Part shown: positions 1 to 64,000 of the stretch, piece after piece
How the letters are laid out: each line of letters opens with the position of its first letter
Numbering within the stretch: the first letter of the stretch is position 1
Origin: a virus
Taxonomy: Duplodnaviria; Heunggongvirae; Uroviricota; Caudoviricetes
Direction: 5' to 3' (one strand)
Virus record (IMG/VR): IMGVR_UViG_3300029305_011675
DNA length: 64,000 nucleotides
The notes under the pieces: model-generated
Databases searched by the model: none
Told to the model about the DNA's origin: nothing
What the model saw: only the letters and a program-made list of their open reading frames with translations
Made by a program: the position numbers and the translations under genes

Positions 1-179
1 GAATTGTACCAATGTTAGAAGTTGGAGACACCTTGGTCGGATACAACAACAATGTCACAATAATTTCTATTGAAACCAGACCTGCAATAGATAACTATAA
101 CACTTACAATTTAGGTGTTGCAAATTTCCACAATTACATTGTTAATGGTGTAGTTGTCCACAATGCAGGTTGCAAATAA
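1..179 (+). CDS. Partial CDS (3' end only; reading frame begins at nt 3): C-terminal Hint / bacterial intein-like (BIL) domain
   Basis: Frame ending TAA at 177-179 translates ...TYNLGVANFHNYIVNGVVVHNAGCK*. The HNF-x-x-NG-x-VVHN motif matches intein/Hint C-terminal blocks F/G. The 5' part lies outside the window. Confidence 0.45.
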   Translation, partial: IVPMLEVGDTLVGYNNNVTIISIETRPAIDNYNTYNLGVANFHNYIVNGVVVHNAGCK

Positions 180-185
180 TTTTCC

Positions 186-218
186 AAAAAGGACATCGAT
201 ATCGATGTCCTTTTTATG
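186..218 (+). terminator. Rho-independent terminator
   Basis: aaaaaggacatcgatatcgatgtccttttta: 10-bp perfect stem followed by a T-run. Confidence 0.75.
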
Positions 219-468
219 TTTTCTACTACCCAATAGCACTTCCCAAAAATTCAAACATTTTTGCCTTTTATCCCTATAATATTATCTATCTTCCCACTTC
301 AAAACCCCACAAAAATTAAACTTATGCAATAGACACCATTAAATAACAAAAAACAAAGAAGTAGACGACGGTGAATACAAATCTCCACGAAAAGTTCGTA
401 GAGATTTTTCATTGACAAGAAAAAAATCACGTATAGTAAATATACTATATGTGAAAGGATGATTTCTT

Positions 469-1776
469 ATGAAACTAAATATTAAATCCCGTAAGGGTTT
501 TACTTTAATTGAATTACTCGTAGTTATTGGCATTCTCGCAGTTCTTGCCGCTATCGCAATTCCTTCAGTTGCAGGACTTATTGACAGAGCAAATGTATCT
601 GCTGATAAAACTAATAGCAACGAGATGACAAATGCACTCGAAAGATTTGCTTCGGAGTATGAACTCTACTGTCAGGACATTGCCTCTGGTACATTAGACC
701 CAGATAATTTAGACAGTGCACAGGGTAGAGTTAAAAATGTAATTGATGTGACAACTCGTGCTGGTATTGAAGGAATCGAGTTCGCTCAAAATGCAACAGT
801 TGCTGATGATGTGATTGCAATTTATAGAGACACCAAATATCCTATGAATGCTTACACTATGCAAAAAGTTGTAGAAAACTATACAAAAACTTCCAGTTCC
901 ACCTTTGAACCAAAGCAATCAGATGTGCACTATTGGTATTCACCAGATTGTGGTGTTGTTGTAGTTGCAGAACCGACAAAAACTGCTGCTGAATTAGATA
1001 AGTATGCTATCTCTGGTATGGATGCAAAAGGTAATGATATCACATCAGACAGTGTAAATGCACAGTGGATTGACCTTACACTTGGTGCTACGTTAAGTGG
1101 AGACACTTCTCTTGATATGTCCACCGTTGATTCAACTCTTGCCAATAACGACTGGACAACAATTCAAGCAGTAATTCGTGCAGGAAAAGTTACCGATGCA
1201 GGTTGGAAAACAGGGGATTTGACTCCAAGTTTTACAATCAACGGGAATACAAGACAAGCACGGATTGTTGACATTGATAGTGATAAAGTTACATTTATGC
1301 TTACATCAAACATTGGCAACCACAGAATGACTGCACCAAGTACAGATTATCCTTGGGGCGATAATATCAATGGTTATACAGATACAGAAATGAAGACATG
1401 GTTGGATGGAGAAGTATATAATAATCTCGATGCAAATTTAAGAGCAGTAATTAGTCCTACAACCATTACATGTGCCGATGGTGATAATAATTTGAATAGC
1501 TCAAAGTGTGTAACTTGTTATTTATTCTTACCTTCCATCAAAGAGGTTGGTTTTAATGACGACATGTCTGGTTGGTACGAGTATATAACTGAAATTGAAG
1601 CAGAAGGCGAAACATTTGATTGGTTTGCCGACGACGGTTATGTTGACGATTGGTTCTGGCTTCGTTCGCCTTATTCTCGCTGTTATGAGGATTTCTTCTG
1701 TTATGGTCGTGGCGATGAATACCATGTCAATGCATACGATAGTCGTCCTGTTTACCCTGCCTTCGTCATCAGTTAA
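469..1776 (+). CDS. Large type IV pilin / pseudopilin-like protein (prepilin-type N-terminal cleavage/methylation domain)
   Basis: N-terminus MKLNIKSRKG|FTLIELLVVIGILAVLAAIAIP is a class III signal peptide with the G-F-T-L-I-E cleavage motif. RBS aaagga sits 10 nt upstream. Paralog of 4521..5519. Confidence 0.75.
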   Translation: MKLNIKSRKGFTLIELLVVIGILAVLAAIAIPSVAGLIDRANVSADKTNSNEMTNALERFASEYELYCQDIASGTLDPDNLDSAQGRVKNVIDVTTRAGIEGIEFAQNATVADDVIAIYRDTKYPMNAYTMQKVVENYTKTSSSTFEPKQSDVHYWYSPDCGVVVVAEPTKTAAELDKYAISGMDAKGNDITSDSVNAQWIDLTLGATLSGDTSLDMSTVDSTLANNDWTTIQAVIRAGKVTDAGWKTGDLTPSFTINGNTRQARIVDIDSDKVTFMLTSNIGNHRMTAPSTDYPWGDNINGYTDTEMKTWLDGEVYNNLDANLRAVISPTTITCADGDNNLNSSKCVTCYLFLPSIKEVGFNDDMSGWYEYITEIEAEGETFDWFADDGYVDDWFWLRSPYSRCYEDFFCYGRGDEYHVNAYDSRPVYPAFVIS

Positions 1777-1789
1777 TCATATATAATCT

Positions 1790-1818
1790 GGGGAACGAAA
1801 GTTCCCCGATTTTTTTAT
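1790..1818 (+). terminator. Rho-independent terminator of the pilin-like gene
   Basis: ggggaacgaaagttcccc + gattttttta. Confidence 0.8.
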
Positions 1819-1835
1819 GCATGCTCGTGAAAAAT

Positions 1836-1935
1836 ATCACCTACCCACCCACCCCACCATCCAACCCCATTCCCATAACCCACTAAAATAATTCACATCC
1901 CCTCGCCTATTCCCATAACCCACTAAAATAGTTCA
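1836..1935 (-). repeat. G-rich (minus strand) intergenic repeat; member of a 4-locus family
   Basis: The reverse complement contains ttttagtgggttatgggaatggggttggatggtggggtgggtgggtagg. It is homologous to + strand 33190-33235, and the internal 25-bp unit attcccataacccactaaaata(a/g)ttcac is duplicated. Confidence 0.55.
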
Positions 1936-2107
1936 CCCACCAATCCCTTTGTTCACGACTCATAAAAAAGAAAACTATTAACTACATTCCATTAACCAGC
2001 CTTAAATATACTAATAACGACACAATATTAAATACCCAATACTTCCATAACCCCACAGAACACCCTATAACACATCCAATATATAACCAATAACCGAATA
2101 TCCCCAA

Positions 2108-2161
2108 TAAAAGAAAAACGGTCTTACCCGCCCTAAAAGGCAGATAAGACCGCTATTTTTA
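2108..2161 (-). terminator. Bidirectional rho-independent terminator (ends the minus-strand operon 4027->2168)
   Basis: cggtcttacccgccctaaaaggcagataagaccg hairpin, flanked by an A-run on the 5' side and ctattttta on the 3' side. Confidence 0.7.
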
Positions 2162-2167
2162 TATTCC

Positions 2168-2977
2168 TCACGTATCCGCTTCATGTTTTGTATTGTATCG
2201 CTCAAGATAATACATAGAGTCACGATACCCATAGAGAAAGTCTACTCCCAAAACTGTCTGATAAATACCGCAACTAAATAGGGGATGGCATTCCAAAATT
2301 GCAGTGCCCTTATCAGAAACCGCAACGTCCATAGTATAACTTCTTGGATAATCTTTCTGCATAGAATAGATTAAGTTTGCCTTTTGTATCAAATTAACAT
2401 CGGGAAAAACCGTTGCATCACCATCATAATAAGCAATAGCATATAACTCTCCAGCGATAAAGTAAACTCGATATTCAGAACGAATATTCAAAATATCAGA
2501 AACTTGATACAAATCATCATCCTCAATAGGTCTTTTTTGCGACAGTGCATCGGGTTCATTGTAAATAGCATCTATTCGACCAGTATAAGAAAATGTTTTT
2601 AAGGTAGAAACATTTTTTATAAAATATGCTTTGTCCTTTGGAATATCTTTGCCGTACATTATACTATATTTTCTTTTCAAAAACTCATCCGTCCGTAAGC
2701 ATTTGGGAATCTCTATTGGATTCATTTTCTCTATATTTTTGAAAATATTAAGATATGCAGTAACGAAATTGATAGTGCCGAGCGGAATAGCATCTTTATA
2801 TTCATTTGGAAATTCAGTAGATTTTTTCAATTGTTTATCACCGTTATAAAAATCTGCTAAACGCATTTCAGCATAGTCAAAATGAGAATATTCAAGAAGT
2901 TCCTTTAATATAGCATAATCAACCTGCATCAACTTCATATCGTCTTGCGCTTGTAATATAAAAAACATATCATTCAC
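2168..2977 (-). CDS. Hypothetical protein (possible ATP-grasp-like fold, unverified); GTG start
   Basis: 269-aa ORF of normal complexity. Last gene of a 3-gene minus-strand operon. No confident motif. Confidence 0.5.
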   Translation of the reverse strand: MNDMFFILQAQDDMKLMQVDYAILKELLEYSHFDYAEMRLADFYNGDKQLKKSTEFPNEYKDAIPLGTINFVTAYLNIFKNIEKMNPIEIPKCLRTDEFLKRKYSIMYGKDIPKDKAYFIKNVSTLKTFSYTGRIDAIYNEPDALSQKRPIEDDDLYQVSDILNIRSEYRVYFIAGELYAIAYYDGDATVFPDVNLIQKANLIYSMQKDYPRSYTMDVAVSDKGTAILECHPLFSCGIYQTVLGVDFLYGYRDSMYYLERYNTKHEADT

Positions 2978-3043
2978 CCCACTGTCTTATTTTAGCATAT
3001 ATTATTCAGAATTACATTTTAACCCGAAGTAGATAAGAAGATA

Positions 3044-3415
3044 TTACTCATTATTGCTCTGAATACTCGTAATGGTATCTCCATATTTATCCGAGAAAGA
3101 CACCCACTCATCAACGAACTCTTTGTCAACGACCTGTCGCTCATAGATATTAAGTGGATTATATTTATTGGTAACTACAATAAAGTATTCGCCATCATCT
3201 TCATATACCTTTTCACCATCAAAGGTACAAACAATATTAGAGCCCTCTACGAAGTTATCTCTTGCCCCTTCAATATAGAAGCAAAAACCTCCAACGATAG
3301 AAAAAGCGAGTACGAAACAAAGAATGGATACCCATTTCTTCTTCGTAGAAAAAACAATAAATACCCAAATTAAAGGTGCTGCTAAAACGATAGTAATTGC
3401 CGCCAGTACATTCAT
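3044..3415 (-). CDS. Small membrane protein, hypothetical
   Basis: Hydrophobic N-terminal segments. RBS aaggagg 7 nt upstream of the ATG. 15 nt after the upstream gene. Confidence 0.6.
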   Translation of the reverse strand: MNVLAAITIVLAAPLIWVFIVFSTKKKWVSILCFVLAFSIVGGFCFYIEGARDNFVEGSNIVCTFDGEKVYEDDGEYFIVVTNKYNPLNIYERQVVDKEFVDEWVSFSDKYGDTITSIQSNNE

Positions 3416-3430
3416 ATATAATCCTCCTTA

Positions 3431-4027
3431 TTAAGCATCGGTTACGGTAAAGAAAATATTAGGGTGTTCTGCATCAAACAAATGAGACAACCATGTTTTT
3501 CTTTCATATCTTTCAAGTTTATCAATCAAAACATCGGAAAGCACATAGGTATTACCAAGCAGAGGAGTAAAACCTCTTTCCTTCTTAAAGATAGAACAAA
3601 GAAAAGAATACATTTCATAACTTTTCTGTTTTACCTTACAAATCTCCTTCTTTCGGAAAACCAGCATATCCTTGTTTTCCTTTTTGAGGAAATGAACACT
3701 TTCGTGCTTACCCATAGTATAGGAATCTCTTCCGTCGGTAAAGGTAATCTCTTTTCTCGAAGCGGTTTCAATTCGGGGAAGTTTCTTAAATCCACAAACT
3801 CTTTGGATTTTATCATAGTCATAATCTTGGGTAACTACATTGATGGGAATTCCAAAGTAATGTCTTGTTTCATCCTCTATATAAGAATTATTTCCTATGG
3901 GTTTCATCGTTAGTCCCTCTTTGAGTAATTCCCCATCACTATATGTTACATTAGGGTCTATATCAGGATATTCTCCTTTATAGAATGTTATTAGATATTT
4001 TTGAGTTCCATAATAGTCTGTTGTCAT
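3431..4027 (-). CDS. Hypothetical protein
   Basis: 198-aa ORF. First gene of the operon, driven by the promoter at 4112-4140. Confidence 0.55.
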   Translation of the reverse strand: MTTDYYGTQKYLITFYKGEYPDIDPNVTYSDGELLKEGLTMKPIGNNSYIEDETRHYFGIPINVVTQDYDYDKIQRVCGFKKLPRIETASRKEITFTDGRDSYTMGKHESVHFLKKENKDMLVFRKKEICKVKQKSYEMYSFLCSIFKKERGFTPLLGNTYVLSDVLIDKLERYERKTWLSHLFDAEHPNIFFTVTDA

Positions 4028-4111
4028 ATTTAATACTCTCTTCTTTCTTATAGTGTATTATGGTTATGTAGTGAATTCTTTTACAGGATTGTATTGGGGG
4101 AGTGTGAGTAT

Positions 4112-4140
4112 ATTATACCATAAATAGTTGGCAATGTCAA
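4112..4140 (-). promoter_or_regulatory. Sigma-A promoter (minus strand): TTGACA-17-TGGTATAAT
   Basis: The reverse complement reads ttgacattgccaactatttatggtataat, with an ~85-nt leader to the ATG at 4027. Confidence 0.7.
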
Positions 4141-4199
4141 CATAAAAGTTTCGTTTTGGGAAGATAAAAGAAGTTTCTTTTTTAAGTGGTTTAAGTAAA

Positions 4200-4440
4200 A
4201 TAATTTTTCTTTTTCAAAGGATTTTGTGGAGAACAGTGTCTCTCCCCAAAAGGGTTTTATGGAGAACAGTGTTTCTTTTTTGAGGGGGTTTGGGGAAATA
4301 GTTTTTCTTCCCCAAAGGGGTTTATGGAGAACAGTGTTTCTTTTTAAGAAGTTTAAGGAGAATAATTCTTCTTTTTTTAAGGGGGTTGGGAAAGAGTTTT
4401 TTCTTTTTGAGGGGGTTTTGGGGAGAAGGGTGGGCGGAAA
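4200..4440. repeat. Degenerate ~55-60-bp tandem repeat array (about 4 units), G-rich
   Basis: ggagaacagtgt(c/t)tct recurs 3 times (a 4th variant is ggagaataattct). tttttgaggggg(t)ttgggga occurs twice, and ccccaaa(a)gggtttatggagaacagtg occurs twice. The array is intergenic, between the operon start and the pilin-2 promoter. Confidence 0.7.
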
Positions 4441-4520
4441 AATAATTATTTGTAAATATCTTTGACAAGAAAAAAAAATCATCTATGCTATGTTTAACAT
4501 AAATGAAAGGATGATTTTTT

Positions 4521-5519
4521 ATGAAAATTTTAACTTCCCGAAAAGGTTTTACACTTATCGAGTTACTTGTGGTAATCGGAATTCTTGCTGTGTTGGCGGC
4601 AATTGCTATTCCTTCCGTTGCTGGACTTATCGACAGAGCAAATGTATCTGCGGATAACACCAATGCCAGTGAAATGACGAATGCGATGGAAAGGTTTGTA
4701 AGCGAATACGAATTATATAAGCAGGATATCGCATCTGGTGCAATCAAAGATGGAGACGGTGATGGAGTTCCTGATAATATGGATGCCGCACAAGGCAGAG
4801 TATATAATGTTACCAAAGCAGTAACCCGTGCTGATATTGAAAAACTCGAAAGTTTGGCAGGTTTCAACGGCATTCGCATCGATATTGATAATAAGTATGC
4901 ACAAAACCATGAAACCGCAAAAGCAGTTATGCAGAATTATATGAAGACCAGTTCTTCCACTTTCGAACCAAAGCAAAGCGACATGACTTATTGGTACAAT
5001 ACTGTAACGGGTTATACACTTGTTGCAGAAAAGAATATCGACACTTCCACTTTATCTGATTTATTACCTTCCAATATCAATTATTCACATACAAAAACTT
5101 CTCTAAATGAATGGATTGATTTATCTTCGGATACTAAAATACCAAATATTTCAATTATAGAAAATTCCTATATTGGAAAAGAAAATGGACTTTACTATAC
5201 AAAATATGACATGGTGCTTGTAAAAGAGGAAGGCATAAATGTTGATTTTGACAAAATATATATTATATATCATAGCGAAAATCATGGAGCGCTCAATATC
5301 AATACCGCCGCATCAAAAATCTTATTAAAAGACAGAATTGATGCAGGAGATTTTGCTTCGTTACAGAATCCCGACAAAAAAGTTGTTAACTTCAGCATCA
5401 CATATAGCACATCAAATGAAAATATAAATAAATATTTTAGATTAGTTTATGAATATGAAGAAAATGGTCAAACAAGATATGCCTATACATCAACTGTTGT
5501 AACTCCAATCACCCAATAA
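4521..5519 (+). CDS. Type IV pilin / pseudopilin-like protein, paralog of 469..1776
   Basis: N-terminus MKILTSRKG|FTLIELLVVIGILAVLAAIAIPSVAGLIDRANVSAD... is nearly identical to the first pilin over ~60 aa and similar over ~170 aa (it ends KTSSSTFEPKQSD). The C-terminal half is unrelated. Confidence 0.75.
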   Translation: MKILTSRKGFTLIELLVVIGILAVLAAIAIPSVAGLIDRANVSADNTNASEMTNAMERFVSEYELYKQDIASGAIKDGDGDGVPDNMDAAQGRVYNVTKAVTRADIEKLESLAGFNGIRIDIDNKYAQNHETAKAVMQNYMKTSSSTFEPKQSDMTYWYNTVTGYTLVAEKNIDTSTLSDLLPSNINYSHTKTSLNEWIDLSSDTKIPNISIIENSYIGKENGLYYTKYDMVLVKEEGINVDFDKIYIIYHSENHGALNINTAASKILLKDRIDAGDFASLQNPDKKVVNFSITYSTSNENINKYFRLVYEYEENGQTRYAYTSTVVTPITQ

Positions 5520-5596
5520 AAATGCAAAAAACCAGTTGACAAACCAAATTGTTTATGATATAATAAACGAGAAATCTAAACAAGGAGGTTATACCA

Positions 5597-6043
5597 ATGA
5601 GCATTCAAGAAACTGCAAAGCAGAATATGTATGCCGCTATGAAGGCGCACGACAAGCAGAAGAAAGATGCCTATGCAATGCTTTACGACCAACTTAAGAA
5701 GAAAGAAATCGACCTCCGTCACCCACTTACGGACGACGAGGAGATTGCCGTAGTCACAAAGATGGTCAAGCAGTGCAAGGACAGCATTGATTCTGTGCCA
5801 GAAGGCAAAGGTGGAGAATTCATTGAGAAGGTAAAATTCGAAATGGAAATCTATTCACAATTCCTTCCAACTTTGATGACCGAAGATGAAATCGTCGTTG
5901 TCATCAAGGAAACGATGGCAGAGTGTGGCATCGAAACTCTTGATAACAAGTCTCGTGGTTTGCTTATGAAGAACCTTATGCCAAAGGTTAAGGGCAAAGC
6001 AGATGGCAAACTCGTAGCAGACACCGTTAACAAGATGATGTAA
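5597..6043 (+). CDS. yqeY: GatB/YqeY domain-containing protein
   Basis: 148 aa. The pattern MS..E.....AMKA.DK..........LKKKE....H.LTDDE...V..K.VKQ....D......G matches the YqeY family. RBS aaggagg is present. Confidence 0.7.
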   Translation: MSIQETAKQNMYAAMKAHDKQKKDAYAMLYDQLKKKEIDLRHPLTDDEEIAVVTKMVKQCKDSIDSVPEGKGGEFIEKVKFEMEIYSQFLPTLMTEDEIVVVIKETMAECGIETLDNKSRGLLMKNLMPKVKGKADGKLVADTVNKMM

Positions 6044-6044
6044 T

Positions 6045-6135
6045 TGTAAAATAGAAACTTAAACCGAAACATAGAAACTTATTCTGAAACATAGGAAAGT
6101 TCTCTAAAAGTAGGTTTGAAACTTATTCCGAAACA
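6045..6135 (+). repeat. Tn7R-like end: four contiguous ~20-bp putative TnsB-binding repeats (consensus gaaactta-n4-gaaaca)
   Basis: Sites at 6053-6071, 6073-6091, 6093-6110 (degenerate) and 6117-6135, preceded by a terminal 8 bp tgtaaaat. Confidence 0.75.
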
Positions 6136-6164
6136 AATGTAAATAATCATTTAATCTAAAACAA

Positions 6165-6200
6165 AAAATCCCTCTCGTAATGAGAGGGATTTTATTTTTT
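6165..6200 (+). terminator. Rho-independent terminator just inside the transposon end
   Basis: atccctctcgtaatgagagggat + tttatttttt. Confidence 0.75.
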
Positions 6201-6443
6201 AATTATAAAAAACACATTCAATACTTGACTTTTTCAGAAAAAGTTTATATATTCTATATTATTGTTGAAAATTTTACACAAGGTTGGAGAAAGCACTCCG
6301 CACTTTAAAAGCAAATCTGTCATTCTTATTGTATCAAAAAAACATATAAATCAGTCAAAATTTATATTTTCCAGTATGCTTTTCTATAATATAAAACAAA
6401 TATGTGCAATAATTTATACAAAAATTAAGAAGGTGGTGAATCT

Positions 6444-6737
6444 GTGATGCAAATTAAATGTTTTATAAATGACAATTTTCGAACACTCTCTTATCTTTAT
6501 GATATTAAAGGTGAGGATAATCGTGCCCGTATCACACAACAAGAGGTGGCTGACGCTCTTGGAATTAGTCGCTCTACGCTAAACAAAATTATGAATGAAC
6601 TGAAAAAAGAAGGTTATGTCGAACAAGATGGTAACTATATGGGTCGCTATATTGTTACGAATGCAGCCATTTCAGTTATCGAGACATTTAGAAGTATTGA
6701 TAAAAACGATAGAGGAGGCACTTATGACAGAAATTAA
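6444..6737 (+). CDS. Small HTH transcriptional regulator
   Basis: 97 aa. ITQQEVADALGISRSTLNKIMNELKKEGYV is a classic helix-turn-helix. RBS aaggtgg. Overlaps the start of the next gene by 14 nt. Confidence 0.65.
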   Translation: MMQIKCFINDNFRTLSYLYDIKGEDNRARITQQEVADALGISRSTLNKIMNELKKEGYVEQDGNYMGRYIVTNAAISVIETFRSIDKNDRGGTYDRN

Positions 6738-9384
6738 CATAAACAAACTGAAAAATTTCAAGACGATTACTTGTGATGAATACTTGGAAGTATATAAAGA
6801 AGAGATTATACCTGACAGCGAAAAAATATTTGTTAGAGACTTTTTGTTTGCGATTTTAGGTGAAGACAAAATGCCTATGGTAATTCCACAATATCCCTTT
6901 ATTGATAGTGAGGGAAAATCAAGAAGAATAGATTTCGGTATTATCACACCTGAAGGACATAAAATTGCATTCGAAATCAATGGAGAAACCTACCATAAAG
7001 AAGGCATTATACCATCTGCTCAATTTGACGATAATTTGTTTAGGCAAAATGAAATTTTATTTCACGGTTGGATTTTAAGAAGGTATTCCTATGCACAACT
7101 ATTAGACCCATCTTGGAGAAGCCGTGTTGCGAGCGAAATACGACTAACCCTAAAAGTTTATGCACCAGAACTACTTCCACCAACCAAAATTGAACCAAAT
7201 GCAATTCAAGAAGAAGTTCTGGTTGCATTAAAAAATAAACGTGCATTAGGTTGGGGAAAAGGATTAGTTATAATGCCAACAGGTACAGGTAAAACATATT
7301 TATCGGCATTAGACGCTCTTCAATACAATAACAAAAATCCAGATGCAAAAATATTGTTTGTGGTTCATAGATTAGAAATTCTATCTCAATCCAAGGAAGC
7401 ATATAGAGATGTTTGGGGAGATGTAAAAACGGGTTTTTTGGGTGGTGGTACATCCGAGAATTTGCACGATTGCAAAATTCTCTTTGCATCCAAGGACTCC
7501 CTTTGTAAAGACGAAACCTTGCGACAATTTAACCCAAAATCATTCAATTATATAGTTGTTGATGAAGTTCATCATGGTGAAAGTAAAACATATAAAAAAA
7601 TTATAAATTATTTTACACCAGAATTTTTGCTTGGTATAACCGCAACACCTGATAGGAAAGATAAAAAAGATATATTAGAATTGTTTGATTATCATAAGGT
7701 AAGTGAGTATACCCTAAATGATGCCATTGAAAAAGGTTTTTTGGTAAGTTATGAATATCATGGACTAAAAGATAATATTGACTATACAAATATTCGTTGG
7801 AACGGTGTAAAATACGATAGTAAAGATTTGGAGAATCATTTAATCATTAACGAGAGAAATAAAATGATTCTTAATAAATATATTGAACTGTGCAATGGCA
7901 ACAAAACCATTGGTTTTTGCGTATCAATTAAACATGCTCAAAGAATGGCGGACTTTTTCAATTCTCACGGAATTTCTGCTGTTGCTATTGTTTCTTCAGT
8001 AGAAAATAATAAAGAGTTGATTAAGAAATTTAGAAATAATGAGTTCGCTGTTGCTTTTACGGTAGATATGTTTAATGAAGGTGTTGATATTCCGAATGTG
8101 CAGTCGCTATTATTTTTAAGACCCACCGAATCAAAAACTGTATTCCTACAACAAATTGGTCGTGGTCTTCGCCTATCTTCAAATAAAGATAAAATAGTTA
8201 TTCTCGACTTTATTGGTAATTACAAACGTGCTAATTTTGTTCGTCAGTATTTAGCAAAAAATGTCAAAGAAAAAACAAAGCAAGGGTCAAATGCATTTGA
8301 AAAATTCGAATATGAATACAATCCCAAATGTGTTGTCAAATTTGATGACGAGGTTCAGCAAATTCTCGATTATCAGGATGAACAAAATCACAATATTAAC
8401 GAAGATGACTTAATAGATGCATACTTCGACTTAAAAACTAAAATTGGTCGAAAACCAACAATGGAAGATATTAATACCGATGGTAAATATAAAACCAGCA
8501 AATATGCTTCGGTGTTTGGTAGTTGGTTTCAATTCTTAACAAAAATCGGAGAGATAACAGAAAATGGATATCATTATCCACAAGGATTACATATCGGTCA
8601 TATTATGTACATTTTAAAATCTCTGTACGAAAAAGATACTTCTGGATATATGAATGAAAAATTCATTCGTATGAGAGGCGACTTTAGTGATGACAGTAAT
8701 TTAGCCACATTTCAAAGACAAACAAAATATAAATTACAAGGTATGATGGGAATGGGATTAATAACTGATGACAGAAAAAATGGTTTAGATGTTAAGATGC
8801 CAGAATTAACGGAATTAGGCAAACAATTATTTACTATTCTAAAACCCATCATTGATTGTGCTGATTTGTCATTTAAACTCAAATCAAAGGATTACAGTTG
8901 GGAAATGAATGTTGGAGTTTCTATTTTTGTAGAAAACATTAAAACATATCTCAATGATAATGACGAAGCGAGAAAGCAATATCTTAACATTATATTTAAT
9001 TTTGATGCAATCAGACAACTTTTGTGCTTCTTGTATTTTGATAATCGAAAAATGAATATCACAAAATCTGATTGCTATCAATTTTTCATCGAAAGTCTAT
9101 CTGTTAAAAAATATTGTGAAACACAAGGAATTGAGGTTCCGACGTCAGAAGGTGCCAAGCATCGTGTCCCATTTCTTGTTACTTTATTAGAAACGGCTGA
9201 TATCGTCAAAACCGACAGAAGCAACATTTTCATAAACAAAATATTAATCACAGATTTCATGTTTGAAAATCATATTGATGCTTTTACAAAATTATCAGAA
9301 GGAAATCACACTGAAGAGATTAAAGAAACATTTGGCACAGACTTTTTATCTCACATTGAACATATTAAATTGGAGGTACTATAA
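6724..9384 (+). CDS. DUF559-type PD-(D/E)xK nuclease fused to an SF2 DEAD/DEAH helicase; restriction-subunit-like (HsdR-like domain order)
   Basis: The internal ATG has RBS agaggagg. The N-terminal RIDFGIITPEGHKIAFEINGETYH...NEILFHGWILRRY matches DUF559/Vsr-like nucleases. Helicase motif I is MPTGTGKT, motif II VVDEVHH and motif III GITATP. The C-terminal ~400 aa is unassigned. Confidence 0.7.
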   Translation: MTEININKLKNFKTITCDEYLEVYKEEIIPDSEKIFVRDFLFAILGEDKMPMVIPQYPFIDSEGKSRRIDFGIITPEGHKIAFEINGETYHKEGIIPSAQFDDNLFRQNEILFHGWILRRYSYAQLLDPSWRSRVASEIRLTLKVYAPELLPPTKIEPNAIQEEVLVALKNKRALGWGKGLVIMPTGTGKTYLSALDALQYNNKNPDAKILFVVHRLEILSQSKEAYRDVWGDVKTGFLGGGTSENLHDCKILFASKDSLCKDETLRQFNPKSFNYIVVDEVHHGESKTYKKIINYFTPEFLLGITATPDRKDKKDILELFDYHKVSEYTLNDAIEKGFLVSYEYHGLKDNIDYTNIRWNGVKYDSKDLENHLIINERNKMILNKYIELCNGNKTIGFCVSIKHAQRMADFFNSHGISAVAIVSSVENNKELIKKFRNNEFAVAFTVDMFNEGVDIPNVQSLLFLRPTESKTVFLQQIGRGLRLSSNKDKIVILDFIGNYKRANFVRQYLAKNVKEKTKQGSNAFEKFEYEYNPKCVVKFDDEVQQILDYQDEQNHNINEDDLIDAYFDLKTKIGRKPTMEDINTDGKYKTSKYASVFGSWFQFLTKIGEITENGYHYPQGLHIGHIMYILKSLYEKDTSGYMNEKFIRMRGDFSDDSNLATFQRQTKYKLQGMMGMGLITDDRKNGLDVKMPELTELGKQLFTILKPIIDCADLSFKLKSKDYSWEMNVGVSIFVENIKTYLNDNDEARKQYLNIIFNFDAIRQLLCFLYFDNRKMNITKSDCYQFFIESLSVKKYCETQGIEVPTSEGAKHRVPFLVTLLETADIVKTDRSNIFINKILITDFMFENHIDAFTKLSEGNHTEEIKETFGTDFLSHIEHIKLEVL

Positions 9385-9386
9385 AT

Positions 9387-10337
9387 ATGGCTATACATAA
9401 TAAATCTCACAACAATTCTGCACTTATGTCTTTAAATAAAATGAATAAGGACAACATCAAGCATAAGACATCAAAGGACTTTGAGATGCCCGAAAAAAGC
9501 ATTCAACTATTAATGATTCAAGATTGCTTGACTGCATTAAAAGAACTACCAGATAAATCAATCCAATTAATTTGCATTGACCCTCCTTATAATTTGGATT
9601 TGGCAGATTGGGATACATATGATAATTATATGAGTTGGTGTGCTGAATGGTTAAATGAATGTTGGAGAGTTTTGAAAGACGAAGGCAGTTTAGTTGTTTT
9701 TGGTGGCACTCAATTTAGAGATGAAAGAAGCGGCGATTTAACTGAAATTATCTATCATTGTCGCCACAATACTAAATGGAAGTTAGTCAACACAATTGTT
9801 TGGTATTACAAAAATGGAATGTCTGCCCATAGATATTTTGCAAACCGTCATGAGGAAATTATTTGGTTCGTAAAAACCGATAAATATTACTTTGATTTAG
9901 ATTCTGTTAGAGTAAAATATTCAGAAGAAGATTTAAAAAATGCCTTAAAAGATAAGAGACTGAATCCTGAAAATGTTAAAAAAGGCAAAAATCCAACAAA
10001 TGTATGGGAAATAGGTAGATTAAATGGTAATTCGTTAGAAAGAGTTGGACATCCAACCCAAAAACCTTTAGCAGTCATCAGGAGATTAGTTAAAGCATTA
10101 TCATATCCTGGGTCAACCGTCTTGGATTTCTTTGCAGGTAGCGGAACAACAGGTAGAGTGTGTATTGAAGAAGGTAGACACTGTATTCTTATAGATAAAG
10201 GCGAAACAACTACCGATTATTTTAAAAAACATATTGAAAAAATGGAAAAAACAACACTTGCAAAACCCCACCAGTCTGTTGAAACAATTGAAGAATTTTT
10301 CAATTGTGTCGAAGAAGAAACAAATAAAAACAATTAA
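9387..10337 (+). CDS. Beta-class N6-adenine/N4-cytosine DNA methyltransferase
   Basis: Motif IV LICIDPPYN lies upstream of motif I VLDFFAGSGTTG. RBS ggagg. Starts 2 nt after the upstream stop. Confidence 0.8.
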   Translation: MAIHNKSHNNSALMSLNKMNKDNIKHKTSKDFEMPEKSIQLLMIQDCLTALKELPDKSIQLICIDPPYNLDLADWDTYDNYMSWCAEWLNECWRVLKDEGSLVVFGGTQFRDERSGDLTEIIYHCRHNTKWKLVNTIVWYYKNGMSAHRYFANRHEEIIWFVKTDKYYFDLDSVRVKYSEEDLKNALKDKRLNPENVKKGKNPTNVWEIGRLNGNSLERVGHPTQKPLAVIRRLVKALSYPGSTVLDFFAGSGTTGRVCIEEGRHCILIDKGETTTDYFKKHIEKMEKTTLAKPHQSVETIEEFFNCVEEETNKNN

Positions 10338-10661
10338 CACCTTAACTTATTACTGCGAATTTTAAGTTAAATACAAACAAAAATATGGAGTCCGCAATAT
10401 CGGACTCTAAACCAAATATAAAAAAGAAGCCCGCTACTGCGAATAGCGGACTTCCGTATAACAACACTAAAATTAACATTTGTATGACTACCAATCTAAC
10501 AAAAGTGTTTTTTAATGCTGCTTTCTTATTATAGCATTTTCTTATCTAAATGTCAACTCATTTTTGTTAGAAATTCAGTATTCTTATACTTTTGTTAATT
10601 TTGACTAATCTCGTTCCTGCTCGGAACACAAAAATATTAAAATATGATAGGAGTAGATATT

Positions 10662-12812
10662 ATGGATAATATAATGCTAACCGTTGGTAATGTTATTATA
10701 GATGAGCATAGTGGCAAACAATATCGAGTTGTTGCAGTTGTAAACAATGATATTACTTTATGCGAGATGAATACTACGAAGTTTTTACTCTCGTTAATGA
10801 ATAAACAAACCTTGTTCGCACTTGTGGCAACAGGTGAATTAATAATCAAAGTCGAACCACCCATCGTTTTCAACAAGGATGACTTACCAGAGGGTTTTCA
10901 GAAAAAATTCACAATAAGACAACAGATAATGAATGAGGTCCTCAAGGAATATGGACCATCTTATATTGAACTAAACGGTAAAAAACGAGGCAGGACAGTC
11001 AAGGATATAATGAGTAAATATAACTTGGCAAGATGTTCTTTCTGGAGAATATGTACTCAATATTTTCAAAGTGGTCTTCAAGATTATTCGTTAGTTGATT
11101 CGAGATATTTTGGTGCAAATACTGGCAAGACATATAATTATGAGACCAAAACTGGTCGCCCACCAGAATACTCTATGGCATCGGGAATTATTATCACCGA
11201 TGAAATTATCAAGCATTTTGAAGAAGCATTGAAAGATTATAAGTCTGGAAGACACAAATCCATCAAGGATGCTTTTGACAAAATGAATTTGTTGCATTTT
11301 ACAAAAACAGAAATAATTAACGGTCAACCCAGTATTGTTTTATTGCCCATATCAGAAAGACCAACACTCGACCAATTTAGATACTATTGCAACAAACATC
11401 TTACAAACCAAGAAAAAGACTTAATAAAAACATCTGCACTCGAACAAAAGAATAACAAAAGACTTCTTGTAAGCGATTCACTCAATGGTGTAAATGGACC
11501 TGGTGATTTGGTAGAAATCGATGCTTGCGAAGCAGATATATCGTTGGTTTCTGTTATTGACTCATCAAAAACTATCGGCAGACCGATAGTGTACTTTATG
11601 GTTGATGTATACTCTCGCATTATCTTGGCAGTGTCTGTTGCTTTTGATAATAACTCTATGCTTGGTTTATCAAACTTATTTCTAAACCTTGCAGATGATA
11701 AACAGAAGTATTGTGAGAGATACGGAATTAGTTATGAAAACAAAGATATTTGGCCATCAAACATTATTCCCAATCGTGTTCGTGTTGACAAAGGTGCTGA
11801 ATTTAGAAGCAAAGAGTTTGAGAGAATCTGCAATGAACTTGGTATTGAAAGAAATATCGTATTGCCAGGGTGTGGTTCTCTCAAAGGTATTGTAGAGCAG
11901 TCATTTAGACAATTACATCTCAAACAAAATCATCATCTTGAAAATCATGGTCTCATTACCCAAAGACACGATTCCAAACATCATCAAGAGGCGATGTTGA
12001 ATATTGAAGAATATACTAAAATGGTTATTGGTTTTGTTCTAACTCACAACCAACAATGCTTAACAAATTTCCCACTCACAAAAGATATGATTTTGAAGAA
12101 GGTTCAACCCATTCCTGCTTTGTTGTGGAAATATGGCATAAACAACGGTTTCACACCGAGACCAATCCCTTCGCTGCAACAATATCTATTCAATCTTATG
12201 ACACCTATCAATGCCAAAGTAAGCAGAAAAGGTATCAGTCATAAGGAATTATATTATCTAAACACAGAAGATAAAAAACTTGCTCGTGAGATGTTTGATG
12301 CTGGCAACAAAAGAAAAGATTTTGAAGCAAGAATGGATATGAGAGATGTTGGTTCGATTTATTATATCAGAGATAATAAGTTAATGGTCGCCAGACTTAA
12401 CCCGCTAATTCAAGGGAATGCGGAATATGCTGGTATGACGATGAAGGAATACGAAGATTTCCGCAAGGGTAAAAAAGAACTTCTCGCAGCAGGCAAGGTT
12501 AATAACGAAGAATTGTCTGCATTCAATTATGCGATGAACAATGCTATTGTTGAAGAAGCGACAAAACCAATGTTACCTTCTGCAAAAGATATGAGACCTG
12601 CTCGTGAGATTGAAAAGCAGGCAAAATCTAAATCTAATAAAATCAGCAAAAGATTAGAACAACCTAAACTCGAAGCACCAAAAACGGAAGATGTTTTGGT
12701 AGAAGAGTTTATTGAAAAAATAACCGAATGTCCTCCTGCAGAGGAAGTCCCAGTAAAGAAAAATAAGTTAAACACATATAGCAATTGGGACGAAGCATTG
12801 GAAGATTGGTAA
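10662..12812 (+). CDS. tnsB: Tn7 TnsB-like / Mu-type DDE transposase
   Basis: About 717 aa. The core matches TnsB/TniA integrases, e.g. IVYFMVDVYSRIILAVSVAFDNNS and RVRVDKGAEFRS. RBS taggag. Confidence 0.75.
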   Translation: MDNIMLTVGNVIIDEHSGKQYRVVAVVNNDITLCEMNTTKFLLSLMNKQTLFALVATGELIIKVEPPIVFNKDDLPEGFQKKFTIRQQIMNEVLKEYGPSYIELNGKKRGRTVKDIMSKYNLARCSFWRICTQYFQSGLQDYSLVDSRYFGANTGKTYNYETKTGRPPEYSMASGIIITDEIIKHFEEALKDYKSGRHKSIKDAFDKMNLLHFTKTEIINGQPSIVLLPISERPTLDQFRYYCNKHLTNQEKDLIKTSALEQKNNKRLLVSDSLNGVNGPGDLVEIDACEADISLVSVIDSSKTIGRPIVYFMVDVYSRIILAVSVAFDNNSMLGLSNLFLNLADDKQKYCERYGISYENKDIWPSNIIPNRVRVDKGAEFRSKEFERICNELGIERNIVLPGCGSLKGIVEQSFRQLHLKQNHHLENHGLITQRHDSKHHQEAMLNIEEYTKMVIGFVLTHNQQCLTNFPLTKDMILKKVQPIPALLWKYGINNGFTPRPIPSLQQYLFNLMTPINAKVSRKGISHKELYYLNTEDKKLAREMFDAGNKRKDFEARMDMRDVGSIYYIRDNKLMVARLNPLIQGNAEYAGMTMKEYEDFRKGKKELLAAGKVNNEELSAFNYAMNNAIVEEATKPMLPSAKDMRPAREIEKQAKSKSNKISKRLEQPKLEAPKTEDVLVEEFIEKITECPPAEEVPVKKNKLNTYSNWDEALEDW

Positions 12813-12825
12813 GGAGGTATTCGAT

Positions 12826-14433
12826 ATGGATATAAAATATAATTATTACGAATGTGAAAAATTCGAGACACAATATGAAGATTATGATTTTGAAGAAAAC
12901 AAAATCGTAAATGCCAGATATGTTAAGGCACTTGTTGAATGTGATATCGGTAACCCATACATAGAGGCATTGCCACATCCGAGACACGAAGATGATGTAA
13001 GAGATGCATACACAAAACATCTTTTAACATACGACTACGATAAGGTCAAAAATATGACCAAATTAGAAAAGATGTTGCAAGTTAGCACTTTAAGGCAGAT
13101 AAGATTTCCTCTTACATTCCACAAGAATTTGGAATTTTCATTCTATAATGCTTTAATTACATCTTATAGGTCAAGGAAAATCAAACCCATAAACGATAAA
13201 CCAATTGAATATATTTCAAACGATATAGAGACAGAAACCAACTGTGTTTTATATGGTAATTCTGCCGATTCTACAAATGCAGGATTCTCTCTCATAGGTT
13301 ATTCTGGTTGTGGCAAAAGTTCCGCAATCCAAACATTGCTTTCGCATTATCCACAAACCATTATACATCGTGTAGATGAGTTTACACAATATGTCCAGAT
13401 TGTTTATTTGGTTGTAAACTGTGTACCCAATAGTAATTTCTCTGCATTATATGAAGGCATTGGCGATGCTGTTGATAAGGCGCTCGGCAATACTCAACCT
13501 GTTTATGCAAAAGAGATTGCAAAAACAACCACACTTGGCAGAAAAATGGAGAAGGTTCGTGAGTTAATAGAAAGATTTGGTATCGGAATGATTATCTTTG
13601 ATGAGATACAACTCATAGATTTTGATAGAACAAAAGAAAGTTCTTTTGAATCTTTAATGACTTTATCTAACAGAACAAAAGTCGCTATCGCTGTTGTAGG
13701 TACAGAAGATGCCAGAGACAAAATGTTTAAGGAATTAAGAACCACAAGAAGAATTGGAACAGTAATCAACGGTAATATGTATTGTGAGAACAAAATGTTT
13801 TTTACATTCCTTGTCACTCAACTATTTAACTATCAATGGTTTGATGAACCAATTGATGTAACAGAGGAACTTGTAGATGCCCTCTACGATGTCACCAAAG
13901 GCATTGTGGACCAACTTATAGGAATATACTCCTGTATGCATTACGACTATTTAGAGCGAAAGAAACGCCCCGTAATCGATGCGAAATATGTCTATGATAT
14001 AGCACAAAGATATTACCCAGGAATTCAGAATGTTCTTGCGGATTTGGAATCAATTGAAGCGGCAAGAAAACTTATGGGCATCAGACAAGATGCAGAAGTT
14101 AGAGTCGCTTCTATCATTGATAATGCAAAGCAGGAAAAAGAAGCAGAAGACTTGTTACAAAAACAAAATAAAGCAGTCGATAAAATGCTAATGTTGAAAA
14201 ATATTGTAGCAAATATCACTGCCCTATATGATGAATATTCTCTTTCTCAAATTGAAAAGGCATTTAATTTAGTTATAAAACAGACCAAAGACAATCCTAA
14301 ATCCGAAAGAGAAATGAGTCGTTTGGTTCTTGATAAACTTACTCACAGAAGAAATACCAAATCTGCAGATAAAAAGAAAAAGTCGAGTATCCCAGAAATG
14401 GATACAACGACTATGAGAGATTTTATTGGATAA
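12826..14433 (+). CDS. tnsC: TnsC-like AAA+ ATPase (transposition regulator)
   Basis: Walker A is GYSGCGKSS and Walker B is GMIIFDEIQ. It sits immediately downstream of tnsB, with RBS aaggagg. Confidence 0.75.
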   Translation: MDIKYNYYECEKFETQYEDYDFEENKIVNARYVKALVECDIGNPYIEALPHPRHEDDVRDAYTKHLLTYDYDKVKNMTKLEKMLQVSTLRQIRFPLTFHKNLEFSFYNALITSYRSRKIKPINDKPIEYISNDIETETNCVLYGNSADSTNAGFSLIGYSGCGKSSAIQTLLSHYPQTIIHRVDEFTQYVQIVYLVVNCVPNSNFSALYEGIGDAVDKALGNTQPVYAKEIAKTTTLGRKMEKVRELIERFGIGMIIFDEIQLIDFDRTKESSFESLMTLSNRTKVAIAVVGTEDARDKMFKELRTTRRIGTVINGNMYCENKMFFTFLVTQLFNYQWFDEPIDVTEELVDALYDVTKGIVDQLIGIYSCMHYDYLERKKRPVIDAKYVYDIAQRYYPGIQNVLADLESIEAARKLMGIRQDAEVRVASIIDNAKQEKEAEDLLQKQNKAVDKMLMLKNIVANITALYDEYSLSQIEKAFNLVIKQTKDNPKSEREMSRLVLDKLTHRRNTKSADKKKKSSIPEMDTTTMRDFIG

Positions 14434-14448
14434 TAGGAGGAATAAAGT

Positions 14449-16575
14449 ATGAATAAATTCATTCCTATGATTGTTGCCCCTTACCCAGACGAATTCTTAT
14501 ATTCTTGGGTAATGAGATTAGCAAACGCCAATAAACTTTCCGTTCCTCTGTTTTTTGAAACCTATTTCGGTAAAGAATACTTTAGCAAGTTTTTACTTCC
14601 CATAGATATTAGAAAAGGTTTTGGTTCATTCTATAATTTTCTTAATTGTACAACCCCTGTTTCAGAATTATATTTAAGTTTATCTACTCTACAATTTGAA
14701 TTATTGTCTTATCCACCCAAGATGCAGACAAAGTTCATAAATCCTATTTTCAGAAAAGAAAATAACATATATACCATAAAAGAATATTTAATGACAGATT
14801 TCCGTATGTGTAAAGAATGTATGAAGGAAGATAAGGAATTATTCGGAGAAACTTACATTCATCGTTCTCATCAGTTAAATGGTGTTTGTGTTTGTCATAA
14901 ACATCACACCCCATTATTTATTCAAAAAAGGAATTCGAAATACATTTACAAAGATGAAACTTTGGAACAAATGGAGTTAGCAGACACTTTTGAAAAAGAG
15001 TGCGAATATGCTGATTATACCCATTTTCTGTTAGAAAACAATTTTCAATCTAATTCTAATGATTTAATGAAAATCATAATCGATAAATTAGGGATATTAG
15101 AATCAAATAAAAAGGAATTGGTCATAAAAATAAACGAAATACTCAAAAATGGCAAAACTTATTCCAAAGAAAGTTTGTGGTCTAAAAACGATTGTAACTT
15201 TCCAATAAAAGATTTTATTAAAGTATTGATGTATGCATACCCAAATCCAAAAGACATATTAGTAAAAGCGAAGAAATTTTCTCTAATCATTGAACAAAAA
15301 TGTGATAAGTGCGGTAAGACTTTTTACACAACAGAACAAGCACTTAAAGATGGATGGGGTTGTACATTTTGTGATGATAAACTTAAAGAAATAGATTTGA
15401 TAAAGAGATTGATTAAAATTGGTGGAAACGGAGAATATGTTTTCAAAGGTTTCCTACCAACTAAAACTAAAAACAGCATACGTCTATTCCATAAACCTTG
15501 TGGCGAAGAACACCTTACCAGTTTAAATAACTTCGTTTTTAATCACAAAAGATGCAAGTGTGGTATAAAAATGCAAAGAAAAGAAGCAGAAAAAGAGATG
15601 AAAAAACACCCACAATTCAAGTTGGTTGAATTTAACGGTGCTACATTTCCTGCAAAGTTCCGTCACAATGATTGTGGTAGAGAGTTTGAATATAAATCAT
15701 TCAGATGGTTTTTAAAATGGCCTAAATGTCCTCATTGTCAAGGATTTACAAAAGAAAATCTTGAACAAGAAATAAGGGATGTTGTTGGGGATGAATATAC
15801 GGTTTGTGATATTGGTTCTATTCGTAAAGATAAAGTCACCATTAGGCACAACATTTGTGGATGCGCACACGAATATGTGCCATACAATTTTCTTATTGGT
15901 GCCAGATGTCCCAAATGCTACAATCAAGTGTCGTTAAGGGAATTGAAAATAATGTTAAAAGAATATTCTGATGATAGATATGAAATTGTAGGAAAAAGAA
16001 AAGAAAAATGTATTATATATGACAAGGAAACAGACGAAACCATTGAGTTGACAAATAGACATATATTGCAAGAGATTAAAAGACCAACACCATCTTCCTT
16101 ATTACCTGTAAAAAATCGCAAATCCATTCAAAGTCCTTTGTCAACTTGGGATTTTTGGTATCAACTTTGTATTGAATACAAAAACGAGTTTGGACATCTG
16201 TGTCCAGTGATGAATGAAACATACAAAGGATATAATCTATATAGTTGGTTGATTGTAACCAGACAATATTACAGAAAAGGACAACTTTCACAAGAAAAGA
16301 TACAAGCACTTAAAGATATAGATTTTGTATTCGATACTGCATTTTATAAGTGGGAACAAAGGTTTAATGAATATAAAGTATTTGTTAATGAAACAGGAAA
16401 TTATTTTCCTTCAGTCAAAGAAATACACAATGGAAATAAAGTGGGTCAGTGGTTTTTAAGGCAACGAAAAGCGAAAAACAGAGGTAGTTTAAAACCAAAG
16501 TATGAAAAAATATTATTGGAATATTATTCAGATTTTTTTAAAAAACATCCAAGATACAAAAACAATACCATTTAA
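14449..16575 (+). CDS. tniQ: TniQ/TnsD-like target-selector protein
   Basis: The N-terminus MIVAPYPDEFLYSWVMRLANAN is the TniQ signature. Multiple CxxC/CxxH zinc-finger clusters. 708 aa, closer in size to TnsD. Confidence 0.7.
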   Translation: MNKFIPMIVAPYPDEFLYSWVMRLANANKLSVPLFFETYFGKEYFSKFLLPIDIRKGFGSFYNFLNCTTPVSELYLSLSTLQFELLSYPPKMQTKFINPIFRKENNIYTIKEYLMTDFRMCKECMKEDKELFGETYIHRSHQLNGVCVCHKHHTPLFIQKRNSKYIYKDETLEQMELADTFEKECEYADYTHFLLENNFQSNSNDLMKIIIDKLGILESNKKELVIKINEILKNGKTYSKESLWSKNDCNFPIKDFIKVLMYAYPNPKDILVKAKKFSLIIEQKCDKCGKTFYTTEQALKDGWGCTFCDDKLKEIDLIKRLIKIGGNGEYVFKGFLPTKTKNSIRLFHKPCGEEHLTSLNNFVFNHKRCKCGIKMQRKEAEKEMKKHPQFKLVEFNGATFPAKFRHNDCGREFEYKSFRWFLKWPKCPHCQGFTKENLEQEIRDVVGDEYTVCDIGSIRKDKVTIRHNICGCAHEYVPYNFLIGARCPKCYNQVSLRELKIMLKEYSDDRYEIVGKRKEKCIIYDKETDETIELTNRHILQEIKRPTPSSLLPVKNRKSIQSPLSTWDFWYQLCIEYKNEFGHLCPVMNETYKGYNLYSWLIVTRQYYRKGQLSQEKIQALKDIDFVFDTAFYKWEQRFNEYKVFVNETGNYFPSVKEIHNGNKVGQWFLRQRKAKNRGSLKPKYEKILLEYYSDFFKKHPRYKNNTI

Positions 16576-16658
16576 TTAAGAGTTTGGCGATAAAAAGAAA
16601 CTCGTTATTTTGATAAAAAAACAGGGGTGCCTTTTTTAATTGCTTTAATTCAATTCTA

Positions 16659-16687
16659 TTGACAGAATGGCATATTTATGTTATAAT
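16659..16687 (+). promoter_or_regulatory. Sigma-A promoter TTGACA-17-TGTTATAAT for the cargo ORFs
   Basis: ttgacagaatggcatatttatgttataat, followed by a ~120-nt leader that contains a 15-bp long-range helix (16716-16731 pairing with 16778-16792). Confidence 0.6.
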
Positions 16688-16809
16688 AAAATTAGAATTC
16701 CGCAAGTTTTAACTACTTATTCTTTTGAAGATTAACCTGAAGTAGAGGTTATAACTGGATTTCCACACACACGAATCTCTTCAAAAAATAAGAAACGAGG
16801 TTAAAAAAT

Positions 16810-17247
16810 ATGTTATTTGAATATGATTATTGCGGAATTATGTTTAGAAATCCTTTTGCATATGATAATAAACAAAATTATCATTGCGCGACAATGCTGT
16901 TAAATGCATTGTCATCGTATATTACCACATATCGTCCAAAGGAAGAACACACAAGCGAAAGTATTTACAAATTGCTTGTCGCCAATTCAGAACAAAGACA
17001 CATTGGTGATTCTCCTTTTGCTATCAATGGAAAAGGTAGTCTTTTAGATGCAATTTTTGAAGAACTCCGAATGAAAGTTCCCTGTTGTATCGAATTAGAA
17101 TATTATAAAATATTTAAAGCATTTCCATTGAAACAACAACTTTCAGTTATTGCCACCTTGATGGCAGAAAATTTTGGTTTAAGAGAAAAGGCAATCGAGA
17201 ATTTTCTTAAAAAATCAAAAGACCCGTTTGTAACAAACAAAGAATAA
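16810..17247 (+). CDS. Hypothetical protein (transposon cargo)
   Basis: 145 aa. RBS gaaacgagg. No recognisable motif. Confidence 0.5.
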   Translation: MLFEYDYCGIMFRNPFAYDNKQNYHCATMLLNALSSYITTYRPKEEHTSESIYKLLVANSEQRHIGDSPFAINGKGSLLDAIFEELRMKVPCCIELEYYKIFKAFPLKQQLSVIATLMAENFGLREKAIENFLKKSKDPFVTNKE

Positions 17248-17308
17248 AATTAATGGCATACGATTGGTTGTGTGTGCAATCGTATGCTATTTTTTAGGAG
17301 AATTAGTT

Positions 17309-18241
17309 ATGAGAGAAAATTTAAAACAACTTATAGGCGAAGAAATTAGTGGTGTAGCAAAGTGTGTCAGAAATGGACATCGTTGCCTATTGAGAGATAT
17401 CGTAGTAGACGACTCTTGTTCTTTTGACCCAGACTTATATTTAGCAATAGAACAACACTTGTGGACAGATTCTAATGTTATTGAGAAAAACAATATAAAA
17501 CGATATTCTTATTTTCGTTTCGCTGGCTCTGTATATGAGTATAAAAGAGAAAACGACACAACAGATTATTCTATCGAATTAAAAGAAGTTGAACCGATTG
17601 ATACTTTTAAGTATTTAAAAAGCAGAATTCAGCAATGCTATTGTAGACATGTGTGTTTATTTTTTGAACACTGCTATTATAACTGCTGTGCACCACAATC
17701 AGAAAAAGATAATTTTGTTATTCCTGTATTAGAAAAGATGTTTTTAGAAGAAGCAGTCAACGATTTTGCAGAAGAATATGAATTTTCACCAAAGGATTTT
17801 CTAAAAGAAATCAGGAACAAAACTCTATTTAAAATTAGTGATGCACATATTTATCTTGGTATGAATAAGGCAGATTTTATCAAAAGATATAAGTCCAACA
17901 TTATTGAGGGCAATGAGTTTGGATATAAAATGAAACCTATTGAAGTAGATAAAATCTTCTTAACTCCAGTTATTCATTTTATGAAAAACGGGATGTGCGA
18001 TGCAATTGCATTTGAGACTAATCAAGATAATTTAAATACTGCAATTCAATATATAAATAAAAAGTATAACACAAATGTTACACTTTTTAATCACAAAGAA
18101 TTGATTGACTTATTCAAAGCAGAGATGGAATTTGGAGATATTATTTTTGGTTATTCAAAAGCACAAGAAAATCATCCTGCTTCCATTGTTATGAGTTTGT
18201 CAACACCAATATCGACATATTTCTCGGTTGGCTTACAATAA
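17309..18241 (+). CDS. Hypothetical protein (transposon cargo)
   Basis: The internal ATG has RBS taggag. 310 aa, Cys-containing, no recognisable motif. Confidence 0.5.
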   Translation: MRENLKQLIGEEISGVAKCVRNGHRCLLRDIVVDDSCSFDPDLYLAIEQHLWTDSNVIEKNNIKRYSYFRFAGSVYEYKRENDTTDYSIELKEVEPIDTFKYLKSRIQQCYCRHVCLFFEHCYYNCCAPQSEKDNFVIPVLEKMFLEEAVNDFAEEYEFSPKDFLKEIRNKTLFKISDAHIYLGMNKADFIKRYKSNIIEGNEFGYKMKPIEVDKIFLTPVIHFMKNGMCDAIAFETNQDNLNTAIQYINKKYNTNVTLFNHKELIDLFKAEMEFGDIIFGYSKAQENHPASIVMSLSTPISTYFSVGLQ

Positions 18242-18303
18242 AATATTTTTATATAAACGGAAACTTATAAAAATAAAAAACAATTTATAACACTATTAAG
18301 TTT

Positions 18304-18439
18304 TGTTTCAAAACAAGTTTCACAACATTGTAACTATCAAAGACATTATATTGCTTTGTTTTATAATAAGTTTCTAATAAATCACGAAGAAAACTATGAA
18401 AAAGCATAGTTCTGTTTCAAAATAAGTTTATAATCAACA
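18304..18439 (-). repeat. Tn7L-like end: three spaced inverted copies of the ~20-bp repeat plus the terminal 8 bp
   Basis: tgtttcaaaacaagtttcac (18304-18323), tgttttataataagtttct (18358-18376) and tgtttcaaaataagtttat (18413-18431). Each is the reverse complement of gaaactt...gaaaca. The element ends ...atcaaca at 18439. Confidence 0.75.
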
Positions 18440-18480
18440 GTAATTGTTAAATGACAATTTAATTTGAAACTAAAATTAAG

Positions 18481-18513
18481 AAACCCCGCATAACGATGCG
18501 GGGTTTCTTGTCG
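18481..18513 (+). terminator. Rho-independent terminator (native yqeY terminator displaced by the insertion)
   Basis: aaaccccgcataacgatgcggggtttcttg. Confidence 0.75.
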
Positions 18514-18672
18514 TATTGGCAATATTTTTTTGAAATAAAAAAACATATTTTATATAATCAAATTGTCCATTATTAAGAATATATTAAGGAGGGATTATGT
18601 TTTATCTTCTGCATATTGTAATGGACAAAAATAATCATTTAACTATAAAAATTTTAGGAGGAAACTAAAAAA

Positions 18673-19236
18673 ATGAAGAAAGTTGTATCTTGTATCTTGG
18701 TTGTTGTATGTATTATGTTCCTGTTTACTGCTTGTGACGCTCCCAGCGGTAGCACTGTAGACAAGACAAATACCAAGGAAATCGCAAACAAATTGCAGAC
18801 CAATCAACCTACCCCTACCGACATTGACTATTCCCTTGAGCGCTACAACCTCATTCGTCGTGCTTACTGGGTAAACGGTCAGAGAGATAAGGCAGATGCT
18901 GTTCCTTGTGCAGTAGAAAAGCCTTTGGGTTATATTGTGCTTTTCACTGAAAGTGGTGCAGTTGTCGGCAAGTTTGTTGTAGATGGTAAGGTAAGTAGTC
19001 TCAACAGTTATTTGACACCCGATAGTGAATATTTCGAAATTTCTTCTGGCAGTACCTATAAGAACGAATGGCTCACCGATGTCGATGGTTCTTATGGAGA
19101 AAATGACAGTGGTATTTTCTTCTTTGACACTATGGGCAATTACATTGAATGGACTGGCACTTATCTGTATACCGATATTCCTATGACTATCGAGAATCCT
19201 GTAATCAATTTTGATGTAACTTATGAGGAGGACTAA
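18673..19236 (+). CDS. Lipoprotein, hypothetical
   Basis: The signal peptide ends in the lipobox LFTAC. RBS aggagg. Confidence 0.6.
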   Translation: MKKVVSCILVVVCIMFLFTACDAPSGSTVDKTNTKEIANKLQTNQPTPTDIDYSLERYNLIRRAYWVNGQRDKADAVPCAVEKPLGYIVLFTESGAVVGKFVVDGKVSSLNSYLTPDSEYFEISSGSTYKNEWLTDVDGSYGENDSGIFFFDTMGNYIEWTGTYLYTDIPMTIENPVINFDVTYEED

Positions 19237-19239
19237 AAA

Positions 19240-19629
19240 ATGAATAAGACTTTAACTGTGATTATTTCCGTCGTTGTTGCTCTCGTCCTGTTTTGTGCCA
19301 TTTTCTTTGGCGCTACTCCCGCAGGCAGAGAAGTGTGGAATGGTTGGTTCAATAAGGTTCAGAAGGCCGATGATAATACCAACTATGAAACCATCAAGAA
19401 GGTAGAAGATACCTGCCGTGCTATGATTGCAAATTATGAAGCAGACAAACTGACCTACGAACAGTATAAGGACAGTGATGATGAAGAAAAGCAGTCTTGG
19501 GCGGAACAGGCAAAAATGCGTGCAAATAAAACCGCATCTTCTTACAACAATTACATCTTGCAGAACAGTCACGTATGGAAAGACAATGTCCCTGCTGACA
19601 TTTTATCCAAACTTCCGTACATCGAATAA
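19240..19629 (+). CDS. Membrane-anchored hypothetical protein
   Basis: N-terminal TM helix. RBS gaggagg. 3 nt after the previous stop. Confidence 0.55.
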   Translation: MNKTLTVIISVVVALVLFCAIFFGATPAGREVWNGWFNKVQKADDNTNYETIKKVEDTCRAMIANYEADKLTYEQYKDSDDEEKQSWAEQAKMRANKTASSYNNYILQNSHVWKDNVPADILSKLPYIE

Positions 19630-19643
19630 AGTGACAATTTGGT

Positions 19644-19675
19644 GAGGGCATCTTTGATGCCCTCATCTTTTTATG
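19644..19675 (+). terminator. Rho-independent terminator
   Basis: gagggcatctttgatgccctc + atcttttta. Confidence 0.75.
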
Positions 19676-19731
19676 CGACCAAAGCAATAAAAAAGTAAGC
19701 GCATTATGTGCTTACTTTTTTGCTTTGTATG

Positions 19732-19760
19732 TTGACATTGGGTATGTTTTATGGTATAAT
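19732..19760 (+). promoter_or_regulatory. Sigma-A promoter ttgacattgggtatgttttatggtataat
   Basis: Perfect -35, 17-bp spacer and an extended -10. A terminator hairpin sits at 19694-19726. Confidence 0.7.
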
Positions 19761-19791
19761 AAGATAAAGAACTAATAGGAGGCATATATAA

Positions 19792-20478
19792 ATGGATATT
19801 GTTATTTCTATATATAAACAATGGTCTCAAATGATTTTGAGCGGAGAAAAACCCATTGAATTTAGAACAAAATTACCCAATGATTTTAAGAGTGGCGACA
19901 AGATTTATATCTACGAAACCGCAAGATATGGTGGTGCTCGTGCTATTGTAGGCGAATGTGTTGTGGATTACATCATTCCTGTATTAAGTTCTATTAAGAA
20001 TAATAAATGGCCTATTTATGGTGCATATCCTTTCATTGACTATTATTTCGAACACATCAAGGGCGATAAGGATATCGCAGAACATTACCGTAAACTCAAG
20101 AAGGAATTCGACACATACAAAAATTATCGCTATGGTTTTATTCTTAATTATGCTTTCTGCGAAGAAGAACTCGAAAGTCTTCGCACAACTGGAAGTTTAA
20201 TTGATACTTTTAAGATTTTTGATTACGACCTCGTAAAAAAGATTATCGACAAAAACGACATTGGTAATGCAAGAATTGAGGAATGCGATAAGTGGTTGTC
20301 CAAAATCGGTTATTACAACGAATTTGACGAAACTTACTACCAATATGGTATCGTCTTGAAAGATGTTATCAAATATGATACCCCCACTCCAACCTGTGAA
20401 TTTTTAGATAGGAACGGAAATCCAATTCAAAGAGCACCTCAATCTTGGATGTACACAAAAGGAAGAAAGGAGAACTAA
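19792..20478 (+). CDS. ASCH (PUA-like) domain protein with an unknown C-terminal domain
   Basis: The N-terminus MDIVISIYKQWSQMILSGEKPIEFRT resembles the ASCH-domain N-terminal strand region. 228 aa. Confidence 0.5.
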   Translation: MDIVISIYKQWSQMILSGEKPIEFRTKLPNDFKSGDKIYIYETARYGGARAIVGECVVDYIIPVLSSIKNNKWPIYGAYPFIDYYFEHIKGDKDIAEHYRKLKKEFDTYKNYRYGFILNYAFCEEELESLRTTGSLIDTFKIFDYDLVKKIIDKNDIGNARIEECDKWLSKIGYYNEFDETYYQYGIVLKDVIKYDTPTPTCEFLDRNGNPIQRAPQSWMYTKGRKEN

Positions 20479-20479
20479 T

Positions 20480-21370
20480 ATGGGTTGCGATATTCATACA
20501 ATTGTTGAAATAAAGAAAAATGGAAAGTGGGAATATGTCCCTGACTTACCCGTTGTTTTTGACAGCAGAAGTTACGGTGTTTTTTCCATCTTAAACAGAA
20601 ATGTCCGTAACAGTTACGGACGAGATGGTTTTGAGCAAAAAGGTCTACCCCACGATGTTAGTGGTCGCCGTTTTAGATTTACTTCTCACCGAGAAGAACT
20701 CGAAAGAGCATATAACCACAAGGAGACTTTTGTCTGTTATATTGGCGGAGAAGACAAAAAATATGTTCAAGTTTATGACGAAAGTCTGAAAACCGAAATT
20801 GATTTCGAATTTTACGAAGAACTTAAGAGCGGAATGACACACGAACAGTCGCTTCGCTATTATTCTCCCACTCAAACCGCTTACCCTCAAAAGTATTTTG
20901 TACAGGATGCACAAAAAGTTGGTGGGCAATTTATGGAAATTCCCTATCGTTTCCTATATTCTGACATCAAGGAATTCAATAAAGCATATTATAATTATCC
21001 TTGGTATGATGAAGAGCAAGACTTTGGATACTATGATGTCGATTTTGACAGCGACCTCCACAGTCATTCTTATCTTTCTCTGGCAGAACTCAAAACCAAG
21101 GTAATGACTAAATCTTCCGAAAAAGAATTTTTGGTTAATAAAGAGTTTTTGGTATGTCTTAAAGAAGAATTAGGTGGCGATTTTCCCGAAACAATGATTA
21201 TTGGTGACGAAGTGGATGGCAATAACAAAGTTTCCTTTGTAGTTGACCCTTATGAAACCTGTTGCCAAGAAAATTACAATGAAGGTGTTGAAGAACTATG
21301 CAAGATTAAAGAAAAGTACAATATAGTAAACGACGAAGATATTCGTATCGTTTTTGCTTTCGATTCTTAA
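20480..21370 (+). CDS. Hypothetical protein, 'MGCDIH...IRIVFAFD' family (paralog A)
   Basis: Shares with 22736..23683 the N-terminus MGCDIH.I.EI.KNGKW, FDSR.YG.FS.L, KGLP.D.S, SYLSL.EL and the C-terminus DIRIVFAFD. Starts 2 nt after the ASCH gene. Confidence 0.6.
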   Translation: MGCDIHTIVEIKKNGKWEYVPDLPVVFDSRSYGVFSILNRNVRNSYGRDGFEQKGLPHDVSGRRFRFTSHREELERAYNHKETFVCYIGGEDKKYVQVYDESLKTEIDFEFYEELKSGMTHEQSLRYYSPTQTAYPQKYFVQDAQKVGGQFMEIPYRFLYSDIKEFNKAYYNYPWYDEEQDFGYYDVDFDSDLHSHSYLSLAELKTKVMTKSSEKEFLVNKEFLVCLKEELGGDFPETMIIGDEVDGNNKVSFVVDPYETCCQENYNEGVEELCKIKEKYNIVNDEDIRIVFAFDS

Positions 21371-21387
21371 CAAAAAGGAGTGATTTT

Positions 21388-21957
21388 GTGATTTTATGGA
21401 CTGTACAACCAGTTGAAGTTTATGAGAAAATTTTAGAAACAGGTAAATATGTTTGTGATGGTAGGCGAACCGATAAATTTTTTCGAGACAGATATAAATG
21501 GTTGTGCGAAGAAATGAAAATCAAAATCGGCAAACCTCCTAAAAATGTAACATACCCTGTTTGGGCATGGCATACAAGGGACTTCAAAAGAAAGAAACCA
21601 GACCTTCGCTCTTCATCCGAACACGGACGCCGTGGCGACAAAATGGTTTGTATGGAAATTGAAGTACCAGATAAAGATGTTCTCCTGACAGACTTCGATG
21701 CTTGGCACTTTGTTCTCAATAAATGGTATTTAAACACCAATTGTTGGGATGAAGAAACCTTTGACAAAGACCATGAATGGTTAGATAGTCTTTCGAAAGA
21801 AGAAAGAGAACATGTCATTGAAGAATCTTGGCAAGGAATTTATAATATTGAACCCAAAGAAACGGACTGGTGTGCTCGTGGGAAATGGGTACAAGCAACC
21901 TTTTGGGAACTCAAAAAAGAATATATCAAAAAAGTACAGTTTTTTACTGTTAGATAA
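21388..21957 (+). CDS. DUF3841-like protein (tentative); GTG start
   Basis: MILWTVQPVEVYEKILETGKY resembles the DUF3841 N-terminus. RBS aaaggag. Confidence 0.4.
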   Translation: MILWTVQPVEVYEKILETGKYVCDGRRTDKFFRDRYKWLCEEMKIKIGKPPKNVTYPVWAWHTRDFKRKKPDLRSSSEHGRRGDKMVCMEIEVPDKDVLLTDFDAWHFVLNKWYLNTNCWDEETFDKDHEWLDSLSKEEREHVIEESWQGIYNIEPKETDWCARGKWVQATFWELKKEYIKKVQFFTVR

Positions 21958-21960
21958 CAC

Positions 21961-21994
21961 AAAAAGCAACTTCTTTTCGAAGTTGCTTTTTTAG
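21961..21994 (+). terminator. Rho-independent terminator
   Basis: aaaaagcaacttcttttcgaagttgctttttt. Confidence 0.8.
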
Positions 21995-22026
21995 TACCCA
22001 AATCAGATACTTTTCATAAAAACAGG

Positions 22027-22055
22027 TTGACATTGAGAATACTTTGTGGTATAAT
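22027..22055 (+). promoter_or_regulatory. Sigma-A promoter ttgacattgagaatactttgtggtataat
   Basis: Consensus -35 and an extended -10. Confidence 0.7.
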
Positions 22056-22089
22056 AATATTAAAGAAAATACACAAAGGAGAATGAATT

Positions 22090-22722
22090 ATGAAGTTATA
22101 TATCTTTTCTTCTGTAAACGGTAAGATTTCTCGTGAGGAAAAGGAAGTTATTGAAAAGAACAAGATTTTTGTTGAGAAAGTTGGCATTTCTGAACGACAT
22201 TATGCAAAGAGTATGCTTGATGTTCCAGAGACCACTATTTCTTCTGTTTCTATGATTTCTTTAAATGGTCGTATTGACCACTTTGCGCAGGAAGTCTTAA
22301 AGGCGCAAAAGAATGAAATCGACAAACTTGAGAGAAAGCTCGCAGAAAAGAAAAATACACTAATTCGCTTTAAGATGAATTATGCTGGTGTATTGGAGTG
22401 TCGTGTTGAAAACGGCATTTATAATGCAGTTTCTACTCTTGAATTTAAGTACAATGGCGATATGGTCTCTGCCACCAAAGAATCTGTTGAAAATAAAACT
22501 CCCGTTCAGATTCCCCTACATCACATTGTGGACGGTGAGTTATTCTTTGAGATGATGGAAGAACACCCTTTCCTTTCCGTCTATAATATTTTTGTAAACG
22601 GAAATGCTACCAACCTTGCATTAGAAGGTTACGAAAACGGTAAGGAAAACGAATGTGTAATTTCTATGGAAAAGTTAAAGAAAATGCACGAAAAAACCAA
22701 GTTAGAAATTGATTGCGAATAA
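22090..22722 (+). CDS. Hypothetical protein
   Basis: 210 aa. RBS aaaggag. Confidence 0.55.
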   Translation: MKLYIFSSVNGKISREEKEVIEKNKIFVEKVGISERHYAKSMLDVPETTISSVSMISLNGRIDHFAQEVLKAQKNEIDKLERKLAEKKNTLIRFKMNYAGVLECRVENGIYNAVSTLEFKYNGDMVSATKESVENKTPVQIPLHHIVDGELFFEMMEEHPFLSVYNIFVNGNATNLALEGYENGKENECVISMEKLKKMHEKTKLEIDCE

Positions 22723-22735
22723 GGAGGAAATTTAA

Positions 22736-23683
22736 ATGGGTTGCGATATTCATATTATCACAGAAATCAGAAAAAATGGCAAATGGCAATGGGTAAAAGA
22801 AATCCCAGAATCATTTGACAGCAGAAATTATGGTCTTTTTTCAGTTCTTGCAGGTGTAAGAAACTCTTTCAACATCAAGGGCTTTGAAGCGAAGGGTCTC
22901 CCCGAAGACATCAGTGCAATGAAATTTGACTTCGAAACTTACACAAACAGAGCAAAAGAAAGATTTTATGACGACAATGATGGTCAAATCCTCTTTGTTG
23001 ACAAAGACGGTAATTACCACGAACCTTCTGCTGTTGAGAAAACTCATCTCACAAAAGAGGAATATGAGACACTCAATGTAAAACAAAGAACAGAAGTTGA
23101 TACATTTGATAAGCAGTATAATTCTCTCGGTTATACTCAAAGCGGAAATCAGACACCCGATTATTATGTTCGAGATGCTTATGCAAATGGTGGTCGCTTT
23201 GAACGGATTCCTCACTATAAGTATTACCCCAATATTGAAGCATTTCTAAAAGATTACTACGAAGACGACTGGGATGAAGAAATGCAAGATTATGGTCGCT
23301 GGAGAGTAAACTTCGAATACTGCGGTCCTCACGGCGATTACCACACCCCAAGTTTCCTTTCTCTCCACGAACTCATCACTGCTGATTTGAAGGACTATTA
23401 TTCTGACAAATACAAGATGGATGTTGCTTTTTATGAAGCATTCAAGAGAATGGGCGGAACTCTTCCCGAAGGTATGACCGTTCAGGAATTCACTCCTGAA
23501 ACTTTGCAGGATGTTTTTCAGTCTGCACTTTGCCCAGTTATTTTGGTAGTCTGGGAAAAGGACGAAGAGGCAAAGAAAGAAACTGCACTTTACTGTGGTA
23601 TCGAAGAAATGAAAGAAATCGCAAAGAAGTACGGCATCGACGACCCTAACGACATTCGTATTGTATTTGCATTCGATAATTAA
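22736..23683 (+). CDS. Hypothetical protein, 'MGCDIH...IRIVFAFD' family (paralog B)
   Basis: Same terminal and internal motifs as 20480..21370. RBS aaggagg. Confidence 0.6.
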   Translation: MGCDIHIITEIRKNGKWQWVKEIPESFDSRNYGLFSVLAGVRNSFNIKGFEAKGLPEDISAMKFDFETYTNRAKERFYDDNDGQILFVDKDGNYHEPSAVEKTHLTKEEYETLNVKQRTEVDTFDKQYNSLGYTQSGNQTPDYYVRDAYANGGRFERIPHYKYYPNIEAFLKDYYEDDWDEEMQDYGRWRVNFEYCGPHGDYHTPSFLSLHELITADLKDYYSDKYKMDVAFYEAFKRMGGTLPEGMTVQEFTPETLQDVFQSALCPVILVVWEKDEEAKKETALYCGIEEMKEIAKKYGIDDPNDIRIVFAFDN

Positions 23684-23708
23684 ATGTGTTAATACTATGT
23701 CTTATTAC

Positions 23709-23749
23709 AGAACCACTTTCTTTGAAAGTGGTTCTTTTGTATGTTTTTT
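23709..23749 (+). terminator. Rho-independent terminator
   Basis: gaaccactttctttgaaagtggttc + ttttgtatgtttttt. Confidence 0.8.
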
Positions 23750-23760
23750 GTATTTTCTGG

Positions 23761-23789
23761 TTGACATTCGCAGTGTTTTATGGTATAAT
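23761..23789 (+). promoter_or_regulatory. Sigma-A promoter ttgacattcgcagtgttttatggtataat
   Basis: Consensus -35 and an extended -10. Confidence 0.7.
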
Positions 23790-23816
23790 TATATTAAAGA
23801 AAAAGGAGGAATTGAT

Positions 23817-26195
23817 ATGAAAAAAGCACATTTTGAAGCACTTTTGGAGGTAAATAATTTACCCACCAAACTTATCACTAAAATGATTGGAAAGAATATT
23901 TTCTTCCCGATTTTTAAGACTTCGCAAAAAACAATTATTGTCCCTAATGGCAAAAAAGAGAAGAAAACCGATTGCATTTGTTCCAACTGCAGTCATAGGT
24001 TCTCTATCTCTGGCGAAGTATCTACTCTCGTCTGCCCAGAATGTGGAAGCAATGATACCTATTACTCTCCGAGAGCAATTAGCGACCTAAAGGAAGACTT
24101 TACTTTTTCAAAAGATGTAGATATTTATATTTGCACCGAAGAAGATAGCAAGAGTTTCTTCCATGCAGACTTCCAGTATGGAAATTCCGACAGTCGTTAT
24201 CGTAATTCCCATGCTACTTTCGTATTAGACAAAGCAGTTGTCGAAGATGAAACCTATTATATTCTTCACGAATACAAAGGATTTTTCAATTTTGACGAAA
24301 CAACTGGTCAGAGAAATCTTATGTTCCTTGATGAAGGAAATATGATTATCTTTAGCAAGTCGGAAATTGCAAATGTTCGTTCTTACAGACGGTCAACCGC
24401 ATCCTTTTATAATTCCTATACAACAACCTATGACCGTAAGAAAATTATTTTGGCAGAGGATGCTTTATTCAATGAGTTTTTCGCAATGACTACTGGTTAT
24501 AATGCGAACAACATCAAAGAACTGTTAAGCAAAACCAAAACCAATGGTTTTTACAGTATCGACCTTGCAAAATTAGATAATGTTCGTTATATGATTAAAG
24601 AGAATAGACCTGTCAGCAAGTCTGCAAATAAGCGAGAGATGTTAGTAAAGTCCATTTACGAAACTCTCCCGAAACCCACTCCTTTCACTGTCAAAAACGA
24701 CCATATTTATTACACCATTACGGAGATTGATGAAATCGCAAACTCACAGACCATTAAATATATTTGTCCCGACTGTGGCGGTATTAATTCTGTTGTAATT
24801 AACAGATACCAAAGTGCTGCCGAAAGAGAGACTATGGAGTTCTCTTGCGACCATTGCGGTGTAGTCATTCCTTTCAATAGGATGAAGGATTTGACAACCA
24901 CAAACAATATCAAACATTCGGTCAATGTTGTTTGCGACTATAATAACGGTATTATTATTTTTGATGCCCTTTACCGTTGTTTGGCAGAAAACGGAAGAAA
25001 TTTATTTATCCCGATTACCGAAAATCATTATCCCAAAACTATTATTGTAATTGATAAAGAGTTTGACAAGGATAACATTATGGCAAACACCACAATTCTT
25101 CGTGGCAATGGTTATGGTTTATCTTATTCTATGGCAAAAACTTTCAAAATCAACTACAATTCATCTATCCCTTATATTCACAATATGGCAACCAATTTCA
25201 ATATGCAATGGTCTGCCATTGATAGAATTAACGAGCAAAGTAGATATCGTGATTCTGCAAGTACAGACACAGTTGCTGCATTTGCACTGCTTTACAGAAA
25301 ATATCCCGTGCTCGAAAAATTCATAAAAGAAGGACAAACATCTATCCTTTCTAACATTTTGGAAAAATTTGATTGGATTACACTTTCTCCAGAAGTAAAG
25401 TTTGACCTTGAAAAGAATGATGTTGCATCTGCTTTGAGAATTTCTAAAAGTTGTGTAAAAATTCTTAACTCGCTTTCTCCCGATAGACGAGTTGATGCAC
25501 ACAACTCTCTGCAATTACTCTATAACCTTGATAACAACATCACTGCTGAAAATTATCAGTATATTACAAACAACTACATTTCTGTATATAAAGTAGCAGA
25601 TATTTGTAGAAAATTTGGTCTTTCCATTCATCAAATTTGTGAATATATTGAACGAGTTCGTCTTACACAATGTGTAAATCCCCAAACAGCAACTTCTGAA
25701 TGGGCAGACTATTTGGATGCCTGTGAAGTTATTGGTTCTGACCTAAATGACAGACGAGTGAAATACCCCGCTGCTCTTCGTACCGAACACGATAAGGTTG
25801 TTTACAAAAAGAAAATTATTGAAGACGAACAGAGCGAAGAAAAATTCCAAAAAACTACCGAAGAATACGGCAAAAAGTATTCCCACAAAGGTCAGAAGTA
25901 TATGATTACCTATCCGAAAACACTGAAAGATTTGTTTGAGGAAGGTAGATTGCTCAACCACTGTGTTGGTTCTTATGGAGATGCCATCAAGCGAGGGGAT
26001 AGTGTCATTCTCTTTGTAAGAAAAGTTGACGAACCTGACACTCCTTACTTCACTCTTGAAGTAAAACCCGCTTACAATGCAATCACCCAGTTTTATGGAC
26101 ATTCTGACCATCCCCCTCACAGAGTAAGGGATAAAGAACTTATTGAATATATCAGTAAGTGGGCAAAAAATAACGATATTCGTTATTCCAAGTAA
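23817..26195 (+). CDS. PcfJ-like domain protein with zinc-ribbon motifs
   Basis: Internal ATG with RBS aaaggagg. CxxC...CxxC pairs (CSNCSH..CPECGS; CPDCGG..CDHCG). The C-terminus LKDLFEEGRLLNHCVGSYGDAIKRGDSVILFVR resembles the PcfJ domain. Confidence 0.5.
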   Translation: MKKAHFEALLEVNNLPTKLITKMIGKNIFFPIFKTSQKTIIVPNGKKEKKTDCICSNCSHRFSISGEVSTLVCPECGSNDTYYSPRAISDLKEDFTFSKDVDIYICTEEDSKSFFHADFQYGNSDSRYRNSHATFVLDKAVVEDETYYILHEYKGFFNFDETTGQRNLMFLDEGNMIIFSKSEIANVRSYRRSTASFYNSYTTTYDRKKIILAEDALFNEFFAMTTGYNANNIKELLSKTKTNGFYSIDLAKLDNVRYMIKENRPVSKSANKREMLVKSIYETLPKPTPFTVKNDHIYYTITEIDEIANSQTIKYICPDCGGINSVVINRYQSAAERETMEFSCDHCGVVIPFNRMKDLTTTNNIKHSVNVVCDYNNGIIIFDALYRCLAENGRNLFIPITENHYPKTIIVIDKEFDKDNIMANTTILRGNGYGLSYSMAKTFKINYNSSIPYIHNMATNFNMQWSAIDRINEQSRYRDSASTDTVAAFALLYRKYPVLEKFIKEGQTSILSNILEKFDWITLSPEVKFDLEKNDVASALRISKSCVKILNSLSPDRRVDAHNSLQLLYNLDNNITAENYQYITNNYISVYKVADICRKFGLSIHQICEYIERVRLTQCVNPQTATSEWADYLDACEVIGSDLNDRRVKYPAALRTEHDKVVYKKKIIEDEQSEEKFQKTTEEYGKKYSHKGQKYMITYPKTLKDLFEEGRLLNHCVGSYGDAIKRGDSVILFVRKVDEPDTPYFTLEVKPAYNAITQFYGHSDHPPHRVRDKELIEYISKWAKNNDIRYSK

Positions 26196-26252
26196 AATCA
26201 AATAGGGGCGAGAAATCGCCCCTATACAAAATCTTGTAAGAAGGTGAGAAAT

Positions 26253-26954
26253 ATGACAGAGAAAATACTATATATTGTAGAAGTATTAAGAGACTTCAAT
26301 ATTTGGTCTGTAATCGTAAGACTGCTTTTGGCAACAATTTTGAGTGGTATCATTGGTGTTGAACGAGAAAAAGTTGGTCGTGCAGCAGGTTTAAGAACCC
26401 ACATACTTGTTTGTCTTGGTGCAACAATTGCCTCGATGGTTGGTCTACATATCAATGCGACCTATGGAACTGGCGATGTAACGAGAATTGCCGCACAGGT
26501 TGTATCTGGTATCGGTTTCCTTGGGGCAGGAACAATATTGGTTAAAAACAAATCTGTCGTAACAGGCCTCACCACAGCCGCTTGTGTCTGGACAACTGGT
26601 GCTGTTGGTATTGCGGTTGGTTATGGTTTCTATGAAGCAGCAATTGTCGGTGCATTATTAGTATTTTTCATCACTGGAAAACTTGGCAGTGTAGATAAAA
26701 AGTTGTATAGAAACACAACCCGTGTTAGTGTTTTCGTGGAATTCGAAGATGCAAAATTTCTAAATGCGAGTTTGAAGAATATTGAAGCAAAAGATATCAC
26801 CATAAACCAGATTAGTCTTACCAAAGCAAAGACAGAAAATCCCAAAGCAGTTGGTGCAGAAATGTTCCTAAAGTTGGGCAAAAAAGCAGATGTCGATAAA
26901 ATTATGGATGAAATTAATGACTTACCAAATGTTAATTTCGCAATTATCATTTAA
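26253..26954 (+). CDS. mgtC: MgtC/SapB family membrane protein
   Basis: GVEREKVGRAAGLRTHILVCLGA is the MgtC signature. Confidence 0.8.
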   Translation: MTEKILYIVEVLRDFNIWSVIVRLLLATILSGIIGVEREKVGRAAGLRTHILVCLGATIASMVGLHINATYGTGDVTRIAAQVVSGIGFLGAGTILVKNKSVVTGLTTAACVWTTGAVGIAVGYGFYEAAIVGALLVFFITGKLGSVDKKLYRNTTRVSVFVEFEDAKFLNASLKNIEAKDITINQISLTKAKTENPKAVGAEMFLKLGKKADVDKIMDEINDLPNVNFAIII

Positions 26955-26994
26955 AAAACAACAATCCGAGACCAGTGGTCTCGGATTTTTTCAT
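26955..26994 (+). terminator. Rho-independent terminator
   Basis: aatccgagaccagtggtctcggatt + ttttc. Confidence 0.8.
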
Positions 26995-27065
26995 AAGTTT
27001 GTTAATTGATTTTTCTGTAAAAATGCTTTATAATTTCTTCATATATATTTGAAGGAGGCAACCAT

Positions 27066-27731
27066 ATGCAAACATATTATGTTGATGAGCAGAGAAAAGC
27101 AGAATTCATAAAAGAATGCAAAAGAACCTTAATCAGAAAGAAAATAGTTGCATATATATTTGCGCTATTCTTTTTCTCGTTGCCAATCATAATTCCAATT
27201 ATCTTATTTATAATTTTTCCAGTACCAGAACTAATTGTTTTTCTGTTCCTCGAAGCATTTCTAATCGCTATAATGGCCGTTCCGTTTGGTTTAGTGTGCT
27301 ACAACAGTATTTTTAAGAATTATATTTGGGATTTTAGAAAAAGAACAAATGAAAGTATTGCCTTGCAAAAAGATTATTTAGAACATACATATGAATTCAA
27401 AGGCGAAAGATTTACTTTTACTATCGAGTATAATACTATTTTAGATATAGTGAAAGACACCGATTTTCCAATCTTTAAAGTTGATTCTCCATTTTTTATA
27501 AGAAAAACAGAGTATGCTACTAAACACTTCAAGGGCGATGTAAGAAATTCCAGTTATATAAATTGCAAACATGAATTGCCCCTTTATTTCAAGGATATAG
27601 ATACTATCAAAGGTATCGTCGAAAATTGTTGCCAAGAAAACAAAAGAAATAATCGCACGAGAACCGAAATTTTAATTGAAAAAGATGTATTCACAAAAGA
27701 AGAACTCTTGGAAATGGAAAGCGAAATCTGA
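27066..27731 (+). CDS. Membrane protein, hypothetical (YcxB-like?)
   Basis: Two TM helices followed by a soluble domain. RBS gaaggagg. Confidence 0.55.
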   Translation: MQTYYVDEQRKAEFIKECKRTLIRKKIVAYIFALFFFSLPIIIPIILFIIFPVPELIVFLFLEAFLIAIMAVPFGLVCYNSIFKNYIWDFRKRTNESIALQKDYLEHTYEFKGERFTFTIEYNTILDIVKDTDFPIFKVDSPFFIRKTEYATKHFKGDVRNSSYINCKHELPLYFKDIDTIKGIVENCCQENKRNNRTRTEILIEKDVFTKEELLEMESEI

Positions 27732-27744
27732 TTAACACATATAC

Positions 27745-27787
27745 AAAAAAGGACTTGGTTATTGCAACCAAGTCCTTATCTTTTATT
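27745..27787. terminator. Bidirectional terminator
   Basis: aaaaaaggacttggttattgcaaccaagtccttatctttta. Confidence 0.8.
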
Positions 27788-28430
27788 CGCAACAAGTGGG
27801 ACAATGAAAATCAATTTGTTTAATAATTTTTGCTGCATATTCAGTTACTTTGTCGTCGTTGACCGTTGTTTCATTTTTTGTACTCAATGTAGTCAAGAAT
27901 TCAACTCGACAATTTTTACAACCATAATCCACATAAATGAAATACACATCATTTTCGTCAGATGCAGGTTCAGTTCGTCTAATTGCTGTATAAGAAATTT
28001 TCTTTTCTCCATTTATATTTGACCCAGAAGCAATTGTTTCTCCATATTCAGATTGAGTATCTGCTTCGCCTTTATTTGTAATTCCACAGGGTAATCGCTT
28101 CTTTTCGGAAACTTTCAGCGAATATCCGCTTCGACTATCCTTATCTTCCACAAAACAATATTCACTTTTTTCAACTTCTTTTACCAATACCTTACATTCT
28201 GGAGCAACATCGCTTTTCGTACCGCCCAAGTAGATATATTGACTTTCTTCCTTTGGTGCAGTATCGGTTGGTGTTGTCGCATTTTCGGAGTTATCTGCTT
28301 CAACAGACCCCTCGGTTTGAGTAATAGATTCAGTTGGGGTGTCTGTTGGTGCGGAAACATCTTTTGCCCCGCAAGAGATAAGAAGCACACATAAAAGAAC
28401 CGCCATAACAACTGGTAGCATAATGCGCAT
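27783..28430 (-). CDS. Lipoprotein, hypothetical, Cys-rich C-terminus
   Basis: Starts at MRIMLPVV (RBS ggagg 9 nt upstream). Lipobox LLISCG. Confidence 0.6.
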   Translation of the reverse strand: MRIMLPVVMAVLLCVLLISCGAKDVSAPTDTPTESITQTEGSVEADNSENATTPTDTAPKEESQYIYLGGTKSDVAPECKVLVKEVEKSEYCFVEDKDSRSGYSLKVSEKKRLPCGITNKGEADTQSEYGETIASGSNINGEKKISYTAIRRTEPASDENDVYFIYVDYGCKNCRVEFLTTLSTKNETTVNDDKVTEYAAKIIKQIDFHCPTCCE

Positions 28431-28572
28431 AAAGAAAACCTCCATATGATTTTTTATACACCCAATATATCACATTTTTTGGCAATTGTCAACTTATTTT
28501 TAACAATATGCAAAATGATTATTTAAAAATTAAAGGGGTCGATTTCGACCCCTTTGCAAATGTACATAATTT

Positions 28573-28980
28573 TTAATATGTTACAATGCCGTGCTTTTTC
28601 AGTGCATTATACATCTTCTGAAAGCATCGTCTTGCATTTTCATCCTTACTTGTCTTCGCTTTTGCGAGTGCTGCTTCAACAGTCTGCATATCGAAAACAT
28701 AGTTTTTCGGTCTCACACTGTGACCGACAGCCTCTTTACTTGTGTTATTGGAAGAAGTTGCAGGGTTGTACTTGTAAACACCCTTTCTCGGTCTCTCGAC
28801 GAATTCGAGTTCGTAAAGAAGTCTAACGGTTCTACCAGGGTCTCTCAATTCTTCGCCAGTCTCAACCATATATGCTTCTCGAATTTTCTCTTCTGCATAT
28901 GCAATTTCAACTTCTTCGTTAGGGTGTCCCTTGAAAAATTCTGCTGCGATGTCTTCTGCTCTTGTCTTTGTGTAGTCCAT
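28573..28980 (-). CDS. Hypothetical protein
   Basis: 135 aa of normal complexity. Consensus promoter at ~29005-29035 on the minus strand. The + strand ORF 28591..29028 is treated as an antisense artefact. Confidence 0.55.
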   Translation of the reverse strand: MDYTKTRAEDIAAEFFKGHPNEEVEIAYAEEKIREAYMVETGEELRDPGRTVRLLYELEFVERPRKGVYKYNPATSSNNTSKEAVGHSVRPKNYVFDMQTVEAALAKAKTSKDENARRCFQKMYNALKKHGIVTY

Positions 28981-29286
28981 TTTCGGAATACCGCCTTTCT
29001 TTATTTTGTTGAACTTATTATATCATAATCCAATGGCAATGTCAACCTTTTTATGTAAAAACAATTGTGTCTTTTTTATGAACAGTGAATCAATAGTCGC
29101 ACCTTGCGACAAGCAACAGACTGCATAAGAACAACGCCTCTCCCACCGCCCTTCAAAATCCCCTAAAACAGCAAATACTTTCTAACCATACACGAACCCT
29201 ATCCACTCCACAAAACCTCCCAAATCGCCATTAAATCGCCCCAGAAACGACAATAGACGGTCTGTTAACCCAGACCGTCTATTTTA

Positions 29287-29676
29287 TCAAAGAATATCCC
29301 GCAAAAGTTTTTGTTTCTTTATAAGTTCTTCCCTAATATCCTTAATTTCCTCTGCAATTTTCTCCTGCAGTTTACTCCGATACTTTTCTACATCATCGGA
29401 ATAACTCCACATGCCATATTTACCAACTCTGGCAAATGGACTATCTACCCGCACAATTTCGTATTCGCTATTAAGAGTTGGTCGCAACGAAAAAACATCG
29501 TCAATTAACTTCATGATTTCCTGTTTCTCTTTACATTCATATAAACGAGAACTTAACGACAGATAAATAGCATCTTTCCAATCTGGAATCTCGATTTCAA
29601 TTTCTTTTCTCTGAATTTCGTTGTTTTCGACCCAAAAAAGATAAACCTTCTTGTAAGTATAAGTGTATTTTGCCAT
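29287..29676 (-). CDS. Hypothetical protein
   Basis: Start MAKYTYTYKK with RBS agagagga. Terminator hairpin tagacggtctg..cagaccgtcta at ~29255-29285. Confidence 0.55.
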   Translation of the reverse strand: MAKYTYTYKKVYLFWVENNEIQRKEIEIEIPDWKDAIYLSLSSRLYECKEKQEIMKLIDDVFSLRPTLNSEYEIVRVDSPFARVGKYGMWSYSDDVEKYRSKLQEKIAEEIKDIREELIKKQKLLRDIL

Positions 29677-30059
29677 AATGTTTTCCTCTCTTTCTTTTGT
29701 TATCATAATTATATCACATTATGTCTAATGTGTCAACCTTTTCTGTTTTGATACAAACTGATACTACTTTGTATCAGAATGAAAAATAGAATACACCCAA
29801 TGAGTGCATTCCACCCATCCCACCTTCACGACCCATCAAAAAAGAACACTCCGCTAATCCCATTACTCCACAAAAAAGTTAAAACACAAAATTATTTCAT
29901 TAAGACTTCCATTATTTCATCAGTAATGAAACAATGCAAACCCGATGAAACAATAGTAGCATATCGGCAGTAAACACCTTCTATTGCCGAAATGCTACTT
30001 TTATATATCAATTATAAACATATATTTAAAACAAAAAGAGAAGGGAAAACCTTCTCTTT

Positions 30060-30812
30060 TTATGTACGACCCCAATTTGGATGAATCGGTTTGCTATTGT
30101 CAGCATACCTCCATTTATATCCACATGCATTATGACTTTCTACTCTTGCAGAATCGCTAATCTTACTAACAGTCCCTTTAAGTTCTTTTGTATTTGAAAG
30201 TCCTCGTCTCCTCATCTCCCTACCAGCATCGCTTATAGTGCAAAAACGCTCCAGAACTTCGCCAGTTTCAATATCACACATTAGAATCTCGCGCCCACGA
30301 TTTGATGTGCAATTTGCTCGTGTATCATATCCATATTCTTGCAACTTTAATCGTACTGTATCTTTATCGTAATTATACATTGCAGCAATTTCCTTTACTT
30401 CATAACCCTCTTCGTATAATTGAGCAAACAATTTACCATCCACTTTCTCGCCGCCTTCGCCACCACTCGTTGAATTATATCCGTTACGAAAAGTATCATG
30501 ATATTGAATAAGTTCTTTTTCTCTTGCTGGTCCTTGTCCTTTTGGAACAAATTCCAAAATAACAAAATCAAAACTTTCAATCCCGTTTTTTCTTATCTCA
30601 TTATAGAACTTGCTGTTTTGACCAATTCCATTGCGTGCATTTTTGATATGTTGCTTTAATCTCGTCTCGAATTGCTTATTTGACCAACCTATGTAAACCA
30701 TACCAGTAATCTTACTGATGAAAGCATATTCGACATCTTGTTTTCTTGTATCGTGTTTTATAAGTTGATTTTTTCTCGATTCTTGTTCCGCACTTAATGT
30801 AAATTTATGCAT
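30060..30812 (-). CDS. GIY-YIG nuclease family protein with a C-terminal NUMOD-like DNA-binding region (homing-endonuclease-like)
   Basis: GMVYIGWSNKQFETRLKQH...NSKFYNEI...GYN matches the GIY-YIG motifs. The C-terminus contains G.KWRY. Confidence 0.65.
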   Translation of the reverse strand: MHKFTLSAEQESRKNQLIKHDTRKQDVEYAFISKITGMVYIGWSNKQFETRLKQHIKNARNGIGQNSKFYNEIRKNGIESFDFVILEFVPKGQGPAREKELIQYHDTFRNGYNSTSGGEGGEKVDGKLFAQLYEEGYEVKEIAAMYNYDKDTVRLKLQEYGYDTRANCTSNRGREILMCDIETGEVLERFCTISDAGREMRRRGLSNTKELKGTVSKISDSARVESHNACGYKWRYADNSKPIHPNWGRT

Positions 30813-31273
30813 ATTTTATTTATTACTCCTTACTATATATTGTGTTTGGATTTGTGCTGAACACATTATATCATACTTTTTTAACAATGTCAACCCATTT
30901 ATTCTGACATAAAACTTGCATTTATTCATCTTTTTTGCATGTTCTGCATAAAACGGAACTACGTTCCACTAAAATACACATAATACACACAATGCACTCA
31001 AAGTTGAATATCTATTCACAAAAATATTCATAAAATTTTTTTATTTTCACCCTCCACCCAACCTTATTCCTGTATTCGATAAAATAGCAAAATACACATA
31101 GTATATATAAAGATAAACATATATAGACTATTAAAATACACATATAGATTAAAACACCAAAGAAAAAACAATTACATATCCAATATATAAAAAAGAACTA
31201 TCACCACAGTGATAATCAATAATGCAAAAAAAGAGAGAAGACTACAAAAGCAATCTTCTCTCATAAATATCTA

Positions 31274-32143
31274 TTAAGCAACTTGAAAAATAGCAGGTGT
31301 CTTTACTTTATTTCTATCCTTTGCAACTTCCTTATAAAAACTATCATAAGGAACTGGTTGAGGATTAATAAGCAAACTAATGAGATTGTGTCTCACCTCA
31401 TTCTTGTCATAAAGAAACCAACCGAAACAATCGTCTTTCTTTTTATAATAATCAAATGGCATAAGAATATTAAAACCGTTATTCTTTTCAGGGGAAAGAC
31501 GAGGATTACCGTCAAAATCAACAATACGATTACTGGTTCTTTCGATACCAGGTTTCGTTACCTGATAAGACCAAACTCGCACCGTCTGATTATCAAACCT
31601 AAATAGAACATCTGCCTTGCCTTCCACGTCGTCATTAGCGGTACTATCAAGCAAACAGTATTGTACCTTTCTTACACGAGAAATAGTCGTCAGAAACTCG
31701 TGTAGGACTTCCTGCAAGTCAATTTCACGAATAAAACTCGCAAAGGAGCGAAGTCCACGGCAAACAGTCTTTGCATAATAGTCCATATCATATTTACCGT
31801 CTTTATTATAAGCATCCAATGTACGAACTACATGATAAACAAAGTTAGAAGGCATAAGTTCGTTCTTATCTCTTAAATCACGGAAGATTTTTGTGAAGAT
31901 AACAGGATTGCTGTCTTTTTCAGCGCTGGTTTTCTTTGTAACATCATTATAGATGCATTCGGTAATAAAACCATTCTGCTTATACTCTGCAAGAGTTTTC
32001 CCCTTTAATTTGTATTTATTATCCTCTCTAATCATAACGGGATTATAAAGGATTTTATCGGGAATTTGAGGTCCGTAAGCATTATATGTAAAATCATATT
32101 TTGCCCACTCTTCCACAAGAACTCTTATCTTTTCGCTTAACAT
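31274..32143 (-). CDS. Hypothetical protein, paralog family with 55875..56729
   Basis: Internal ATG with RBS aaggagg, 11 nt after the CDF stop. Shared motifs are RGLR.FASFIRE, (V/I)LFR(F/Y)DNQ..R.WSYQ.TK.GI..TS.R, GWFLYD and the C-terminus IPAIF.V. Confidence 0.6.
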   Translation of the reverse strand: MLSEKIRVLVEEWAKYDFTYNAYGPQIPDKILYNPVMIREDNKYKLKGKTLAEYKQNGFITECIYNDVTKKTSAEKDSNPVIFTKIFRDLRDKNELMPSNFVYHVVRTLDAYNKDGKYDMDYYAKTVCRGLRSFASFIREIDLQEVLHEFLTTISRVRKVQYCLLDSTANDDVEGKADVLFRFDNQTVRVWSYQVTKPGIERTSNRIVDFDGNPRLSPEKNNGFNILMPFDYYKKKDDCFGWFLYDKNEVRHNLISLLINPQPVPYDSFYKEVAKDRNKVKTPAIFQVA

Positions 32144-32154
32144 AGTTTTCCTCC

Positions 32155-33042
32155 TTAATGGTGATGATGACCGTGATGATGACTGTGGGTATTTACATGA
32201 CAATGTTTGTCATCACAGTGCTCATCTTTACTTTCAATCTCAATTGTTGCATGAGCAATATTATGCTCGTGCAATTTTTCTTTTACTGCTTTCTTAATAT
32301 CCTTCGAATTATCATCGACTACAACATGCATTGTGGCATAGTTGCTGTTTCCATCCATACTCCAAATGTGAATATGGTGAACATCCAAAACACCTTCAAT
32401 TTCTTTCAGATGATGTTTAATTTCGTCAACATCAATTCTTTTCGGGATTTTAACAAGAAACAAGTCTATGGCTTCTTTAAGGTGTTGAAATGCATGAATG
32501 AAAATATAAACAGCAACACAAATAGACAAAATCGGGTCAATAAGTTTGAAGTTGGTGAATTTTATAACAACAGCACCAATTAAAACGACTATCCACCCAA
32601 GAACATCTTCTATCATATGAAGATTAACTGCTTTTTGATTTAGACTATCTCCGTGCCGTGTAAAAAATGCTGCAAAAAAATTAACAACAACACCAATAAC
32701 GGCAAAAATAATCATTCCATTGATATTGATTTCTTGTGGATTTATGATGCGATTTACAGAATTAATAATCACCAAGATAGAACCGACAAGAAGTATCAAA
32801 ACAGTAATAATACTTCCCATTACGGAATATCGTGAATATCCATAAGTATATATTTCATCTGGTTGCTTTTTGCTTTTCTTTTCCAAAATATACGAAATTC
32901 CAATGCTCATTGCATCGCCTATATCGTGAATAGAATCTGACATAATTGCAATACTGTTCGTAAAGATGCCACCGATGAATTCAAAGATGGAAAAAGCAAG
33001 ATTTAAGATGAATGCAATCAGAATATTTTTTTCACTTTTCAT
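32155..33042 (-). CDS. Cation diffusion facilitator (CDF) family transporter with a His-rich C-terminus
   Basis: Six TM helices, the SDSIHDIGDA motif, a C-terminal cytoplasmic domain and an HHHGHHHH tail. Confidence 0.9.
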   Translation of the reverse strand: MKSEKNILIAFILNLAFSIFEFIGGIFTNSIAIMSDSIHDIGDAMSIGISYILEKKSKKQPDEIYTYGYSRYSVMGSIITVLILLVGSILVIINSVNRIINPQEININGMIIFAVIGVVVNFFAAFFTRHGDSLNQKAVNLHMIEDVLGWIVVLIGAVVIKFTNFKLIDPILSICVAVYIFIHAFQHLKEAIDLFLVKIPKRIDVDEIKHHLKEIEGVLDVHHIHIWSMDGNSNYATMHVVVDDNSKDIKKAVKEKLHEHNIAHATIEIESKDEHCDDKHCHVNTHSHHHGHHHH

Positions 33043-33189
33043 ACGGATTCTCCTTATATTTTTCTATACTTATTATATCATATTTAGAGGGTAGTGTCAA
33101 CTGCTTTTTAGGAAATTAGTCGAAAACATAAAGGAAAGATAAAATGTGAAAGGGTTAAGTATAAAAGGTTTTTTAGAGAAGAGTGTGCT

Positions 33190-33240
33190 TTTTTATTTTT
33201 TATTGGGTTATGGATGGAAGGTGGGTGGGAGTATCTTCAA
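33190..33240 (+). repeat. G-rich intergenic repeat (same family as 1836-1935, 29795-29835 and 31040-31080)
   Basis: tttattgggttatggatggaaggtgggtgggagtatc. Confidence 0.5.
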
Positions 33241-33341
33241 TATTTTTACAAAAAAATAACACTCAAATAACTTTGAGTGTCGTATTTTTCCATTTAAAAG
33301 AAAAGAAAGAGAGCTGGCGGGGCTCTCTTCTTCTTATGTGC

Positions 33342-33641
33342 TTATTTACCAGTAATAGCACCGTAAAGCATCACGAGGGGTCTGAAAAGGCCAACGATGA
33401 ACACGGATGCGAAACCAGCAACAGCACAGATGCCTACAACATTTACCCACATTTCGAGAGGGGTAAACCAGCAAGCACCATAAATACCTCCTGCGAGGAA
33501 GAGGATAACAAGGTCGGAAATCAGTGCTGTCCACAGACAGTAATTACGAATTCCGTCCTGATTTGCCATAAACTTATCGACAAGTCTATGGAGCATTCTA
33601 TCGAATGCATTGAGTTTTTTAGCAGTATTAGTAGTTTTCAT
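33342..33641 (-). CDS. Small membrane protein, hypothetical
   Basis: 99 aa with two TM helices. Terminator at ~33296-33326. Confidence 0.5.
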   Translation of the reverse strand: MKTTNTAKKLNAFDRMLHRLVDKFMANQDGIRNYCLWTALISDLVILFLAGGIYGACWFTPLEMWVNVVGICAVAGFASVFIVGLFRPLVMLYGAITGK

Positions 33642-33869
33642 ATTATGTCCTCCTTAAAGACAAATCTTTATAGTGTAAGTATCGTTCAAAGAAAGTCTTA
33701 AATTCCGCCAATATATAAGAACAATCCTAAACATGGTTATTTTATCTTTTATCTATTTAAAAATCAAAAAAATATTTTGCAAATACTTGACAAATAAAAA
33801 AAAATATTTTATATTTATTACAGTTAACTGTAAACAGTACACCGAACTGTAAAAAAAGGAGCGATTTTT

Positions 33870-34673
33870 ATGAATTATACAGCAGAATCTCTTGTGAATA
33901 AATTAAGAGAAGAAGAAGGTGTATCAATTTCTGTCAGAACATTAAATTATTATGCTTATGACAAAAAAATGTTTCCCGATTTAGGAAAAGGTAAATGCGC
34001 TTTTACTGATAAAGAATATGAAATGCTCAAGAGAATTACTTATCTCAAAGATAAAACTTCTATGTCTTTGGATGAAATCAGAGATTGCATTGCCAATGAC
34101 AAAGAATATGATAAACAAGTAGACAATGTTATCACTGATGCAGTAAGCAGAAGCAAAACATATTCTGTTTCTGCGAGCGAAACCTATTCTGCCGCAACTA
34201 CTGATACACCTATGACAATAAGTATGAGAAGTGCGAAACAATCGAAAACCGCTTTTATCAACTCTGTAACTTCAGAGTTACCAGAAAACAATTTTAACAA
34301 ACCAAGAAATTTCAATGATTTTATGGATAATTGTTTTTCGCAATCGGTTTCTTCTTGCTCGTCAAATACTGAAAGTAATTCCGTAGCATATTCTGATGAT
34401 AGTTGCAATTTCTCAAATAGTCAAACATCTGTTTGCGATGGATTATGTGCATCTACAACTGCATATAACGGATATGATAACTCTTGTACAAGTGCAAAAG
34501 ATATTATCCCACAAACATTTATTGTCCCAACTGCAATGGTTGCGGAAACAACCAAACCATATAGAGAACAAGAAACAACAGTTCGCATTAATAAAGATGT
34601 TACAATTACAGTATCATCCGATGTATCGCGCGAACGCTTAATCGAAATTATTAACTTTATTAATTCAAAATAA
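33870..34673 (+). CDS. MerR-like HTH N-terminus followed by a Ser/Thr/Cys-rich low-complexity region
   Basis: SISVRTLNYYAYDKKMFPD...FTDKEYEMLKRITYLKD is the MerR helix-turn-helix pattern. Confidence 0.5.
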   Translation: MNYTAESLVNKLREEEGVSISVRTLNYYAYDKKMFPDLGKGKCAFTDKEYEMLKRITYLKDKTSMSLDEIRDCIANDKEYDKQVDNVITDAVSRSKTYSVSASETYSAATTDTPMTISMRSAKQSKTAFINSVTSELPENNFNKPRNFNDFMDNCFSQSVSSCSSNTESNSVAYSDDSCNFSNSQTSVCDGLCASTTAYNGYDNSCTSAKDIIPQTFIVPTAMVAETTKPYREQETTVRINKDVTITVSSDVSRERLIEIINFINSK

Positions 34674-34690
34674 GAAAGGGTCGAAAAATT

Positions 34691-36049
34691 ATGAAAGTAA
34701 ATTTAAGTTTTGCATCAGATAATATTTTTAGCGGAAATTTGAAAAATTTCCTCAAACTCACTATTGATGTGAGTGAAGACAAAAAGAAACACATTAAGAA
34801 AAGCACAAAACCTGTTTTTCTAATCCCAGTTATTGACCGCAGTGGTTCTATGAGTTCTCCTGCCTCTCGCCAGAGAATCCAAGACTCACCTGTATTATTT
34901 AATGATTCTGTGGTAACTTGCAATTCAATCAGCTCAGCATCCTCCTTTACTTATACCAATAGTCTCAGTGGCAGTTACCATGTATCGAAGTTGGATTGTG
35001 CTTTAAGTGCAACTTGTGAATTACTCGATTTACTTAATGAAGGCGACAAATTTGCTGTCGTATCGTTTGATGATGGAATTAGAGTAGAACAGCAACCAAT
35101 CACTGTTAGCAATAAAAATCGAAACGAAGTAAAGTCAAATATCAACAGAATTCGAACTGGTGGTTGTACGAATATTTCTGGTGCTCTCGAAACTGCAGCG
35201 GATTTATTCACTTCTGCAGATACGGAAAAATACAATTGCAAAATCGTTCTTTTATCTGACGGTTGTGCAAATGTTGGACTCGACACAGAAAAACAGTTTA
35301 TAGAATTTATGCCAAAAATCTTAAATCGTAGCATTTCTACATCTTCCATTGGTCTTGGTGATGATTATGACCTTGGAATTATGGAAGCAATTTCTGGTAA
35401 CTGTGCTGGTTCTTTCAATCACATCTCCGATGCACTTGCAATTAAAGACATTTTTGCAACAGAGTTGAAGTCGGCACAAGCAATTGTGTGTAAAGATGCT
35501 ATTGTAAACATAAAACTACCAGATATGGTGGCATTCAAACCTAATTACAATAATTACAACGAAGAAATCCAAAAGGATAATATTTGCATCAAACTTGGCA
35601 ATCTTTATTCCAATAAAACAATCTACTATGAATTTTCTGTATTGGTTGAAGAGTTAAAAGAAGTTGAAATTGCAGTTAGTGTAACTTATGAAACACCTGA
35701 CGGTGGCAAAAATACCGCAACAATGTCTCGAAAACTGCCTATTGTCGCAAAAAAAGAAGACCTTGTCGAAAACAAAGATGTTATTGATGAGATTATGGCA
35801 ACAGTAAAAGACAGATATGTTTATAATGCTTCAAAAGCATATTCCACTGCTGATTACGAAGGCGCTTCTTTGTCCTTTGCAGAATCTGCCGCTACAATCA
35901 ATTCCATGACCGCTTGCTATAGTTGTTGTGCCTCAACCGCAATGGACGAAATCACTGCAACACAGGCATCTCTTACTTCATCTTCAACGTCACAAGATTG
36001 TTTGAGAAAAGCATTCGATAATTCTTCTAAAAAACTTCGAAATTCCTAA
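34691..36049 (+). CDS. von Willebrand factor A (vWA) domain protein
   Basis: The MIDAS motif VIDRSGSMSS lies in an alpha/beta domain. Confidence 0.75.
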   Translation: MKVNLSFASDNIFSGNLKNFLKLTIDVSEDKKKHIKKSTKPVFLIPVIDRSGSMSSPASRQRIQDSPVLFNDSVVTCNSISSASSFTYTNSLSGSYHVSKLDCALSATCELLDLLNEGDKFAVVSFDDGIRVEQQPITVSNKNRNEVKSNINRIRTGGCTNISGALETAADLFTSADTEKYNCKIVLLSDGCANVGLDTEKQFIEFMPKILNRSISTSSIGLGDDYDLGIMEAISGNCAGSFNHISDALAIKDIFATELKSAQAIVCKDAIVNIKLPDMVAFKPNYNNYNEEIQKDNICIKLGNLYSNKTIYYEFSVLVEELKEVEIAVSVTYETPDGGKNTATMSRKLPIVAKKEDLVENKDVIDEIMATVKDRYVYNASKAYSTADYEGASLSFAESAATINSMTACYSCCASTAMDEITATQASLTSSSTSQDCLRKAFDNSSKKLRNS

Positions 36050-36167
36050 TACTTTCTACACAACGGTTCTTTAAAAGAACCGTTGTTTTTTTCTATCATA
36101 ATCTTGACATTAGGATGGAAATGTTATACTATATACAAATAAGAGACTTATAGGAGAGGTGAAATAA

Positions 36168-37841
36168 ATGGGATTACTCCTAATAAATAAAGCAATTTCT
36201 AATACTGACGATTATCCGATGTATTTTTCTAATATGCCAGATAAAACTTTATTTAAAAAGGCAAATATTTATAATAAAAAAGCAACCTCCGCTCCTCAAT
36301 ATATAAACATCAGCAACAACCAAGGTGTTTTTATTCTCGAAAACGGAAAGTTTTCAGATTTTTGTTTTTCAGAAGGAGTATATTATATTGAAGAATGCTC
36401 TTCGCCAGCATTCATCTTTGGCAGATGCGACAGACAAACTGTTGATATGGATTTTTTCACTAATTCTGACTTTTCTTTTTTGGGAAAAGATAGACAATGT
36501 GTTTTCGTAAACTTCAAACCAATTAACAATATAAGCATCTTCCCTCCAGCGCCAATAGAATACAGATATAATAATAAAGATTTTTTAATTGATTTTAGCG
36601 GAGTGTTTTCTGTTAAGATTTCAGACCCCTTTACACTATTTCAAAGAATAGTAACAAATGATGACGGTGAATATTGTATTACTGATAGTTTTGTAACAAA
36701 AATTTCACAAGACCTATTATCTTGTGTGTTAGATGAATTAAAACAATACTCAATGCAAAATGTAAATCCAGAAGAATTAGAACATTTAAGAAATGATATC
36801 ATAAACAATGCGGCCAACCGAGTTACATTTGCAAAAGTGTTAGGACTGAATTTAACAGAAGCAAGGATTGACGATATTGGTTTTGTCCCTGCCGAAGAAG
36901 ACATTGTTGAAGAACCAGAACCAGATATGAAACGATTTTCACAATTTTCTGTTCAACCAATAATGCCAATCGAAATGCCACAAGAATATATTGAAGAAAA
37001 TGTAAAAGAACAGAAAATTGAAATACCAGAAGATTTTGATTTTAATGTTGAAACGATGGAAATTGGTACCGTCGAAGAAAATACTGAAAACGCTGGTATG
37101 ACACAAGATGTACAAGAAGTTAGTTTTGACTTCACCGCATACGAAGAAAAATTTGATGATTTGCAAAATAGTCAAACAGATGTATTCGTACAACAACCTC
37201 CAAAACAAGGTTTCCAACAATATGTACAACTTCCAGTTGAAACAGTTGATGATTGTGACACAAAAGAGAATAATGACAATAACTTCTCTATAGAAATGTC
37301 ACAACGCACACAACATACACAACAGACGACACCTTTCTTCCCATTAACTCAAAATGTACCACCAAATACTTTTGAGAACACGGTTCAATCAATGCAAATT
37401 CAACCAAAAAGGGAAGAACCAAAGCATATTGATGTAGGAATCGAAGGTCTTAACCTTTCAATGTCTGATATGTCTGTTCAAAAACCCGTTAACAAACCAC
37501 AAAATGCAACTATTTTTTCACCATTTGGCGAAGACAATGAATGGTTGTGCCCAAATTGCTTAAATGAAGCAATAGGTGATTTTTGCGGTTTTTGTGGTCA
37601 AAGAAGAGCAACACCTTTTAAGGTAATGCTTAGCCCTACTGACAATTCACAATGGATGTGCAGAAATTGCGGTACACAAAACTATCTCAAATTCTGCAGT
37701 AATTGCGGTCAACCCAAACCAGTAGAAAACACACAACAGGTAGTGCAACAACCACCAAGGTTCTGCCCCTCCTGTGGATATAATTTTACCAATTTTCAAA
37801 GCGTGCCCAAATTCTGCCCAGAATGCGGACTAAAATTTTAA
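36168..37841 (+). CDS. SPFH-like (COG4260/YdjI-like) protein with 3-4 C-terminal zinc ribbons
   Basis: The C-terminus has CPNCL..CGFCG, CRNCG..CSNCG and CPSCG..CPECG pairs. The N-terminal assignment is tentative. Confidence 0.45.
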   Translation: MGLLLINKAISNTDDYPMYFSNMPDKTLFKKANIYNKKATSAPQYINISNNQGVFILENGKFSDFCFSEGVYYIEECSSPAFIFGRCDRQTVDMDFFTNSDFSFLGKDRQCVFVNFKPINNISIFPPAPIEYRYNNKDFLIDFSGVFSVKISDPFTLFQRIVTNDDGEYCITDSFVTKISQDLLSCVLDELKQYSMQNVNPEELEHLRNDIINNAANRVTFAKVLGLNLTEARIDDIGFVPAEEDIVEEPEPDMKRFSQFSVQPIMPIEMPQEYIEENVKEQKIEIPEDFDFNVETMEIGTVEENTENAGMTQDVQEVSFDFTAYEEKFDDLQNSQTDVFVQQPPKQGFQQYVQLPVETVDDCDTKENNDNNFSIEMSQRTQHTQQTTPFFPLTQNVPPNTFENTVQSMQIQPKREEPKHIDVGIEGLNLSMSDMSVQKPVNKPQNATIFSPFGEDNEWLCPNCLNEAIGDFCGFCGQRRATPFKVMLSPTDNSQWMCRNCGTQNYLKFCSNCGQPKPVENTQQVVQQPPRFCPSCGYNFTNFQSVPKFCPECGLKF

Positions 37842-37845
37842 AGGA

Positions 37846-38277
37846 GTGAAAATGATGAAAAAAATTATTCTTTTATTACTCGTAGGCATTTTGGCAATTT
37901 CGTGTTTTGCAGGTTGTTCTAAAAATAACGAACCAACAGAGAACACACAGTCCCAAGAAGAAGTTGTAATCAACATTGTTTCTGTCCCCGATGCAAGTGC
38001 ATATATTATGGTGGACGGAACGATGTTAAGAACTGGCGATAAATTTCCAGAAAATCCTACTGAAGGCGACATCTTCCAGTGCGAAAATTACAGATATGGT
38101 TATAAAAAGATTTTCAATGCTGAAAAGAATTCATGGATTCCAATAGAAGAAGATGCTTGGACTGTTCATATTATCGGCGAAGAAACAACTTCTTATGATG
38201 ATTGTTTCAAAAAGATAAACGGCAAAAATGTAATCGTTCCAAGTACAACCATAAGCGAAGAAACAACAAAGGCATAA
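37846..38277 (+). CDS. Lipoprotein, hypothetical
   Basis: The signal peptide ends in the lipobox FAGC. Confidence 0.6.
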   Translation: MKMMKKIILLLLVGILAISCFAGCSKNNEPTENTQSQEEVVINIVSVPDASAYIMVDGTMLRTGDKFPENPTEGDIFQCENYRYGYKKIFNAEKNSWIPIEEDAWTVHIIGEETTSYDDCFKKINGKNVIVPSTTISEETTKA

Positions 38278-38280
38278 TAA

Positions 38281-38318
38281 AAACTTCTGCACAAATTTTG
38301 TGCAGAAGTTTCTTTTTC
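38281..38318. terminator. Bidirectional terminator
   Basis: aaacttctgcacaaattttgtgcagaagtttcttttt. Confidence 0.8.
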
Positions 38319-39081
38319 AATATTCAAATTTAGGGATAGGTCTTTCCTTAAAAAGATTCTTGCGGTGTTTTTCATCGATAAGTTCTTTCACCTTAACATC
38401 TTCGCACTTACCAGTACGAATGTATTTATCCAATACTGCATAAGTGAAACCGAGATTATCTTCGTCGGTCTTACCACACAAGTCATCCGTAGGAACTCTG
38501 TCTACAAGATGCTTTGGAAGCAGATGTGCAAGTTCGTAACCAATCTGTTTTAGTTCCGTAACAGTAAAACTCTTCAAAGGGGCAAAATCACCGACGCTAT
38601 CGCCCCATCTTGTAGAATAACCCACCCAATCTTCAGAAAGATTACAGGTGTTTACTACGCGACCATTACAGGACTGGGATACCGCATAAAGAGTAGACAT
38701 ACGAATTCTCGGAGCGAGATTGATGGCAGTCTGTTCACTCACATCCTTATTCATTGCATTCTCAATGCAGTGAATAAGAGAACAATACGGTGCATTGATA
38801 GGTACGGTATAGCATACAATACCAAGACTCTTAACAACATCGTTTACCGCATTCATAGTCTGATTAAGTGCATCCTCGGTTACTTGAACCGTATTTGGCA
38901 TCGTAACACCAATCACCCTATCTTTACCCAATGCTTCTACACACAAGGCGGCGGCGATGGAACTATCCTTACCACCAGAAATACCAATAATGGCATTACA
39001 ACCCTTTCCGTTCTCTTCGAACCACTGACGAATCCACTCAACAATATCATTTTTAACCTTCAAAGCATTAAATTTTTCCAT
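38317..39081 (-). CDS. nadE: NH3-dependent NAD+ synthetase
   Basis: IIGISGGKDSS is the SGGxDS PP-loop. 254 aa, typical for NadE. Confidence 0.85.
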   Translation of the reverse strand: MEKFNALKVKNDIVEWIRQWFEENGKGCNAIIGISGGKDSSIAAALCVEALGKDRVIGVTMPNTVQVTEDALNQTMNAVNDVVKSLGIVCYTVPINAPYCSLIHCIENAMNKDVSEQTAINLAPRIRMSTLYAVSQSCNGRVVNTCNLSEDWVGYSTRWGDSVGDFAPLKSFTVTELKQIGYELAHLLPKHLVDRVPTDDLCGKTDEDNLGFTYAVLDKYIRTGKCEDVKVKELIDEKHRKNLFKERPIPKFEY

Positions 39082-39140
39082 ATAGTTACCTCTTTCCTTA
39101 TTTTATGTAGGTGCTCCCAGATTAACTGGGAGCATTTTTG

Positions 39141-40937
39141 TTAGAAATTGCCATTATTCAAACGAGCACGAATTTCTGCAAGAGAATATTCCTTAACCAT
39201 CACACCATCTTCGAAAATGGTTTCAAGCATATTATCTGCATATTCTTCGCTTTCCATGTCTTCGAAAGTTAAGCAATCCTTGTAAAGAATATCGCCACTT
39301 TCGTCTTCGTAAACATAGCACATTCCCTTCTGGGACTTTTTGAAGTTATTGCCAGCAGAATGGTCGGTCTTGGGGTCCTTGTAAATCTGGGTTTCCTTGC
39401 CATCGATGATAGCATTGGTTGCCTTCAATGCCTGACCGAGAGAGTCACGAGTTACACACTGATAGGTATAAGAACCAATACCAAGAGTTACACAAGTAAC
39501 TGCATACTGCTTATCCATCAATCTCTGATAGATTTCAACTGCTCGCTCATAGGTGATAGCATCACCATAGATAGCACCGATATGCTCATCAAGAACCTTA
39601 AATCCCTTTGCATTGATATAACCACCGAAAATTTCAAACAGAATTTCAACCGTTCCCTTCATTTCGGGAGTAATATAGGTTTTCTTATAATCAACGAATT
39701 CAACAGTTTCACCGTAGCATCCGCCTTCACCGTCATCGGTTTCGGCAATCCATTCGTGTTCGCAAGTAACCTCATAAAGATAATCGCCAATACGAACACG
39801 ATACCAAGTTTCAGAAGTACCATTCCAAGGATATTCGTCTTCTGCCTTCTTCTTAAAGTATGCCTTAATACCGTCTTCGGTAAGACCATCGACTACCATA
39901 TAGTCTTTTGCCTTCAAAGTACCGCAGATAATATCGACAGGGTCGCCAGAGTCGCCACGAATAATAATCTTGCCGTTACGATTCATAATGCTTGCCTTAA
40001 GACGAGGCAAATAGTTGGTGAGCACATTCCAATAATCATAGGTGTCAGATACCATGCTTAAAGGACCAGCAGGAAATACATCTTCAATCAAGTGACGGTA
40101 ACATTCAAACTCGCCCTCACGACCATAAGAGCTCATAACGCTGTGTTCGGTAGAAGGACAACCACGACCAACGACTTCCTTGGTACAATCACAGTTATAG
40201 TACTCTTCCAACCAAGGAATTGCACTAATGGTTGCGGTGTTCACGAAAGAAAGCAGGTGAGCAGCAGAACTCTTGGCAGCACCTTCGATACTGGTCATGC
40301 CTCTCATGGAGAAATCACCACAAGCAGTATTTTCCTTATCATTAAGGCAATCTGCATTCATTGCAGTTTTCATATCGCCATCGACACGAGCAACAGCAGT
40401 CTTGGAAACACTCTTCTCAAATGCATCATTGACAACCTTACGGTATCTCCAAGCAACAGTAGCAGAGTTGATAGGATGCCAAACATTAACAGAGAGATAG
40501 GTTTCCAGATAATTTACAAGCCAACCATAACCAGCAACGGTGTTCTTGAACTCATAAATAGGAGTACGGATGTTTGCAACAGTGCCTTCGGGAAGTGCCT
40601 TAATACGAATAGGCAGATACCCCAAAGAATGCAATGCTTCGAGAATTGTAGTGTCTGCTGCCTGAACACTCATAGTATTCGCAATATAGCGGATGTACTC
40701 TTCCTTAATCTCTTCGATAGGACGCTTAAAGAAATGCTCATTAAAGTACTCAATGAGATACTTCTTTGCAGTACCCTGCAGACCGAAAACAACTGCCTTA
40801 TTGCAATCTTCATATCTGCTCTTTCGAGGTGTCCAGTAACTTACCAGATATTCCAACTTGGGAACATAGGCAAGGTGATGGATGGTCTTATAAAAATCGG
40901 TTAACAACATGGGAATAAGTCTTTCAAATTTACTCAT
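39141..40937 (-). CDS. Nicotinamide phosphoribosyltransferase (NAMPT/NadV-like) with a ~100-aa insertion
   Basis: LTDFYKTIHH corresponds to TDSYKVTHY, IKALPEG to IKAVPEG, DFSMRGMTS to DFGYRGVSS, MVSDTYDYW to VVSDSYD and IIRGDSGDPVD to IIRPDSGNPLD. RBS aaaggag. Confidence 0.8.
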   Translation of the reverse strand: MSKFERLIPMLLTDFYKTIHHLAYVPKLEYLVSYWTPRKSRYEDCNKAVVFGLQGTAKKYLIEYFNEHFFKRPIEEIKEEYIRYIANTMSVQAADTTILEALHSLGYLPIRIKALPEGTVANIRTPIYEFKNTVAGYGWLVNYLETYLSVNVWHPINSATVAWRYRKVVNDAFEKSVSKTAVARVDGDMKTAMNADCLNDKENTACGDFSMRGMTSIEGAAKSSAAHLLSFVNTATISAIPWLEEYYNCDCTKEVVGRGCPSTEHSVMSSYGREGEFECYRHLIEDVFPAGPLSMVSDTYDYWNVLTNYLPRLKASIMNRNGKIIIRGDSGDPVDIICGTLKAKDYMVVDGLTEDGIKAYFKKKAEDEYPWNGTSETWYRVRIGDYLYEVTCEHEWIAETDDGEGGCYGETVEFVDYKKTYITPEMKGTVEILFEIFGGYINAKGFKVLDEHIGAIYGDAITYERAVEIYQRLMDKQYAVTCVTLGIGSYTYQCVTRDSLGQALKATNAIIDGKETQIYKDPKTDHSAGNNFKKSQKGMCYVYEDESGDILYKDCLTFEDMESEEYADNMLETIFEDGVMVKEYSLAEIRARLNNGNF

Positions 40938-41003
40938 AACAATATCTCCTTTTATTTTGGTTTTGTGATATTTTTTACTTAATATCACTTTGATGTTAAG
41001 TAG

Positions 41004-41032
41004 ATTATAGCACAAGATTTTCGATTTGTCAA
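41004..41032 (-). promoter_or_regulatory. Sigma-A promoter, copy 1 of a duplicated ~50-bp promoter region (40986-41036)
   Basis: The reverse complement reads ttgacaaatcgaaaatcttgtgctataat. The second copy is at 46372-46420, upstream of the NADAR-nicotinamidase operon. Confidence 0.7.
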
Positions 41033-41095
41033 GACCTTTTCGATAAAAAAATAAAAAAAAGATGCGATTCTTTTTTAGAACCGCATCATAGTAGA

Positions 41096-41413
41096 TTATT
41101 TTTTGGGAATATCCGCTTCCGCAACCTCTGTTACACTATAAACATCCCAGAACTTCCAATTGTGTTCGAGAGCAATTTCATAGTATTTATTTTCATCTGT
41201 GTCGCAATAATATTTACTAAATTGCTCACCCCTGCATACAAACTCCTTATCGCCAACAACCGCTTGATGTTGAAAAAATACAGGAACAAACATAATTAAA
41301 ATTCCAATTACAAGTGTTAAAGCAGCGAACTGCAACCAATTTAGTTTGCTAAATAGAACAAACCCCGCAAGAATAAGGGTAATTACAATAAATGCAACTA
41401 TGAGAGAAATCAT
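41096..41413 (-). CDS. Membrane protein, hypothetical
   Basis: 105 aa with two TM helices. Confidence 0.5.
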   Translation of the reverse strand: MISLIVAFIVITLILAGFVLFSKLNWLQFAALTLVIGILIMFVPVFFQHQAVVGDKEFVCRGEQFSKYYCDTDENKYYEIALEHNWKFWDVYSVTEVAEADIPKK

Positions 41414-41558
41414 TTCTTCTAACCTCCATATATTTTATAATATAATTATATCACAAAAACTCGGCAATGTCAACTATGCAAATATTTTTTGATAAAAATT
41501 TTCGTATATATTATAATGAATCTGTTAGAAAATTTATATATTCGAAGGAGGATATGTT

Positions 41559-41723
41559 ATGAACAATTTTGCACAGACTAGAAGAGGAGCAAAATTCTTT
41601 GATTGCGATTTCCCTGCAATGGTAAAGGCTGCAAATCGCCTTGCTGAAGCAATCGAAGAATCCAATCGCCTCAAAAAAGAAGAGTTGGAAATGCAAAAAC
41701 AAAAAGACACAAAGCAAGACTAA
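41559..41723 (+). CDS. Small ORF (54 aa) absent from the ORF track
   Basis: RBS gaaggagg 6 nt upstream of the ATG. Translates MNNFAQTRRGAKFFDCDFPAMVKAANRLAEAIEESNRLKKEELEMQKQKDTKQD. A terminator follows directly. Confidence 0.45.
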   Translation: MNNFAQTRRGAKFFDCDFPAMVKAANRLAEAIEESNRLKKEELEMQKQKDTKQD

Positions 41724-41726
41724 TTA

Positions 41727-41756
41727 GAAAACCCGCTTCGGCGGGTTTTTCTATTT
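41727..41756 (+). terminator. Rho-independent terminator
   Basis: aaaacccgcttcggcgggttttt. Confidence 0.8.
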
Positions 41757-41811
41757 GCTTTTTTCATTTCTTTCATATATAATTAAGAAATAACTCAATA
41801 GGAGGGTGTTT

Positions 41812-42522
41812 ATGGGAAATATTTTAGTTTTAGGTGATTGTTTGGAAAATATGAAAAAGATGCAGTCTAAAACAGTCGATTGTGTCATAACGGATATTCC
41901 ATATTTTCAAGTTGTTGATGACGATTGGGATAATCAATGGAAAAATAGCGAAGAATATTTGGAATTTATACATAATTGCATTAAAGAATTCGATAGAATT
42001 ACGAAAGATGATGCTTCAATTATTATGTTTACAGGAAGACAATACAACCGTCACATTGCATTGCTTTTAGATAAATATTTTGAAGAAAGAAGAATAATTA
42101 TCTGGAGCAGAAAAAGAGCATTTAATAATACTCGTGGCAAAGCACTTGCTTCTGGTTATGAACCAATTTGCTATTACACAAAGGGCAATCCTGTTTTTAA
42201 CAACATAAAAATCCAATCCGAATCCAAAAGAAAAGAGTACACAGAGGGAACACTGAAAGATGGTGTCTCTCTTTCGGATGTGTGGAGCGATATCCCAGCA
42301 TTACCGCATAACTCAAAAGAAAAAGTAAAACACTCGTCCCAAAAACCAATTGCTTTAATGGAAAGATGTGTTTTACTTTGCAGTAAAGAAAATGATACGG
42401 TTTTAGACCCTTTTATGGGTAGTGGTTCTACTGGTGTTGCTTGTAAAAACTTAAATAGAACATTTATTGGCATTGAAGCAAACAAAGAACATTTTGAGTT
42501 AGCAAAACACAGAATCCACTAA
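41812..42522 (+). CDS. Orphan beta-class N6A/N4C DNA methyltransferase
   Basis: Motif IV CVITDIPYF, then motif I LDPFMGSGSTGVAC. RBS aggagggtg. Confidence 0.8.
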   Translation: MGNILVLGDCLENMKKMQSKTVDCVITDIPYFQVVDDDWDNQWKNSEEYLEFIHNCIKEFDRITKDDASIIMFTGRQYNRHIALLLDKYFEERRIIIWSRKRAFNNTRGKALASGYEPICYYTKGNPVFNNIKIQSESKRKEYTEGTLKDGVSLSDVWSDIPALPHNSKEKVKHSSQKPIALMERCVLLCSKENDTVLDPFMGSGSTGVACKNLNRTFIGIEANKEHFELAKHRIH

Positions 42523-42995
42523 AAACTATCTATTATTCGCTTCATGTTAAAACCAATAACAATACCAGAAACAACAAGAAAAACAAAAGTTATAAACAAT
42601 ATAAAAACCGAATTATTGCTATAATCGGCAGCGAGAAGGACATCATATGTTCCTCTTGTTGCCGTATTTTTTTCGAAAAAATTCATTATCAGACCCAACA
42701 ACGAATTCATAAAAGTAGAAATCGTAAATGCACAACAAAAAATTTGAACATATAGTTGTTTTATAAACACCAAAATACAAGATATGGTTAGCGGAACAAA
42801 AATACTACTTAATGCAACGAGAGGAATGTATTTTACATCAACATAACCAGACACAAAACTTTCTGTGCCAAAACCTCCATCAACAAAATTGCCATTGCAA
42901 ATATTCAAAAACAAGAAGTGCGAACCCTCGTGAATAAAAAGATTTAACACTAATCCTGAAACTAAACAAAATATACTAATTAAGACTTTTTTCAC
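42519..42995 (-). CDS. Membrane protein with HExxH (putative zincin-like metalloprotease, DUF3267-like)
   Basis: LFIHEGSHFLF lies within the hydrophobic segments. Confidence 0.4.
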   Translation of the reverse strand: MKKVLISIFCLVSGLVLNLFIHEGSHFLFLNICNGNFVDGGFGTESFVSGYVDVKYIPLVALSSIFVPLTISCILVFIKQLYVQIFCCAFTISTFMNSLLGLIMNFFEKNTATRGTYDVLLAADYSNNSVFILFITFVFLVVSGIVIGFNMKRIIDSF

Positions 42996-43113
42996 ATTTT
43001 ATACCTCCTCTTTTAAAACAATTATATCAAAAAACAAACACTTTGTCAATCTAAAATGTTGACAACGGTCTCTCAATATGTTATAATAAAGAAAAAAACA
43101 GGAGGAAAGCACT

Positions 43114-43548
43114 GTGAAATTTAGAACAGGTTTTGTAACAAATAGTTCCAGTTCGTCTTTTGTAATCGCATACAAAAAAGAAGATTATTCCGAAGAAGAA
43201 CTGAAAAAATATCCAATTCTTAAAATGTATGACCATATTGTAGACCACATTGCAACCATTAAAGGCGAAGACTGGTACGATTCGGAGGGTCGAGTTTTCC
43301 GAACCATTGAAGAACTCAATGAACATTATGCTAATTCTTGGTGGAATGAAGACGATGTTGAAAACTTCAACCCAGAAACTCTTCCACCTTATGAACTCGA
43401 AGAATATCAAATGATTAAGAAAGCACTTGAAGAAGGAAAACATGTTGTTGTGAAAGATGTAAAATATCACGACGAAGTTGCCAATGAATTTATCCAAGAG
43501 ATTCTCAAAGACCATCACTTTGAACTTCTCAAAGAATGCGAAGGATAA
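43114..43548 (+). CDS. Hypothetical protein; GTG start
   Basis: RBS aggagg. 144 aa, acidic. Confidence 0.5.
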   Translation: MKFRTGFVTNSSSSSFVIAYKKEDYSEEELKKYPILKMYDHIVDHIATIKGEDWYDSEGRVFRTIEELNEHYANSWWNEDDVENFNPETLPPYELEEYQMIKKALEEGKHVVVKDVKYHDEVANEFIQEILKDHHFELLKECEG

Positions 43549-43660
43549 TGATATTATTCACAATCTCAAACAATGCCATTGGATTAATACATTGTGTGGG
43601 CAAAAAAATTCATCATTCACTTTGTTATATAATATATTTTAAAATAATGGAGGTGTTATT

Positions 43661-43930
43661 GTGAAAGAAAAAGAGATTTTTATCATAGAGCATTTATTTG
43701 ACTTGCAAGGTTGCGGTCGTGTTGAATTTGGAGTAGAAGAAATCGGTTATTTTGAAAACGAAGACGATGCGAAATCATATGTAGAAAAGTATTCCTGTTG
43801 CAAAGTATATGATAAGACAATGCGATATGGAAAGTTGAGATATAGACGAGAAAGTATCCCCACAAAACTAACTCTCAACACCCCACCTGATTTCAAGGGG
43901 ATGGGTTTTAAAGAACAAAAAGAAGGTTGA
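43661..43930 (+). CDS. Hypothetical protein; GTG start
   Basis: RBS ggagg. A terminator follows at 43921-43952. Confidence 0.45.
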   Translation: MKEKEIFIIEHLFDLQGCGRVEFGVEEIGYFENEDDAKSYVEKYSCCKVYDKTMRYGKLRYRRESIPTKLTLNTPPDFKGMGFKEQKEG

Positions 43931-43961
43931 TTTTCATCAACCTTCTTTTTCTATGCCCAAA

Positions 43962-44801
43962 TTACAAATCGACTTTAGTAATTAACGGATGTTCTTCTGT
44001 AAAAATACTATTAGTTGTATAGATATTTTCGACCAAATCAGACTTAATCAAGTCGCCAGTGAGAATTGTGTTTTCGCAATGAGTGATGTAAAGACCGATA
44101 TTGGTCGCCCCACACTCTCGGAGTGCCTTTGCAGAATAATAGAATGTTCCACCCTTGGAACAGATATCATCGACAATAAGAACTCTCTTGCCATCAAGTA
44201 ACTCTTTTCCGACAACCTCAAGACCAAGGATTTTAGCAGTGCTCCAATCACGGTTTTTATTTGCATAAGCAACAGGATAAGCATGCTTATTTTTCGTACT
44301 TCTGCCGTGCATTGCTTTGCCGTTGATGATATCTGCATATCTCTTACAACTTCCTTCATCGGGGAAGAAAATCACATCAGGATTATACATCTCAATAGCA
44401 TTATTGATATATTTACCAACATCAAGTTGCACAACACGGTCAATAAGTGCCAAAGAAACACTGGAATGTGCATCAAGAACAAAAACTTTTTCAAAGTTCA
44501 TCATGTTGATTAACTGGCAGAAATACTTTAAAGTAAAAACTTCAGATATTTCCTTCGTTCTATCCATTCTTGCATTAGGAATATAATACATATATAGATA
44601 AAACTTTGCATCTCTCGGAGCATGCTCTCTCAAATGCATTACAACATTAAAAAGAAGCATAGTTTCGTCGTTATTTTCATAATACCATTCAAATGCAAAT
44701 TCGTTTTCGTTTACGATTTCAGCAAAAAATTCATTCTTAATTGCCATGGTGCCATCTGGGAATCTACCCATTTCAACAATATTTTCATTAAGTTTAATCA
44801 T
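43962..44801 (-). CDS. Divergent ribose-phosphate pyrophosphokinase (Prs)-like phosphoribosyltransferase-fold protein
   Basis: RFPDGT corresponds to Prs FsDGE, VIFFPDEGSCKRYA is also Prs-like, and VLIVDDICSKGGT is the PRPP-binding loop. The canonical Prs N-terminal motif is absent. RBS aaggagtg. Confidence 0.6.
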   Translation of the reverse strand: MIKLNENIVEMGRFPDGTMAIKNEFFAEIVNENEFAFEWYYENNDETMLLFNVVMHLREHAPRDAKFYLYMYYIPNARMDRTKEISEVFTLKYFCQLINMMNFEKVFVLDAHSSVSLALIDRVVQLDVGKYINNAIEMYNPDVIFFPDEGSCKRYADIINGKAMHGRSTKNKHAYPVAYANKNRDWSTAKILGLEVVGKELLDGKRVLIVDDICSKGGTFYYSAKALRECGATNIGLYITHCENTILTGDLIKSDLVENIYTTNSIFTEEHPLITKVDL

Positions 44802-44802
44802 C

Positions 44803-45027
44803 TTAATCGCACTCCTTATCAAAGTTTTCTTCGAAAAATTGTGTCATCAAATTAGTCTTAAACTCTTCAATAACACAACGAATATGGTCTGTGTCAGCAG
44901 AACAACTAATGTCTCCCTGTTGCTTATATACATATTCCTTTCCCCTAAACACAAGGACAAAAGTATATGTCTCCCAGTCAACAGACTTGCAAAGGACATC
45001 TTTATATTCCAGATTATAACTATCCAT
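44803..45027 (-). CDS. Small hypothetical protein
   Basis: 74 aa. Ends 2 nt before the Prs-like start. Confidence 0.4.
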   Translation of the reverse strand: MDSYNLEYKDVLCKSVDWETYTFVLVFRGKEYVYKQQGDISCSADTDHIRCVIEEFKTNLMTQFFEENFDKECD

Positions 45028-45032
45028 TTTCT

Positions 45033-45362
45033 TTACCTCGCAACAGTTGTATTTTTCAAAAAATCACGAAATACATTTTCGAATTTTTCTGCAGTTTGAA
45101 ACAAAAACTTAATTGCTTCGTCATATCCTTCCTTACAATTTATATATGTTTCGGTAGCGATTGGAAACCCATTATGGGTACACCAAGCAACATATATTTT
45201 AGACTGACCATTTATGAATATTAAATTTTCGTTTCTCATTTCAAACAATAGGTATAGGTTTTCTGTCATGTGAACTTTGAATTCCAACCCCTTATATTCC
45301 CTATTATTATTCATTGAACAAAATTGGTCATAAGAAGGGATTGTGATTTTTAAATTATTCAC
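45033..45362 (-). CDS. Hypothetical protein
   Basis: 109 aa. Tightly packed within the operon. Confidence 0.45.
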   Translation of the reverse strand: MNNLKITIPSYDQFCSMNNNREYKGLEFKVHMTENLYLLFEMRNENLIFINGQSKIYVAWCTHNGFPIATETYINCKEGYDEAIKFLFQTAEKFENVFRDFLKNTTVAR

Positions 45363-46344
45363 AGTTAGCCACCTTAACCTGACAGGATTTCATAGTTTCG
45401 ATTGCTGCATTATGCTTTTCAGGAGTTACACCCGCACAACAGTTTTCATAAACCACAACCTCTACCTCTGGCAGAAATGCTTTAACAAGCATAACATTGG
45501 ATACAACACAGATGTCAGTGCAAACACCGACAAACTTAACAACCAACTTCTTACCAATTGCAGCGAGTTCCTTCTCTTTCGTTACCAAATAGTTTGCGAG
45601 TTCAACACTACCAAAAGTAGGTTTCTTAATGCAAATGGCATTAGCGACATAAGGACGAAGTTCATCTACAATTTCCCATCCCTTTTCACCATCAAAACAG
45701 TGAGGAACAGGAAGATTACGACCTTCCTGACTATCCATATAGGTGTCTGCATAGTGAGTATCGTAAGTGAAGATAACTTTGCCACCATTTGCACGATGCT
45801 CTTTAATGCACTTTGCGACAGTAGGAATAACATTCTTCGTTTCCTCGTTACCAAGGACACCTTTGGTGAAGTCATTTTGCATATCGACAACAACAAGAAT
45901 TTCTTCTGCATTGTCAACGATTTCTTTTCTCACCTTACAAAGCAGATAACCGAGAGTATTCTTGCCCTTAATATTTGCACATTTAAAACAAGAACAATCG
46001 CCCCAATAATTATCGTGCCAAGCGTTGCCTTCAACCAACCACTCATTACCAGTGTGAATAAGGCGCTCCCTCAATTCGGGAATAGCGAACTTTGCACGAA
46101 GACAGGTAAGCATAACCTCATCTTTAACATTCTCCCAGTCAGCACGAAGTTTTACAGAACGACCTGCTCGTTTAGCAAGAGAAGGAGTTGTAAGGTTAGC
46201 AATATTTTGTCTCTCGTTTACATCAAGAGTTTTTGCTGCTTGGAAGGCATGTTCCACAGTAGGATAAACAATGCCCTCAAACTCAATCTTACTCTCATAG
46301 AAATTGCTCAAAAAATCATATAAACCGTCAAACTTTTCAATCAT
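45355..46344 (-). CDS. NADAR (YbiA/DUF1768) domain fused to a nicotinamidase/isochorismatase-family (PncA-like) domain
   Basis: The N-terminus FLSNFYESKIEFEGIVYPTVEHAFQAAK is the NADAR signature. The C-terminus has ILVVVDMQNDF and the catalytic Cys in GVCTDICV. Starts at the second ATG (RBS aaaggag). Confidence 0.75.
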   Translation of the reverse strand: MIEKFDGLYDFLSNFYESKIEFEGIVYPTVEHAFQAAKTLDVNERQNIANLTTPSLAKRAGRSVKLRADWENVKDEVMLTCLRAKFAIPELRERLIHTGNEWLVEGNAWHDNYWGDCSCFKCANIKGKNTLGYLLCKVRKEIVDNAEEILVVVDMQNDFTKGVLGNEETKNVIPTVAKCIKEHRANGGKVIFTYDTHYADTYMDSQEGRNLPVPHCFDGEKGWEIVDELRPYVANAICIKKPTFGSVELANYLVTKEKELAAIGKKLVVKFVGVCTDICVVSNVMLVKAFLPEVEVVVYENCCAGVTPEKHNAAIETMKSCQVKVANCE

Positions 46345-46388
46345 AATGTACATCTCCTTTTACTTATTATCATTTTGATGTTAAGTAG

Positions 46389-46417
46389 ATTATAGCACAA
46401 GTTTTTTGATTTGTCAA
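46389..46417 (-). promoter_or_regulatory. Sigma-A promoter, copy 2 of the duplicated promoter region (46372-46420)
   Basis: The reverse complement reads ttgacaaatcaaaaaacttgtgctataat, near-identical to 40986-41036. Confidence 0.7.
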
Positions 46418-46539
46418 GAGTTTTAAGACAAAAAATAAAAATTATTTTCAATTTGATATTAAGTCCATTTTTGTGTTGACATTAGCACTTGTTTATGATA
46501 TAATATATGTAGAAATATAACCACAAAGGAGAATATATT

Positions 46540-47067
46540 ATGTCAAAGATTGAGATTAACAGAGTTTGGTGTATGCCGAACAAAAATACATTCGATATTA
46601 AACCAGTAAAAGAACTTATTGAAAAATATATTGGGAAACTACCCCCAAACCCAACCATTGTAGACCCTTTTGCCAACAAAAATAAAATTGCAACCATTAC
46701 AAATGATTTAGACCCTCAATACGGAACAGATTATAATATGGATGCAACTGACTTTTTAAAAATTTTGGACGACAATTGTGCAGACATGATACTATACGAC
46801 GCACCGTACAGCCCTCGCCAAGTATCAGAAGTATACAAAAAATTTAATATGAGTGTAAATATGGAAACTACACAAGCTTCTTATTGGTCGAAACAAAAAG
46901 AACAAATTAGTCGCCTTGTAAAAAAAGGAGGGTATGTAATAACTTGTTCTTGGAATAGTGGTGGTATTGGTAAAAAATATGGTTTCGAAATCGTGGAAAT
47001 TTTGATGGTGCCTCACGGCGGTTGGCACAATGACACAATTATTACAGTAGAAAGGAAGATTAAGTAA
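46540..47067 (+). CDS. Small putative adenine-specific methyltransferase-like protein
   Basis: Motif-I-like IVDPFANKNKIA is followed by motif-IV-like ILYDAPYSP. 175 aa. Tentative. Confidence 0.35.
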   Translation: MSKIEINRVWCMPNKNTFDIKPVKELIEKYIGKLPPNPTIVDPFANKNKIATITNDLDPQYGTDYNMDATDFLKILDDNCADMILYDAPYSPRQVSEVYKKFNMSVNMETTQASYWSKQKEQISRLVKKGGYVITCSWNSGGIGKKYGFEIVEILMVPHGGWHNDTIITVERKIK

Positions 47068-47825
47068 TGGATGTTTATGTTGTAAAAAAAGGAAAATATG
47101 AAGGTTTCTTTTTTGATGAAGACAATATGAAACTTGCCATTGCAGACTATCCAACACCAGAATACAAAAAGTGCAATGATGTTGTTGAGGCAATCAACTA
47201 TTATGACAAGATTTTAGGAAAGGTTTATCCTGTTTCCAATGGTAGAATTATTGGTATTTTCACTAATTGGCCAGATTGTCAAGCACAAACAAATGGTTTC
47301 CCTTCTGCAAAGTTTATGAGTACTTATATTTTTGATGATGCAGTTTCCACAATTACATCTTATCAAAATAAAAGTACAAACCCAAAACCGACATTTGATA
47401 CCCCAAAAACAGGATGTGTTGCTTATGTTGATGGCAGTTTCAATCTTGAAAAGTTCACTTATGGATGGGGCGCTGTCATTTTCTTTGACGGAGAACAAGT
47501 AAATCTATCTGGTTGCGGTAACGATTTGGAAGATGCACAATTAAGAAATGTTGCTGGCGAAATCATTGCCTCAAAATGTGCCATAAAAGAGGCAATTGCT
47601 CGTGGTTATGATAAAATCGATATTTATTACGACTATGAAGGTATTGAAAAGTGGGCAACTGGTGAGTGGAAAAGAAAGAAAAAACAGACCATCGCATACT
47701 ATAACTTCATTCAAAATGTTTCCGACAAAATCAAAGTTAACTTTTTTAAAGTAAAATCCCATACTGGTGTTGAATTAAACGAATTAGTTGATAAGCTCGC
47801 CAAAGATGCTTGTGGTATTAAATAA
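47067..47825 (+). CDS. rnhA: RNase HI with an N-terminal Cauli_VI (viroplasmin-like) domain
   Basis: The N-terminus VYVVKKGKYEGFFFD is followed by the RNase H core (CVAYVDGSF, GWGAVI, E...D...H..ELNELVDKLAK). Confidence 0.75.
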   Translation: MDVYVVKKGKYEGFFFDEDNMKLAIADYPTPEYKKCNDVVEAINYYDKILGKVYPVSNGRIIGIFTNWPDCQAQTNGFPSAKFMSTYIFDDAVSTITSYQNKSTNPKPTFDTPKTGCVAYVDGSFNLEKFTYGWGAVIFFDGEQVNLSGCGNDLEDAQLRNVAGEIIASKCAIKEAIARGYDKIDIYYDYEGIEKWATGEWKRKKKQTIAYYNFIQNVSDKIKVNFFKVKSHTGVELNELVDKLAKDACGIK

Positions 47826-47827
47826 TG

Positions 47828-47870
47828 AAAAAAGACACATCGAATTGAATTCGATGTGTCTTATTTTTTC
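47828..47870. terminator. Bidirectional terminator
   Basis: aaaaaagacacatcgaattgaattcgatgtgtcttatttttt. Confidence 0.85.
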
Positions 47871-47872
47871 TA

Positions 47873-48307
47873 TTATTCGAGTGCATCTGGGATTCCATCA
47901 CCATCGGTATCTCCGCAAATATGGTCAACATCGTCAGCACTTACCATGCCAGAACCAACCATTTCACGACCCGCCACTCCACGTTCTCTTCTACGCTTTT
48001 CAACTAATTCGCTAATAAAGTGATGGACATCTTTCGGTTTTTTAATATTTTTAAGTTCCAATACTCTATCTGTTTGGTCTGCAGAATACAATGTAACTGT
48101 TCCTACTCCAAAAATTTTCTGCCAAAAAGTTCTTTTTGTTTTGATATCCAAAATTCTGTATAAAAGAATTTCGTCAGAATTTGTTGTGAAGAAACCCTTA
48201 TCTAAATAAAGTCTCTCTTCGTCAACTGCATACTTTGTAAAAGAAATTGGCATCCCCATGTGTCTCTTTCTGTCTTTCCATAAAATTGATTTTTCACATT
48301 TGCTCAT
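47873..48307 (-). CDS. Bacterial PH (bPH_2/YdbT-like) domain protein
   Basis: DEILLYRILDIKTKRTFWQKIFGVGTV fits the bPH_2 pattern. Overlaps the 3' end of the C5-MTase gene by 14 nt. Confidence 0.45.
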   Translation of the reverse strand: MSKCEKSILWKDRKRHMGMPISFTKYAVDEERLYLDKGFFTTNSDEILLYRILDIKTKRTFWQKIFGVGTVTLYSADQTDRVLELKNIKKPKDVHHFISELVEKRRRERGVAGREMVGSGMVSADDVDHICGDTDGDGIPDALE

Positions 48308-49502
48308 TATTATCTGCTCCTTTTAATTTTATTTTTAGCAATTGTTCTGCTATATAAACAATGACATCAACATTGGCACTGTTACCAAGTTGCTTATATG
48401 CCATGTGTTCATTTTTGTTTAATATGTAATTTTCTGGGAAAGATTGCAATCTTGCCGCTTCTCTTGGAGTAATTCTCCTCAAATATTTTCCGACAATAGA
48501 TGTTTGCACTATGGCAACGAGAGCAGGAAAAGTGCTTGTTCTTTTACACCTTATTCCCGATTGTCTCAATTGTATAAGTGTTTCATAAACACTATCTGCG
48601 GTGTCTCCCGCTTGCCATTCAAGTTTCCTATCTCTCTTTTTGAATTTATTAACTTCAAAAAGTTGCATCCAAGCGTCTAAATATTCTTTGTTGTTTAAAT
48701 AAAATTCTCTATTTTTTTGACAATAGTCCTGTTTCCACTTTGGCAAATTTGTATAATCATAATCTTGACCAAATTCGTCAATCAAAATTGGTGAGATTAC
48801 TTTTTTATTATGCTTCCTAAAGTGTTTAATTAAAGCATCCCATGCTCTTAATACATCTCCTTCATATTCACTTATTGCATATTCGGAATAATTATCTATA
48901 TGTCTGTCCAAAACGGAAAATACACTTGTGCTAGGATAATTTTCTTTATTTGGAACATCGATTTCGATATATTCTCCTTCATAATAATCTCGATGAATAC
49001 CAACAATAAAAATACGTTCTCTATTTTGTGGTACTCCTATATGATGAGGAGAAACGATTAGTGGGTCTTTTGTTAAAACATAACCAAGGTCACTTAAATG
49101 CTCTTTAATTACCCTAAATGTATTTCCATCATCGTGATTTACAAGGTGCTTTACGTTTTCTAAAATAATATACTTTGTTTTGTGATATTTTAAAATTCTT
49201 TCAATCTCAAAAAACAAAGTTCCTCTTGTATCAACAAAACCCTTCTTATGTCCAGCATTTGAAAATGGCTGACAAGGAAAACCTGCACACAAAATATCAT
49301 GTTTGGGAATATCTTCTGCTTTCACATCGAATATGTTGCAGTCAGAACTCATGTTGAAATTTTCTTCATAAGTTTCGATTGCATATTTATCTATTTCTGA
49401 TGCAAAAACACATTTGCCTCCAAGTTTTTCAAGTGCTAAATGAAAAGCGCCAATACCAGCAAACAGGTCGATAAAAGTAAAAGAATTATTCAATTTTATC
49501 AC
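48294..49502 (-). CDS. dcm: DNA (cytosine-5)-methyltransferase
   Basis: Motif I is FIDLFAGIGAF, motif IV CAGFPCQPFS and motif VI ENV. Confidence 0.9.
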   Translation of the reverse strand: MIKLNNSFTFIDLFAGIGAFHLALEKLGGKCVFASEIDKYAIETYEENFNMSSDCNIFDVKAEDIPKHDILCAGFPCQPFSNAGHKKGFVDTRGTLFFEIERILKYHKTKYIILENVKHLVNHDDGNTFRVIKEHLSDLGYVLTKDPLIVSPHHIGVPQNRERIFIVGIHRDYYEGEYIEIDVPNKENYPSTSVFSVLDRHIDNYSEYAISEYEGDVLRAWDALIKHFRKHNKKVISPILIDEFGQDYDYTNLPKWKQDYCQKNREFYLNNKEYLDAWMQLFEVNKFKKRDRKLEWQAGDTADSVYETLIQLRQSGIRCKRTSTFPALVAIVQTSIVGKYLRRITPREAARLQSFPENYILNKNEHMAYKQLGNSANVDVIVYIAEQLLKIKLKGADNNEQM

Positions 49503-49602
49503 CTCTTTACTATATTATGACAGCCCATTTATAAAAAGTCAATAAAGATTACTGCAAATAGAAAGTGCCCAAAAGTCATCGACCTTTGAGCACTGTTATT
49601 AA

Positions 49603-52395
49603 TTATTCAAATGAAAATTCGCTAAAATCCATTCCCATACATTCAGTCCAAAAATCATACGACGTTCCGTGATATGTTTGTACAAGGAAGAATAAATTAA
49701 ACCAACTTCCTGTATCTTCTGATGTTTGCCCAGTTTCAGATGACACAGATTCAATCATGGTAGTTCTTGCTTCTTCTGCGAAGTTTTTAACAATTTTCAT
49801 AATCCATTTTGGCATTCTCGAATATTCAACTTTTATATCAAATTTAATATCGAGATATTCATTGTCTGGTATCTGATTATCTCCAACAATAACATCCATC
49901 ATATATTGTGTTAGTTTTTCAGAAATTTGAGCATCAGTCATTGTTTGTTCAAGACTGTTATCTTCTTCGTAAATAAGAATTGGACTTCCAAATAAACTTC
50001 CAATTGGAGACCATACGATTAAGAAATCTTTTTCTACTGTATCATCCTTAAATGCATGACCCTCAACAGACATATTTTGAATTTGCTTTGTTGGCATTTC
50101 ACCAATACCAAGTTCTCCAAAAATATCGCCAATAACAATCAATTGTTCATCTGTATACCCAAGTTTTCTTGCTGCTTTTTCGACATTACTTCTTACATCG
50201 AGGAAATTAGACCAGTCATCGTATCCGTAAAACATAGACTGATACCAAATCTTTGCTACATCCTCATTTGTAAAACCTCTTTGAGTCATTCTAAATGCGG
50301 CACGACTCAATAATATACCGTTAATGTGGCAATCATCGTTGCTCCAATTTTCTCCGAGATAAGTATCTGGATATTTTGTGCCCCAAAGTTCATTACCAGA
50401 AGCACCAGTTGCATCTCTTAATGGTTCTCCCAACCATTCAGCCATTTGCCAATCATTATCAATTAGGCACCCAAAAATATCGGCATATGCCTCATTGATG
50501 GAAGAAAAATTCATTGAACTACCGTCCGCCGTAATCGCATCGAAAACACCGTGAGTATACTCGTGTCCAATTACATCCACACCTGCACAAAGTGCATACT
50601 TAAATGCTGGTGCATCTCCACAGATGAAAAATCTAAAATCTCCGCCAAGATATGAGGCATTATTTTTAGCAGCAGGAGAATTTACAACACATTTTATTTC
50701 TTTACCTTTTCCATCAAAAGAAGTTCTTCCAAGAGTATCTTTATACCAGTCATATGTCGTGATAAAATTCTTATATGCAGAAACACCCTGACCAGCATCT
50801 TTGAAAGTGTTTTTTGTACTCGAAATTGGTAAACCAAACTGCTTTTTTAAAACGACTATCATCATTGGTGCATCATCACCCCAAAAGATTTCATCACCGA
50901 TATCAGTAATATTGTGTGAACCATCAATGATTTTGATATTTCTTCCCGTATCTTCAAGGAAATACAAAGCCGCTTTATTTGCTTTAAACACTTGGTCTTC
51001 ACCGAACACATCCTCGCCATAAGCGGTTGTCATAGACCCCAAACCAGTCGAAATTTCAACATCTGCTACTACTTTTTTGGAGTCAATGTCTAAATAAACA
51101 GTTTTGATAACAATTTTATCATTTTCTTGTCCTAAAGCAGTACACTTATATACAAGATGTGCTTTTTCTTCTGACACGAAAATACCTTTTGTGTGTTCTG
51201 TGATTTTGATTGTAATGCCATAATGAGAAGACAATACAGAATTAATTTCATCTTCGGTCATTTCACCGTTAGTGCCGACATTGATATTTCTAACAATATT
51301 TAAGTTAATTGAATCCAAATGATTAGAAGCGTTAGTTGTCATTGTAACAGTTCTACCAAAGACAGGCAAATCGTTGTAGTATTGTTCAACCATAAAACAT
51401 TTACCTTCTAGTGCCGTCTGAACATCACAAACTTTAAATTCTACTTCATCACCTATATTCATAAGTTGTCTATACTTATTAAGTACTTTTATAGCATCAT
51501 CAGCAGAAGAAACGATTGTAGAATTGAAATTACCATCAATACTATCGATAATATCATCCTCGTTGTAAGTGATAACCATATTGTTGTTTCCGATGCCTTT
51601 TTCAATATCTTCGGGTGTTAACACAAAGATATCTTCATCATCAATTACGTCTGTCTTTATAACGGTAATATAATAATCTTTTTTACCAGTTCCTAAACCG
51701 TGTTTTACTTCTGCCGTTAATTTAACAACAGCATTTGCATTACTCGGTCTATTTACCTCTCCTATTGTATTAAGCACATTAGGATTATCACTTGACCATT
51801 GGATTTTTTCCACATCGCCCTCGCCGACTTCAATTTCTTGCGGAATTACAATGTTGTCAGTTACATAATCACAATAGTTTGTATCGACATATTCAAAAGG
51901 TTGGTCGCTCAAAATATTTTGTAGATATTCTGTTGCTACATTATTTTGCCACTTAAATAAACCAAAGATACCTGCACCAATTAAGATTAAAGATAAGAAA
52001 ATCCATAAACCAATGTGCTTTTTCTTTTTCTTTCCTTTAACCTTTTTATCCTTCTTTGTCTTTTTAGGTTGTTCAGGCGTCATAGGAGGAGTTTGTGGTG
52101 TTGGCGGTACTGGTGGTACTGGTGGAATAGGAATTTGTGTGGGCGGTTGCAGCGGTGCGATAGGTTGTTGTTGCATATACTGCGGATTATTGTATTGCCC
52201 ATAAACCCCACCATTTTGTGTTGGTTGAGTTGGAGGATTTGGATTTCGATATCCATTATTTTGTCCACCAATTACAAATTGAGGATTTGTGTTTTGTGTA
52301 TTTTGCATAGGGACATTATTCATGTTTTGTGGCATAGGTCTTCCCTGATAATTATTATCAGTCGGAATCCCGTTACCAAATTGATTGTTGTCCAT
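49603..52395 (-). CDS. Membrane-anchored M4 (thermolysin-like) zinc metallopeptidase with a Pro/Gln/Asn-rich N-terminal tail
   Basis: VIGHEYTHGVFD is the HExxH motif, followed by INEAYADIFG (the third zinc-ligand Glu). One TM helix. RBS aaaaggag. Confidence 0.8.
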   Translation of the reverse strand: MDNNQFGNGIPTDNNYQGRPMPQNMNNVPMQNTQNTNPQFVIGGQNNGYRNPNPPTQPTQNGGVYGQYNNPQYMQQQPIAPLQPPTQIPIPPVPPVPPTPQTPPMTPEQPKKTKKDKKVKGKKKKKHIGLWIFLSLILIGAGIFGLFKWQNNVATEYLQNILSDQPFEYVDTNYCDYVTDNIVIPQEIEVGEGDVEKIQWSSDNPNVLNTIGEVNRPSNANAVVKLTAEVKHGLGTGKKDYYITVIKTDVIDDEDIFVLTPEDIEKGIGNNNMVITYNEDDIIDSIDGNFNSTIVSSADDAIKVLNKYRQLMNIGDEVEFKVCDVQTALEGKCFMVEQYYNDLPVFGRTVTMTTNASNHLDSINLNIVRNINVGTNGEMTEDEINSVLSSHYGITIKITEHTKGIFVSEEKAHLVYKCTALGQENDKIVIKTVYLDIDSKKVVADVEISTGLGSMTTAYGEDVFGEDQVFKANKAALYFLEDTGRNIKIIDGSHNITDIGDEIFWGDDAPMMIVVLKKQFGLPISSTKNTFKDAGQGVSAYKNFITTYDWYKDTLGRTSFDGKGKEIKCVVNSPAAKNNASYLGGDFRFFICGDAPAFKYALCAGVDVIGHEYTHGVFDAITADGSSMNFSSINEAYADIFGCLIDNDWQMAEWLGEPLRDATGASGNELWGTKYPDTYLGENWSNDDCHINGILLSRAAFRMTQRGFTNEDVAKIWYQSMFYGYDDWSNFLDVRSNVEKAARKLGYTDEQLIVIGDIFGELGIGEMPTKQIQNMSVEGHAFKDDTVEKDFLIVWSPIGSLFGSPILIYEEDNSLEQTMTDAQISEKLTQYMMDVIVGDNQIPDNEYLDIKFDIKVEYSRMPKWIMKIVKNFAEEARTTMIESVSSETGQTSEDTGSWFNLFFLVQTYHGTSYDFWTECMGMDFSEFSFE

Positions 52396-52560
52396 AACGA
52401 TATCTCCTTTTTTATGTAATTTCATATATTATACAATATTTTTGCAACTTTGTCAACAAAATAGAAACTGAACAAATATTAGAAAAAGTTGCATTATTTT
52501 TTGATTTTTTATGTAAACCGATATATTATATAATAAAATATTCCTTTTGGTGGTGTTTTT

Positions 52561-52884
52561 ATGACGTTTTTAACTAAAAAAATTCTATCTCATAACAAAA
52601 CATTATATGAATGTCCCGATAAAAATCGGGTCATAGATTTCGTGCTCGTACACAACACTGATGTTCTTTCAGATTGCTTTGTGTACGACATTACTGTGTA
52701 TTGGCAAAAACAAAACACAAAAAGATGTTTTAGACAGGCAAGACACAAAGAAAATTTGCTTAATGACCCAACAAAATTAGCAGAATTATTCAATGAAAAC
52801 AAAAAGTGTTTTCCACTTAATGCCGAACTTGGTTGGAAAGATTCGGAACTCGACACAAAAGACATAAAAATTTTAGGAGAGTGA
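52561..52884 (+). CDS. Hypothetical protein
   Basis: 107 aa. Immediately upstream of galE. Confidence 0.4.
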   Translation: MTFLTKKILSHNKTLYECPDKNRVIDFVLVHNTDVLSDCFVYDITVYWQKQNTKRCFRQARHKENLLNDPTKLAELFNENKKCFPLNAELGWKDSELDTKDIKILGE

Positions 52885-52888
52885 TACT

Positions 52889-53875
52889 ATGGTTTTAGTA
52901 ACTGGCGGAACTGGTTATATTGGTTCACATACAGCAGTTGAATTACTTAATGAGGGAAAAGAAGTTTTGATTGTTGACAACCTTTCTAATTCCTCGAAAA
53001 GTGTAATAGACGACATTGAAGCAATTACCAATAAAAGGCCTTATTTTATCGAAATGGATATAAGAAATGAAAAAGAGATGAAGGAACTGTTTAAATTTTT
53101 TAATTTTGAATCAGTTGTACACTTTGCGGGACTAAAAGCAGTAGGAGAATCTGTTGAAAAACCGTTAGATTATTACGATAACAATGTCGGTGGCACAATC
53201 AACCTTCTTAAAACAATGAGTGAAAACAACTGTAATAAAATCGTTTTTTCCTCAAGTGCAACAGTATATGGAAATCCAGACATTGTCCCAATCGACGAAA
53301 ATGCACTTTTAAGAACAACAAATCCATACGGAACAACAAAGTTACATATCGAAACAATGCTAAAAGATATTTGTGCAGCAAATCCGCAATTCTCCGCAAC
53401 ACTATTGAGATATTTCAACCCCGTTGGCGCACATGCAAGCAGATTGCTTGGAGAAAACCCCAATGGCATTCCTAATAACTTAATGCCAAGAATTATCGAT
53501 GTAGCACTTGGAAAAGCTGACAAAATCACAGTTTTTGGCACAGACTATCCAACAATAGACGGAACTGGTGTTAGAGATTATATTCATGTAGTTGATTTAG
53601 CAAAAGGTCATATAAAAGCACTTGATAGAATGGGAAATCTCAAAGTATATAATTTGGGAACAGGAACTGGTTATTCTGTTTTAGATATCATCAACACATT
53701 TAACAGGGTAAATCATCTAAATGTAGAAAAGGTTATCTGTGACCGTCGCCCAGGAGACATTGCACAGTGTTATGCAGACCCAATGAAAGCACAAAAAGAA
53801 CTTGGATGGAAAACAGAATTATCTATTGAAGAAATGTGCAAAAGTGCTTGGGAATATGCAAAAAATAGAAACTAA
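52889..53875 (+). CDS. galE: UDP-glucose 4-epimerase
   Basis: VLVTGGTGYIGSH is the Rossmann motif, with YxxxK in an SDR-family context. 328 aa. Confidence 0.9.
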   Translation: MVLVTGGTGYIGSHTAVELLNEGKEVLIVDNLSNSSKSVIDDIEAITNKRPYFIEMDIRNEKEMKELFKFFNFESVVHFAGLKAVGESVEKPLDYYDNNVGGTINLLKTMSENNCNKIVFSSSATVYGNPDIVPIDENALLRTTNPYGTTKLHIETMLKDICAANPQFSATLLRYFNPVGAHASRLLGENPNGIPNNLMPRIIDVALGKADKITVFGTDYPTIDGTGVRDYIHVVDLAKGHIKALDRMGNLKVYNLGTGTGYSVLDIINTFNRVNHLNVEKVICDRRPGDIAQCYADPMKAQKELGWKTELSIEEMCKSAWEYAKNRN

Positions 53876-53883
53876 AGAAAACA

Positions 53884-53922
53884 AGGAGTTGAACATATTC
53901 GTTCAACTCCTTTTTTATTTTA
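53884..53922. terminator. Bidirectional terminator
   Basis: aaggagttgaacatattcgttcaactcctt + ttttttattt. Confidence 0.8.
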
Positions 53923-54277
53923 ACGAATGGATATCTCGTCTAACAACCTCACCTGTACTATCCATAACCCACGAATACAATTGTGCAGTTACAACATCGC
54001 CCTTTTCGACACCCCAATGTTGCGGAGCGAACATGCCTCCGCCTTCGGAAGTTATCGTTTTTTCTAATCCATACTCTTCGCTTTTAACGGTTATCTCAAT
54101 GATGTAATGATGTGTCGTAGCAAACCAATGTTTCCTGTTGACATTGGTAACAACAACATCAATATCTTTCCAGTACAAATGTGGTTGTTCTGGCCGTTCC
54201 ACGGGTTCTAAATCACACCCAACAAGAGAAAAGACAATCAATACTCCGAGCAGAATGCAAACAAACCGTTTAATCAT
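53915..54277 (-). CDS. Lipoprotein, hypothetical
   Basis: Starts at MIKRFVCILLGVLIVFSLVGC (lipobox). Last gene of the Nudix operon. Confidence 0.55.
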   Translation of the reverse strand: MIKRFVCILLGVLIVFSLVGCDLEPVERPEQPHLYWKDIDVVVTNVNRKHWFATTHHYIIEITVKSEEYGLEKTITSEGGGMFAPQHWGVEKGDVVTAQLYSWVMDSTGEVVRRDIHSLK

Positions 54278-54986
54278 CGAGTTTCTTCTTTCGATAAACT
54301 TTTGCAGGACGATATGCCATACCATAGACAGTCTTATCGGTTTCTTCAATACGACTGTCCATAGTGCGCTTAAAGTTACTGATAGGTTTATTTAAAATGG
54401 TCTCAAAAGTTCCCTGTAAAGAACCAACAGTAAACTCCTCTTCTTCAAACTCGAAACCGATATCAGAATAAAACAACTTACCACGAACTCTTTCAAGCGC
54501 CTTTGTGATAATTTTCCCGTGGTCAAAAGCAAGGTCGTCAAAAGTTAAAGTACGAAGTGTATCAATACCAATCAAGGTGTTATCATCAAGAATCTCAAAC
54601 CACTCACCAGCATGAGTTCCATACTGCTTTGTAAAAGTATGAGGTTTCATAATTCCAACATATGCCGTAGAAATAACACGCCAACGACTATCACGGTCAA
54701 TACCATCGAAGGTGTAAAGTTGCTCAAGGTAATACTGGTCATAGCCAGTCTTTTCAAAAACCTTTCTGCGAGCAACTTCCTCAATAGTTTCGTCAATGCC
54801 GACGAAACCACCAGGAAGAGACCACTTACCCTCATAAGGTTCTGTATCTCTTCGAATCAAGAGAACACGAAGACTTTTCTTGCTCTTCTGTCTTTTGTCA
54901 ATGATTTTATCGTGAACCTTAAACATAACGACGTCTGCCGTTACCGAAGGTCTCTCATAACTCATAAAATTTTTATTATCGCTCAT
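54270..54986 (-). CDS. NUDIX hydrolase (ADP-ribose pyrophosphatase-like) with a C-terminal extension
   Basis: The Nudix box is GKWSLPGGFVGIDETIEEVARRKVFEKTG. Confidence 0.8.
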   Translation of the reverse strand: MSDNKNFMSYERPSVTADVVMFKVHDKIIDKRQKSKKSLRVLLIRRDTEPYEGKWSLPGGFVGIDETIEEVARRKVFEKTGYDQYYLEQLYTFDGIDRDSRWRVISTAYVGIMKPHTFTKQYGTHAGEWFEILDDNTLIGIDTLRTLTFDDLAFDHGKIITKALERVRGKLFYSDIGFEFEEEEFTVGSLQGTFETILNKPISNFKRTMDSRIEETDKTVYGMAYRPAKVYRKKKLDD

Positions 54987-54996
54987 TTTTCTTACC

Positions 54997-55431
54997 TCAC
55001 TTTTGGACTATTTCTGCCAATCTTCCTTCTTTTTCTGGCAGAATTCCTTTTCTCAAATCATCAAGTGTAATTACATGACTGCATCCATTCATCATCATCA
55101 AAGAATAATCGCAATCATCCCCGCAACAAACTTGGTAAACCTTTTTGCCTTTTCCAAAGGCATATCCTGCTTCCCAAGCAGTTCCGCTGTCGGAATACAT
55201 TCCGAAATTAAGCACAAATACATATTCACTTTCGCAAAGTGCTTTTCTATCAAGCGCGAAGACCTTTTCTGCCCAAACATGGTTTTCGATTTCTGTGCCG
55301 TTTTCTATTTCGTGTTCCATTGGAACATATACTTCTGTGTCCTTCAATGCCCGCAAAAGTTCGATTACTTCTTTATAGACAACCAATTCTTTTTCAGAGA
55401 AAAAAGGACTTGCTAAATACACTTTTCTCAT
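54997..55431 (-). CDS. Nucleoside 2-deoxyribosyltransferase-like protein
   Basis: VYLASPFF is followed by SDSGTAWEAGYAFGKGKKV. Confidence 0.7.
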   Translation of the reverse strand: MRKVYLASPFFSEKELVVYKEVIELLRALKDTEVYVPMEHEIENGTEIENHVWAEKVFALDRKALCESEYVFVLNFGMYSDSGTAWEAGYAFGKGKKVYQVCCGDDCDYSLMMMNGCSHVITLDDLRKGILPEKEGRLAEIVQK

Positions 55432-55760
55432 AGTGTTTCACCACTATCTTCGAAAACAACAGAGGATTTCGCCTGTTCTTCGGTTACTGTAATAATTTCT
55501 CCTTTGATGTTATAAATAACATAAGAACCTACAGGCGGATACATACGACAGGCAGAATTCGGTTTTACATAACCAATCTTTTCTTGGTCACCGCAAATAC
55601 CATTGCAAGAGCAATATCCGCTGTTTTGATATTCACAATCGCAATTTCGACCACGCTTGCACATCACATCAAAACCATCGTAATCTTCCTCGCTATTGAT
55701 TCTGAATGCCTTTGCTGGCATAATGACCTTACAGTTTACACTTTTTCTATTTTCAAACAT
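55428..55760 (-). CDS. Cys-rich hypothetical protein
   Basis: 110 aa with 10 Cys. First gene of the operon, driven by the promoter at ~55790-55820. Confidence 0.45.
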   Translation of the reverse strand: MFENRKSVNCKVIMPAKAFRINSEEDYDGFDVMCKRGRNCDCEYQNSGYCSCNGICGDQEKIGYVKPNSACRMYPPVGSYVIYNIKGEIITVTEEQAKSSVVFEDSGETL

Positions 55761-55874
55761 ATTATAACAATCCTTTCCTGTTTTATTGTACTTACATTAT
55801 ATCATATTGATATTAAGTTGTCAACCCCTTTTTGCAAAAATAACACCACTTTTTTCAGAAGTGGTGTTATGTAT

Positions 55875-56729
55875 TCACTCTACTACGAAAATAGCAGGTA
55901 TCTTAATTATGTTGTTGTCTTGCATCACTTTCTCACAATATTCCCAATGCTCCATTGGAATCTCTGCATTATTTGTGATTAGTTTTGTAATTGTGTTTTC
56001 CGTAATCTTTTCATCATACAAGAACCAACCAGCAACATTGTTCTTTTCCCACATGTTAAATGGGAACAGAATATTATAACCGCGCCCATTCGCATTAAGA
56101 ACTCGTCTGCTCGTTTTTGGAATTCCGTTTTTCGTAGTCTGATAAGACCAAGCACGATACAGTTGATTATCGTAACGGAAGAGAATATCGGTCTTATATT
56201 TCATGTCTTGTGTTACGGAGGCACGATACATTTCGAATTGTACACCGTATTGAAGAGCATATTTTAGCAGATAATCTTCTATAATTTCCGCCAAACTATA
56301 TTCACGAATATAACTTGCCAAAGCACGAAGACCACGAGCGATTGTTCCTATATAAAAATCTTCAGTGTGAATTATTTCATTTCGTTCTGCATCTTCATCC
56401 TCATAAGCATCGAGAGCATCTATAATATTCACGATGTAATTTGATGGACACATCTTCTCCTCTTGCATCAAACGATGAAAAATTGGAGAAAACGAAACAA
56501 TTTCCCAAATCTCCCACGGAGCCTCTGTTTCTGCAGGAACAATGTAATCCATGCTCCAACCATCTTGTTTCAGTTCAGACAGATTGGCATAATACACTTT
56601 TCTACCGTCCTTGTCATATTCTCTAATAAGTTTTTCGGAGAATAGATATGTACTTGGAATTGATTTACCGTATGGATTGCGCGAATAGAATAGTGTTGAC
56701 CATTGCTTAATATAATCTCGAATTTTCAT
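55875..56729 (-). CDS. Hypothetical protein, paralog of 31274..32143
   Basis: Shared motifs RGLRALASYIRE, ILFRYDNQLYRAWSYQTTKNGIPKTSRR, GWFLYDE and the C-terminus IPAIFVV. Confidence 0.6.
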   Translation of the reverse strand: MKIRDYIKQWSTLFYSRNPYGKSIPSTYLFSEKLIREYDKDGRKVYYANLSELKQDGWSMDYIVPAETEAPWEIWEIVSFSPIFHRLMQEEKMCPSNYIVNIIDALDAYEDEDAERNEIIHTEDFYIGTIARGLRALASYIREYSLAEIIEDYLLKYALQYGVQFEMYRASVTQDMKYKTDILFRYDNQLYRAWSYQTTKNGIPKTSRRVLNANGRGYNILFPFNMWEKNNVAGWFLYDEKITENTITKLITNNAEIPMEHWEYCEKVMQDNNIIKIPAIFVVE

Positions 56730-56860
56730 GAAAACAACTCCTTTCTGTGTATATTTATTGTATCATATTTCATTAGCAATGTCAACATTTTTTTGTTTTT
56801 AAAAATATAAAATGTTAATATGGCATTGTTATATTTTACATATTGGAAGGAGTCTTTATC

Positions 56861-57406
56861 ATGGTAGAAAAAATCTTTAATCTTTTGAACGAGGAAACAG
56901 TTAATCATTCCCGTAGAACTGCTTTAATTTCCAGTATTCTTGCAGAACAGGCTAATTTGCCAAGCGACATTGCTTACGAATGTGGTTTGTGGCATGATGC
57001 AGGTAAAATTCGCATTTTAGACATCATTTCTAAAAATGGGAAATTGACAGATGAAGAGAGAGCATCTGTTAACATGCATCCTGTTTACGGCATAAACTAC
57101 ATAGAAGAGTTTTATGTTGGCGAACACAAGAAGGAAGTTATGGAAGCAGCGATGTATCACCACAGAAAGTCTGACGGTTCTGGTTATCCGCAAACCACCG
57201 CTAAAACAGATTTGCCTTTGATGGTGCAATTAGTGGGCATTGCCGATTGCTTCGAAGCACTGACCGCAAAACGTGCTTATAAAGACGGAATGCCTTTTGA
57301 TGTTGCCAAAAACAAGATTTTCGATGGCGAATGTGGATATTTCACCACAGAAGTGAAATACACCCTTGAAGTCTGTTTTGACAAAATCTGTTCTTCCCTC
57401 AAGTAA
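56861..57406 (+). CDS. Stand-alone HD-GYP domain phosphohydrolase
   Basis: HD is in WHDAGK and the GYP-type motif is HHRKSDGSGYP. Confidence 0.7.
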   Translation: MVEKIFNLLNEETVNHSRRTALISSILAEQANLPSDIAYECGLWHDAGKIRILDIISKNGKLTDEERASVNMHPVYGINYIEEFYVGEHKKEVMEAAMYHHRKSDGSGYPQTTAKTDLPLMVQLVGIADCFEALTAKRAYKDGMPFDVAKNKIFDGECGYFTTEVKYTLEVCFDKICSSLK

Positions 57407-57408
57407 AG

Positions 57409-57445
57409 CAAACACCCCAAGTCTTTCGACTTGGGGTGTCTTGTT
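57409..57445. terminator. Bidirectional terminator
   Basis: aacaccccaagtctttcgacttggggtgtcttgtt. Confidence 0.8.
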
Positions 57446-57456
57446 ATATATAGCGA

Positions 57457-59109
57457 TTATACTTCGCCGTCAGTTTTCTTTGAACCCTTATGGAACTTCT
57501 TGGAAGTCTTTTCCTCTACCACAGGAGCAGGAAGGGACTTATCTTCACCAGTAGTGTTAACAAGCATACCCTTCATAGGGTTCGCTACACTACCAACAAG
57601 ACCCTCTACTTCCTCGTTAAAGGAACGACCATTGAGTGCCTCGTTCTGGACATTCAAACTCTTCATAAGAGTAGGAATGCCAGCAAGAGTGTCGAGAAGT
57701 ACATTGCCACTACCGCCACCGATAGCACCAGGACCCTGTGCCATACCACCGATATTAACAAACTCGGCATTCTGACCAAGGTTTGCCATAATCTGTGCAG
57801 TCTGGGTTGCAATCTGAATCTGTGCATCGCACTTAATCTTGAGACTTTCAATCTCGAAGTTAACCTTTTCGTTAGATGCACGAGCATCAGCAAGTGCTCT
57901 TTCACCATCTGCCTGTGCCATCAACTTTGCACGCTCTGCCTCTGCTTCGGCAAGACCCTTTTCCTTAACGACCTGTGCTTCTGCAAGACCTCTCTGCTTG
58001 GTAACTTCTGCCTCTGCAATACCCTTCTGACGAGCAACATCAGCGACAGCCTGACCTTCCTTACGGGTCTTCTCTGCAATAGCATCCGCAGAAATCTTGG
58101 TTGCATTTGCATCCTTTTCAGCAACCTGAACACGAGTTTCAGCAGCAATGCGGTTAACATTTGCCTCTGCCTCGGCAGCGATACGCTGACGCTCTTTTTC
58201 TGCTTCTGCCTTGGTAGCGATAACTGCCTTTTCCTTTTCGGCAGCAAGGTTTGCCTGTTCCTGTCTTACGACCTCAACACGACCCTGCTGTTCAGCAACT
58301 TCCTGCTGACGAACGGTTCTCTGAAGTTCACCAGCAATTTCTGCATCGGCATTAGCACGGTCAGTTTCTGCCTTGAATCCTGCCTTCTTAATGTCGTTGT
58401 CTCTCTGCTTTTCAGCAATAGCGAGACGAGCATCAAGTTCGTTCTGGGAAGCATCCTTCTCTGCCTCTGCCTTCTTCTTACGAACATCACGGTCAATATC
58501 TGCTCGCTTGTTCTCTGCTGCAAGACGCTTATCTTCCATATCAAGAGCAGCGATATTGTCGTAGTAATGATTGTTGTCGGAAATGTCCTGAATATTCAAG
58601 GAAACAAGTTCCATACCCATATTGCGCATTTCGTCCTGAACAGTATCACGGACATTTTCAGCAAACTTTGCCTTATCCTTCAAAACTGCTTCAGGTGTCA
58701 TAGATGCCACGATATCACGAACAGCACCAGTAAGTGTCAACTTAACATCCTGAATAATACCATCAGAACCGCGCTCCTTAAAGGACATAATTGCCTTCTT
58801 CAAGTTATCAGGATTATTTACATCGGGACGAATCTGTGCAGTCCAGTCAGTAACAATAGGTACAGATGTAATGGTACGAATTTCGTCTCTATCTGCCTTA
58901 ACAGTAAGCATACACAAGTCGAAATACTGTGCCTTGCGGAAAATCGGAATTACGAAACTACCGCCAGATACCTTGATGATAGGTTCCTTACCACCAGTGA
59001 TGATGAGTGCCTTATCGATGTCTGCGACCTTATAAATAGAGCAAAGGAAAATGATAAGTACCACAAGTGCTCCAACTGCGATACCTACGGGAATAAGAAT
59101 TGATTCCAT
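57457..59109 (-). CDS. Flotillin / SPFH family protein (FloT/YuaG-like)
   Basis: N-terminal TM helix, SPFH domain and a long EA-rich coiled coil. Confidence 0.8.
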   Translation of the reverse strand: MESILIPVGIAVGALVVLIIFLCSIYKVADIDKALIITGGKEPIIKVSGGSFVIPIFRKAQYFDLCMLTVKADRDEIRTITSVPIVTDWTAQIRPDVNNPDNLKKAIMSFKERGSDGIIQDVKLTLTGAVRDIVASMTPEAVLKDKAKFAENVRDTVQDEMRNMGMELVSLNIQDISDNNHYYDNIAALDMEDKRLAAENKRADIDRDVRKKKAEAEKDASQNELDARLAIAEKQRDNDIKKAGFKAETDRANADAEIAGELQRTVRQQEVAEQQGRVEVVRQEQANLAAEKEKAVIATKAEAEKERQRIAAEAEANVNRIAAETRVQVAEKDANATKISADAIAEKTRKEGQAVADVARQKGIAEAEVTKQRGLAEAQVVKEKGLAEAEAERAKLMAQADGERALADARASNEKVNFEIESLKIKCDAQIQIATQTAQIMANLGQNAEFVNIGGMAQGPGAIGGGSGNVLLDTLAGIPTLMKSLNVQNEALNGRSFNEEVEGLVGSVANPMKGMLVNTTGEDKSLPAPVVEEKTSKKFHKGSKKTDGEV

Positions 59110-59177
59110 AGTTCAAAACCTCCTGAATATATTTTATTTTTTATTTTTTTTGGCACGGTTTCCCTAACCGTGTTTTT

Positions 59178-59206
59178 ATTATATCACAAACTTTTCCCAA
59201 TGTCAA
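59178..59206 (-). promoter_or_regulatory. Sigma-A promoter for the flotillin gene
   Basis: The reverse complement reads ttgacattgggaaaagtttgtgatataat. Confidence 0.65.
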
Positions 59207-59394
59207 CCCTTAATTTCAAAAAATTTTTTGATTAATTTTTTAATATATTTTATATTATAGTTGTTCTAATTATTCCATTTTTATTTGGAGAAATTTTAAT
59301 TAGATAAGATAATTGGTTTCACCTAATCCGATTATCTGTTTGCTATCCCCGTGGCAAATTGAAAAACAAATTATTGAGAGAGTAGTTTGTAAAA

Positions 59395-59545
59395 TAGGTG
59401 TTTAATATATCGTGTGTTCCTCCCATTCCTTGGCACACGAATTCGTTCAGATGCAAACAGCAACGAAAAAATTACAAGGATTAAAGGGTCTTCTCTCAAC
59501 CCTATACATAAGAAAACACGACCTTCGGGTCGTGTTTTCGTTCTT
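59395..59545 (+). ncRNA. Candidate small RNA (three hairpins ending in an intrinsic terminator)
   Basis: A possible promoter ttgaga..taatat precedes it. The hairpins are cgtgtg-ttcctcccattccttgg-cacacg, then agggtcttctctcaaccct, then aaaacacgaccttcgggtcgtgtttt + cgttcttt. This is structure-only evidence. Confidence 0.25.
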
Positions 59546-59970
59546 TAGTCTTTGTTTTCGTGCGAATAGAAATCAATCATTTCTTTTAGAATTTTATTAA
59601 CTGCCTCCTCAAAAGTGCAGTTATTTTGCTCTTTATATATATTAATGTAGTTAATGGTTTCTTTTTCGAGTTCAAAAGACATCATTTCATAACCTTTTTC
59701 GATTTTTGCTTTTTCGCAAGCAATTACTTTTTCAACAAAGGTTAATTCTTGTTTAGAATAGAATTCTTTATCTTCATCTGTCAGATAGAAAGCATTTGGT
59801 TCCATAAAAGCATCTTTCAATACATCTTCAAATGTATGTTGATGAAAAGAGGTTTCGCTTTCGGAAAAGAACTTCCGTCCTAAAAGTTTAGAATGGTCGA
59901 TATGAAAAGGAAATACAAGATTATAACGAGTGTTTTCTTCCATCTGTTCCATAAACAATATTTTGTCCAT
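59545..59970 (-). CDS. Hypothetical protein
   Basis: 141 aa. Confidence 0.5.
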   Translation of the reverse strand: MDKILFMEQMEENTRYNLVFPFHIDHSKLLGRKFFSESETSFHQHTFEDVLKDAFMEPNAFYLTDEDKEFYSKQELTFVEKVIACEKAKIEKGYEMMSFELEKETINYINIYKEQNNCTFEEAVNKILKEMIDFYSHENKD

Positions 59971-60119
59971 AATTATACCTCCATATATTTCTTTCCTTTA
60001 TTATATAATAAAATCGAAACACTGTCAATACCCATTTTTTGTCTTTTTAGTGTTGACTTATGCTCTTATCTGTGCTATAATATTTAAAATAACACTTTTT
60101 CAGAAAAGAGGGACTTCAT

Positions 60120-61175
60120 ATGATTTTTACAAGCGAACAGGTTTCCAATGGACACCCAGATAAAATTTGCGACCAAATCAGTGATGCAATCTTAACTTAT
60201 CTTTTACAGAACGACAAACAAAGTCGTGTTGCTGTTGAGACAATGATTAAAGATAATGATATTTATATTGTAGGCGAAGTTACATCAAAAGCAACTTTAG
60301 ACGATGCAACCATTACCAGAATTGTTTGTGGTGTTTTATCTAATATTGACCTTGATGTAAGGAATTTCAAAATTCAAACCAATATTTCAAAACAAAGTGC
60401 CGACATTGCAATGGGTGTTGACAAAGGTGGTGCTGGCGACCAAGGAATGATGTTTGGTTATGCAACCAACGAAACTCCCGAAATGTTACCAATCCCCTTT
60501 GCAGTTGCCACACATGCACTGCAAATTTTAGACAAAGAAAGAAACCCAATGCTTGGCAGAGATGCAAAAAGTCAGGTATCGTTTGATTATGACAATCACA
60601 GAATCACAACTTTTCTGATTTCCACTTCTCACAAAAAAGAATATGAAACAGATGATTTCAAAAGTTATATTGAAGATGTAATGTATAGAAGTGCAAAGCA
60701 TTATGGTCTCAATACAGATTTTGAAATTCTAATCAACCCAACTGGAAGATTTGTTGTTTCTGGTTCTTTCGGCGATAGCGGTTTAACAGGCAGAAAAATC
60801 ATTGCAGATACTTATGGCGGTATGTGTCGCCATGGTGGAGGGTGTTTCAGCGGCAAAGATGCCTCGAAAGTTGACCGTTCTGGTGCTTATATTGCACGTA
60901 AAATTGCAAAAGACCTCGTAAGAAAAGAATTTTGTGACAAGTGTGAAATTCAAATTGCATATGCTATTGGTGTAAAAGACCCCGTTTCTATTTGTGTAAC
61001 TGCAGAAGGCATCGAAGAAGATTACACAATTGAGGATTTGGAAAATTACATCAAAAATAATTATGACTTAACTCCACAAGGAATCATTAAGTCATTAGAC
61101 TTACTCAATGTAGATTATAATAAAGTAAGTTCCTACGGACATTTTGGGAACAAGGATGTATCTTGGGAAAAATAA
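60120..61175 (+). CDS. metK: S-adenosylmethionine synthetase
   Basis: FTSEQVSNGHPDKICDQISDA, GAGDQGMMFGYA, DAKSQV and GGGCFSGKDASKVDRSGAY match MetK motifs. At 351 aa it is shorter than the typical ~390 aa. Confidence 0.8.
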   Translation: MIFTSEQVSNGHPDKICDQISDAILTYLLQNDKQSRVAVETMIKDNDIYIVGEVTSKATLDDATITRIVCGVLSNIDLDVRNFKIQTNISKQSADIAMGVDKGGAGDQGMMFGYATNETPEMLPIPFAVATHALQILDKERNPMLGRDAKSQVSFDYDNHRITTFLISTSHKKEYETDDFKSYIEDVMYRSAKHYGLNTDFEILINPTGRFVVSGSFGDSGLTGRKIIADTYGGMCRHGGGCFSGKDASKVDRSGAYIARKIAKDLVRKEFCDKCEIQIAYAIGVKDPVSICVTAEGIEEDYTIEDLENYIKNNYDLTPQGIIKSLDLLNVDYNKVSSYGHFGNKDVSWEK

Positions 61176-61196
61176 TTTAGAAAGAGAGGTATGCAG

Positions 61197-62042
61197 ATGC
61201 AAAACAAATCAAATAAAGAAAAGCATCTGCATACTTTTTTAAGTAAGATGCTTTCTTTTCTTAAATATATAAAGGGAAAAGTTCTCGCTGGTTTTAGCTT
61301 TATTAAGAAAAAATGCGAAACTTTATATGATTTACTCGCTGGGAGAGTTAATGTTGATATTGTGAGGGATGCTAAAATTCTTGTTTTCACTCTGCTGTTA
61401 ATTGTTGTTGGTGTTTTAATCATTCATATCATAAACATATCGTACAATTCTATCACAAACAAGATGTTTGAAAATAAAAAAGTCGAATTATCTCAAATGG
61501 AAGTGGATAAGACTGTCATTCCAACACTCCCGCTTGAAGATATGGACAAACTATCTCCAGTAAGCGATACATCGTCTATTTATCATAATCAAATTTTCTA
61601 TATGTTTGAATTAAAAAAACCAATTAAAAGTACGGGCGAAAATACAGAAGATTATTCCGTATCTGTTTACATCCATAAACCTAATAATGTATTGGAATTT
61701 TTTATGAAAGATTGGTATGGCAATATCATCACAGATAAATATTTAATCAATGTCTCTTTAAGAGAATCGCAAACAGAACACAATTTAGATGTTTTGCAAC
61801 TTAATAAAAAAGACGAAATTGAAAGATTAGAAAACTATATCATTAGCGATATAGAGTTCGAAAGTTACAAAGTAACTTCCCGTAATGTAACAAAATATTT
61901 TCTTTTATCAGAATTAAGTGAAAATATTTGTTTAGTATATTCGATTTCACAAAATAAGGCAGCAGACATTCCAAATTTCAATTATTTATCCCATATAGTT
62001 CCAGCAGAATACAGAAATCTCATAGAGCAACCTTCGAAATAA
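61197..62042 (+). CDS. Membrane-anchored hypothetical protein
   Basis: A single TM helix after a basic N-terminus. Terminator at ~62030-62070. Confidence 0.5.
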   Translation: MQNKSNKEKHLHTFLSKMLSFLKYIKGKVLAGFSFIKKKCETLYDLLAGRVNVDIVRDAKILVFTLLLIVVGVLIIHIINISYNSITNKMFENKKVELSQMEVDKTVIPTLPLEDMDKLSPVSDTSSIYHNQIFYMFELKKPIKSTGENTEDYSVSVYIHKPNNVLEFFMKDWYGNIITDKYLINVSLRESQTEHNLDVLQLNKKDEIERLENYIISDIEFESYKVTSRNVTKYFLLSELSENICLVYSISQNKAADIPNFNYLSHIVPAEYRNLIEQPSK

Positions 62043-62224
62043 GCGAAGGTTGTTTTTATTTTTTGAAATTTCTTTTTTTCTTTATTATAATATTTATATC
62101 AGATTTTTGTTATATTTGCAGGAGAACATCTAAATAACTTTAATCTTTGACATATACACACTAACTAATATTTTGATTTGACAATTTTCTCCAATTGTCG
62201 CTGTCTTTAAGGAGGACATTACTT

Positions 62225-62941
62225 ATGAAAACTTTTGAAACTTCCCCTCGCATGCATTATGCAACCGCTTGTTCTATGATTCACGAACTTGCAAAGACCT
62301 TGGCTGTTCCCTATATTAAGTTGTCAATGGACAACATCGTTATTCCCAGTATGAAGAGATATGGTTTTGCTTCTGCACAGGTCACTTGTGTAAGAAGTAA
62401 GGAAAATCCTGAAGGTCAGATTTACAAAGATGGCCATATGGTCGTTCGTGCCATTGATGGTCACCTCATTGAAGAGACCTTTGAAGATGCTTCCTCTTCT
62501 GGTGTTATCGATGGCAATAACACTTACGATGCTTATGCTTGGACAGAAAAGAAGGTTTCTCGTGCCATCGAAGCTGGCGATACCAAACCCATTGGTCGCT
62601 TTTCGCCCGAAGGACTGGCAAACTTTGCTCGCATCTATAACTCGCTCAAGACCGAAAGAGACAGAGACCTGTTTTGCGACAGTTTTATGCCTTATGGCAT
62701 CGACCTTCTGCTCATTCATACTGATGCAGAAGATAAGATGTGCATTGAAGTCACACAGGAATTGTGGGATGCTGGTTTGAGATATTGGGCAGACGATTGG
62801 CGCAACAATTCTATGGATGAAAACGGCATGGTCGATACCACTGCTTTGAAGGTTGGCGACTTGCTCGTTATTTCTCCCGAAGGTGCTTATGTTTGTGCAG
62901 CAAGTGTTGCTCGCCAGACATATCGCAAAGTAACTGAATAA
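62225..62941 (+). CDS. Hypothetical protein
   Basis: RBS aaggagg. 238 aa. Confidence 0.5.
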   Translation: MKTFETSPRMHYATACSMIHELAKTLAVPYIKLSMDNIVIPSMKRYGFASAQVTCVRSKENPEGQIYKDGHMVVRAIDGHLIEETFEDASSSGVIDGNNTYDAYAWTEKKVSRAIEAGDTKPIGRFSPEGLANFARIYNSLKTERDRDLFCDSFMPYGIDLLLIHTDAEDKMCIEVTQELWDAGLRYWADDWRNNSMDENGMVDTTALKVGDLLVISPEGAYVCAASVARQTYRKVTE

Positions 62942-62947
62942 GTTAAC

Positions 62948-62985
62948 AGATATTGCTCTCACGAAAGTGAGAGCAATATTTGTTT
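62948..62985 (+). terminator. Rho-independent terminator
   Basis: atattgctctcacgaaagtgagagcaatat + ttgtttttt. Confidence 0.8.
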
Positions 62986-62991
62986 TTTATG

Positions 62992-63020
62992 TTGACATTG
63001 CGAATAATTTGTGGTATAAT
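62992..63020 (+). promoter_or_regulatory. Sigma-A promoter ttgacattgcgaataatttgtggtataat
   Basis: Consensus -35 and an extended -10. Confidence 0.7.
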
Positions 63021-63051
63021 AATAACAAATAAGGATGAAGGAGTTGTAAAT

Positions 63052-63519
63052 ATGTATAAAGTAATTAACTTAAATGACCTTTCTACTGAAAAATTTCAAA
63101 CAGAAAAAGAAGCACTAATTTTCATCAATGGATTAGCAACCGCACTATCTTTCGTTGGTTATAGAATCCCCAGCATGCCTATGTCTTGTGGTATTTCTTA
63201 TGATACCCCGCAATTTTTAAAAGCAATCAAGACTGGCAGCGATGATAATGACTGTGAAGAAATCATTATGTTCGCACTAATGTCTTATGATAGAAACGAA
63301 TGTATTATCGTAACAAAAGAAAGTGTGAGCGATACTTGGGGTGCTAATACAGAAAGCGACTTTAATGTTCGCAGGACATCTGAAAAAATTGAACAAGTTG
63401 AAAAAGGTCTTAAAGACCTTGGTTATACTTCAATGAGAACCCAAAACACGCCTCATTGTTATATTCAGAAAACAGATATGGTTACATCTGAAATTTATAT
63501 TTTGAAGGATGGTGAGTAA
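63052..63519 (+). CDS. Hypothetical protein
   Basis: 155 aa. RBS aaggagt. Confidence 0.5.
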   Translation: MYKVINLNDLSTEKFQTEKEALIFINGLATALSFVGYRIPSMPMSCGISYDTPQFLKAIKTGSDDNDCEEIIMFALMSYDRNECIIVTKESVSDTWGANTESDFNVRRTSEKIEQVEKGLKDLGYTSMRTQNTPHCYIQKTDMVTSEIYILKDGE

Positions 63520-63520
63520 A

Positions 63521-64000
63521 ATGGCAAAAGAAACGAGAGCAATTTATGCAGGAAGTTTTGACCCCTTTACAAACGGTCATTTATCTGTTGTAGAAGAAGC
63601 AAGCAAGTTGTTTGATAAAGTTTTTGTTTGTATAGCAAATAATCCAAGCAAAAATCGAAAGACCGATGTTCGAGAGATGGCACTCGCTATTGGTAGAGTA
63701 CTTGGTCGTAAGGGATTAAATAATGTACAAGTTGTAATCACGAAAGGTCTCGTAGCAGAATTCTGCGAAATCAATGACATCGAATATCTTGTTCGTGGTT
63801 TAAGAAACACCTCCGATTATATGTACGAAGAAAATATTGCAAAAATCAATCACGAAATCAATCCAGAGTTAAAAACAATTTATTTTCGCGCCAAAAACGA
63901 TGTTATTTCTTCTTCAATGGTAAGAGAATTACATTCGTTTGGTAAAGACATTTCTCAATATTTACCTTCAGAGGTGCACGAAATTTTCGTTAAAAACTAA
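63521..64000 (+). CDS. coaD: Phosphopantetheine adenylyltransferase
   Basis: AIYAGSFDPFTNGHL is the HxGH-family nucleotidyltransferase motif and the C-terminus has ISSSMVREL. It ends with TAA at the window edge. Confidence 0.85.
   Translation: MAKETRAIYAGSFDPFTNGHLSVVEEASKLFDKVFVCIANNPSKNRKTDVREMALAIGRVLGRKGLNNVQVVITKGLVAEFCEINDIEYLVRGLRNTSDYMYEENIAKINHEINPELKTIYFRAKNDVISSSMVRELHSFGKDISQYLPSEVHEIFVKN

Follow-up and report, generated by a model that had tools for sequence, protein, structure and literature searches.

A Tn7-like element with a two-gene cassette at its left end

The window, by which we mean the whole stretch of 64,000 nucleotides that was analysed, contains a complete Tn7-like transposon of 12,395 bp (6045..18439, plus strand), both ends and the target duplication of which were mapped. 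The termini of the element are of the TGT...ACA type, the left one reading ...TCAACA at 18439, and the whole is bracketed by a 5-bp target-site duplication, GTAAT (6040-6044 and 18440-18444), at an insertion site that coincides with the stop codon of yqeY. Three copies of an 18-nt repeat, GAAACTTAnnnnGAAACA, predicted to be bound by the transposase, are found at the right end (6054-6071, 6074-6091 and 6118-6135), and three copies in inverted orientation at the left end (18304-18321, 18357-18374 and 18413-18430), where the repeats, the terminus and the second GTAAT together occupy 18304..18444 on the plus strand. A right end located just upstream of tnsB (10481-10610) was considered and found to be wrong, the real one lying at 6045-6135, directly after yqeY. 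From the right end to the left end, the element carries a restriction-modification cargo, tnsB (10644-12812; Pfam rve), tnsC (12826-14433; Pfam TniB/AAA_22), tniQ (14449-16575; Pfam TniQ, with TniQ and HA domains) and the two-gene cassette that is the subject of this report. HTH_TnsB is recorded on an identical tnsB gene at locus L007, and of two neighbouring proteins, a ResIII protein gives a strong PADLOC match to type IV REase models and a methyltransferase one to type II MTase models. Since a tblastn search with the TnsA of locus L001 found no tnsA in the window, and the stretch from the right end to tnsB contains no TnsA-domain ORF, the element is classed as a tnsA-less relative. Neither of the two Tn7 surveys compared (PMC8649781 among them) mentions the yqeY stop codon as an attachment site, so that the window provides a full-length Tn7-like element that lacks tnsA and uses a site absent from those surveys.

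With the ends and the duplication mapped, the two genes of the cassette can be identified as left-end cargo, and as the only cargo at that end. The initial annotation, made from the letters alone, had described two ORFs of 145 and 310 aa downstream of tniQ, at an L-like end and in a typical Tn7 cargo position with a promoter of their own; this placement is borne out by the left end at 18304-18439. The promoter, of the sigma-70/sigma-A type, occupies 16659..16687 on the plus strand and consists of TTGACA (16659-16664), a 17-nt spacer and TGTTATAAT (16679-16687); the description of it as a consensus promoter was accurate, as 12 of 12 positions match and an extended -10 TG is present as well. Sites matching at all 12 positions number two in the 8.8 kb scanned, promoter-like sites overall being no commoner than in shuffled sequence, and the promoter is kept at 80–97% identity in L001, L005 and L010-L014 and is missing in L003. 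Both reading frames, ORF1 (16810..17247, plus strand, 145 aa) and ORF2 (17309..18241, plus strand, 310 aa from the ATG common to all homologues), are real genes under purifying selection (omega 0.13–0.19).

Cassettes of this family are very scarce: about 15 loci are represented in a set of roughly 15 billion proteins, every one of them in uncultured bacteria of low GC content and exclusively on mobile elements. No source gives a name for the homologues of either ORF, tblastn produced no match to the cassette in plasmids (PLSDB) or phages (INPHARED), and no related loci were found in IMG/VR. Between the window and L001, identity is 39% for TnsB, 43% for TnsC and 26% for TniQ, against 61% for ORF1 and 75% for ORF2, and the leader preceding ORF1 is 99% identical. 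Moreover, the cassette stands behind a gene other than tniQ in L010-L014, in decayed mini-elements devoid of tns genes at clpP (L003/L006) and at yqeY (L005), and next to parAB, again with no tns genes, on the plasmid-like contig L016. Because it is better conserved than TnsB, TnsC and TniQ and occurs in mini-elements and a plasmid-like element, the cassette is, on the strength of these comparisons, a mobile unit shared among elements and not a transposition gene. The cargo position given in the earlier description holds, but the pair is not ordinary, element-specific cargo, given that divergent Tn7-like elements and a plasmid-like element share it. A cassette that moves between very different transposition machineries and outlasts the decay of its carriers has an independent history, which suggests a function useful to mobile elements generally.

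A structured RNA leader upstream of ORF1

The 5' untranslated region of ORF1, the start of which is placed from the position of the -10 element, comprises about 116 nt (16694..16809, plus strand), with a structured core at 16707-16806. The initial annotation had noticed a single 15-bp helix in this leader, ending just 5' of the ribosome-binding site. The helix is present in both the minimum free energy (MFE) and the centroid folds and ends 4 nt before the Shine-Dalgarno sequence, but it does not stand alone: it is the P1 helix of a three-way-junction RNA composed of P0, P1, P2 and P3. As delineated by the folds, a covariance model and pair counts, the junction (16716..16792) is made up of P1 (16716-16731 with 16778-16792; 15 bp and one bulged C), P2 (16733-16738 with 16746-16751), which is capped by the invariant loop L2, GAAGUAG (16739-16745), P3 (16756-16758 with 16763-16765) and the single-stranded segment J3/1 (16766-16777), all on the plus strand. 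The Shine-Dalgarno sequence of ORF1, GAGG (16797..16800, plus strand), was read from the sequence 9 nt 5' of the ATG; it is invariant in leaders of the window type and present in those of L016 and L028. Outside P1, the P0 helix would pair UUUUAACU (16707..16714, plus strand) with GGUUAAAA (16799-16806), thereby overlapping the Shine-Dalgarno sequence. All variants have it in their MFE structure, L016 forming it from different sequences. In the ensemble, the unpaired probability of the Shine-Dalgarno sequence is 0.34–0.51 in window-type leaders, which is no lower than in shuffled controls; as this amounts to partial occlusion, P0 is regarded as tentative, and robust sequestration of the Shine-Dalgarno sequence in such leaders is unsupported at the ensemble level.

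In every part, the conservation of the leader far exceeds that of the genes it precedes. Over 94 nt (16716-16809), L001, L003 and L005 are 96–99% identical to the window, as compared with nucleotide identities of 61–67% for ORF1 and 70–78% for ORF2 at the same loci, and one substitution in those 94 nt stands against dS values of 1.2–1.6, with saturated synonymous sites, in the adjoining genes. At every locus the block is sharply bounded, by the beginning of the structure on one side and by the ATG on the other, and the preceding 22 nt are only 50–67% identical. The helix that the initial annotation had singled out for a check of conservation and covariation is kept in all eight distinct homologous leaders, and in the structure as a whole 98.9% of the alignment cells are paired. 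Seven pairs are changed on both sides, versus 0.9 ± 0.8 in shuffles (none of 500 reaches seven) and at most one in slid controls, a count that comes from a model-fitted alignment and reflects few evolutionary events, the leaders representing two fully independent lineages and half of a third (L028). Even in a structure-blind MAFFT alignment, three of the six P2 pairs show compensatory changes; in L005, a G-C pair of P3 is replaced by A-U, and two U-G pairs, one in L014 (P1) and one in the window (P0), are wobbles specific to the coding strand. The divergent leader on the plasmid-like contig L016, when folded independently, adopts the same junction; its P2 and P3 carry compensatory changes, its GAAGUAG loop is unaltered, and it is recovered in full length (42.5 bits, E ~3e-6) by a covariance model trained on window-type leaders only. 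The features common to the two types are the sequence of the P1 duplex and loop L2, whereas the strands of the junction differ (J2/3, UAAC in the window type versus CGCCU in L016; J3/1, CACACACGAAUC versus GCAUAUAACUUC), as does P3. The folding z-scores of single window-type sequences are weak (-1.2 to -2.3); since they are so modest, the support for the structure, drawn from aligned sequences, is comparative and not thermodynamic. We have little doubt that the RNA structure is real.

Several other readings of the leader were considered and set aside. A six-codon mini-ORF (UUG AAG AUU AAC CUG AAG UAG, with a version of equal length in L016) that would explain the GAAGUAG motif has no Shine-Dalgarno sequence, and covariation of the non-coding 3' arm of P2 also speaks against it. 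A pseudoknot between L2 and the CUACUU that precedes P1 is not kept in L001, L010 or L016; a competing hairpin, GAUU/AAUC, around the CA run is disrupted in L005, where P3 is compensated; and hammerhead-like or other ribozyme interpretations of CUGAAGUAG find no support in Rfam. Indeed, a search of the window against Rfam 15 gave no match at the gathering threshold, with nothing above noise for its leader at E ≤ 10 or for that of L016 at E ≤ 1. The exact core has no match in JGI metagenomes or IMG/VR; a stem-degenerate pattern had a sole match among GTDB representative genomes, inside a Psychrobacillus coding sequence and attributable to chance; and none of the 10 matches of a structure-aware pattern in JGI metagenomes has P2 complementarity or is scored by the covariance model. 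The leader is thus a previously undescribed structured RNA, a candidate for a new family, and a concrete target for structure probing and for a search for binding partners. It lies on the coding strand between the promoter and the ribosome-binding site and displays covariation and wobble pairs, as expected of a cis-regulatory 5' untranslated region.

The encoded proteins and the hairpin between their genes

The earlier statement that neither protein has a recognisable motif was too strong, as ORF1 contains a segment resembling the all-alpha domain (AAD) of type IV coupling proteins and ORF2 a zinc knuckle, yet neither falls into a usable Pfam, PADLOC or PHROGs family; in searches of Pfam, NCBIfam, PADLOC and PHROGs, a weak VirD4-like match of ORF1 was the only exception. 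The accompanying suggestion of a defence or anti-defence function is unsupported by PADLOC, Pfam and PHROGs, which returned no matches, and none of the PADLOC-DB models reached E ≤ 1 with either protein. Sequence searches of the PDB with three profiles gave nothing significant, and structure comparison with BFVD gave no significant match.

The ORF1 family matches the VirD4-like model NF045973 over positions 131-237 of 442, the region in which the AAD, as described for type IV coupling proteins (PMC7431656), is expected. The match scores 21 bits, where the family cut-off is 250, the ORF1 profile retrieves no full-length coupling protein at database-wide significance, and the mostly helical protein contains no Pfam T4CP or AAA domain. 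With moderate confidence, we regard this stand-alone protein as similar to an all-alpha domain of the VirD4 type. It is not itself a coupling protein, having only 145 aa and, in contrast to VirD4 and TrwB, no nucleotide-binding domain, Walker motifs or transmembrane segment. No relaxase or type IV secretion gene was seen beside the cassette. If the similarity holds, ORF1 would be an isolated copy of a substrate-selecting domain, and a candidate for interfering with or exploiting conjugation. It also evolves fast, with an omega of about 1 between the window and L010, whereas ORF2 stays constrained.

The tentative layout of ORF2 begins with an OB-like N-terminal domain and continues through a C4 zinc knuckle and a helical linker to a C-terminal alpha/beta domain similar to immunity proteins. 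The knuckle follows the OB-like domain and consists of an invariant C-x3-C-x5-C-x3-C motif (C112, C116, C122 and C126). Because the AlphaFold models of ORF1 and ORF2 are poor (mean pLDDT of 56), the predicted fold matches of both are suggestive only. The one confidently modelled part, residues ~170-260 of ORF2, has its best structural matches among the immunity proteins RhsI1, YdcD and BtiO. These are polymorphic-toxin immunity proteins of the double-wing/BLIP-like type, which resemble this segment in predicted fold but have no sequence similarity to ORF2 and lack its OB-like and zinc-knuckle N-terminal module, and no toxin gene adjoins ORF2. In mini-elements of the L003/L005 type, in which the gene is frameshifted, purifying selection is evident on both sides of the shift.

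Between the two genes lies a terminator-like hairpin (17252..17296, plus strand), in which a 15-bp stem (17252-17266 with 17277-17291) is capped by an invariant loop, GUUGUGUGUG (17267-17276), and trailed by a U-tract. The stem has a folding energy of -20 kcal/mol and a z-score of -3.7, and is followed by UAUUUUUU; in homologous copies 98.1% of the cells are paired, four pairs are changed on both sides, and the U-G wobbles are specific to the plus strand. Being a stable stem-loop on the transcribed strand with an immediate U-tract, the hairpin has the make-up of an intrinsic terminator or attenuator, and termination is predicted. The ribosome-binding site of ORF2, AGGAG (17296-17300), is directly 3' of it. 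L016 and L028 have unrelated hairpins with U-tracts at the equivalent position between the ORFs, and in L016 a full terminator, called by a terminator scanner, and a new promoter separate the two genes.

Proposed working of the cassette and comparison with known systems

On balance, we lean towards a reading of the region as a self-contained mobile two-gene operon, with a structured leader, an inter-ORF hairpin and a left-end cargo position, that would produce a leader-controlled pair of proteins related to conjugation or single-stranded DNA. Transcription from the consensus promoter would begin with the ~116-nt leader, in which the long P1 closes the three-way junction. The leader is probably a cis-regulator and would act on the expression of ORF1: since P1, as extended by P0, reaches the Shine-Dalgarno sequence, the fold may gate the access of ribosomes or the stability of the mRNA. 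The hairpin between the genes would serve as a partial terminator, holding ORF2 below ORF1.

Unequal expression of this kind would also be compatible with a toxin-antitoxin or addiction module, in which excess ORF1 neutralises ORF2 at a ratio governed by leader and attenuator, and loss of the cassette is harmful. Such modules are enriched among Tn7 cargo (PMC8649781), and a number of observations would fit one here: the cassette survives in two independently decayed mini-elements that lack all tns genes (L003 and L005), it stands directly upstream of parA-parB in the plasmid maintenance region of L016, a terminator-like hairpin is predicted to lower the expression of ORF2 relative to ORF1 in each of the three lineages, and a fast ORF1 is paired with a constrained ORF2. 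Against it, the searches of Pfam, NCBIfam, PADLOC and PHROGs failed to reveal a toxin or antitoxin domain in ORF1 or ORF2, the OB-like, zinc-knuckle and immunity-like parts of ORF2 are binding modules and not enzymatic toxin folds, and the frameshifted ORF2 copies of the mini-elements are under purifying selection instead of decaying as an inactivated toxin would. We consider a module of this type unlikely.

As for what the leader of the favoured operon might respond to, a riboswitch would have the junction bind a small molecule or ion and switch the translation of ORF1 through alternative P0/P1 pairing. The near-invariance of almost every nucleotide in window-type copies is typical of aptamers; the leader shares with three-way-junction riboswitches (purine, TPP etc.) both this very high constraint and a P1 that closes the junction beside the expression platform, here abutting the Shine-Dalgarno sequence; and alternative pairings could be supported by duplicated motifs, UGAAG being present in the 5' strand of P1 and in L2, and UUAACC upstream of P1 and in P2. 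In contrast to those riboswitches, the window type and L016 have wholly different junction strands, a finding that speaks against a conserved ligand pocket, neither gene behind the leader has a metabolic or transport role, and no Rfam class or covariance model matches, so that a riboswitch seems quite improbable. Since the sequence of P1 and the L2 loop are conserved and the junction nucleotides are not, the effector is likelier to be a protein that would read helix and loop. The T4 gp32 protein, which has an OB-like domain and a zinc site, binds the leader of its own gene 32 mRNA. By analogy, the predicted nucleic-acid binder ORF2 is a candidate effector, which would make the system autoregulatory. 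The separation of the genes of L016 by a terminator and a promoter ties the leader to ORF1 and not to ORF2, and thereby weakens the case for autoregulation by ORF2; a protein-bound or autoregulatory leader is accordingly a possibility that we view with some doubt.

More speculatively, the leader-controlled pair may act on conjugative DNA transfer, where relaxase-ssDNA complexes are the substrates, for the benefit of the carrier element, and a conjugation-related function of the cassette is proposed here as a tentative possibility. In the most elaborate and rather improbable version of this idea, the RNA leader would join the OB/zinc-knuckle protein and the stand-alone coupling-protein-like domain in a circuit that senses or intercepts conjugative transfer: relaxase-DNA substrates, whose normal docking site is a VirD4-type coupling protein, would meet a decoy or an adaptor in ORF1, ORF2 would bind the leader RNA or the single strand being transferred, and the leader would couple the expression of the pair to the event. 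If true, carriers could hitch-hike on other conjugative elements or block them, a situation analogous to the TnsE of Tn7 or to fertility inhibition and unrelated to either. TnsE targets Tn7 to conjugal DNA, and its gene sits immediately after tnsD/tniQ. The cassette follows tniQ directly in two different Tn7-like elements, the resemblance of ORF1 to a coupling-protein docking domain and the predicted capacity of the OB-like ORF2 to bind ssDNA would suit a second target selector steering the element into conjugating plasmids, and yet an accessory transposition role of this sort is very unlikely: the proteins do not co-diverge with the TnsC and TniQ of their carriers, the cassette occurs apart from tns genes on L016 and behind a non-TniQ gene in L010-L014, it has its own promoter and is insulated from tniQ, and neither protein has detectable similarity to TnsE. 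Finally, that the leader is conserved for no functional reason, recent recombination or gene conversion having spread one allele, is hardly credible, even though the cassette moves between elements, which makes recombination among copies plausible, and the promoter is fairly conserved too (80–83%), because the block has sharp edges, conversion would have had to hit the same 94 nt independently in at least four contexts, and it cannot yield the compensatory changes that keep the fold in the distant L016 copy.

Compared with known systems, the carrier shares with Tn7 and Tn7-like elements (Benler et al. 2021, PMC8649781) the tnsB-tnsC-tniQ core, TGT/ACA termini, TnsB-type repeats, a 5-bp duplication, site-specific insertion just past a conserved gene and restriction-modification genes in the cargo, and differs from them in having no tnsA and in the position of that cargo between the right end and tnsB. 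ORF1 has in common with VirD4/TrwB the model segment where the AAD is expected. For the leader, the closest parallels are the operators of T4 gene 32 and of ribosomal-protein mRNAs, which likewise are structured elements directly 5' of a Shine-Dalgarno sequence and conserved beyond the coding sequence, and the cassette in addition encodes a candidate nucleic-acid binder that, like gp32, would have an OB-like domain and a zinc site. The leader differs from these operators in that it has no sequence or Rfam relation to them and precedes ORF1 and not the OB-like ORF2, and in that the two genes form separate transcription units in L016.

The cassette genes and their carrier transposon

The cassette reads on the plus strand from a promoter at 16659-16687 (TTGACA at 16659-16664, a 17-nt spacer and TGTTATAAT at 16679-16687) into ORF1 at 16810-17247 (145 aa) and ORF2 at 17309-18241 (310 aa, counted from the ATG common to all homologues), as the initial annotation had proposed. 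The promoter, with an extended -10, scores 12/12; the 8.8 kb scanned contains just one other perfect site, and its total of promoter-like sites does not exceed that of shuffles. Between the window and L001, a locus in another Tn7-like element, dS and dN are 1.58 and 0.30 for ORF1 and 1.18 and 0.15 for ORF2 (Nei-Gojobori); the two ORFs are genuine genes, kept by purifying selection. In a closely related pair, ORF1 of the window (16810-17247) and of the short contig L010 (274-705), dN is about equal to dS (0.16 vs 0.15; omega about 1) over a small sample of 145 codons, and ORF2 has an omega of about 0.2; selection on ORF1 may be relaxed or diversifying, a pattern known from molecular-conflict proteins.

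The carrier is a complete Tn7-like element of 12,395 bp, inserted exactly at the yqeY stop codon, which is placed at 6045-18439 because inverted repeats, TGT/ACA termini and a GTAAT pentamer mark both ends. The left end (18304-18439, terminating in ACA) has 18-nt repeats TGTTTCAAAAYAAGTTTC downstream of ORF2 at 18304-18321, 18357-18374 and 18413-18430; inverted copies stand directly after the yqeY stop codon at 6054-6071, 6074-6091 and 6118-6135 in the right end (6045-6135, beginning with TGT), and the target duplication lies outside both ends (6040-6044 and 18440-18444). As in Tn7, right-end sites are close-packed and left-end sites spaced. The native yqeY terminator is pushed to 18478-18509. 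Upstream of the cassette are genes for rve (TnsB-like), TniB/AAA_22 (TnsC-like) and a TniQ with HA domains, and the element has no tnsA. From tniQ to the left end there are no genes other than ORF1 and ORF2, in agreement with their annotation as L-end cargo, and the restriction-modification cargo, a ResIII-helicase restriction protein (6616-9384; PADLOC type IV REase, E 7e-77) and an N6/N4 methyltransferase (9387-10337), lies not there but between the right end and tnsB. In the literature searched, which included two Tn7 surveys (PMC8649781, PMC10293859), we found no paper linking Tn7-like elements to yqeY.

Several further features were recorded in and around the element. TniQ (14449-16575) carries helicase-associated repeats (HA, PF03457; E 3e-21) at its C-terminus, and the 918-aa TniQ of L001, only 26% identical, has a different C-terminal half, which suggests that the two differ in their target-recognition module. 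The second perfect promoter (10556..10528, minus strand; TTGACA, 17-nt spacer, TATAAT, with TG) falls within the 300-nt gap that precedes tnsB, aimed away from it and antisense to the methyltransferase gene; hairpins at 10388-10407 and 10425-10455 read as minus-strand terminators, and an antisense or divergent regulatory transcript could arise here. At about 6445-6700 an open frame for a helix-turn-helix-like peptide (…QQEVADALGISRSTLNKIMNELKKEGY…), possibly a small C-protein-like regulator, runs, in a different frame, across the start annotated for the 922-aa ResIII ORF. Just outside the transposon, the host region at 21388-26195 has, besides several ORFs without Pfam matches, genes for a DUF3841 protein and for an 844-aa protein bearing a PcfJ-like domain; the PcfJ family is named for a gene of the pCF10 conjugation operon, and this region may be a conjugative-element remnant adjoining the insertion site.

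Homologues and mobility of the cassette

The ORF1 and ORF2 families are tiny (six clusters each in 5.8 billion sequences searched), all members come from Logan or ENA metagenome assemblies, and no cluster carries a name or Pfam domain. Two loci, L007 and L008, are the same locus as the window. L001 has the order tnsA-tnsB-tnsC-tniQ (918 aa)-ORF1-ORF2, then DUF4238 and a type I restriction-modification system; on the short contigs L010-L014 the cassette comes after an unrelated gene and that gene's terminator, and in L003/L004, L006 and L005 it follows clpP or yqeY, with no tns genes. The distant pair in L016/L017 (148 and 334 aa) lies just upstream of parAB on a plasmid-like contig encoding ParA, ParB, a DnaG-type primase, SocA, ImmA and a cytosine methylase. 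In L016, the ORF2 homologue is separated from parA by 1 kb (11030-11990) that holds at least eight AACTATTGCAGTATTTTGA-like repeats, candidate parS sites or iterons, and a GT-rich repeat block (GTGAGGGTG...) occupies 9040-9170, upstream of the leader.

In loci of the L003/L005 type, repeats of about 20 nt, TTGTTGCAWTTAGAGTTGTATGTCAACA, are found only around the cassette (L003, 486-650 and 2250-2437; L005, about 5783-5800 and 7506-7545), and they share the ...TCAACA ending of the left end in the window and, at about 54 nt, resemble its left-end sites in spacing. The tns-less cassettes evidently sit in Tn7-like elements that have decayed or are miniature, one attachment site being clpP and the other yqeY. 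Window and L001 are 39% identical in TnsB, 43% in TnsC and 26% in TniQ, yet 61% in ORF1 and 75% in ORF2; because the latter values are far higher, the cassette has not co-diverged with the transposition core, and it is a module exchanged among mobile elements.

Both tns-less ORF2 copies, at about 1462 in L003 and 6718 in L005 (window about 17494), share a 1-nt deletion by which AAAAGAAAA becomes an A8 run, with a frame shift near codon 62. Purifying selection acts on both sides of the shift (omega 0.13 before, 0.17 after), and transcriptional or translational slippage, not a dead gene, is suggested.

Structure of the leader and of the inter-ORF region

The long-range helix of the initial annotation, P1 (16716-16731 with 16778-16792), is present in MFE and centroid structures as 15 bp with one bulged C, ending 4 nt before the GAGG Shine-Dalgarno (SD). 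The window-type fold further comprises P0 (16707-16714 with 16799-16806), which overlaps the SD, P2 (16733-16738 with 16746-16751, loop GAAGUAG), P3 (16756-16758 with 16763-16765) and a single-stranded 12-nt junction strand, J3/1. With the window as reference, segment-wise nucleotide identity to L001, L003 and L005, respectively, is 49, 38 and 39% at the tniQ 3' end, 83, 31 and 80% in the promoter, 67, 61 and 50% in the 22 nt after the start site, 99, 98 and 96% in the leader core (16716-16809), 67, 64 and 61% in ORF1, 78, 70 and 71% in ORF2 and 44, 41 and 38% downstream. The identity block runs from exactly the first base of P1 to the ATG, with one change in 94 nt between window and L001 while neutral sites are saturated; by this comparison, no other part of the cassette is as constrained as the leader.

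The check proposed at the outset, covariation across homologous elements, found pairing kept and pairs changed on both sides. The divergent L016 leader (CUUAUUAUUUUUGAAAAG-AGACUU-GAAGUAG-AAGUCU-CGCCU-GUCAC-UAUU-GUGAU-...-CUUCUUCAAAAAAAUAAG), folded alone, gives the same junction (z = -3.1): P1 keeps its sequence and bulge position with one U-A pair added, three of the six P2 pairs are altered on both sides (U-A to A-U, A-U to G-C, C-G to U-A) around an identical loop, and P3 is a different hairpin. A covariance model trained on seven window-type leaders only, without L016, recovers L016/L017 at full length (42.5 bits, E about 3e-6) and has no other match in the 246 kb searched, including ten chance pattern matches from JGI. 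In the model-fitted alignment 98.9% of cells are paired and seven pairs are changed on both sides (shuffles 0.9 +/- 0.8, 0/500 reaching seven; slid controls at most 1). Since that alignment was fitted to the model, P2 was recounted on a structure-blind MAFFT alignment, where three pairs are changed on both sides (1/500 shuffles reach three; slid controls at most 1). Within the window type, P3 of L005 shows a compensatory change (UGG-AUUU-CCA to UGA-GUUU-UCA), and L010-L012 have one extra base in the P3 loop. L028, whose ORF2 is 37% identical, keeps the P1 3' strand, the AAUAAGAA segment and an RBS, its 5' half lying beyond the contig edge. In effect, the covariation rests on two independent lineages and half of a third. 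Rfam 15 gave no match for the window or L016 version, even at permissive E-values. A six-codon frame (16728-16748, UUG AAG AUU AAC CUG AAG UAG, MKINLK) crosses the P1 and P2 5' strands and stops inside the conserved loop, and L016 has an equal-length MKRDLK at about 9314-9334; lacking a Shine-Dalgarno, the frame is judged coincidental.

Between the ORFs a 15-bp hairpin (17252-17266 with 17277-17291; z = -3.7) bears an invariant loop, GUUGUGUGUG, and is followed by UAUUUUUU and at once by the ORF2 RBS. Over eight loci, 98.1% of cells are paired and four pairs are changed on both sides; the complementary strand would have A-C mismatches in place of several U-G wobbles, which assigns the structure to plus-strand RNA. 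At the equivalent position, unrelated hairpins with U-tracts occur in L016 and L028, and in L016 a new promoter, serving the ORF2 homologue, comes next. We conclude that ORF2, compared with ORF1, is probably attenuated, and that leader plus ORF1 form the conserved unit. Single-stranded CACACACAC in J3/1 (16764-16772) is complementary to UGUGUGUG in the inter-ORF loop (17269-17276), about 500 nt downstream; both segments are invariant in all window-type loci, save an A-to-G change in L003 that would still pair as G-U, and the complementarity is missing from L016 and L028. The two segments may take part in a long-range loop interaction or share a protein-binding motif.

Possible functions of the cassette

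AlphaFold models of ORF1 and ORF2 are poor (mean pLDDT 56), confident only at ORF2 residues of about 170-260, and neither protein matched defence or toxin models. An interaction with conjugative DNA transfer or with ssDNA is our tentative suggestion. The strongest competing idea is that of a toxin-antitoxin or stability module, which would fit the persistence of the cassette in decayed elements, its position near parAB and the rapid change of ORF1 (omega about 1 against L010), but toxin folds are lacking and purifying selection goes on in frameshifted ORF2 copies, and we hold it to be rather improbable.

As to the leader, the P1 duplex sequence, the L2 loop and the AAUAAGAAA-SD tail are common to both lineages, which differ in the junction strands; for this reason recognition by a protein is favoured over a small-molecule pocket, and a riboswitch is less likely. 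Transcription attenuation inside the leader is unlikely, since the sequence has no U-tract after P1. P0, of different sequence in the two lineages, is found in every MFE, and window-type leaders leave the SD unpaired with an ensemble probability of 0.34-0.51, a value not below that of shuffled-upstream controls, against 0.01 in L016; SD occlusion is plausible, not established. Also less likely are a TnsE-like target selector, for a cassette shared with tns-less loci, and non-functional conservation by gene conversion, for a leader with pairs changed on both sides.

The best-supported reading is that of a mobile cassette whose first gene would stand under a new structured leader and whose second would be attenuated. 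The RNA evidence for the leader is strong and testable, though the family is very rare. Neither Rfam nor the two Tn7 surveys searched (PMC8649781, PMC10293859) describe a leader or cassette like the window's; in kind, the leader is probably a cis-regulatory structure on mobile-element cargo.

Follow-up and report, generated by a model that had tools for sequence, protein, structure and literature searches.

Islands at attTn7 and surveys of Tn7 cargo are the basis for comparing the site downstream of yqeY that is described here. As in Tn7-like attachment-site and defence islands, insertions here go to one fixed point, the 3' end of a conserved gene, and bring in restriction-modification cargo, with different elements in different strains. 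Unlike the content of such islands, the three cassettes of this study lie outside the transposon, are more stable than the insertions, and match no recognised defence system. ASCH proteins (the PDB 5GUQ/5GUS group and the PADLOC candidate PDC-M11B) resemble the N-terminal region of the first product, orf228 (E = 2.4e-4 and 1.5e-10, respectively; phrog_3136, 2.3e-15), which differs from them in its unmatched C-terminal half, its partner genes, and the absence of a Pfam ASCH match at E<=0.01. Enterococcus pheromone plasmids encode PcfJ, and large Firmicute phages encode PcfJ-like proteins (PF14284, phrog_8470); this family has a clear member in the C-terminal ~300 aa of the third unit's protein, which differs in being chromosomal, in its lineage-specific 470-aa N-terminal region, and in its apparent coupling to mgtC. 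PHROG 10141 and 17909, phage proteins of unknown function, match the N-terminal ~60 aa of two proteins named MGCDIH-A and MGCDIH-B, which differ in belonging to a rare long form of ~300 aa that has a central insertion of ~115 aa. The closest known relatives of the DUF3841 fold belong to the ADP-ribosyltransferase (ART) superfamily, including the Rhs toxins TreTu/TreX, heat-labile enterotoxin A, Tpt1/KptA, and DarT. Finally, AcrIII-1/Crn2 ring nucleases (DUF1874, STIV B116-like) have no sequence or fold relation to MGCDIH but fill the MGCDIH-B slot in one relative (L047), a positional replacement that is circumstantial.

The window is the whole 64,000-nt stretch that was analysed (IMGVR_UViG_3300029305_011675), and the host chromosome of the block is that of an uncultured low-GC Firmicute, a gut bacterium. 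We propose that the block consists of putative domesticated conflict genes of phage or conjugative-element type, acting in defence, exclusion or anti-defence, with a probability of about 0.5.

Comparison with relatives places the block in a hypervariable chromosomal island, or insertion hotspot, just downstream of yqeY. In the window, a Tn7-like transposon is inserted at the yqeY stop codon and carries genes for an HTH protein, a ResIII/mREase-type enzyme, an N6/N4 methyltransferase, TnsB-like, TniB, and TniQ+HA proteins, orf145, and orf325; it is followed by an orf187-orf129 cassette that is absent from L019, L047, and L072. The same site in relatives holds no insert, a Type I R-M system together with an orphan Tn7-like end without transposase (L047), a mini Tn7-like element (L073), or an IscB-like ORF with HEARO RNA (L072). 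The transposon end is 1.3 kb away from the block, and defence cargo is frequent in Tn7-like elements, so that the block could be regarded as cargo of this transposon. However, a 5-bp GTAAT target-site duplication (6040-6044 and 18440-18444) and the TGT/ACA ends bound the element, which is missing from L019, L047, and L072 although these have the block or unit 1; because of these boundaries and the empty site in L019, the block is outside the transposon, and the cargo explanation, of nearly negligible probability, is refuted.

The block might instead be fossil cargo of an older Tn7-like, ICE or plasmid element at the yqeY attachment site, whose ends and mobility genes have decayed and which newer insertions have pushed away from yqeY. 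This view is consistent with new elements landing precisely at the yqeY stop codon, which puts them between yqeY and the block, with a copy of the att-like sequence GTAATTGTTAAATGACAAT from 18440, past the transposon end, with the orphan end in L047, and with a content like conjugative-element accessory genes, such as PcfJ (pCF10-type plasmids) and DUF1874 (a family that includes ICEBs1 YddF). Nevertheless, in no lineage is the block bordered by end repeats, an integrase or a transposase, its GC content is like that of the surroundings, and it is vertically conserved down to 84% YqeY identity, which makes this origin unlikely.

The features of the locus are collected in Table 1; promoters and terminators are predictions from the sequence.

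Table 1. Features of the yqeY-proximal block and its context, with positions in the window.
Feature	Position	Strand	Description
Tn7-like transposon	6045..18439	+	Context, outside the block; TGT...ACA ends, 3+3 inverted end sites
orf187-orf129 cassette	18530..19629	+	Context; promoter, lipoprotein-like orf187, orf129; window lineage only
Tandem intrinsic terminators	19641..19722	+	Upstream of unit 1; hairpins 19641-19667, 19688-19722
Promoter 1	19732..19760	+	TTGACATT-N8-TTTATGGTATAAT; sigma-A consensus, TRTG -16/extended -10 element
orf228	19792..20478	+	ASCH-like N-terminal domain (~aa 1-90), ~130 aa without match
MGCDIH-A	20480..21370	+	296 aa; long form of phage-associated superfamily without Pfam hit
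DUF3841 protein	21388..21957	+	189 aa; GTG start, AAGGAG ribosome-binding site
Terminator 1	21961..21997	+	Hairpin 21961-21991, 13-bp stem, U6 tail
Promoter 2	22027..22055	+	TTGACATT-N8-TTTGTGGTATAAT
orf210	22090..22722	+	Rare protein partnering MGCDIH; allelic hypervariability
MGCDIH-B	22736..23683	+	315 aa; old paralog of MGCDIH-A
Terminator 2	23709..23750	+	Hairpin 23709-23735, 12-bp stem, U-rich tail
Promoter 3	23761..23789	+	TTGACATT-N8-TTTATGGTATAAT
PcfJ-domain protein	23817..26195	+	792 aa; PcfJ module ~aa 470-790
Hairpin before mgtC	26202..26225	+	GC-rich, -19.1 kcal/mol, no U-tract on + strand
mgtC	26253..26954	+	Pfam MgtC 6.4e-36

The block is predicted to form three independent sigma-A transcription units. 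The promoter pattern as first written, TTGACATT-n9-TTTRTGGTATAAT, has no match in the whole window, while the version with an 8-nt gap matches exactly at 19732, 22027, and 23761 (+), 4112 (-), and 62992 (+), and 13 sites with <=3 mismatches were observed against a chance expectation of 0.02. The near-perfect promoter that the sequence-only reading assigned to each unit was thus confirmed apart from its spacer: each is a 12/12 TTGACA-17-TATAAT with TG extension, followed by a strong Shine-Dalgarno sequence. Promoter 1 has a counterpart in L019, promoter 2 is kept there, and promoter 3 is identical; all three stand at the same positions in L047 (9258, 11530, and 12628). The tandem hairpins upstream (-20.9 and -19.5 kcal/mol, each with a U-rich tail) would close the orf187-orf129 unit and insulate unit 1, and units 1 and 2 are predicted to close with canonical terminators of -16.1 (z -7.3) and -16.2 kcal/mol.

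Unit 3 departs from the insulated, strongly terminated layout that had been described for all three units and that holds for units 1 and 2. The hairpin after the PcfJ gene was rejected as a canonical terminator for want of a U-tract; mgtC starts 28 nt past it, no promoter was found between the two genes, and the first canonical terminator (26963-26987) follows mgtC. Unit 3 is therefore incompletely insulated, and the PcfJ transcript probably reads into mgtC. The PcfJ-MgtC adjacency is common to L019, L028, and L029. The description of a PcfJ-like zinc-ribbon protein was upheld by Pfam PcfJ (4.2e-31, 108 bits vs a cut-off of 25) and phrog_8470 (7e-56), with weak zinc-ribbon matches in two regions of the N-terminal ~470 aa (aa 55-81 and 307-355). 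No literature on PcfJ function was found, and the family has no known function.

As already noted from the sequence, the promoter pattern is an organism-wide consensus, which also drives yqeY and many unrelated genes, and the minus-strand promoters are real (4112, exact; 29017-29045, given as 29005, two mismatches; 59178, one mismatch). Moreover, yqeY and the minus-strand genes at 27.7-31 kb share the promoter-gene-terminator layout; this style is genome-wide and therefore no marker of the block, so that the insulated architecture lost its value as a sign of accessory genes.

The accessory character was retained on other grounds, although in part. The block stands beside yqeY in every relative recovered, namely L019/L028 (87-95% nt identity) and L047 (YqeY 84% aa identity), with unit 1 in L072 and PcfJ-mgtC in L029. 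Four lineages have unit 1, L072 lacks units 2 and 3, and an additional lipoprotein gene is found in L019; between relatives, whole units or single slots are thus gained, lost or replaced as separable modules. The constant context by which core genes were to be recognised is largely that of unit 1 and, in part, that of the block as a whole. The dN/dS values of all six block genes are 0.04-0.13 (orf228, 0.047; PcfJ protein, 0.039), resembling YqeY (0.065), and point to strong purifying selection on all of them. An ordinary, lineage-specific role in the cell would account equally well for stable synteny and such selection. Hence the block may comprise ordinary chromosomal genes with a non-conflict role, its cassette look being a habit of the genome, and the shared promoter and layout, the constant context, and the apparent coupling of PcfJ to mgtC all fit this explanation. 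We consider it somewhat unlikely, since these families are carried overwhelmingly by phages, plasmids or prophages, L047 shows a swapped slot, L072 lacks units 2 and 3, the orf210 allele is exchanged, and the location is an insertion hotspot.

By their sequence matches, all block families are typical of phages, of the flanks of prophage integration modules, or of conjugative plasmids. PHROG matches were obtained for orf228, MGCDIH, and PcfJ; the PcfJ domain occurs in 412 phage and 578 plasmid records, and DUF3841 is found in 23 viral loci, with serine recombinases and restriction genes as neighbours. Validated defence or anti-defence systems were matched by none of the block proteins; the sole PADLOC result was the candidate PDC-M11B, for the ASCH-like domain.

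MGCDIH forms a large phage-associated superfamily, which is a new point: it has 5,656 representatives without a Pfam hit, only 71 of which score <=1e-30. It occurs in at least 115 viral contigs/loci, within replication modules, where its neighbours are DNA polymerase, helicase, primase, RecT, and Metallophos genes. The reported duplicated gene family is correct in that MGCDIH-A and MGCDIH-B are paralogs, but the duplication is old (36% identity, E 5e-49, two subfamilies) and reflects no recent expansion; MGCDIH-B matches phrog_10141 at 4.1e-19. In a 69-sequence superfamily alignment, M1, G2, I5, Y32, E203, R289, F294, and D295 are invariant, D4, H6, R30, R43, and H194 are >=90% conserved, and the invariant lysine of a classical ligase is absent. 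The confident structure model has no PDB fold match, so the designation as a metal-dependent enzyme derives solely from residue conservation.

Unit 1 is predicted to be a tightly coupled operon of an ASCH-like protein, MGCDIH-A, which starts 1 nt past the orf228 stop, and DUF3841. The support for ASCH, as named for this unit, is weak and confined to the first ~90 aa of orf228, while DUF3841 was borne out by Pfam (5.2e-30). The predicted DUF3841 structure has an ADP-ribosyltransferase fold, and its matches include the toxins TreTu, TreX, DarT, RES, and Tne2; sequence comparison linked it to no ART. Residues W4, Q7, W59, W61, E90, D102, and Q169 are conserved, and a catalytic triad of the ART type (H-Y-E or R-S-E) is not apparent among them. 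When co-occurrence of ASCH, MGCDIH, and DUF3841 was checked, the trio was not seen outside this clade, and functional coupling of the three is therefore putative.

Two further explanations concern unit 1. The ART fold with its toxin matches, the tight translational coupling, and the 'moron' position of DUF3841 near integrases and with restriction genes would fit a DarTG-type toxin-antidote or abortive infection system, in which an ADP-ribosylating DUF3841 toxin is checked or reversed by MGCDIH-A and/or the ASCH-like protein. This seems improbable, as DUF3841 is mostly without MGCDIH or ASCH neighbours, MGCDIH is mostly without DUF3841, and the canonical triad is not evident. Alternatively, unit 1 might repair or modify RNA, with ASCH binding RNA, DUF3841 acting as a Tpt1/KptA-like 2'-phosphotransferase, and MGCDIH as an end-processing or sealing enzyme. 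In L007, MGCDIH homologs adjoin Pnkp-like AAA_33+Metallophos genes, start and stop overlapping, and in L005 they adjoin AAA_14/Metallophos genes; Metallophos neighbours occur in 3/70 viral MGCDIH loci, RtcB, HAD_SAK_2, and AAA_33 occur once each near DUF3841, and the 5GUQ ASCH protein is a single-stranded-RNA ribonuclease. However, such repair-gene associations are few, toxin ARTs score equal to or above Tpt1 against DUF3841, the Tpt1 R-H-R-R tetrad is not identifiable in it, and MGCDIH lacks the ligase lysine, so that RNA repair has a similarly small chance.

In unit 2, orf210 is represented by only six clusters among 5.8e9 proteins, and its homologs adjoin an MGCDIH gene in three unrelated genomic contexts (L006, L024, and L027); orf210 and MGCDIH thus form a portable two-gene module, which is also a new point. 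Compared with L019, orf210 has 69% aa identity and a dS of 1.67, about 10 times that of neighbouring genes (0.13-0.34), which indicates allele exchange. Because the slot after the orf210 homolog in L047 is occupied by the DUF1874 gene of the AcrIII-1 ring-nuclease family, there is a hint that the MGCDIH-B slot may hold mobile-element counter-defence enzymes.

If the block consists of domesticated conflict genes, as we propose, their proteins would be made constitutively from consensus promoters, and their targets would be nucleic acids or NAD-derived nucleotides. Binding of the nucleic-acid substrate in unit 1 would fall to the ASCH-like domain, and transfer or handling of a group of the ADP-ribose or 2'-phosphate type to the ART-fold DUF3841 protein; conservation of D4, H6, and H194 (near-invariant) and of E203 and D295 (invariant) would mark MGCDIH-A as a putative metal-dependent enzyme. 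In unit 2, the exchanged orf210 allele might set the specificity or immunity of MGCDIH-B. For a site that is a hotspot for transposons and restriction systems, the layout is ordinary, and it is two of the protein families that deserve follow-up.

The block of three promoter-led gene units (19732-26195) lies downstream of yqeY and begins 1.3 kb past the end of a Tn7-like transposon, whose insertion point is precisely the stop codon of yqeY, overlapped by the GTAAT duplication. Three GAAACTTATTCYGAAACA sites are located at 6054-6135, directly 3' of yqeY, and three inverted copies at 18304-18430. The transposon genes encode a TnsB-like transposase, TniB, and a TniQ with HA domains, and the cargo consists of a ResIII/mREase-type enzyme and an N6/N4 methyltransferase; TnsA was not found in the element. 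The possibility that the block is cargo of this transposon was rejected, as the element, with its target-site duplication, is complete before the block begins, and a related strain (contigs L019 and L028; yqeY 96.6% identical in nucleotides) possesses the block at a site empty of the element. An older element at the same attachment site, of which the block would be fossil cargo, is compatible with our main reading and is quite unlikely.

Features of the block and its surroundings
Feature	Coordinates	Strand	Evidence
Tn7-like transposon, 12.4 kb	6045-18439		TGT...ACA ends; 5-bp duplication GTAAT at 6040-6044 and 18440-18444
orf228, ASCH-like N-terminus (unit 1)	19792-20478	+	phrog_3136, PDC-M11B, PDB 5GUQ group
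MGCDIH-A gene (unit 1)	20480-21370		
DUF3841 gene (unit 1)	21388-21957	+	Pfam PF12952
Predicted terminator, unit 1	21961-21991	+	-16.1 kcal/mol, U6 tail
MGCDIH-B gene (unit 2)	22736-23683		
Predicted terminator, unit 2	23709-23735	+	-16.2 kcal/mol, U-rich tail
PcfJ gene (unit 3)	23817-26195	+	Pfam PF14284
Hairpin 3' of PcfJ gene	26202-26225	+	-19.1 kcal/mol; tail ACAAAAUCUUG, no U-tract
mgtC	26253-26954		

Comparison with relatives demonstrated that TnsA-less Tn7-like elements use the yqeY 3' end as an attachment site, and that it is an insertion hotspot also receiving restriction-modification (R-M) systems and an IscB/HEARO element. To our knowledge, it has not been described as a Tn7 attachment site. 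In lineage L047, three direct repeats ATTACAAATTRGTTTGAGA (2413-2494) follow yqeY with the same 20/43-nt spacing as in the window transposon end, and neither a transposase nor a second transposon end occurs within 15 kb of them; they are the orphan end of a different Tn7-like element. Between the window (6196-6703) and L047 (2555-3061), a small HTH gene, together with the region upstream of it, is 85% identical in nucleotides, and is followed by ResIII/mREase and methyltransferase genes in the former versus Type I HsdMSR in the latter, an arrangement that resembles a conserved regulator whose R-M payload can be exchanged. Contig L073 carries a transposase-less mini Tn7-like element of ~3 kb at the yqeY site (~4640-7640), bounded by homologs of both ends of the window transposon and carrying a gene of 274 aa and an LRR_5 protein gene. 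Directly 3' of yqeY in lineage L072, an IscB-type OMEGA element (10494-12099) comprises a consensus promoter, a HEARO RNA (RF02033 in Rfam; 127 bits, threshold 83), and an RRXRR+HNH ORF of 418 aa, followed by two small ORFs (119 and 139 aa) running straight into unit 1. In the window itself, the yqeY 3' end has an att-like duplicate, GTAATTGTTAAATGACAAT, starting at 18440; after it comes a fourth promoter-gene-terminator unit (18530-19722, between the transposon end and unit 1), encoding lipoprotein-like orf187 and membrane protein orf129, which is absent from L019, L047, and L072. Upstream of yqeY (469-1776, 2168-2977, 4521-5519), the window encodes an R2K-clade ATP-grasp protein and two proteins whose N-termini bear methylation motifs like those of type IV pilins, one of the two also having a DUF6273 domain.

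The units differ in how firmly they are held at this site. In L019/L028 the order is yqeY, a terminator, a promoter, and then the block directly, without the transposon (13.6 kb in this comparison) and the orf187-orf129 cassette, and with an extra lipoprotein gene within unit 2. In L047 (YqeY 84% identical in amino acids), unit 1 homologs follow the HTH gene and the Type I R-M system, with identities of 71% (orf228), 70% (MGCDIH-A), and 77% (DUF3841), next to 42% for the orf210 homolog and 50% for PcfJ; perfect predicted promoters are present at all three unit starts. In L072 (YqeY 93%), unit 1 is retained at 88-94% identity with its own terminator, and unit 2, unit 3, and mgtC are all absent within 5 kb. 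PcfJ (59%) still adjoins MgtC (73%) in another lineage (L029); in the more distant L030 and L031, mgtC has no flanking gene in common, and its synteny gives no information. Thus, among the handful of lineages sampled, unit 1 is present in 4/4 with yqeY-downstream sequence and appears to reside stably at the site. Units 2 and 3, which L072 lacks and which have changed in L047 and L019, can be separated from it, and single slots are exchangeable. The accessory character proposed in the sequence-only reading is only partly borne out.

The nucleotide search of the block against phage and plasmid collections gave no match. A jumbo phage or plasmid, raised by the NAMPT, methylases, and many small ORFs of the window, was rejected, because contigs as long as 678,911 bp encode exact copies of window proteins and gyrB is linked to yqeY in relatives, which together indicate a chromosome. 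In four contigs gyrB is split into two ORFs (L072 4064-6951, L073 113-1937, L009 11927-14826, L047 1-1878), and the gene separating the two parts is of the GIY-YIG type in L072 and L009 and of the LAGLIDADG type in L073, suggesting a homing-endonuclease-bearing intron or insertion.

The regulatory layout could be refined. With a 9-nt gap, as first written, the promoter pattern has no match in the window, whereas with an 8-nt gap TTGACATT-N8-TTTRTGGTATAAT is exact at 19732, 22027, and 23761 (plus strand), and also at 4112 (minus) and 62992 (plus); allowing up to three mismatches, 13 sites were found in the window (GC content ~34%) against 0.02 expected by chance. Each of the three predicted block promoters has 12/12 positions of TTGACA-17-TATAAT plus a TG extension, which is the Gram-positive sigma-A consensus with a TRTG '-16' element, and a strong Shine-Dalgarno sequence with a start codon lies downstream of each; the extended -10/-16 TRTG features were found at all three sites, and the promoters are kept in L019 and L047. 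Strong terminators had been described for all units: those of units 1 and 2 are canonical, and two further ones are predicted upstream of unit 1, but the unit 3 hairpin is not an intrinsic terminator of the hairpin-plus-U-tract type. Since this hairpin lacks a U-tract, mgtC starts 28 nt past it with no promoter found in the gap, and the first canonical terminator (26963-26987) lies downstream of mgtC, PcfJ and mgtC are probably co-transcribed. The Rfam scan of 5-34 kb revealed no family in the block, and only sub-threshold terminator-like matches near 18.4-18.5 kb.

As was noted from the outset, the promoter style does not define the cassettes, for the same promoter also precedes yqeY and many other genes, and every minus-strand gene at 27.7-31 kb comes with a promoter copy and a terminator. 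The promoter-gene-terminator architecture is real, yet ordinary for this genome. The minus-strand stretch (27750-31000), laid out as in the block, contains small genes with unknown function (220, 135, and 139 aa) and a gene for a 250-aa GIY-YIG protein; its promoters make up repeat family D1 (28451, 29004, 29695, 30852, 33059), and a 22-nt repeat, AAAATACACATAATACACACAA, is present in three copies at 30971-31110, between the promoter of the GIY-YIG gene and the next gene.

All six block genes are real, constrained genes, with dN/dS against L019 of 0.04-0.13 (YqeY, 0.065). The main rival explanation regards them as ordinary lineage-specific cellular genes, which we consider rather unlikely. The dS of orf210 against L019 is 1.67, and that of its neighbors 0.13-0.34. 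Likewise, the membrane protein orf221 (27066-27731), 3' of mgtC, is 64% identical to its L019/L028 counterparts (dS 1.47), next to an mgtC that is 100% identical in L019. These values indicate that orf210 and orf221 are exchanged alleles rather than fast-evolving genes.

The three proteins of unit 1 are identifiable to different degrees. The N-terminus of orf228 matched phrog_3136 (2.3e-15), the PADLOC candidate PDC-M11B (1.5e-10), and chains of the PDB 5GUQ group (2.4e-4), with no Pfam match at E<=0.01; these indirect matches make it a candidate ASCH-like domain. DUF3841 is a clear Pfam member, as had been recognized (104.9 bits, with the cut-off at 27, over positions 1-177 of the 178 in the profile). 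Its predicted structure has the split beta-sheet core of the ADP-ribosyltransferase (ART) fold, with TreTu (7.5), TreX (7.3), heat-labile enterotoxin (7.2), Tpt1/KptA (6.9), and DarT (5.5) as matches, and pertussis S1, Scabin, Tne2, and pierisin also among them. This modelled fold supports the placement of DUF3841 in the ART superfamily. No sequence-level link to any ART was found; the conserved residues are W4, Q7, Y36, W59, W61, E90, D102, and Q169, strand 1 has no obvious His/Arg, and the canonical triad (H-Y-E or R-S-E) is not evident among them. About 20 kb away, the window encodes a NAMPT-like phosphoribosyltransferase of 624 aa (39141-41015) and a NADAR-isochorismatase fusion (45355-46353), whose connection with NAD and ADP-ribose metabolism may be relevant to the ART-fold DUF3841. 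No paper on DUF3841 or PF12952 was found in the searched library.

A DarTG-like toxin-antidote role of unit 1 is improbable: DarT is among the fold matches, but in 23 viral contigs DUF3841 homologs have neither an MGCDIH nor an ASCH/orf228 neighbor, so the co-occurring partner of a type II toxin-antitoxin pair is missing there, and the usual neighbors of DUF3841 are serine recombinase genes and genes of restriction type. RNA repair, a function for which unit 1 might also be considered in view of the Tpt1/KptA fold match, is equally improbable. The co-occurrence of ASCH, MGCDIH, and DUF3841 homologs, which the sequence-only reading had put forward as a check, came out negative, as gene-neighborhood comparison found no conserved trio outside this clade. 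In PADLOC-DB v2, no known anti-phage defence system was recognized; only the ASCH-like domain had matches (candidate PDC-M11B), and the other five proteins had none.

MGCDIH-A and MGCDIH-B are indeed paralogs, as had been proposed, but not recent ones: they are only 36% identical and fall into two subfamilies of the homolog list, and the duplication is therefore old. The word-indexed search returned 96 clusters, and the exhaustive profile search 5,656 representatives (E<=1e-3, counted at 50% identity), most of which are short forms of 120-260 aa that join the N-terminal ~65 aa and the C-terminal ~115 aa; only 71 of them reach <=1e-30, the full-length range. The proteins have no Pfam, NCBIfam, or PDB-sequence match, none of 69 sampled members has a Pfam match, and the confident predicted structure has no neighbor among solved structures. 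The BFVD fold search gave only weak matches, all to uncharacterised phage proteins. Searching the phage collection with MGCDIH-A by tblastn gave nothing at 1e-3, though both PHROG and IMG/VR contain relatives. In the alignment of the superfamily, M1, G2, I5, Y32, E203, R289, F294, and D295 are invariant, including the N-terminal Met-Gly and the C-terminal Asp, and D4, H6, R30, R43, and H194 are >=90% conserved; these residues may form a metal-binding active site drawing on both termini.

Relatives of MGCDIH are present in at least 115 viral contigs, and in 70 of these loci the neighbors include genes for DNA polymerase A, helicases, AAA_24, Prim-Pol, RecT, exonuclease, and Metallophos proteins, none of which is a constant partner. 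In bacterial contigs, the homolog is located beside AAA_14/Metallophos genes (L005) or a Pnkp-like AAA_33+Metallophos gene (L007). In L007 (8709-10945), the Pnkp-like gene overlaps the start of the MGCDIH homolog by one codon, the tightest partnership seen for the family apart from orf210; the surrounding region is ICE-like and also contains topoisomerase III and DUF6103.

Unit 2 pairs orf210 with MGCDIH-B. The protein orf210 has no Pfam or NCBIfam match and only six clusters in 5.8 billion proteins, and three additional contexts, unrelated ones, have an orf210 homolog adjoining an MGCDIH gene (L006, L024, L027); orf210 and MGCDIH thus form a portable module of two genes. A DUF1874/STIV_B116-like gene fills the MGCDIH slot after the orf210 homolog in L047; it belongs to the AcrIII-1/Crn2 cA4 ring nuclease family, of which YddF of ICEBs1 is also a member.

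The PcfJ assignment of unit 3 is clear (108.2 bits against a cut-off of 25, aa 629-766), as first read, while the accompanying zinc-ribbon motifs are weak. The C-terminal ~300 aa are found in 412 phage records, mainly large phages of Staphylococcus, Bacillus, Enterococcus, and Listeria, and in 578 plasmids (533 from Enterococcus; Clostridium botulinum among others), and the N-terminal 470 aa, in which the weak zinc-ribbon motifs lie, are lineage-specific. The literature search returned no paper on PF14284 and no functional study on PcfJ.

The observations agree with domesticated mobile-element genes, which selection maintains in the hotspot island and which are shuffled as modules. In our main reading (probability about 0.5), the block would be a conflict-type island with uncharacterised content, whose proteins would act in phage/plasmid conflict on nucleic acids or NAD-derived nucleotides. 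We infer this role from the distribution of the families, the ART fold, the ASCH-like domain, the exchange of orf210 alleles, and the AcrIII-1-type replacement. A more specific proposal, which we regard as unlikely, is that MGCDIH would be an unrecognised phage enzyme fold, widely carried by phages in replication and early modules; unit 1, with its ASCH-like and ART-fold proteins, would form a new NAD+-linked system modifying or repairing nucleic acids, and orf210-MGCDIH a second new conflict module of two genes, with an enzyme slot interchangeable with an AcrIII-1-type ring nuclease. Such interchange would point to MGCDIH as an enzyme that either breaks down an immune signalling nucleotide or removes a modification from nucleic acids.

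The island is of value for two protein-level leads, namely the placement of DUF3841 in the ART fold and the large MGCDIH superfamily with its orphan fold, and for the yqeY hotspot. DUF3841 is a widespread family of Firmicutes and prophages, for which the fold placement makes a concrete biochemical test possible; the MGCDIH superfamily is a good structural and functional target in phage 'dark matter'; and the yqeY site, filled in some lineages and empty in others, provides a natural series. Should the units turn out to serve defence or anti-defence, the catalogue of such genes would gain new families.

Follow-up and report, generated by a model that had tools for sequence, protein, structure and literature searches.

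A three-gene ASCH, MGxDIH and DUF3841 operon with a possible role in nucleic-acid processing or repair

The window, a 64,000-nucleotide stretch of DNA analysed here as a whole, carries three closely spaced genes on its + strand. Gene 1 (positions 19792-20478) encodes a ZmASCH-type ASCH protein of 228 amino acids. Gene 2 (20480-21370) encodes a 296-residue protein with the N-terminus MGCDIH, a long form of the uncharacterised MGxDIH...HSHS...RIVFxFD superfamily. Gene 3 (21388-21957) starts with GTG, a start that is backed by the N-termini of its family (MILWT...), and encodes a 189-residue DUF3841 protein with a predicted ADP-ribosyltransferase (ART)-like fold. The gene content, coordinates and tight coupling of these ORFs had been proposed before from the letters alone (the sequence-only reading), and are borne out; of the two gaps, given there as 2 nt and 17 nt, the second is correct and the first is 1 nt (TAA t ATG).

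The signals surrounding the genes agree with the earlier claim that they form an operon. Two intrinsic terminators (19641-19667 and 19688-19722, + strand), each a stem-loop followed by a T-run, close the upstream unit (orf187-orf129). They are followed by a promoter (19732-19760, + strand) in which TTGACA and TATAAT are separated by a 17-nt spacer, with TG before the -10 hexamer; it matches the consensus at 12 of 12 positions, and the same motif lies just 5' of the gene 1 orthologues in four other loci (L001, L141, L142 and L024). An AAGGAG ribosome-binding site is present at both intergenic gaps. An intrinsic terminator (21961-21991), consisting of the hairpin AAAAAGCAACTTC...GAAGTTGCTTTTT and a run of T's, ends the operon; it lies on the + strand by inspection, whereas the terminator scan assigns it to the - strand. 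The three ORFs are real, these signals support their being one transcription unit, and expression from the consensus promoter looks constitutive.

Two further units with the same promoter motif follow on the + strand. The second (22027-23735; promoter 22027-22055, terminator 23709-23735) contains orf210 (22090-22722) and a second MGCDIH paralogue (22736-23683) that is 37% identical to gene 2; a homologue of orf210 is also found 3' of the gene 2 orthologue in locus L021. The third (23761-26195; promoter 23761-23789) encodes a PcfJ-like protein (PF14284, E = 4.6e-31), which probably starts at the ATG at 23798 rather than at the TTG at 23661, because the promoter and ribosome-binding site fall inside the TTG-started ORF.

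Gene 1 scores below the gathering threshold of the Pfam ASCH model (PF04266; 13.8 bits against 21.2, E = 0.096), but in a search of PDB sequences it matches the solved ZmASCH structures 5y6c, 5gus and 5guq (E = 2.4e-4). The GxKxxExR motif corresponds to G18, K20, E23 and R25; among 22 orthologues the last three are invariant and G18 is at least 90% conserved. A profile search gave a significant alignment to ZmASCH for residues 3-75 (E = 7e-4); residues 179-220, with the PQS motif among them, matched the C-terminal portion of ZmASCH at a level that is non-significant alone. Because both ends align to ZmASCH, the ASCH domain probably extends across the whole protein and is split by an insertion of ~100 residues (about 76-178). 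The sequence-only reading was therefore right about the domain and its PUA-like superfamily, members of which act as sensors of modification in type IV restriction enzymes (PMC12191111), but not in treating it as an N-terminal module. Gene 1 further matches phrog_3136 (E = 2e-15), and its residues 1-62 match the PADLOC PDC-M11B models (E = 1.5e-10 and 8e-7). YqfB-type structures showed no detectable similarity at E ≤ 1 in the PDB sequence search.

The closest characterised protein, ZmASCH from Zymomonas mobilis (5GUQ, 5GUS, 5Y6B and 5Y6C), shares with gene 1 sequence similarity over the N-terminal half of the ASCH barrel, the GxKxxExR motif and the C-terminal PQS motif; it differs in the absence of the ~100-residue insertion between the halves, and the likeness in its C-terminal half is non-significant. 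ZmASCH, the YqfB-type ac4C amidohydrolases, EOLA1 and BapA are small stand-alone proteins, as is gene 1. ZmASCH is described as a nucleic-acid binder that promotes RNA cleavage. The ASCH relatives described so far are enzymes (an RNase, an ac4C amidohydrolase and a DNA deglucosylase), and other ASCH proteins, BapA among them, are hydrolases of modified cytosines.

The family of gene 2 is real and large, with 6,270 cluster representatives carrying the MGxDIH...HSHS...RIVFxFD signature, although the 'MGCDIH family' of the sequence-only reading is not a named one. Searches of Pfam, NCBIfam, PADLOC and PDB with the single sequence and with profiles returned nothing meaningful, and PHROGs lists the family only as of unknown function. 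The structure of gene 2 is predicted with high confidence (pLDDT 94.6), and the model groups the conserved polar residues at the ends of strands. The model has no fold neighbour in the PDB, its Foldseek matches in BFVD are uncharacterised phage proteins only, and no relationship to phosphoesterase folds was detectable. Assignment as a calcineurin-like metallophosphoesterase, suggested by motif likeness by eye, was rejected, as neither a Pfam nor a fold match was found. Because Asp, His and Glu residues are invariant in the family (D4-x-H6, H194-S-H196-S, E203 and D295), we predict that gene 2 is a metal-dependent hydrolase.

The neighbourhoods of some gene 2 homologues contain genes that resemble those of polynucleotide kinases and phosphatases. 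In locus L018, the start of the homologue overlaps the stop of a gene encoding a fused AAA_33 kinase and metallophosphatase, and P-loop kinases and/or metallophosphatases adjoin the homologues in L020, L135 and L137. The combination of an AAA_33 kinase and a metallophosphatase is the domain pair of polynucleotide kinase-phosphatases.

Gene 3 was previously called DUF3841-like, which names the right family and understates the match: residues 2-180 cover positions 1-177 of the 178 in the Pfam model (PF12952), with 104.9 bits against a threshold of 27 (E = 5e-30). The predicted model displays the split beta-sheet that characterises the ART fold, and its best fold matches include the toxins TreX, TreTu, DarT, RES, Tne2 and MbcT. 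The first strand reads L-W-T-x-Q-P and has no invariant His or Arg; the second carries W-x-W, and a strand ends in the conserved E90-x-E92. Across the DUF3841 family this strand ends in E-x-E/D, with E90 at least 90% conserved. The classical H-Y-E and R-S-E triads appear to be absent from gene 3, and the W-x-W and E90-x-E92 motifs could stand in for the catalytic triad. On the basis of the model we provisionally place DUF3841 in the ART fold class.

At the sequence level, gene 3 shows no similarity to members of the ART superfamily (DarT, Tpt1/KptA, cholera- and pertussis-like toxins, TreX/TreTu, RES, and CC0527 and BC2332, two structural-genomics proteins). The DUF3841 profile gave only chance-level matches against PDB sequences, and our literature search found no mention of DUF3841, PF12952 or the PHROG identifiers. 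Five invariant tryptophans of gene 3 are unusual for the superfamily. Identity with Tpt1/KptA (PF01885) agrees with the fold class and was rejected on the missing Pfam match and R-H-R-R tetrad. DarT (DUF4433) also agrees in fold class and was rejected, since there is no Pfam match and no adjacent macro-domain or NADAR antitoxin; gene 3 is flanked by the ASCH and MGCDIH proteins, and the NADAR gene of the window is 23 kb away. In four viral contigs DUF3841 is preceded, at a distance of ~1 kb and in the same orientation, by an RtcB RNA ligase gene. A HAD_SAK_2 match was also seen among the DUF3841 loci.

In a neighbourhood survey of about 142 loci, the full trio was found only in the window, L024, L001/L002 and L141, and L142 carries the gene 1-gene 2 pair without gene 3; all remaining loci have single genes of the three. 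Gene 1 orthologues occur alone in five lineages, and gene 2 orthologues occur without the other two in two lineages and many phage contigs, in both cases at the same divergence as in the trio carriers. DUF3841 stands alone in 23 loci and MGCDIH in 19, and clustering of the genes beside either family revealed no universal partner. Co-inheritance across divergent genomes, the mark of a multi-gene system, was not found for the trio; its members do not form a conserved unit and so need not share a pathway. Those gene 1 orthologues that have no gene 2 are preceded by a Metallophos_2 gene at a distance of 0.8-2 kb. Searches with tblastn gave no match for genes 1-3 in 50,697 GenBank phage records and none for gene 2 in plasmids; gene 3 gave 12 plasmid matches, mostly to megaplasmids, and two annotated plasmid contexts of DUF3841 had no recurring partner.

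We hypothesize, with a probability of about 0.38, that the trio is a constitutively expressed set for nucleic-acid, likely RNA, processing or repair that uses NAD+, rather than a sensor with effectors. The operon would belong to the chromosome of an uncultured gut microbe of low GC content and lie in a variable part of it. Three enzymes, each also found independently elsewhere, would jointly handle damaged or modified nucleic acid, probably RNA. Gene 1 would bind single-stranded nucleic acid and then cleave it or strip a base modification; gene 2 would act as a metal-dependent hydrolase on the phosphate groups of polynucleotide ends or of nucleotides, as its invariant Asp, His and Glu residues suggest; gene 3 would, like DarT or Tpt1, use NAD+ either for ADP-ribosylation of a nucleic acid or protein or for removal of a phosphate. 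We infer these catalytic activities and the common substrate; what the analysis itself shows is the operon structure, the family memberships, the neighbourhood statistics, the predicted fold of gene 3 and the absence of any fold neighbour of gene 2.

The kinase-phosphatase coupling in L018, the Metallophos_2 genes and the RtcB genes near relatives argue for this processing or repair role, in associations that are confined to few lineages, some of them related by descent. The same features recall known RNA repair cassettes (Pnkp/Hen1, T4 Pnk with Rnl1, RtcB-based systems and Tpt1): gene 2 has relatives in translational coupling with a kinase-metallophosphatase gene, gene 3 has relatives near RtcB, and the fold class of gene 3 includes Tpt1. 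In contrast to these cassettes, the operon contains no recognisable ligase, kinase or Hen1, and the associations of the relatives of the trio are limited to few lineages. The predicted model of gene 2, which has no detectable relationship to phosphoesterase folds, argues against the joint role. Nearby housekeeping nucleotide genes (Gmk, CoaE and DeoC) may merely reflect a small genome.

A serious alternative, though on balance an unlikely one, is that unrelated accessory genes share one strong promoter, each acting alone, and that their order reflects descent within a single clade. The solitary occurrences of all three families, together with the lack of a conserved partner for DUF3841 and MGCDIH, are consistent with it. 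The arrangement also looks inherited, because trio carriers have flanking genes (L001) or downstream gene order (L141) in common with the window, and the segment after gene 3 is plastic: a gene for a 462-residue membrane protein is inserted there in L024, and gene 3 itself is missing from L142. However, the 1-nt and 17-nt spacing, the ribosome-binding sites and an adjacency of genes 1 and 2 that is retained down to 54% identity in five lineages suggest selection for co-expression, and the predicted functions of all three proteins concern nucleic acids or nucleotides.

The sequence-only reading had proposed a modification-dependent defence module, in which ASCH would read modified bases in DNA or RNA and the two partner proteins would be effectors. 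In such a system against phages the effectors could, for example, consume NAD+ or ADP-ribosylate a target. ART-fold and NADase effectors are known in immunity, and DarT and RES are among the fold matches of gene 3. The operon also lies in a hypervariable region beside a Tn7-like element, and resembles type IV modification-dependent restriction loci (EVE, YTH, SRA or ASCH domains with a nuclease) in placing a PUA-like protein beside uncharacterised proteins; ASCH is among the PUA-like domains named as the sensors of these enzymes (PMC12191111). We nevertheless consider this proposal improbable, as nothing specific favours it. Genes 1-3 contain no PD-(D/E)xK, HNH, GIY-YIG, PLD or other known effector domain, and gene 1 is free-standing, with no nuclease fused or adjoining, and belongs to a type whose described relatives are enzymes rather than fused sensors. 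Its partners are dispensable in relatives, the three components being freely separable at equal divergence, and no immunity or antidote gene recurs as a partner of DUF3841 or MGCDIH. The only defence-library match, to PADLOC PDC-M11, counts in favour of the proposal but is confined to the B models and to residues 1-62 of gene 1; PDC-M11 is an unvalidated candidate whose components do not occur together here, since among eight proteins scanned (genes 1-3 and five neighbours) neither the partner component nor a match to the other PDC-M11 models was found.

The genomic setting does not strengthen the defence proposal. The Tn7-like insertion holds a type IV-like restriction helicase, a methylase and TnsB/TniB/TniQ; because it is missing from a near-identical strain, the adjacency of defence and mobile genes is recent and incidental, and the element is absent from both L030 and L001. 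It was also rejected as the carrier of the operon, since the transposon ends at ~18429 and genomes without it still have the operon. A toxic ART effector with nothing to tame it would, moreover, be hard to square with a consensus promoter that looks constitutive. Were the defence model correct, the operon would represent an immune system of a new, type IV-like kind, which our analysis makes unlikely.

Counter-defence or host takeover has a similarly low probability. Here the genes would belong to a mobile element or very large phage and rely on consensus promoters of the host type for early expression; gene 3, through its ART-like fold, would act on host targets or immune signals by modifying them, and genes 1 and 2 would counter host nucleases or mend the damage these cause. 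Genes 1 and 2 do match PHROG phage families, MGCDIH proteins in viral contigs lie in early or replication regions beside methylases and a Lar-type restriction-alleviation gene, and the PcfJ-like gene is two units downstream. The window also has 25 near-perfect promoters in its 64 kb and encodes NAMPT-like, Prs-like and NADAR proteins, several DNA methylases and a GIY-YIG homing endonuclease. Yet those 64 kb contain no structural phage gene or tRNA, the phage records gave no match to the trio, and the replicon of at least 679 kb includes common cellular genes (MetK, RNase HI, CDF, MgtC and an epimerase). Homologues of the trio genes occur on contigs, several of them sharing the promoter motif, that also encode DnaE, LigA, GyrB, TopA, Gmk and CoaE.

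A toxin-immunity cassette, in which DUF3841 would be a toxin of the ART type comparable to DarT, RES or Rhs tips and one of the other two genes would supply the antidote, is very improbable: the toxins among the fold matches and a Paenibacillus plasmid on which DUF3841 overlaps a downstream HTH regulator gene point that way, but DUF3841 is usually solitary, lacks a conserved neighbour and apparently the classical triads, has no macro-domain, NADAR or other antidote gene adjoining it here and no secretion or Rhs context, and L142 retains genes 1 and 2 without it.

Returning to the processing or repair reading, we speculate on a bolder form of it, which we hold to be a long shot: the MGxDIH...HSHS...RIVFxFD proteins would have a new fold and be new metal-dependent enzymes that heal or seal polynucleotide ends, partnering an ASCH nuclease or de-modifier and an NAD+-dependent DUF3841 protein in an undescribed RNA repair or de-modification pathway common to gut bacteria and phages. 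Independently of this, gene 2 supplies a structure predicted with confidence for a very large phage and bacterial family that has no solved relative and no curated description in Pfam or NCBIfam, along with a conserved candidate active site for the family and first contextual clues in the coupling to a kinase-phosphatase. The placement in the ART fold class makes DUF3841 directly testable with NAD+ assays, and the operon offers a compact, naturally co-expressed set in which to ask whether proteins of the ASCH, ART-fold and MGCDIH kinds share one nucleic-acid substrate.

Genes 1–3 lie on the plus strand where the sequence-only reading had placed them (19792–21957), and their bracketing by a promoter and terminators identifies them as a genuine tricistronic operon. 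Gene 1 (19792–20478) encodes the ASCH protein of 228 residues, gene 2 (20480–21370) a 296-residue protein with MGCDIH at its N-terminus and IRIVFAFDS at its C-terminus, and gene 3 (21388–21957) the DUF3841 protein of 189 residues, with a GTG start that is backed by the conserved N-terminus of its family, MILWT. Genes 2 and 3 are separated by 17 nt, as reported previously, and genes 1 and 2 by 1 nt rather than 2 nt; an AAGGAG ribosome-binding site precedes each of the two downstream genes. Two terminators on the plus strand (19641–19667 and 19688–19722) end the upstream genes, the operon promoter (19732–19760, plus strand) matches the consensus TTGACA-N17-TATAAT at 12 of 12 positions with TG ahead of the -10 hexamer, and another terminator (21961–21991) follows gene 3.

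The same promoter type starts the next two units, comprising orf210 (a 210-residue protein gene) with a second MGCDIH paralogue, and a PcfJ-like gene. The latter was mechanically called as an 844-residue ORF (23661–26195, plus strand), the first 135 nt of which hold a terminator, a consensus promoter and a ribosome-binding site; the protein probably begins at the ATG at 23798 (~798 residues), and has two zinc-ribbon-like segments ahead of its PcfJ domain. Throughout the window, the promoter TTGACA-N14-TGNTATAAT occurs about once per transcription unit, with 25 matches, 20 of them perfect, against 0.09 expected by chance (for example at 4112, 5536, 16659, 19732, 22027, 23761, 29017, 41445, 46476, 59178 and 62992), and the motif frequently extends to TTGACATTG...TTTRTG. 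Related contigs (L022, L024, L140–L142) have an equal density, and 1.19 Mb of IMG/VR loci contain only two matches. Consensus promoters this uniform are unusual in a genome.

Gene 1 scores below threshold against Pfam ASCH (13.8 versus 21.2 bits), and matches crystal structures of the Zymomonas mobilis ASCH protein (ZmASCH; E=2.4e-4). With a profile from 22 orthologues, residues 3–75 align significantly to ZmASCH, and residues 179–220, sharing a PQS motif, align to its C-terminal part, the latter not significantly on their own. K20, E23 and R25 of the GxKxxExR motif are invariant, with G18 conserved to at least 90%. Judged by these matches and motif conservation, gene 1 is a free-standing ZmASCH-type protein carrying an insertion of ~100 residues; the earlier ASCH assignment thus stands, and the idea of an N-terminal reader joined to another part does not. 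The N-terminus has further matches to phrog_3136 (2e-15) and to PDC-M11B, a PADLOC candidate model (1.5e-10). As far as the papers found describe them, ASCH proteins are enzymes: BapA, called ASCH-like, strips glucose from glucosyl-5hmC DNA, and EOLA1 and YqfB-type proteins are N4-acetylcytidine amidohydrolases.

Single-sequence and profile searches with gene 2 gave no match among Pfam, NCBIfam or PDB sequences, and no Pfam family was found in it or in 72 diverse members scanned singly. A word-indexed search gave 96 unnamed relatives, and an exhaustive profile search gave 6,270 cluster representatives at E<=1e-3 (1,433 at E<=1e-10), most of them short forms of 190–250 residues without the middle ~120 residues. 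The family is therefore large and without a known structural relative. The superfamily conserves M1, G2, D4, H6, R30, Y32, R43, H194, S197, E203, R289 and D295; Asp, His and Glu residues located where strands end point to a possible metal-dependent hydrolase. The second paralogue, in the unit at 22090–23683, is 37% identical to gene 2 and paired with the orf210 product (gene at 22090–22722, plus strand). An orf210 homologue also trails the gene 2 orthologue in L021 (8001–9621), so that MGCDIH proteins may be more consistently partnered by orf210 than by the ASCH or DUF3841 genes.

Gene 3 was confirmed as DUF3841 over its full length (5e-30), a family of more than 550 stand-alone proteins of ~190 residues that was not mentioned in the literature searched. 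Its predicted structure is confident (pLDDT 95.1), and gene 3 likely has an ADP-ribosyltransferase (ART) fold that probably binds NAD+. No sequence-level similarity to ART superfamily proteins was detected and the classical ART triads are absent; conserved features include E90-x-E92 ending a strand and a P-V-W-A-W strand, and five tryptophans are invariant. Membership of the DarT or Tpt1 families was rejected, as gene 3 lacks the Pfam matches and the residues that define them.

Among ~142 loci searched by tblastn and family HMMs, the complete trio was found in the window, the near-identical strain L024, L001/L002 and L141. The window's flanking pilin-like genes recur in L001, and L141 has the downstream orf210-like gene and the second paralogue in common with the window. 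Gene 3 is missing from L142, where genes 1 and 2 are present; equally diverged gene 1 orthologues (46–58% identity) stand alone in L003/L004, L026, L027, L028 and L140; the gene 2 orthologues of L020 and L021 (62% and 44% identity) are accompanied by neither gene 1 nor gene 3. More distant MGCDIH proteins are alone in 11 IMG/VR loci and DUF3841 in 23 loci, and neighbour clustering gave no universal partner for either. In L024 (~93% identical DNA), a 462-residue membrane-protein gene (4575–5963), by eye MgtE-like, begins 16 nt past gene 3 and fills a 1.4-kb segment absent from the window. The window (469–1776, 4521–5519) and L001 (4538–7818, 16107–17447) encode several prepilin-type (N_methyl) paralogues at conserved positions, one of them ending in a DUF6273 domain.

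Kinases and/or metallophosphatases adjoin MGCDIH genes in L020, L135 and L137, and in L018 a fused AAA_33 kinase and metallophosphatase gene has its stop overlapping the MGCDIH start. There (6709–8945), the 430-residue fusion, with the domain pair of polynucleotide kinase-phosphatases, precedes a 314-residue MGCDIH protein and directly follows a DeoC gene. A Metallophos_2 gene lies 0.8–2 kb upstream of gene 1 in every locus without gene 2. In four viral contigs an RtcB gene lies ~1 kb upstream of, and in the same orientation as, DUF3841, and integrase and restriction-modification genes lie in the vicinity of DUF3841. An RtcB gene in L126 encodes 710 residues and one in L128 encodes 395, a difference that resembles an intein-type insertion; in L022 (9927–12826), gyrB is seemingly divided into two ORFs by a GIY-YIG gene.

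The exact proteins occur on 6–19 contigs each, the longest of 678,911 bp. The window encodes MetK, RNase HI, an epimerase, CDF, MgtC, Band-7, NAMPT-like, Prs-like, NADAR-isochorismatase and Nudix-NrtR proteins, four DNA methylases and a GIY-YIG endonuclease, and no tRNA. Contigs bearing homologues, several with the same promoter motif, encode DnaE, LigA, GyrB, TopA, SSB, Gmk and CoaE. The replicon most likely belongs to a small-genome, low-GC bacterium, and may alternatively be a megaphage. An NAD/ADP-ribose cluster on the minus strand comprises a long NAMPT-like gene (39141–41015), a PRPP-synthetase-like gene (43962–44822), a NADAR-isochorismatase fusion (45355–46353) and a Nudix-NrtR regulator (54270–54986); the first two presumably resemble the NAD-reconstitution pathways described in phages.

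The best-supported reading, still a tentative one (probability about 0.38), is that the operon is constitutive and encodes three enzymes, each also occurring on its own, which use NAD+ in acting on nucleic acid, most probably RNA: gene 1 would be an ASCH hydrolase or RNase, gene 2 a putative phosphoesterase that depends on metal and represents a new family, and gene 3 an ART-fold enzyme. That the genes are unrelated and merely co-transcribed is a possibility nearly as likely. Immediately upstream lies a Tn7-like element (6054–18429) with three direct repeats of ~22–25 nt at its left end (6054–6142), three inverted copies at its right end (18299–18429), genes for TnsB (rve), TniB and TniQ-HA, and as cargo a ResIII helicase that hits type IV restriction models (7e-77) and an N4/N6 methylase. 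In the near-identical strain L030, window position 6053 is joined to 19717 via 294 unrelated bases, and L001 likewise lacks the element, so the defence and mobile genes beside the operon were inserted recently. The proposal of a PUA-like reader coupled to effectors in defence is weakly supported, because the trio has no effector nuclease, the PADLOC candidate is incomplete and unvalidated, the components are separable and the mobile neighbours are incidental; we regard a defence system as unlikely, and counter-defence of a mobile element as equally so. A toxin-immunity role is very improbable. Two known, poorly understood families and one undescribed family come together in this operon in a combination that is new. 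As a defence candidate it is weak; its moderate interest lies in what it points to, namely a large family that lacks a known fold and the probable ART fold of DUF3841.
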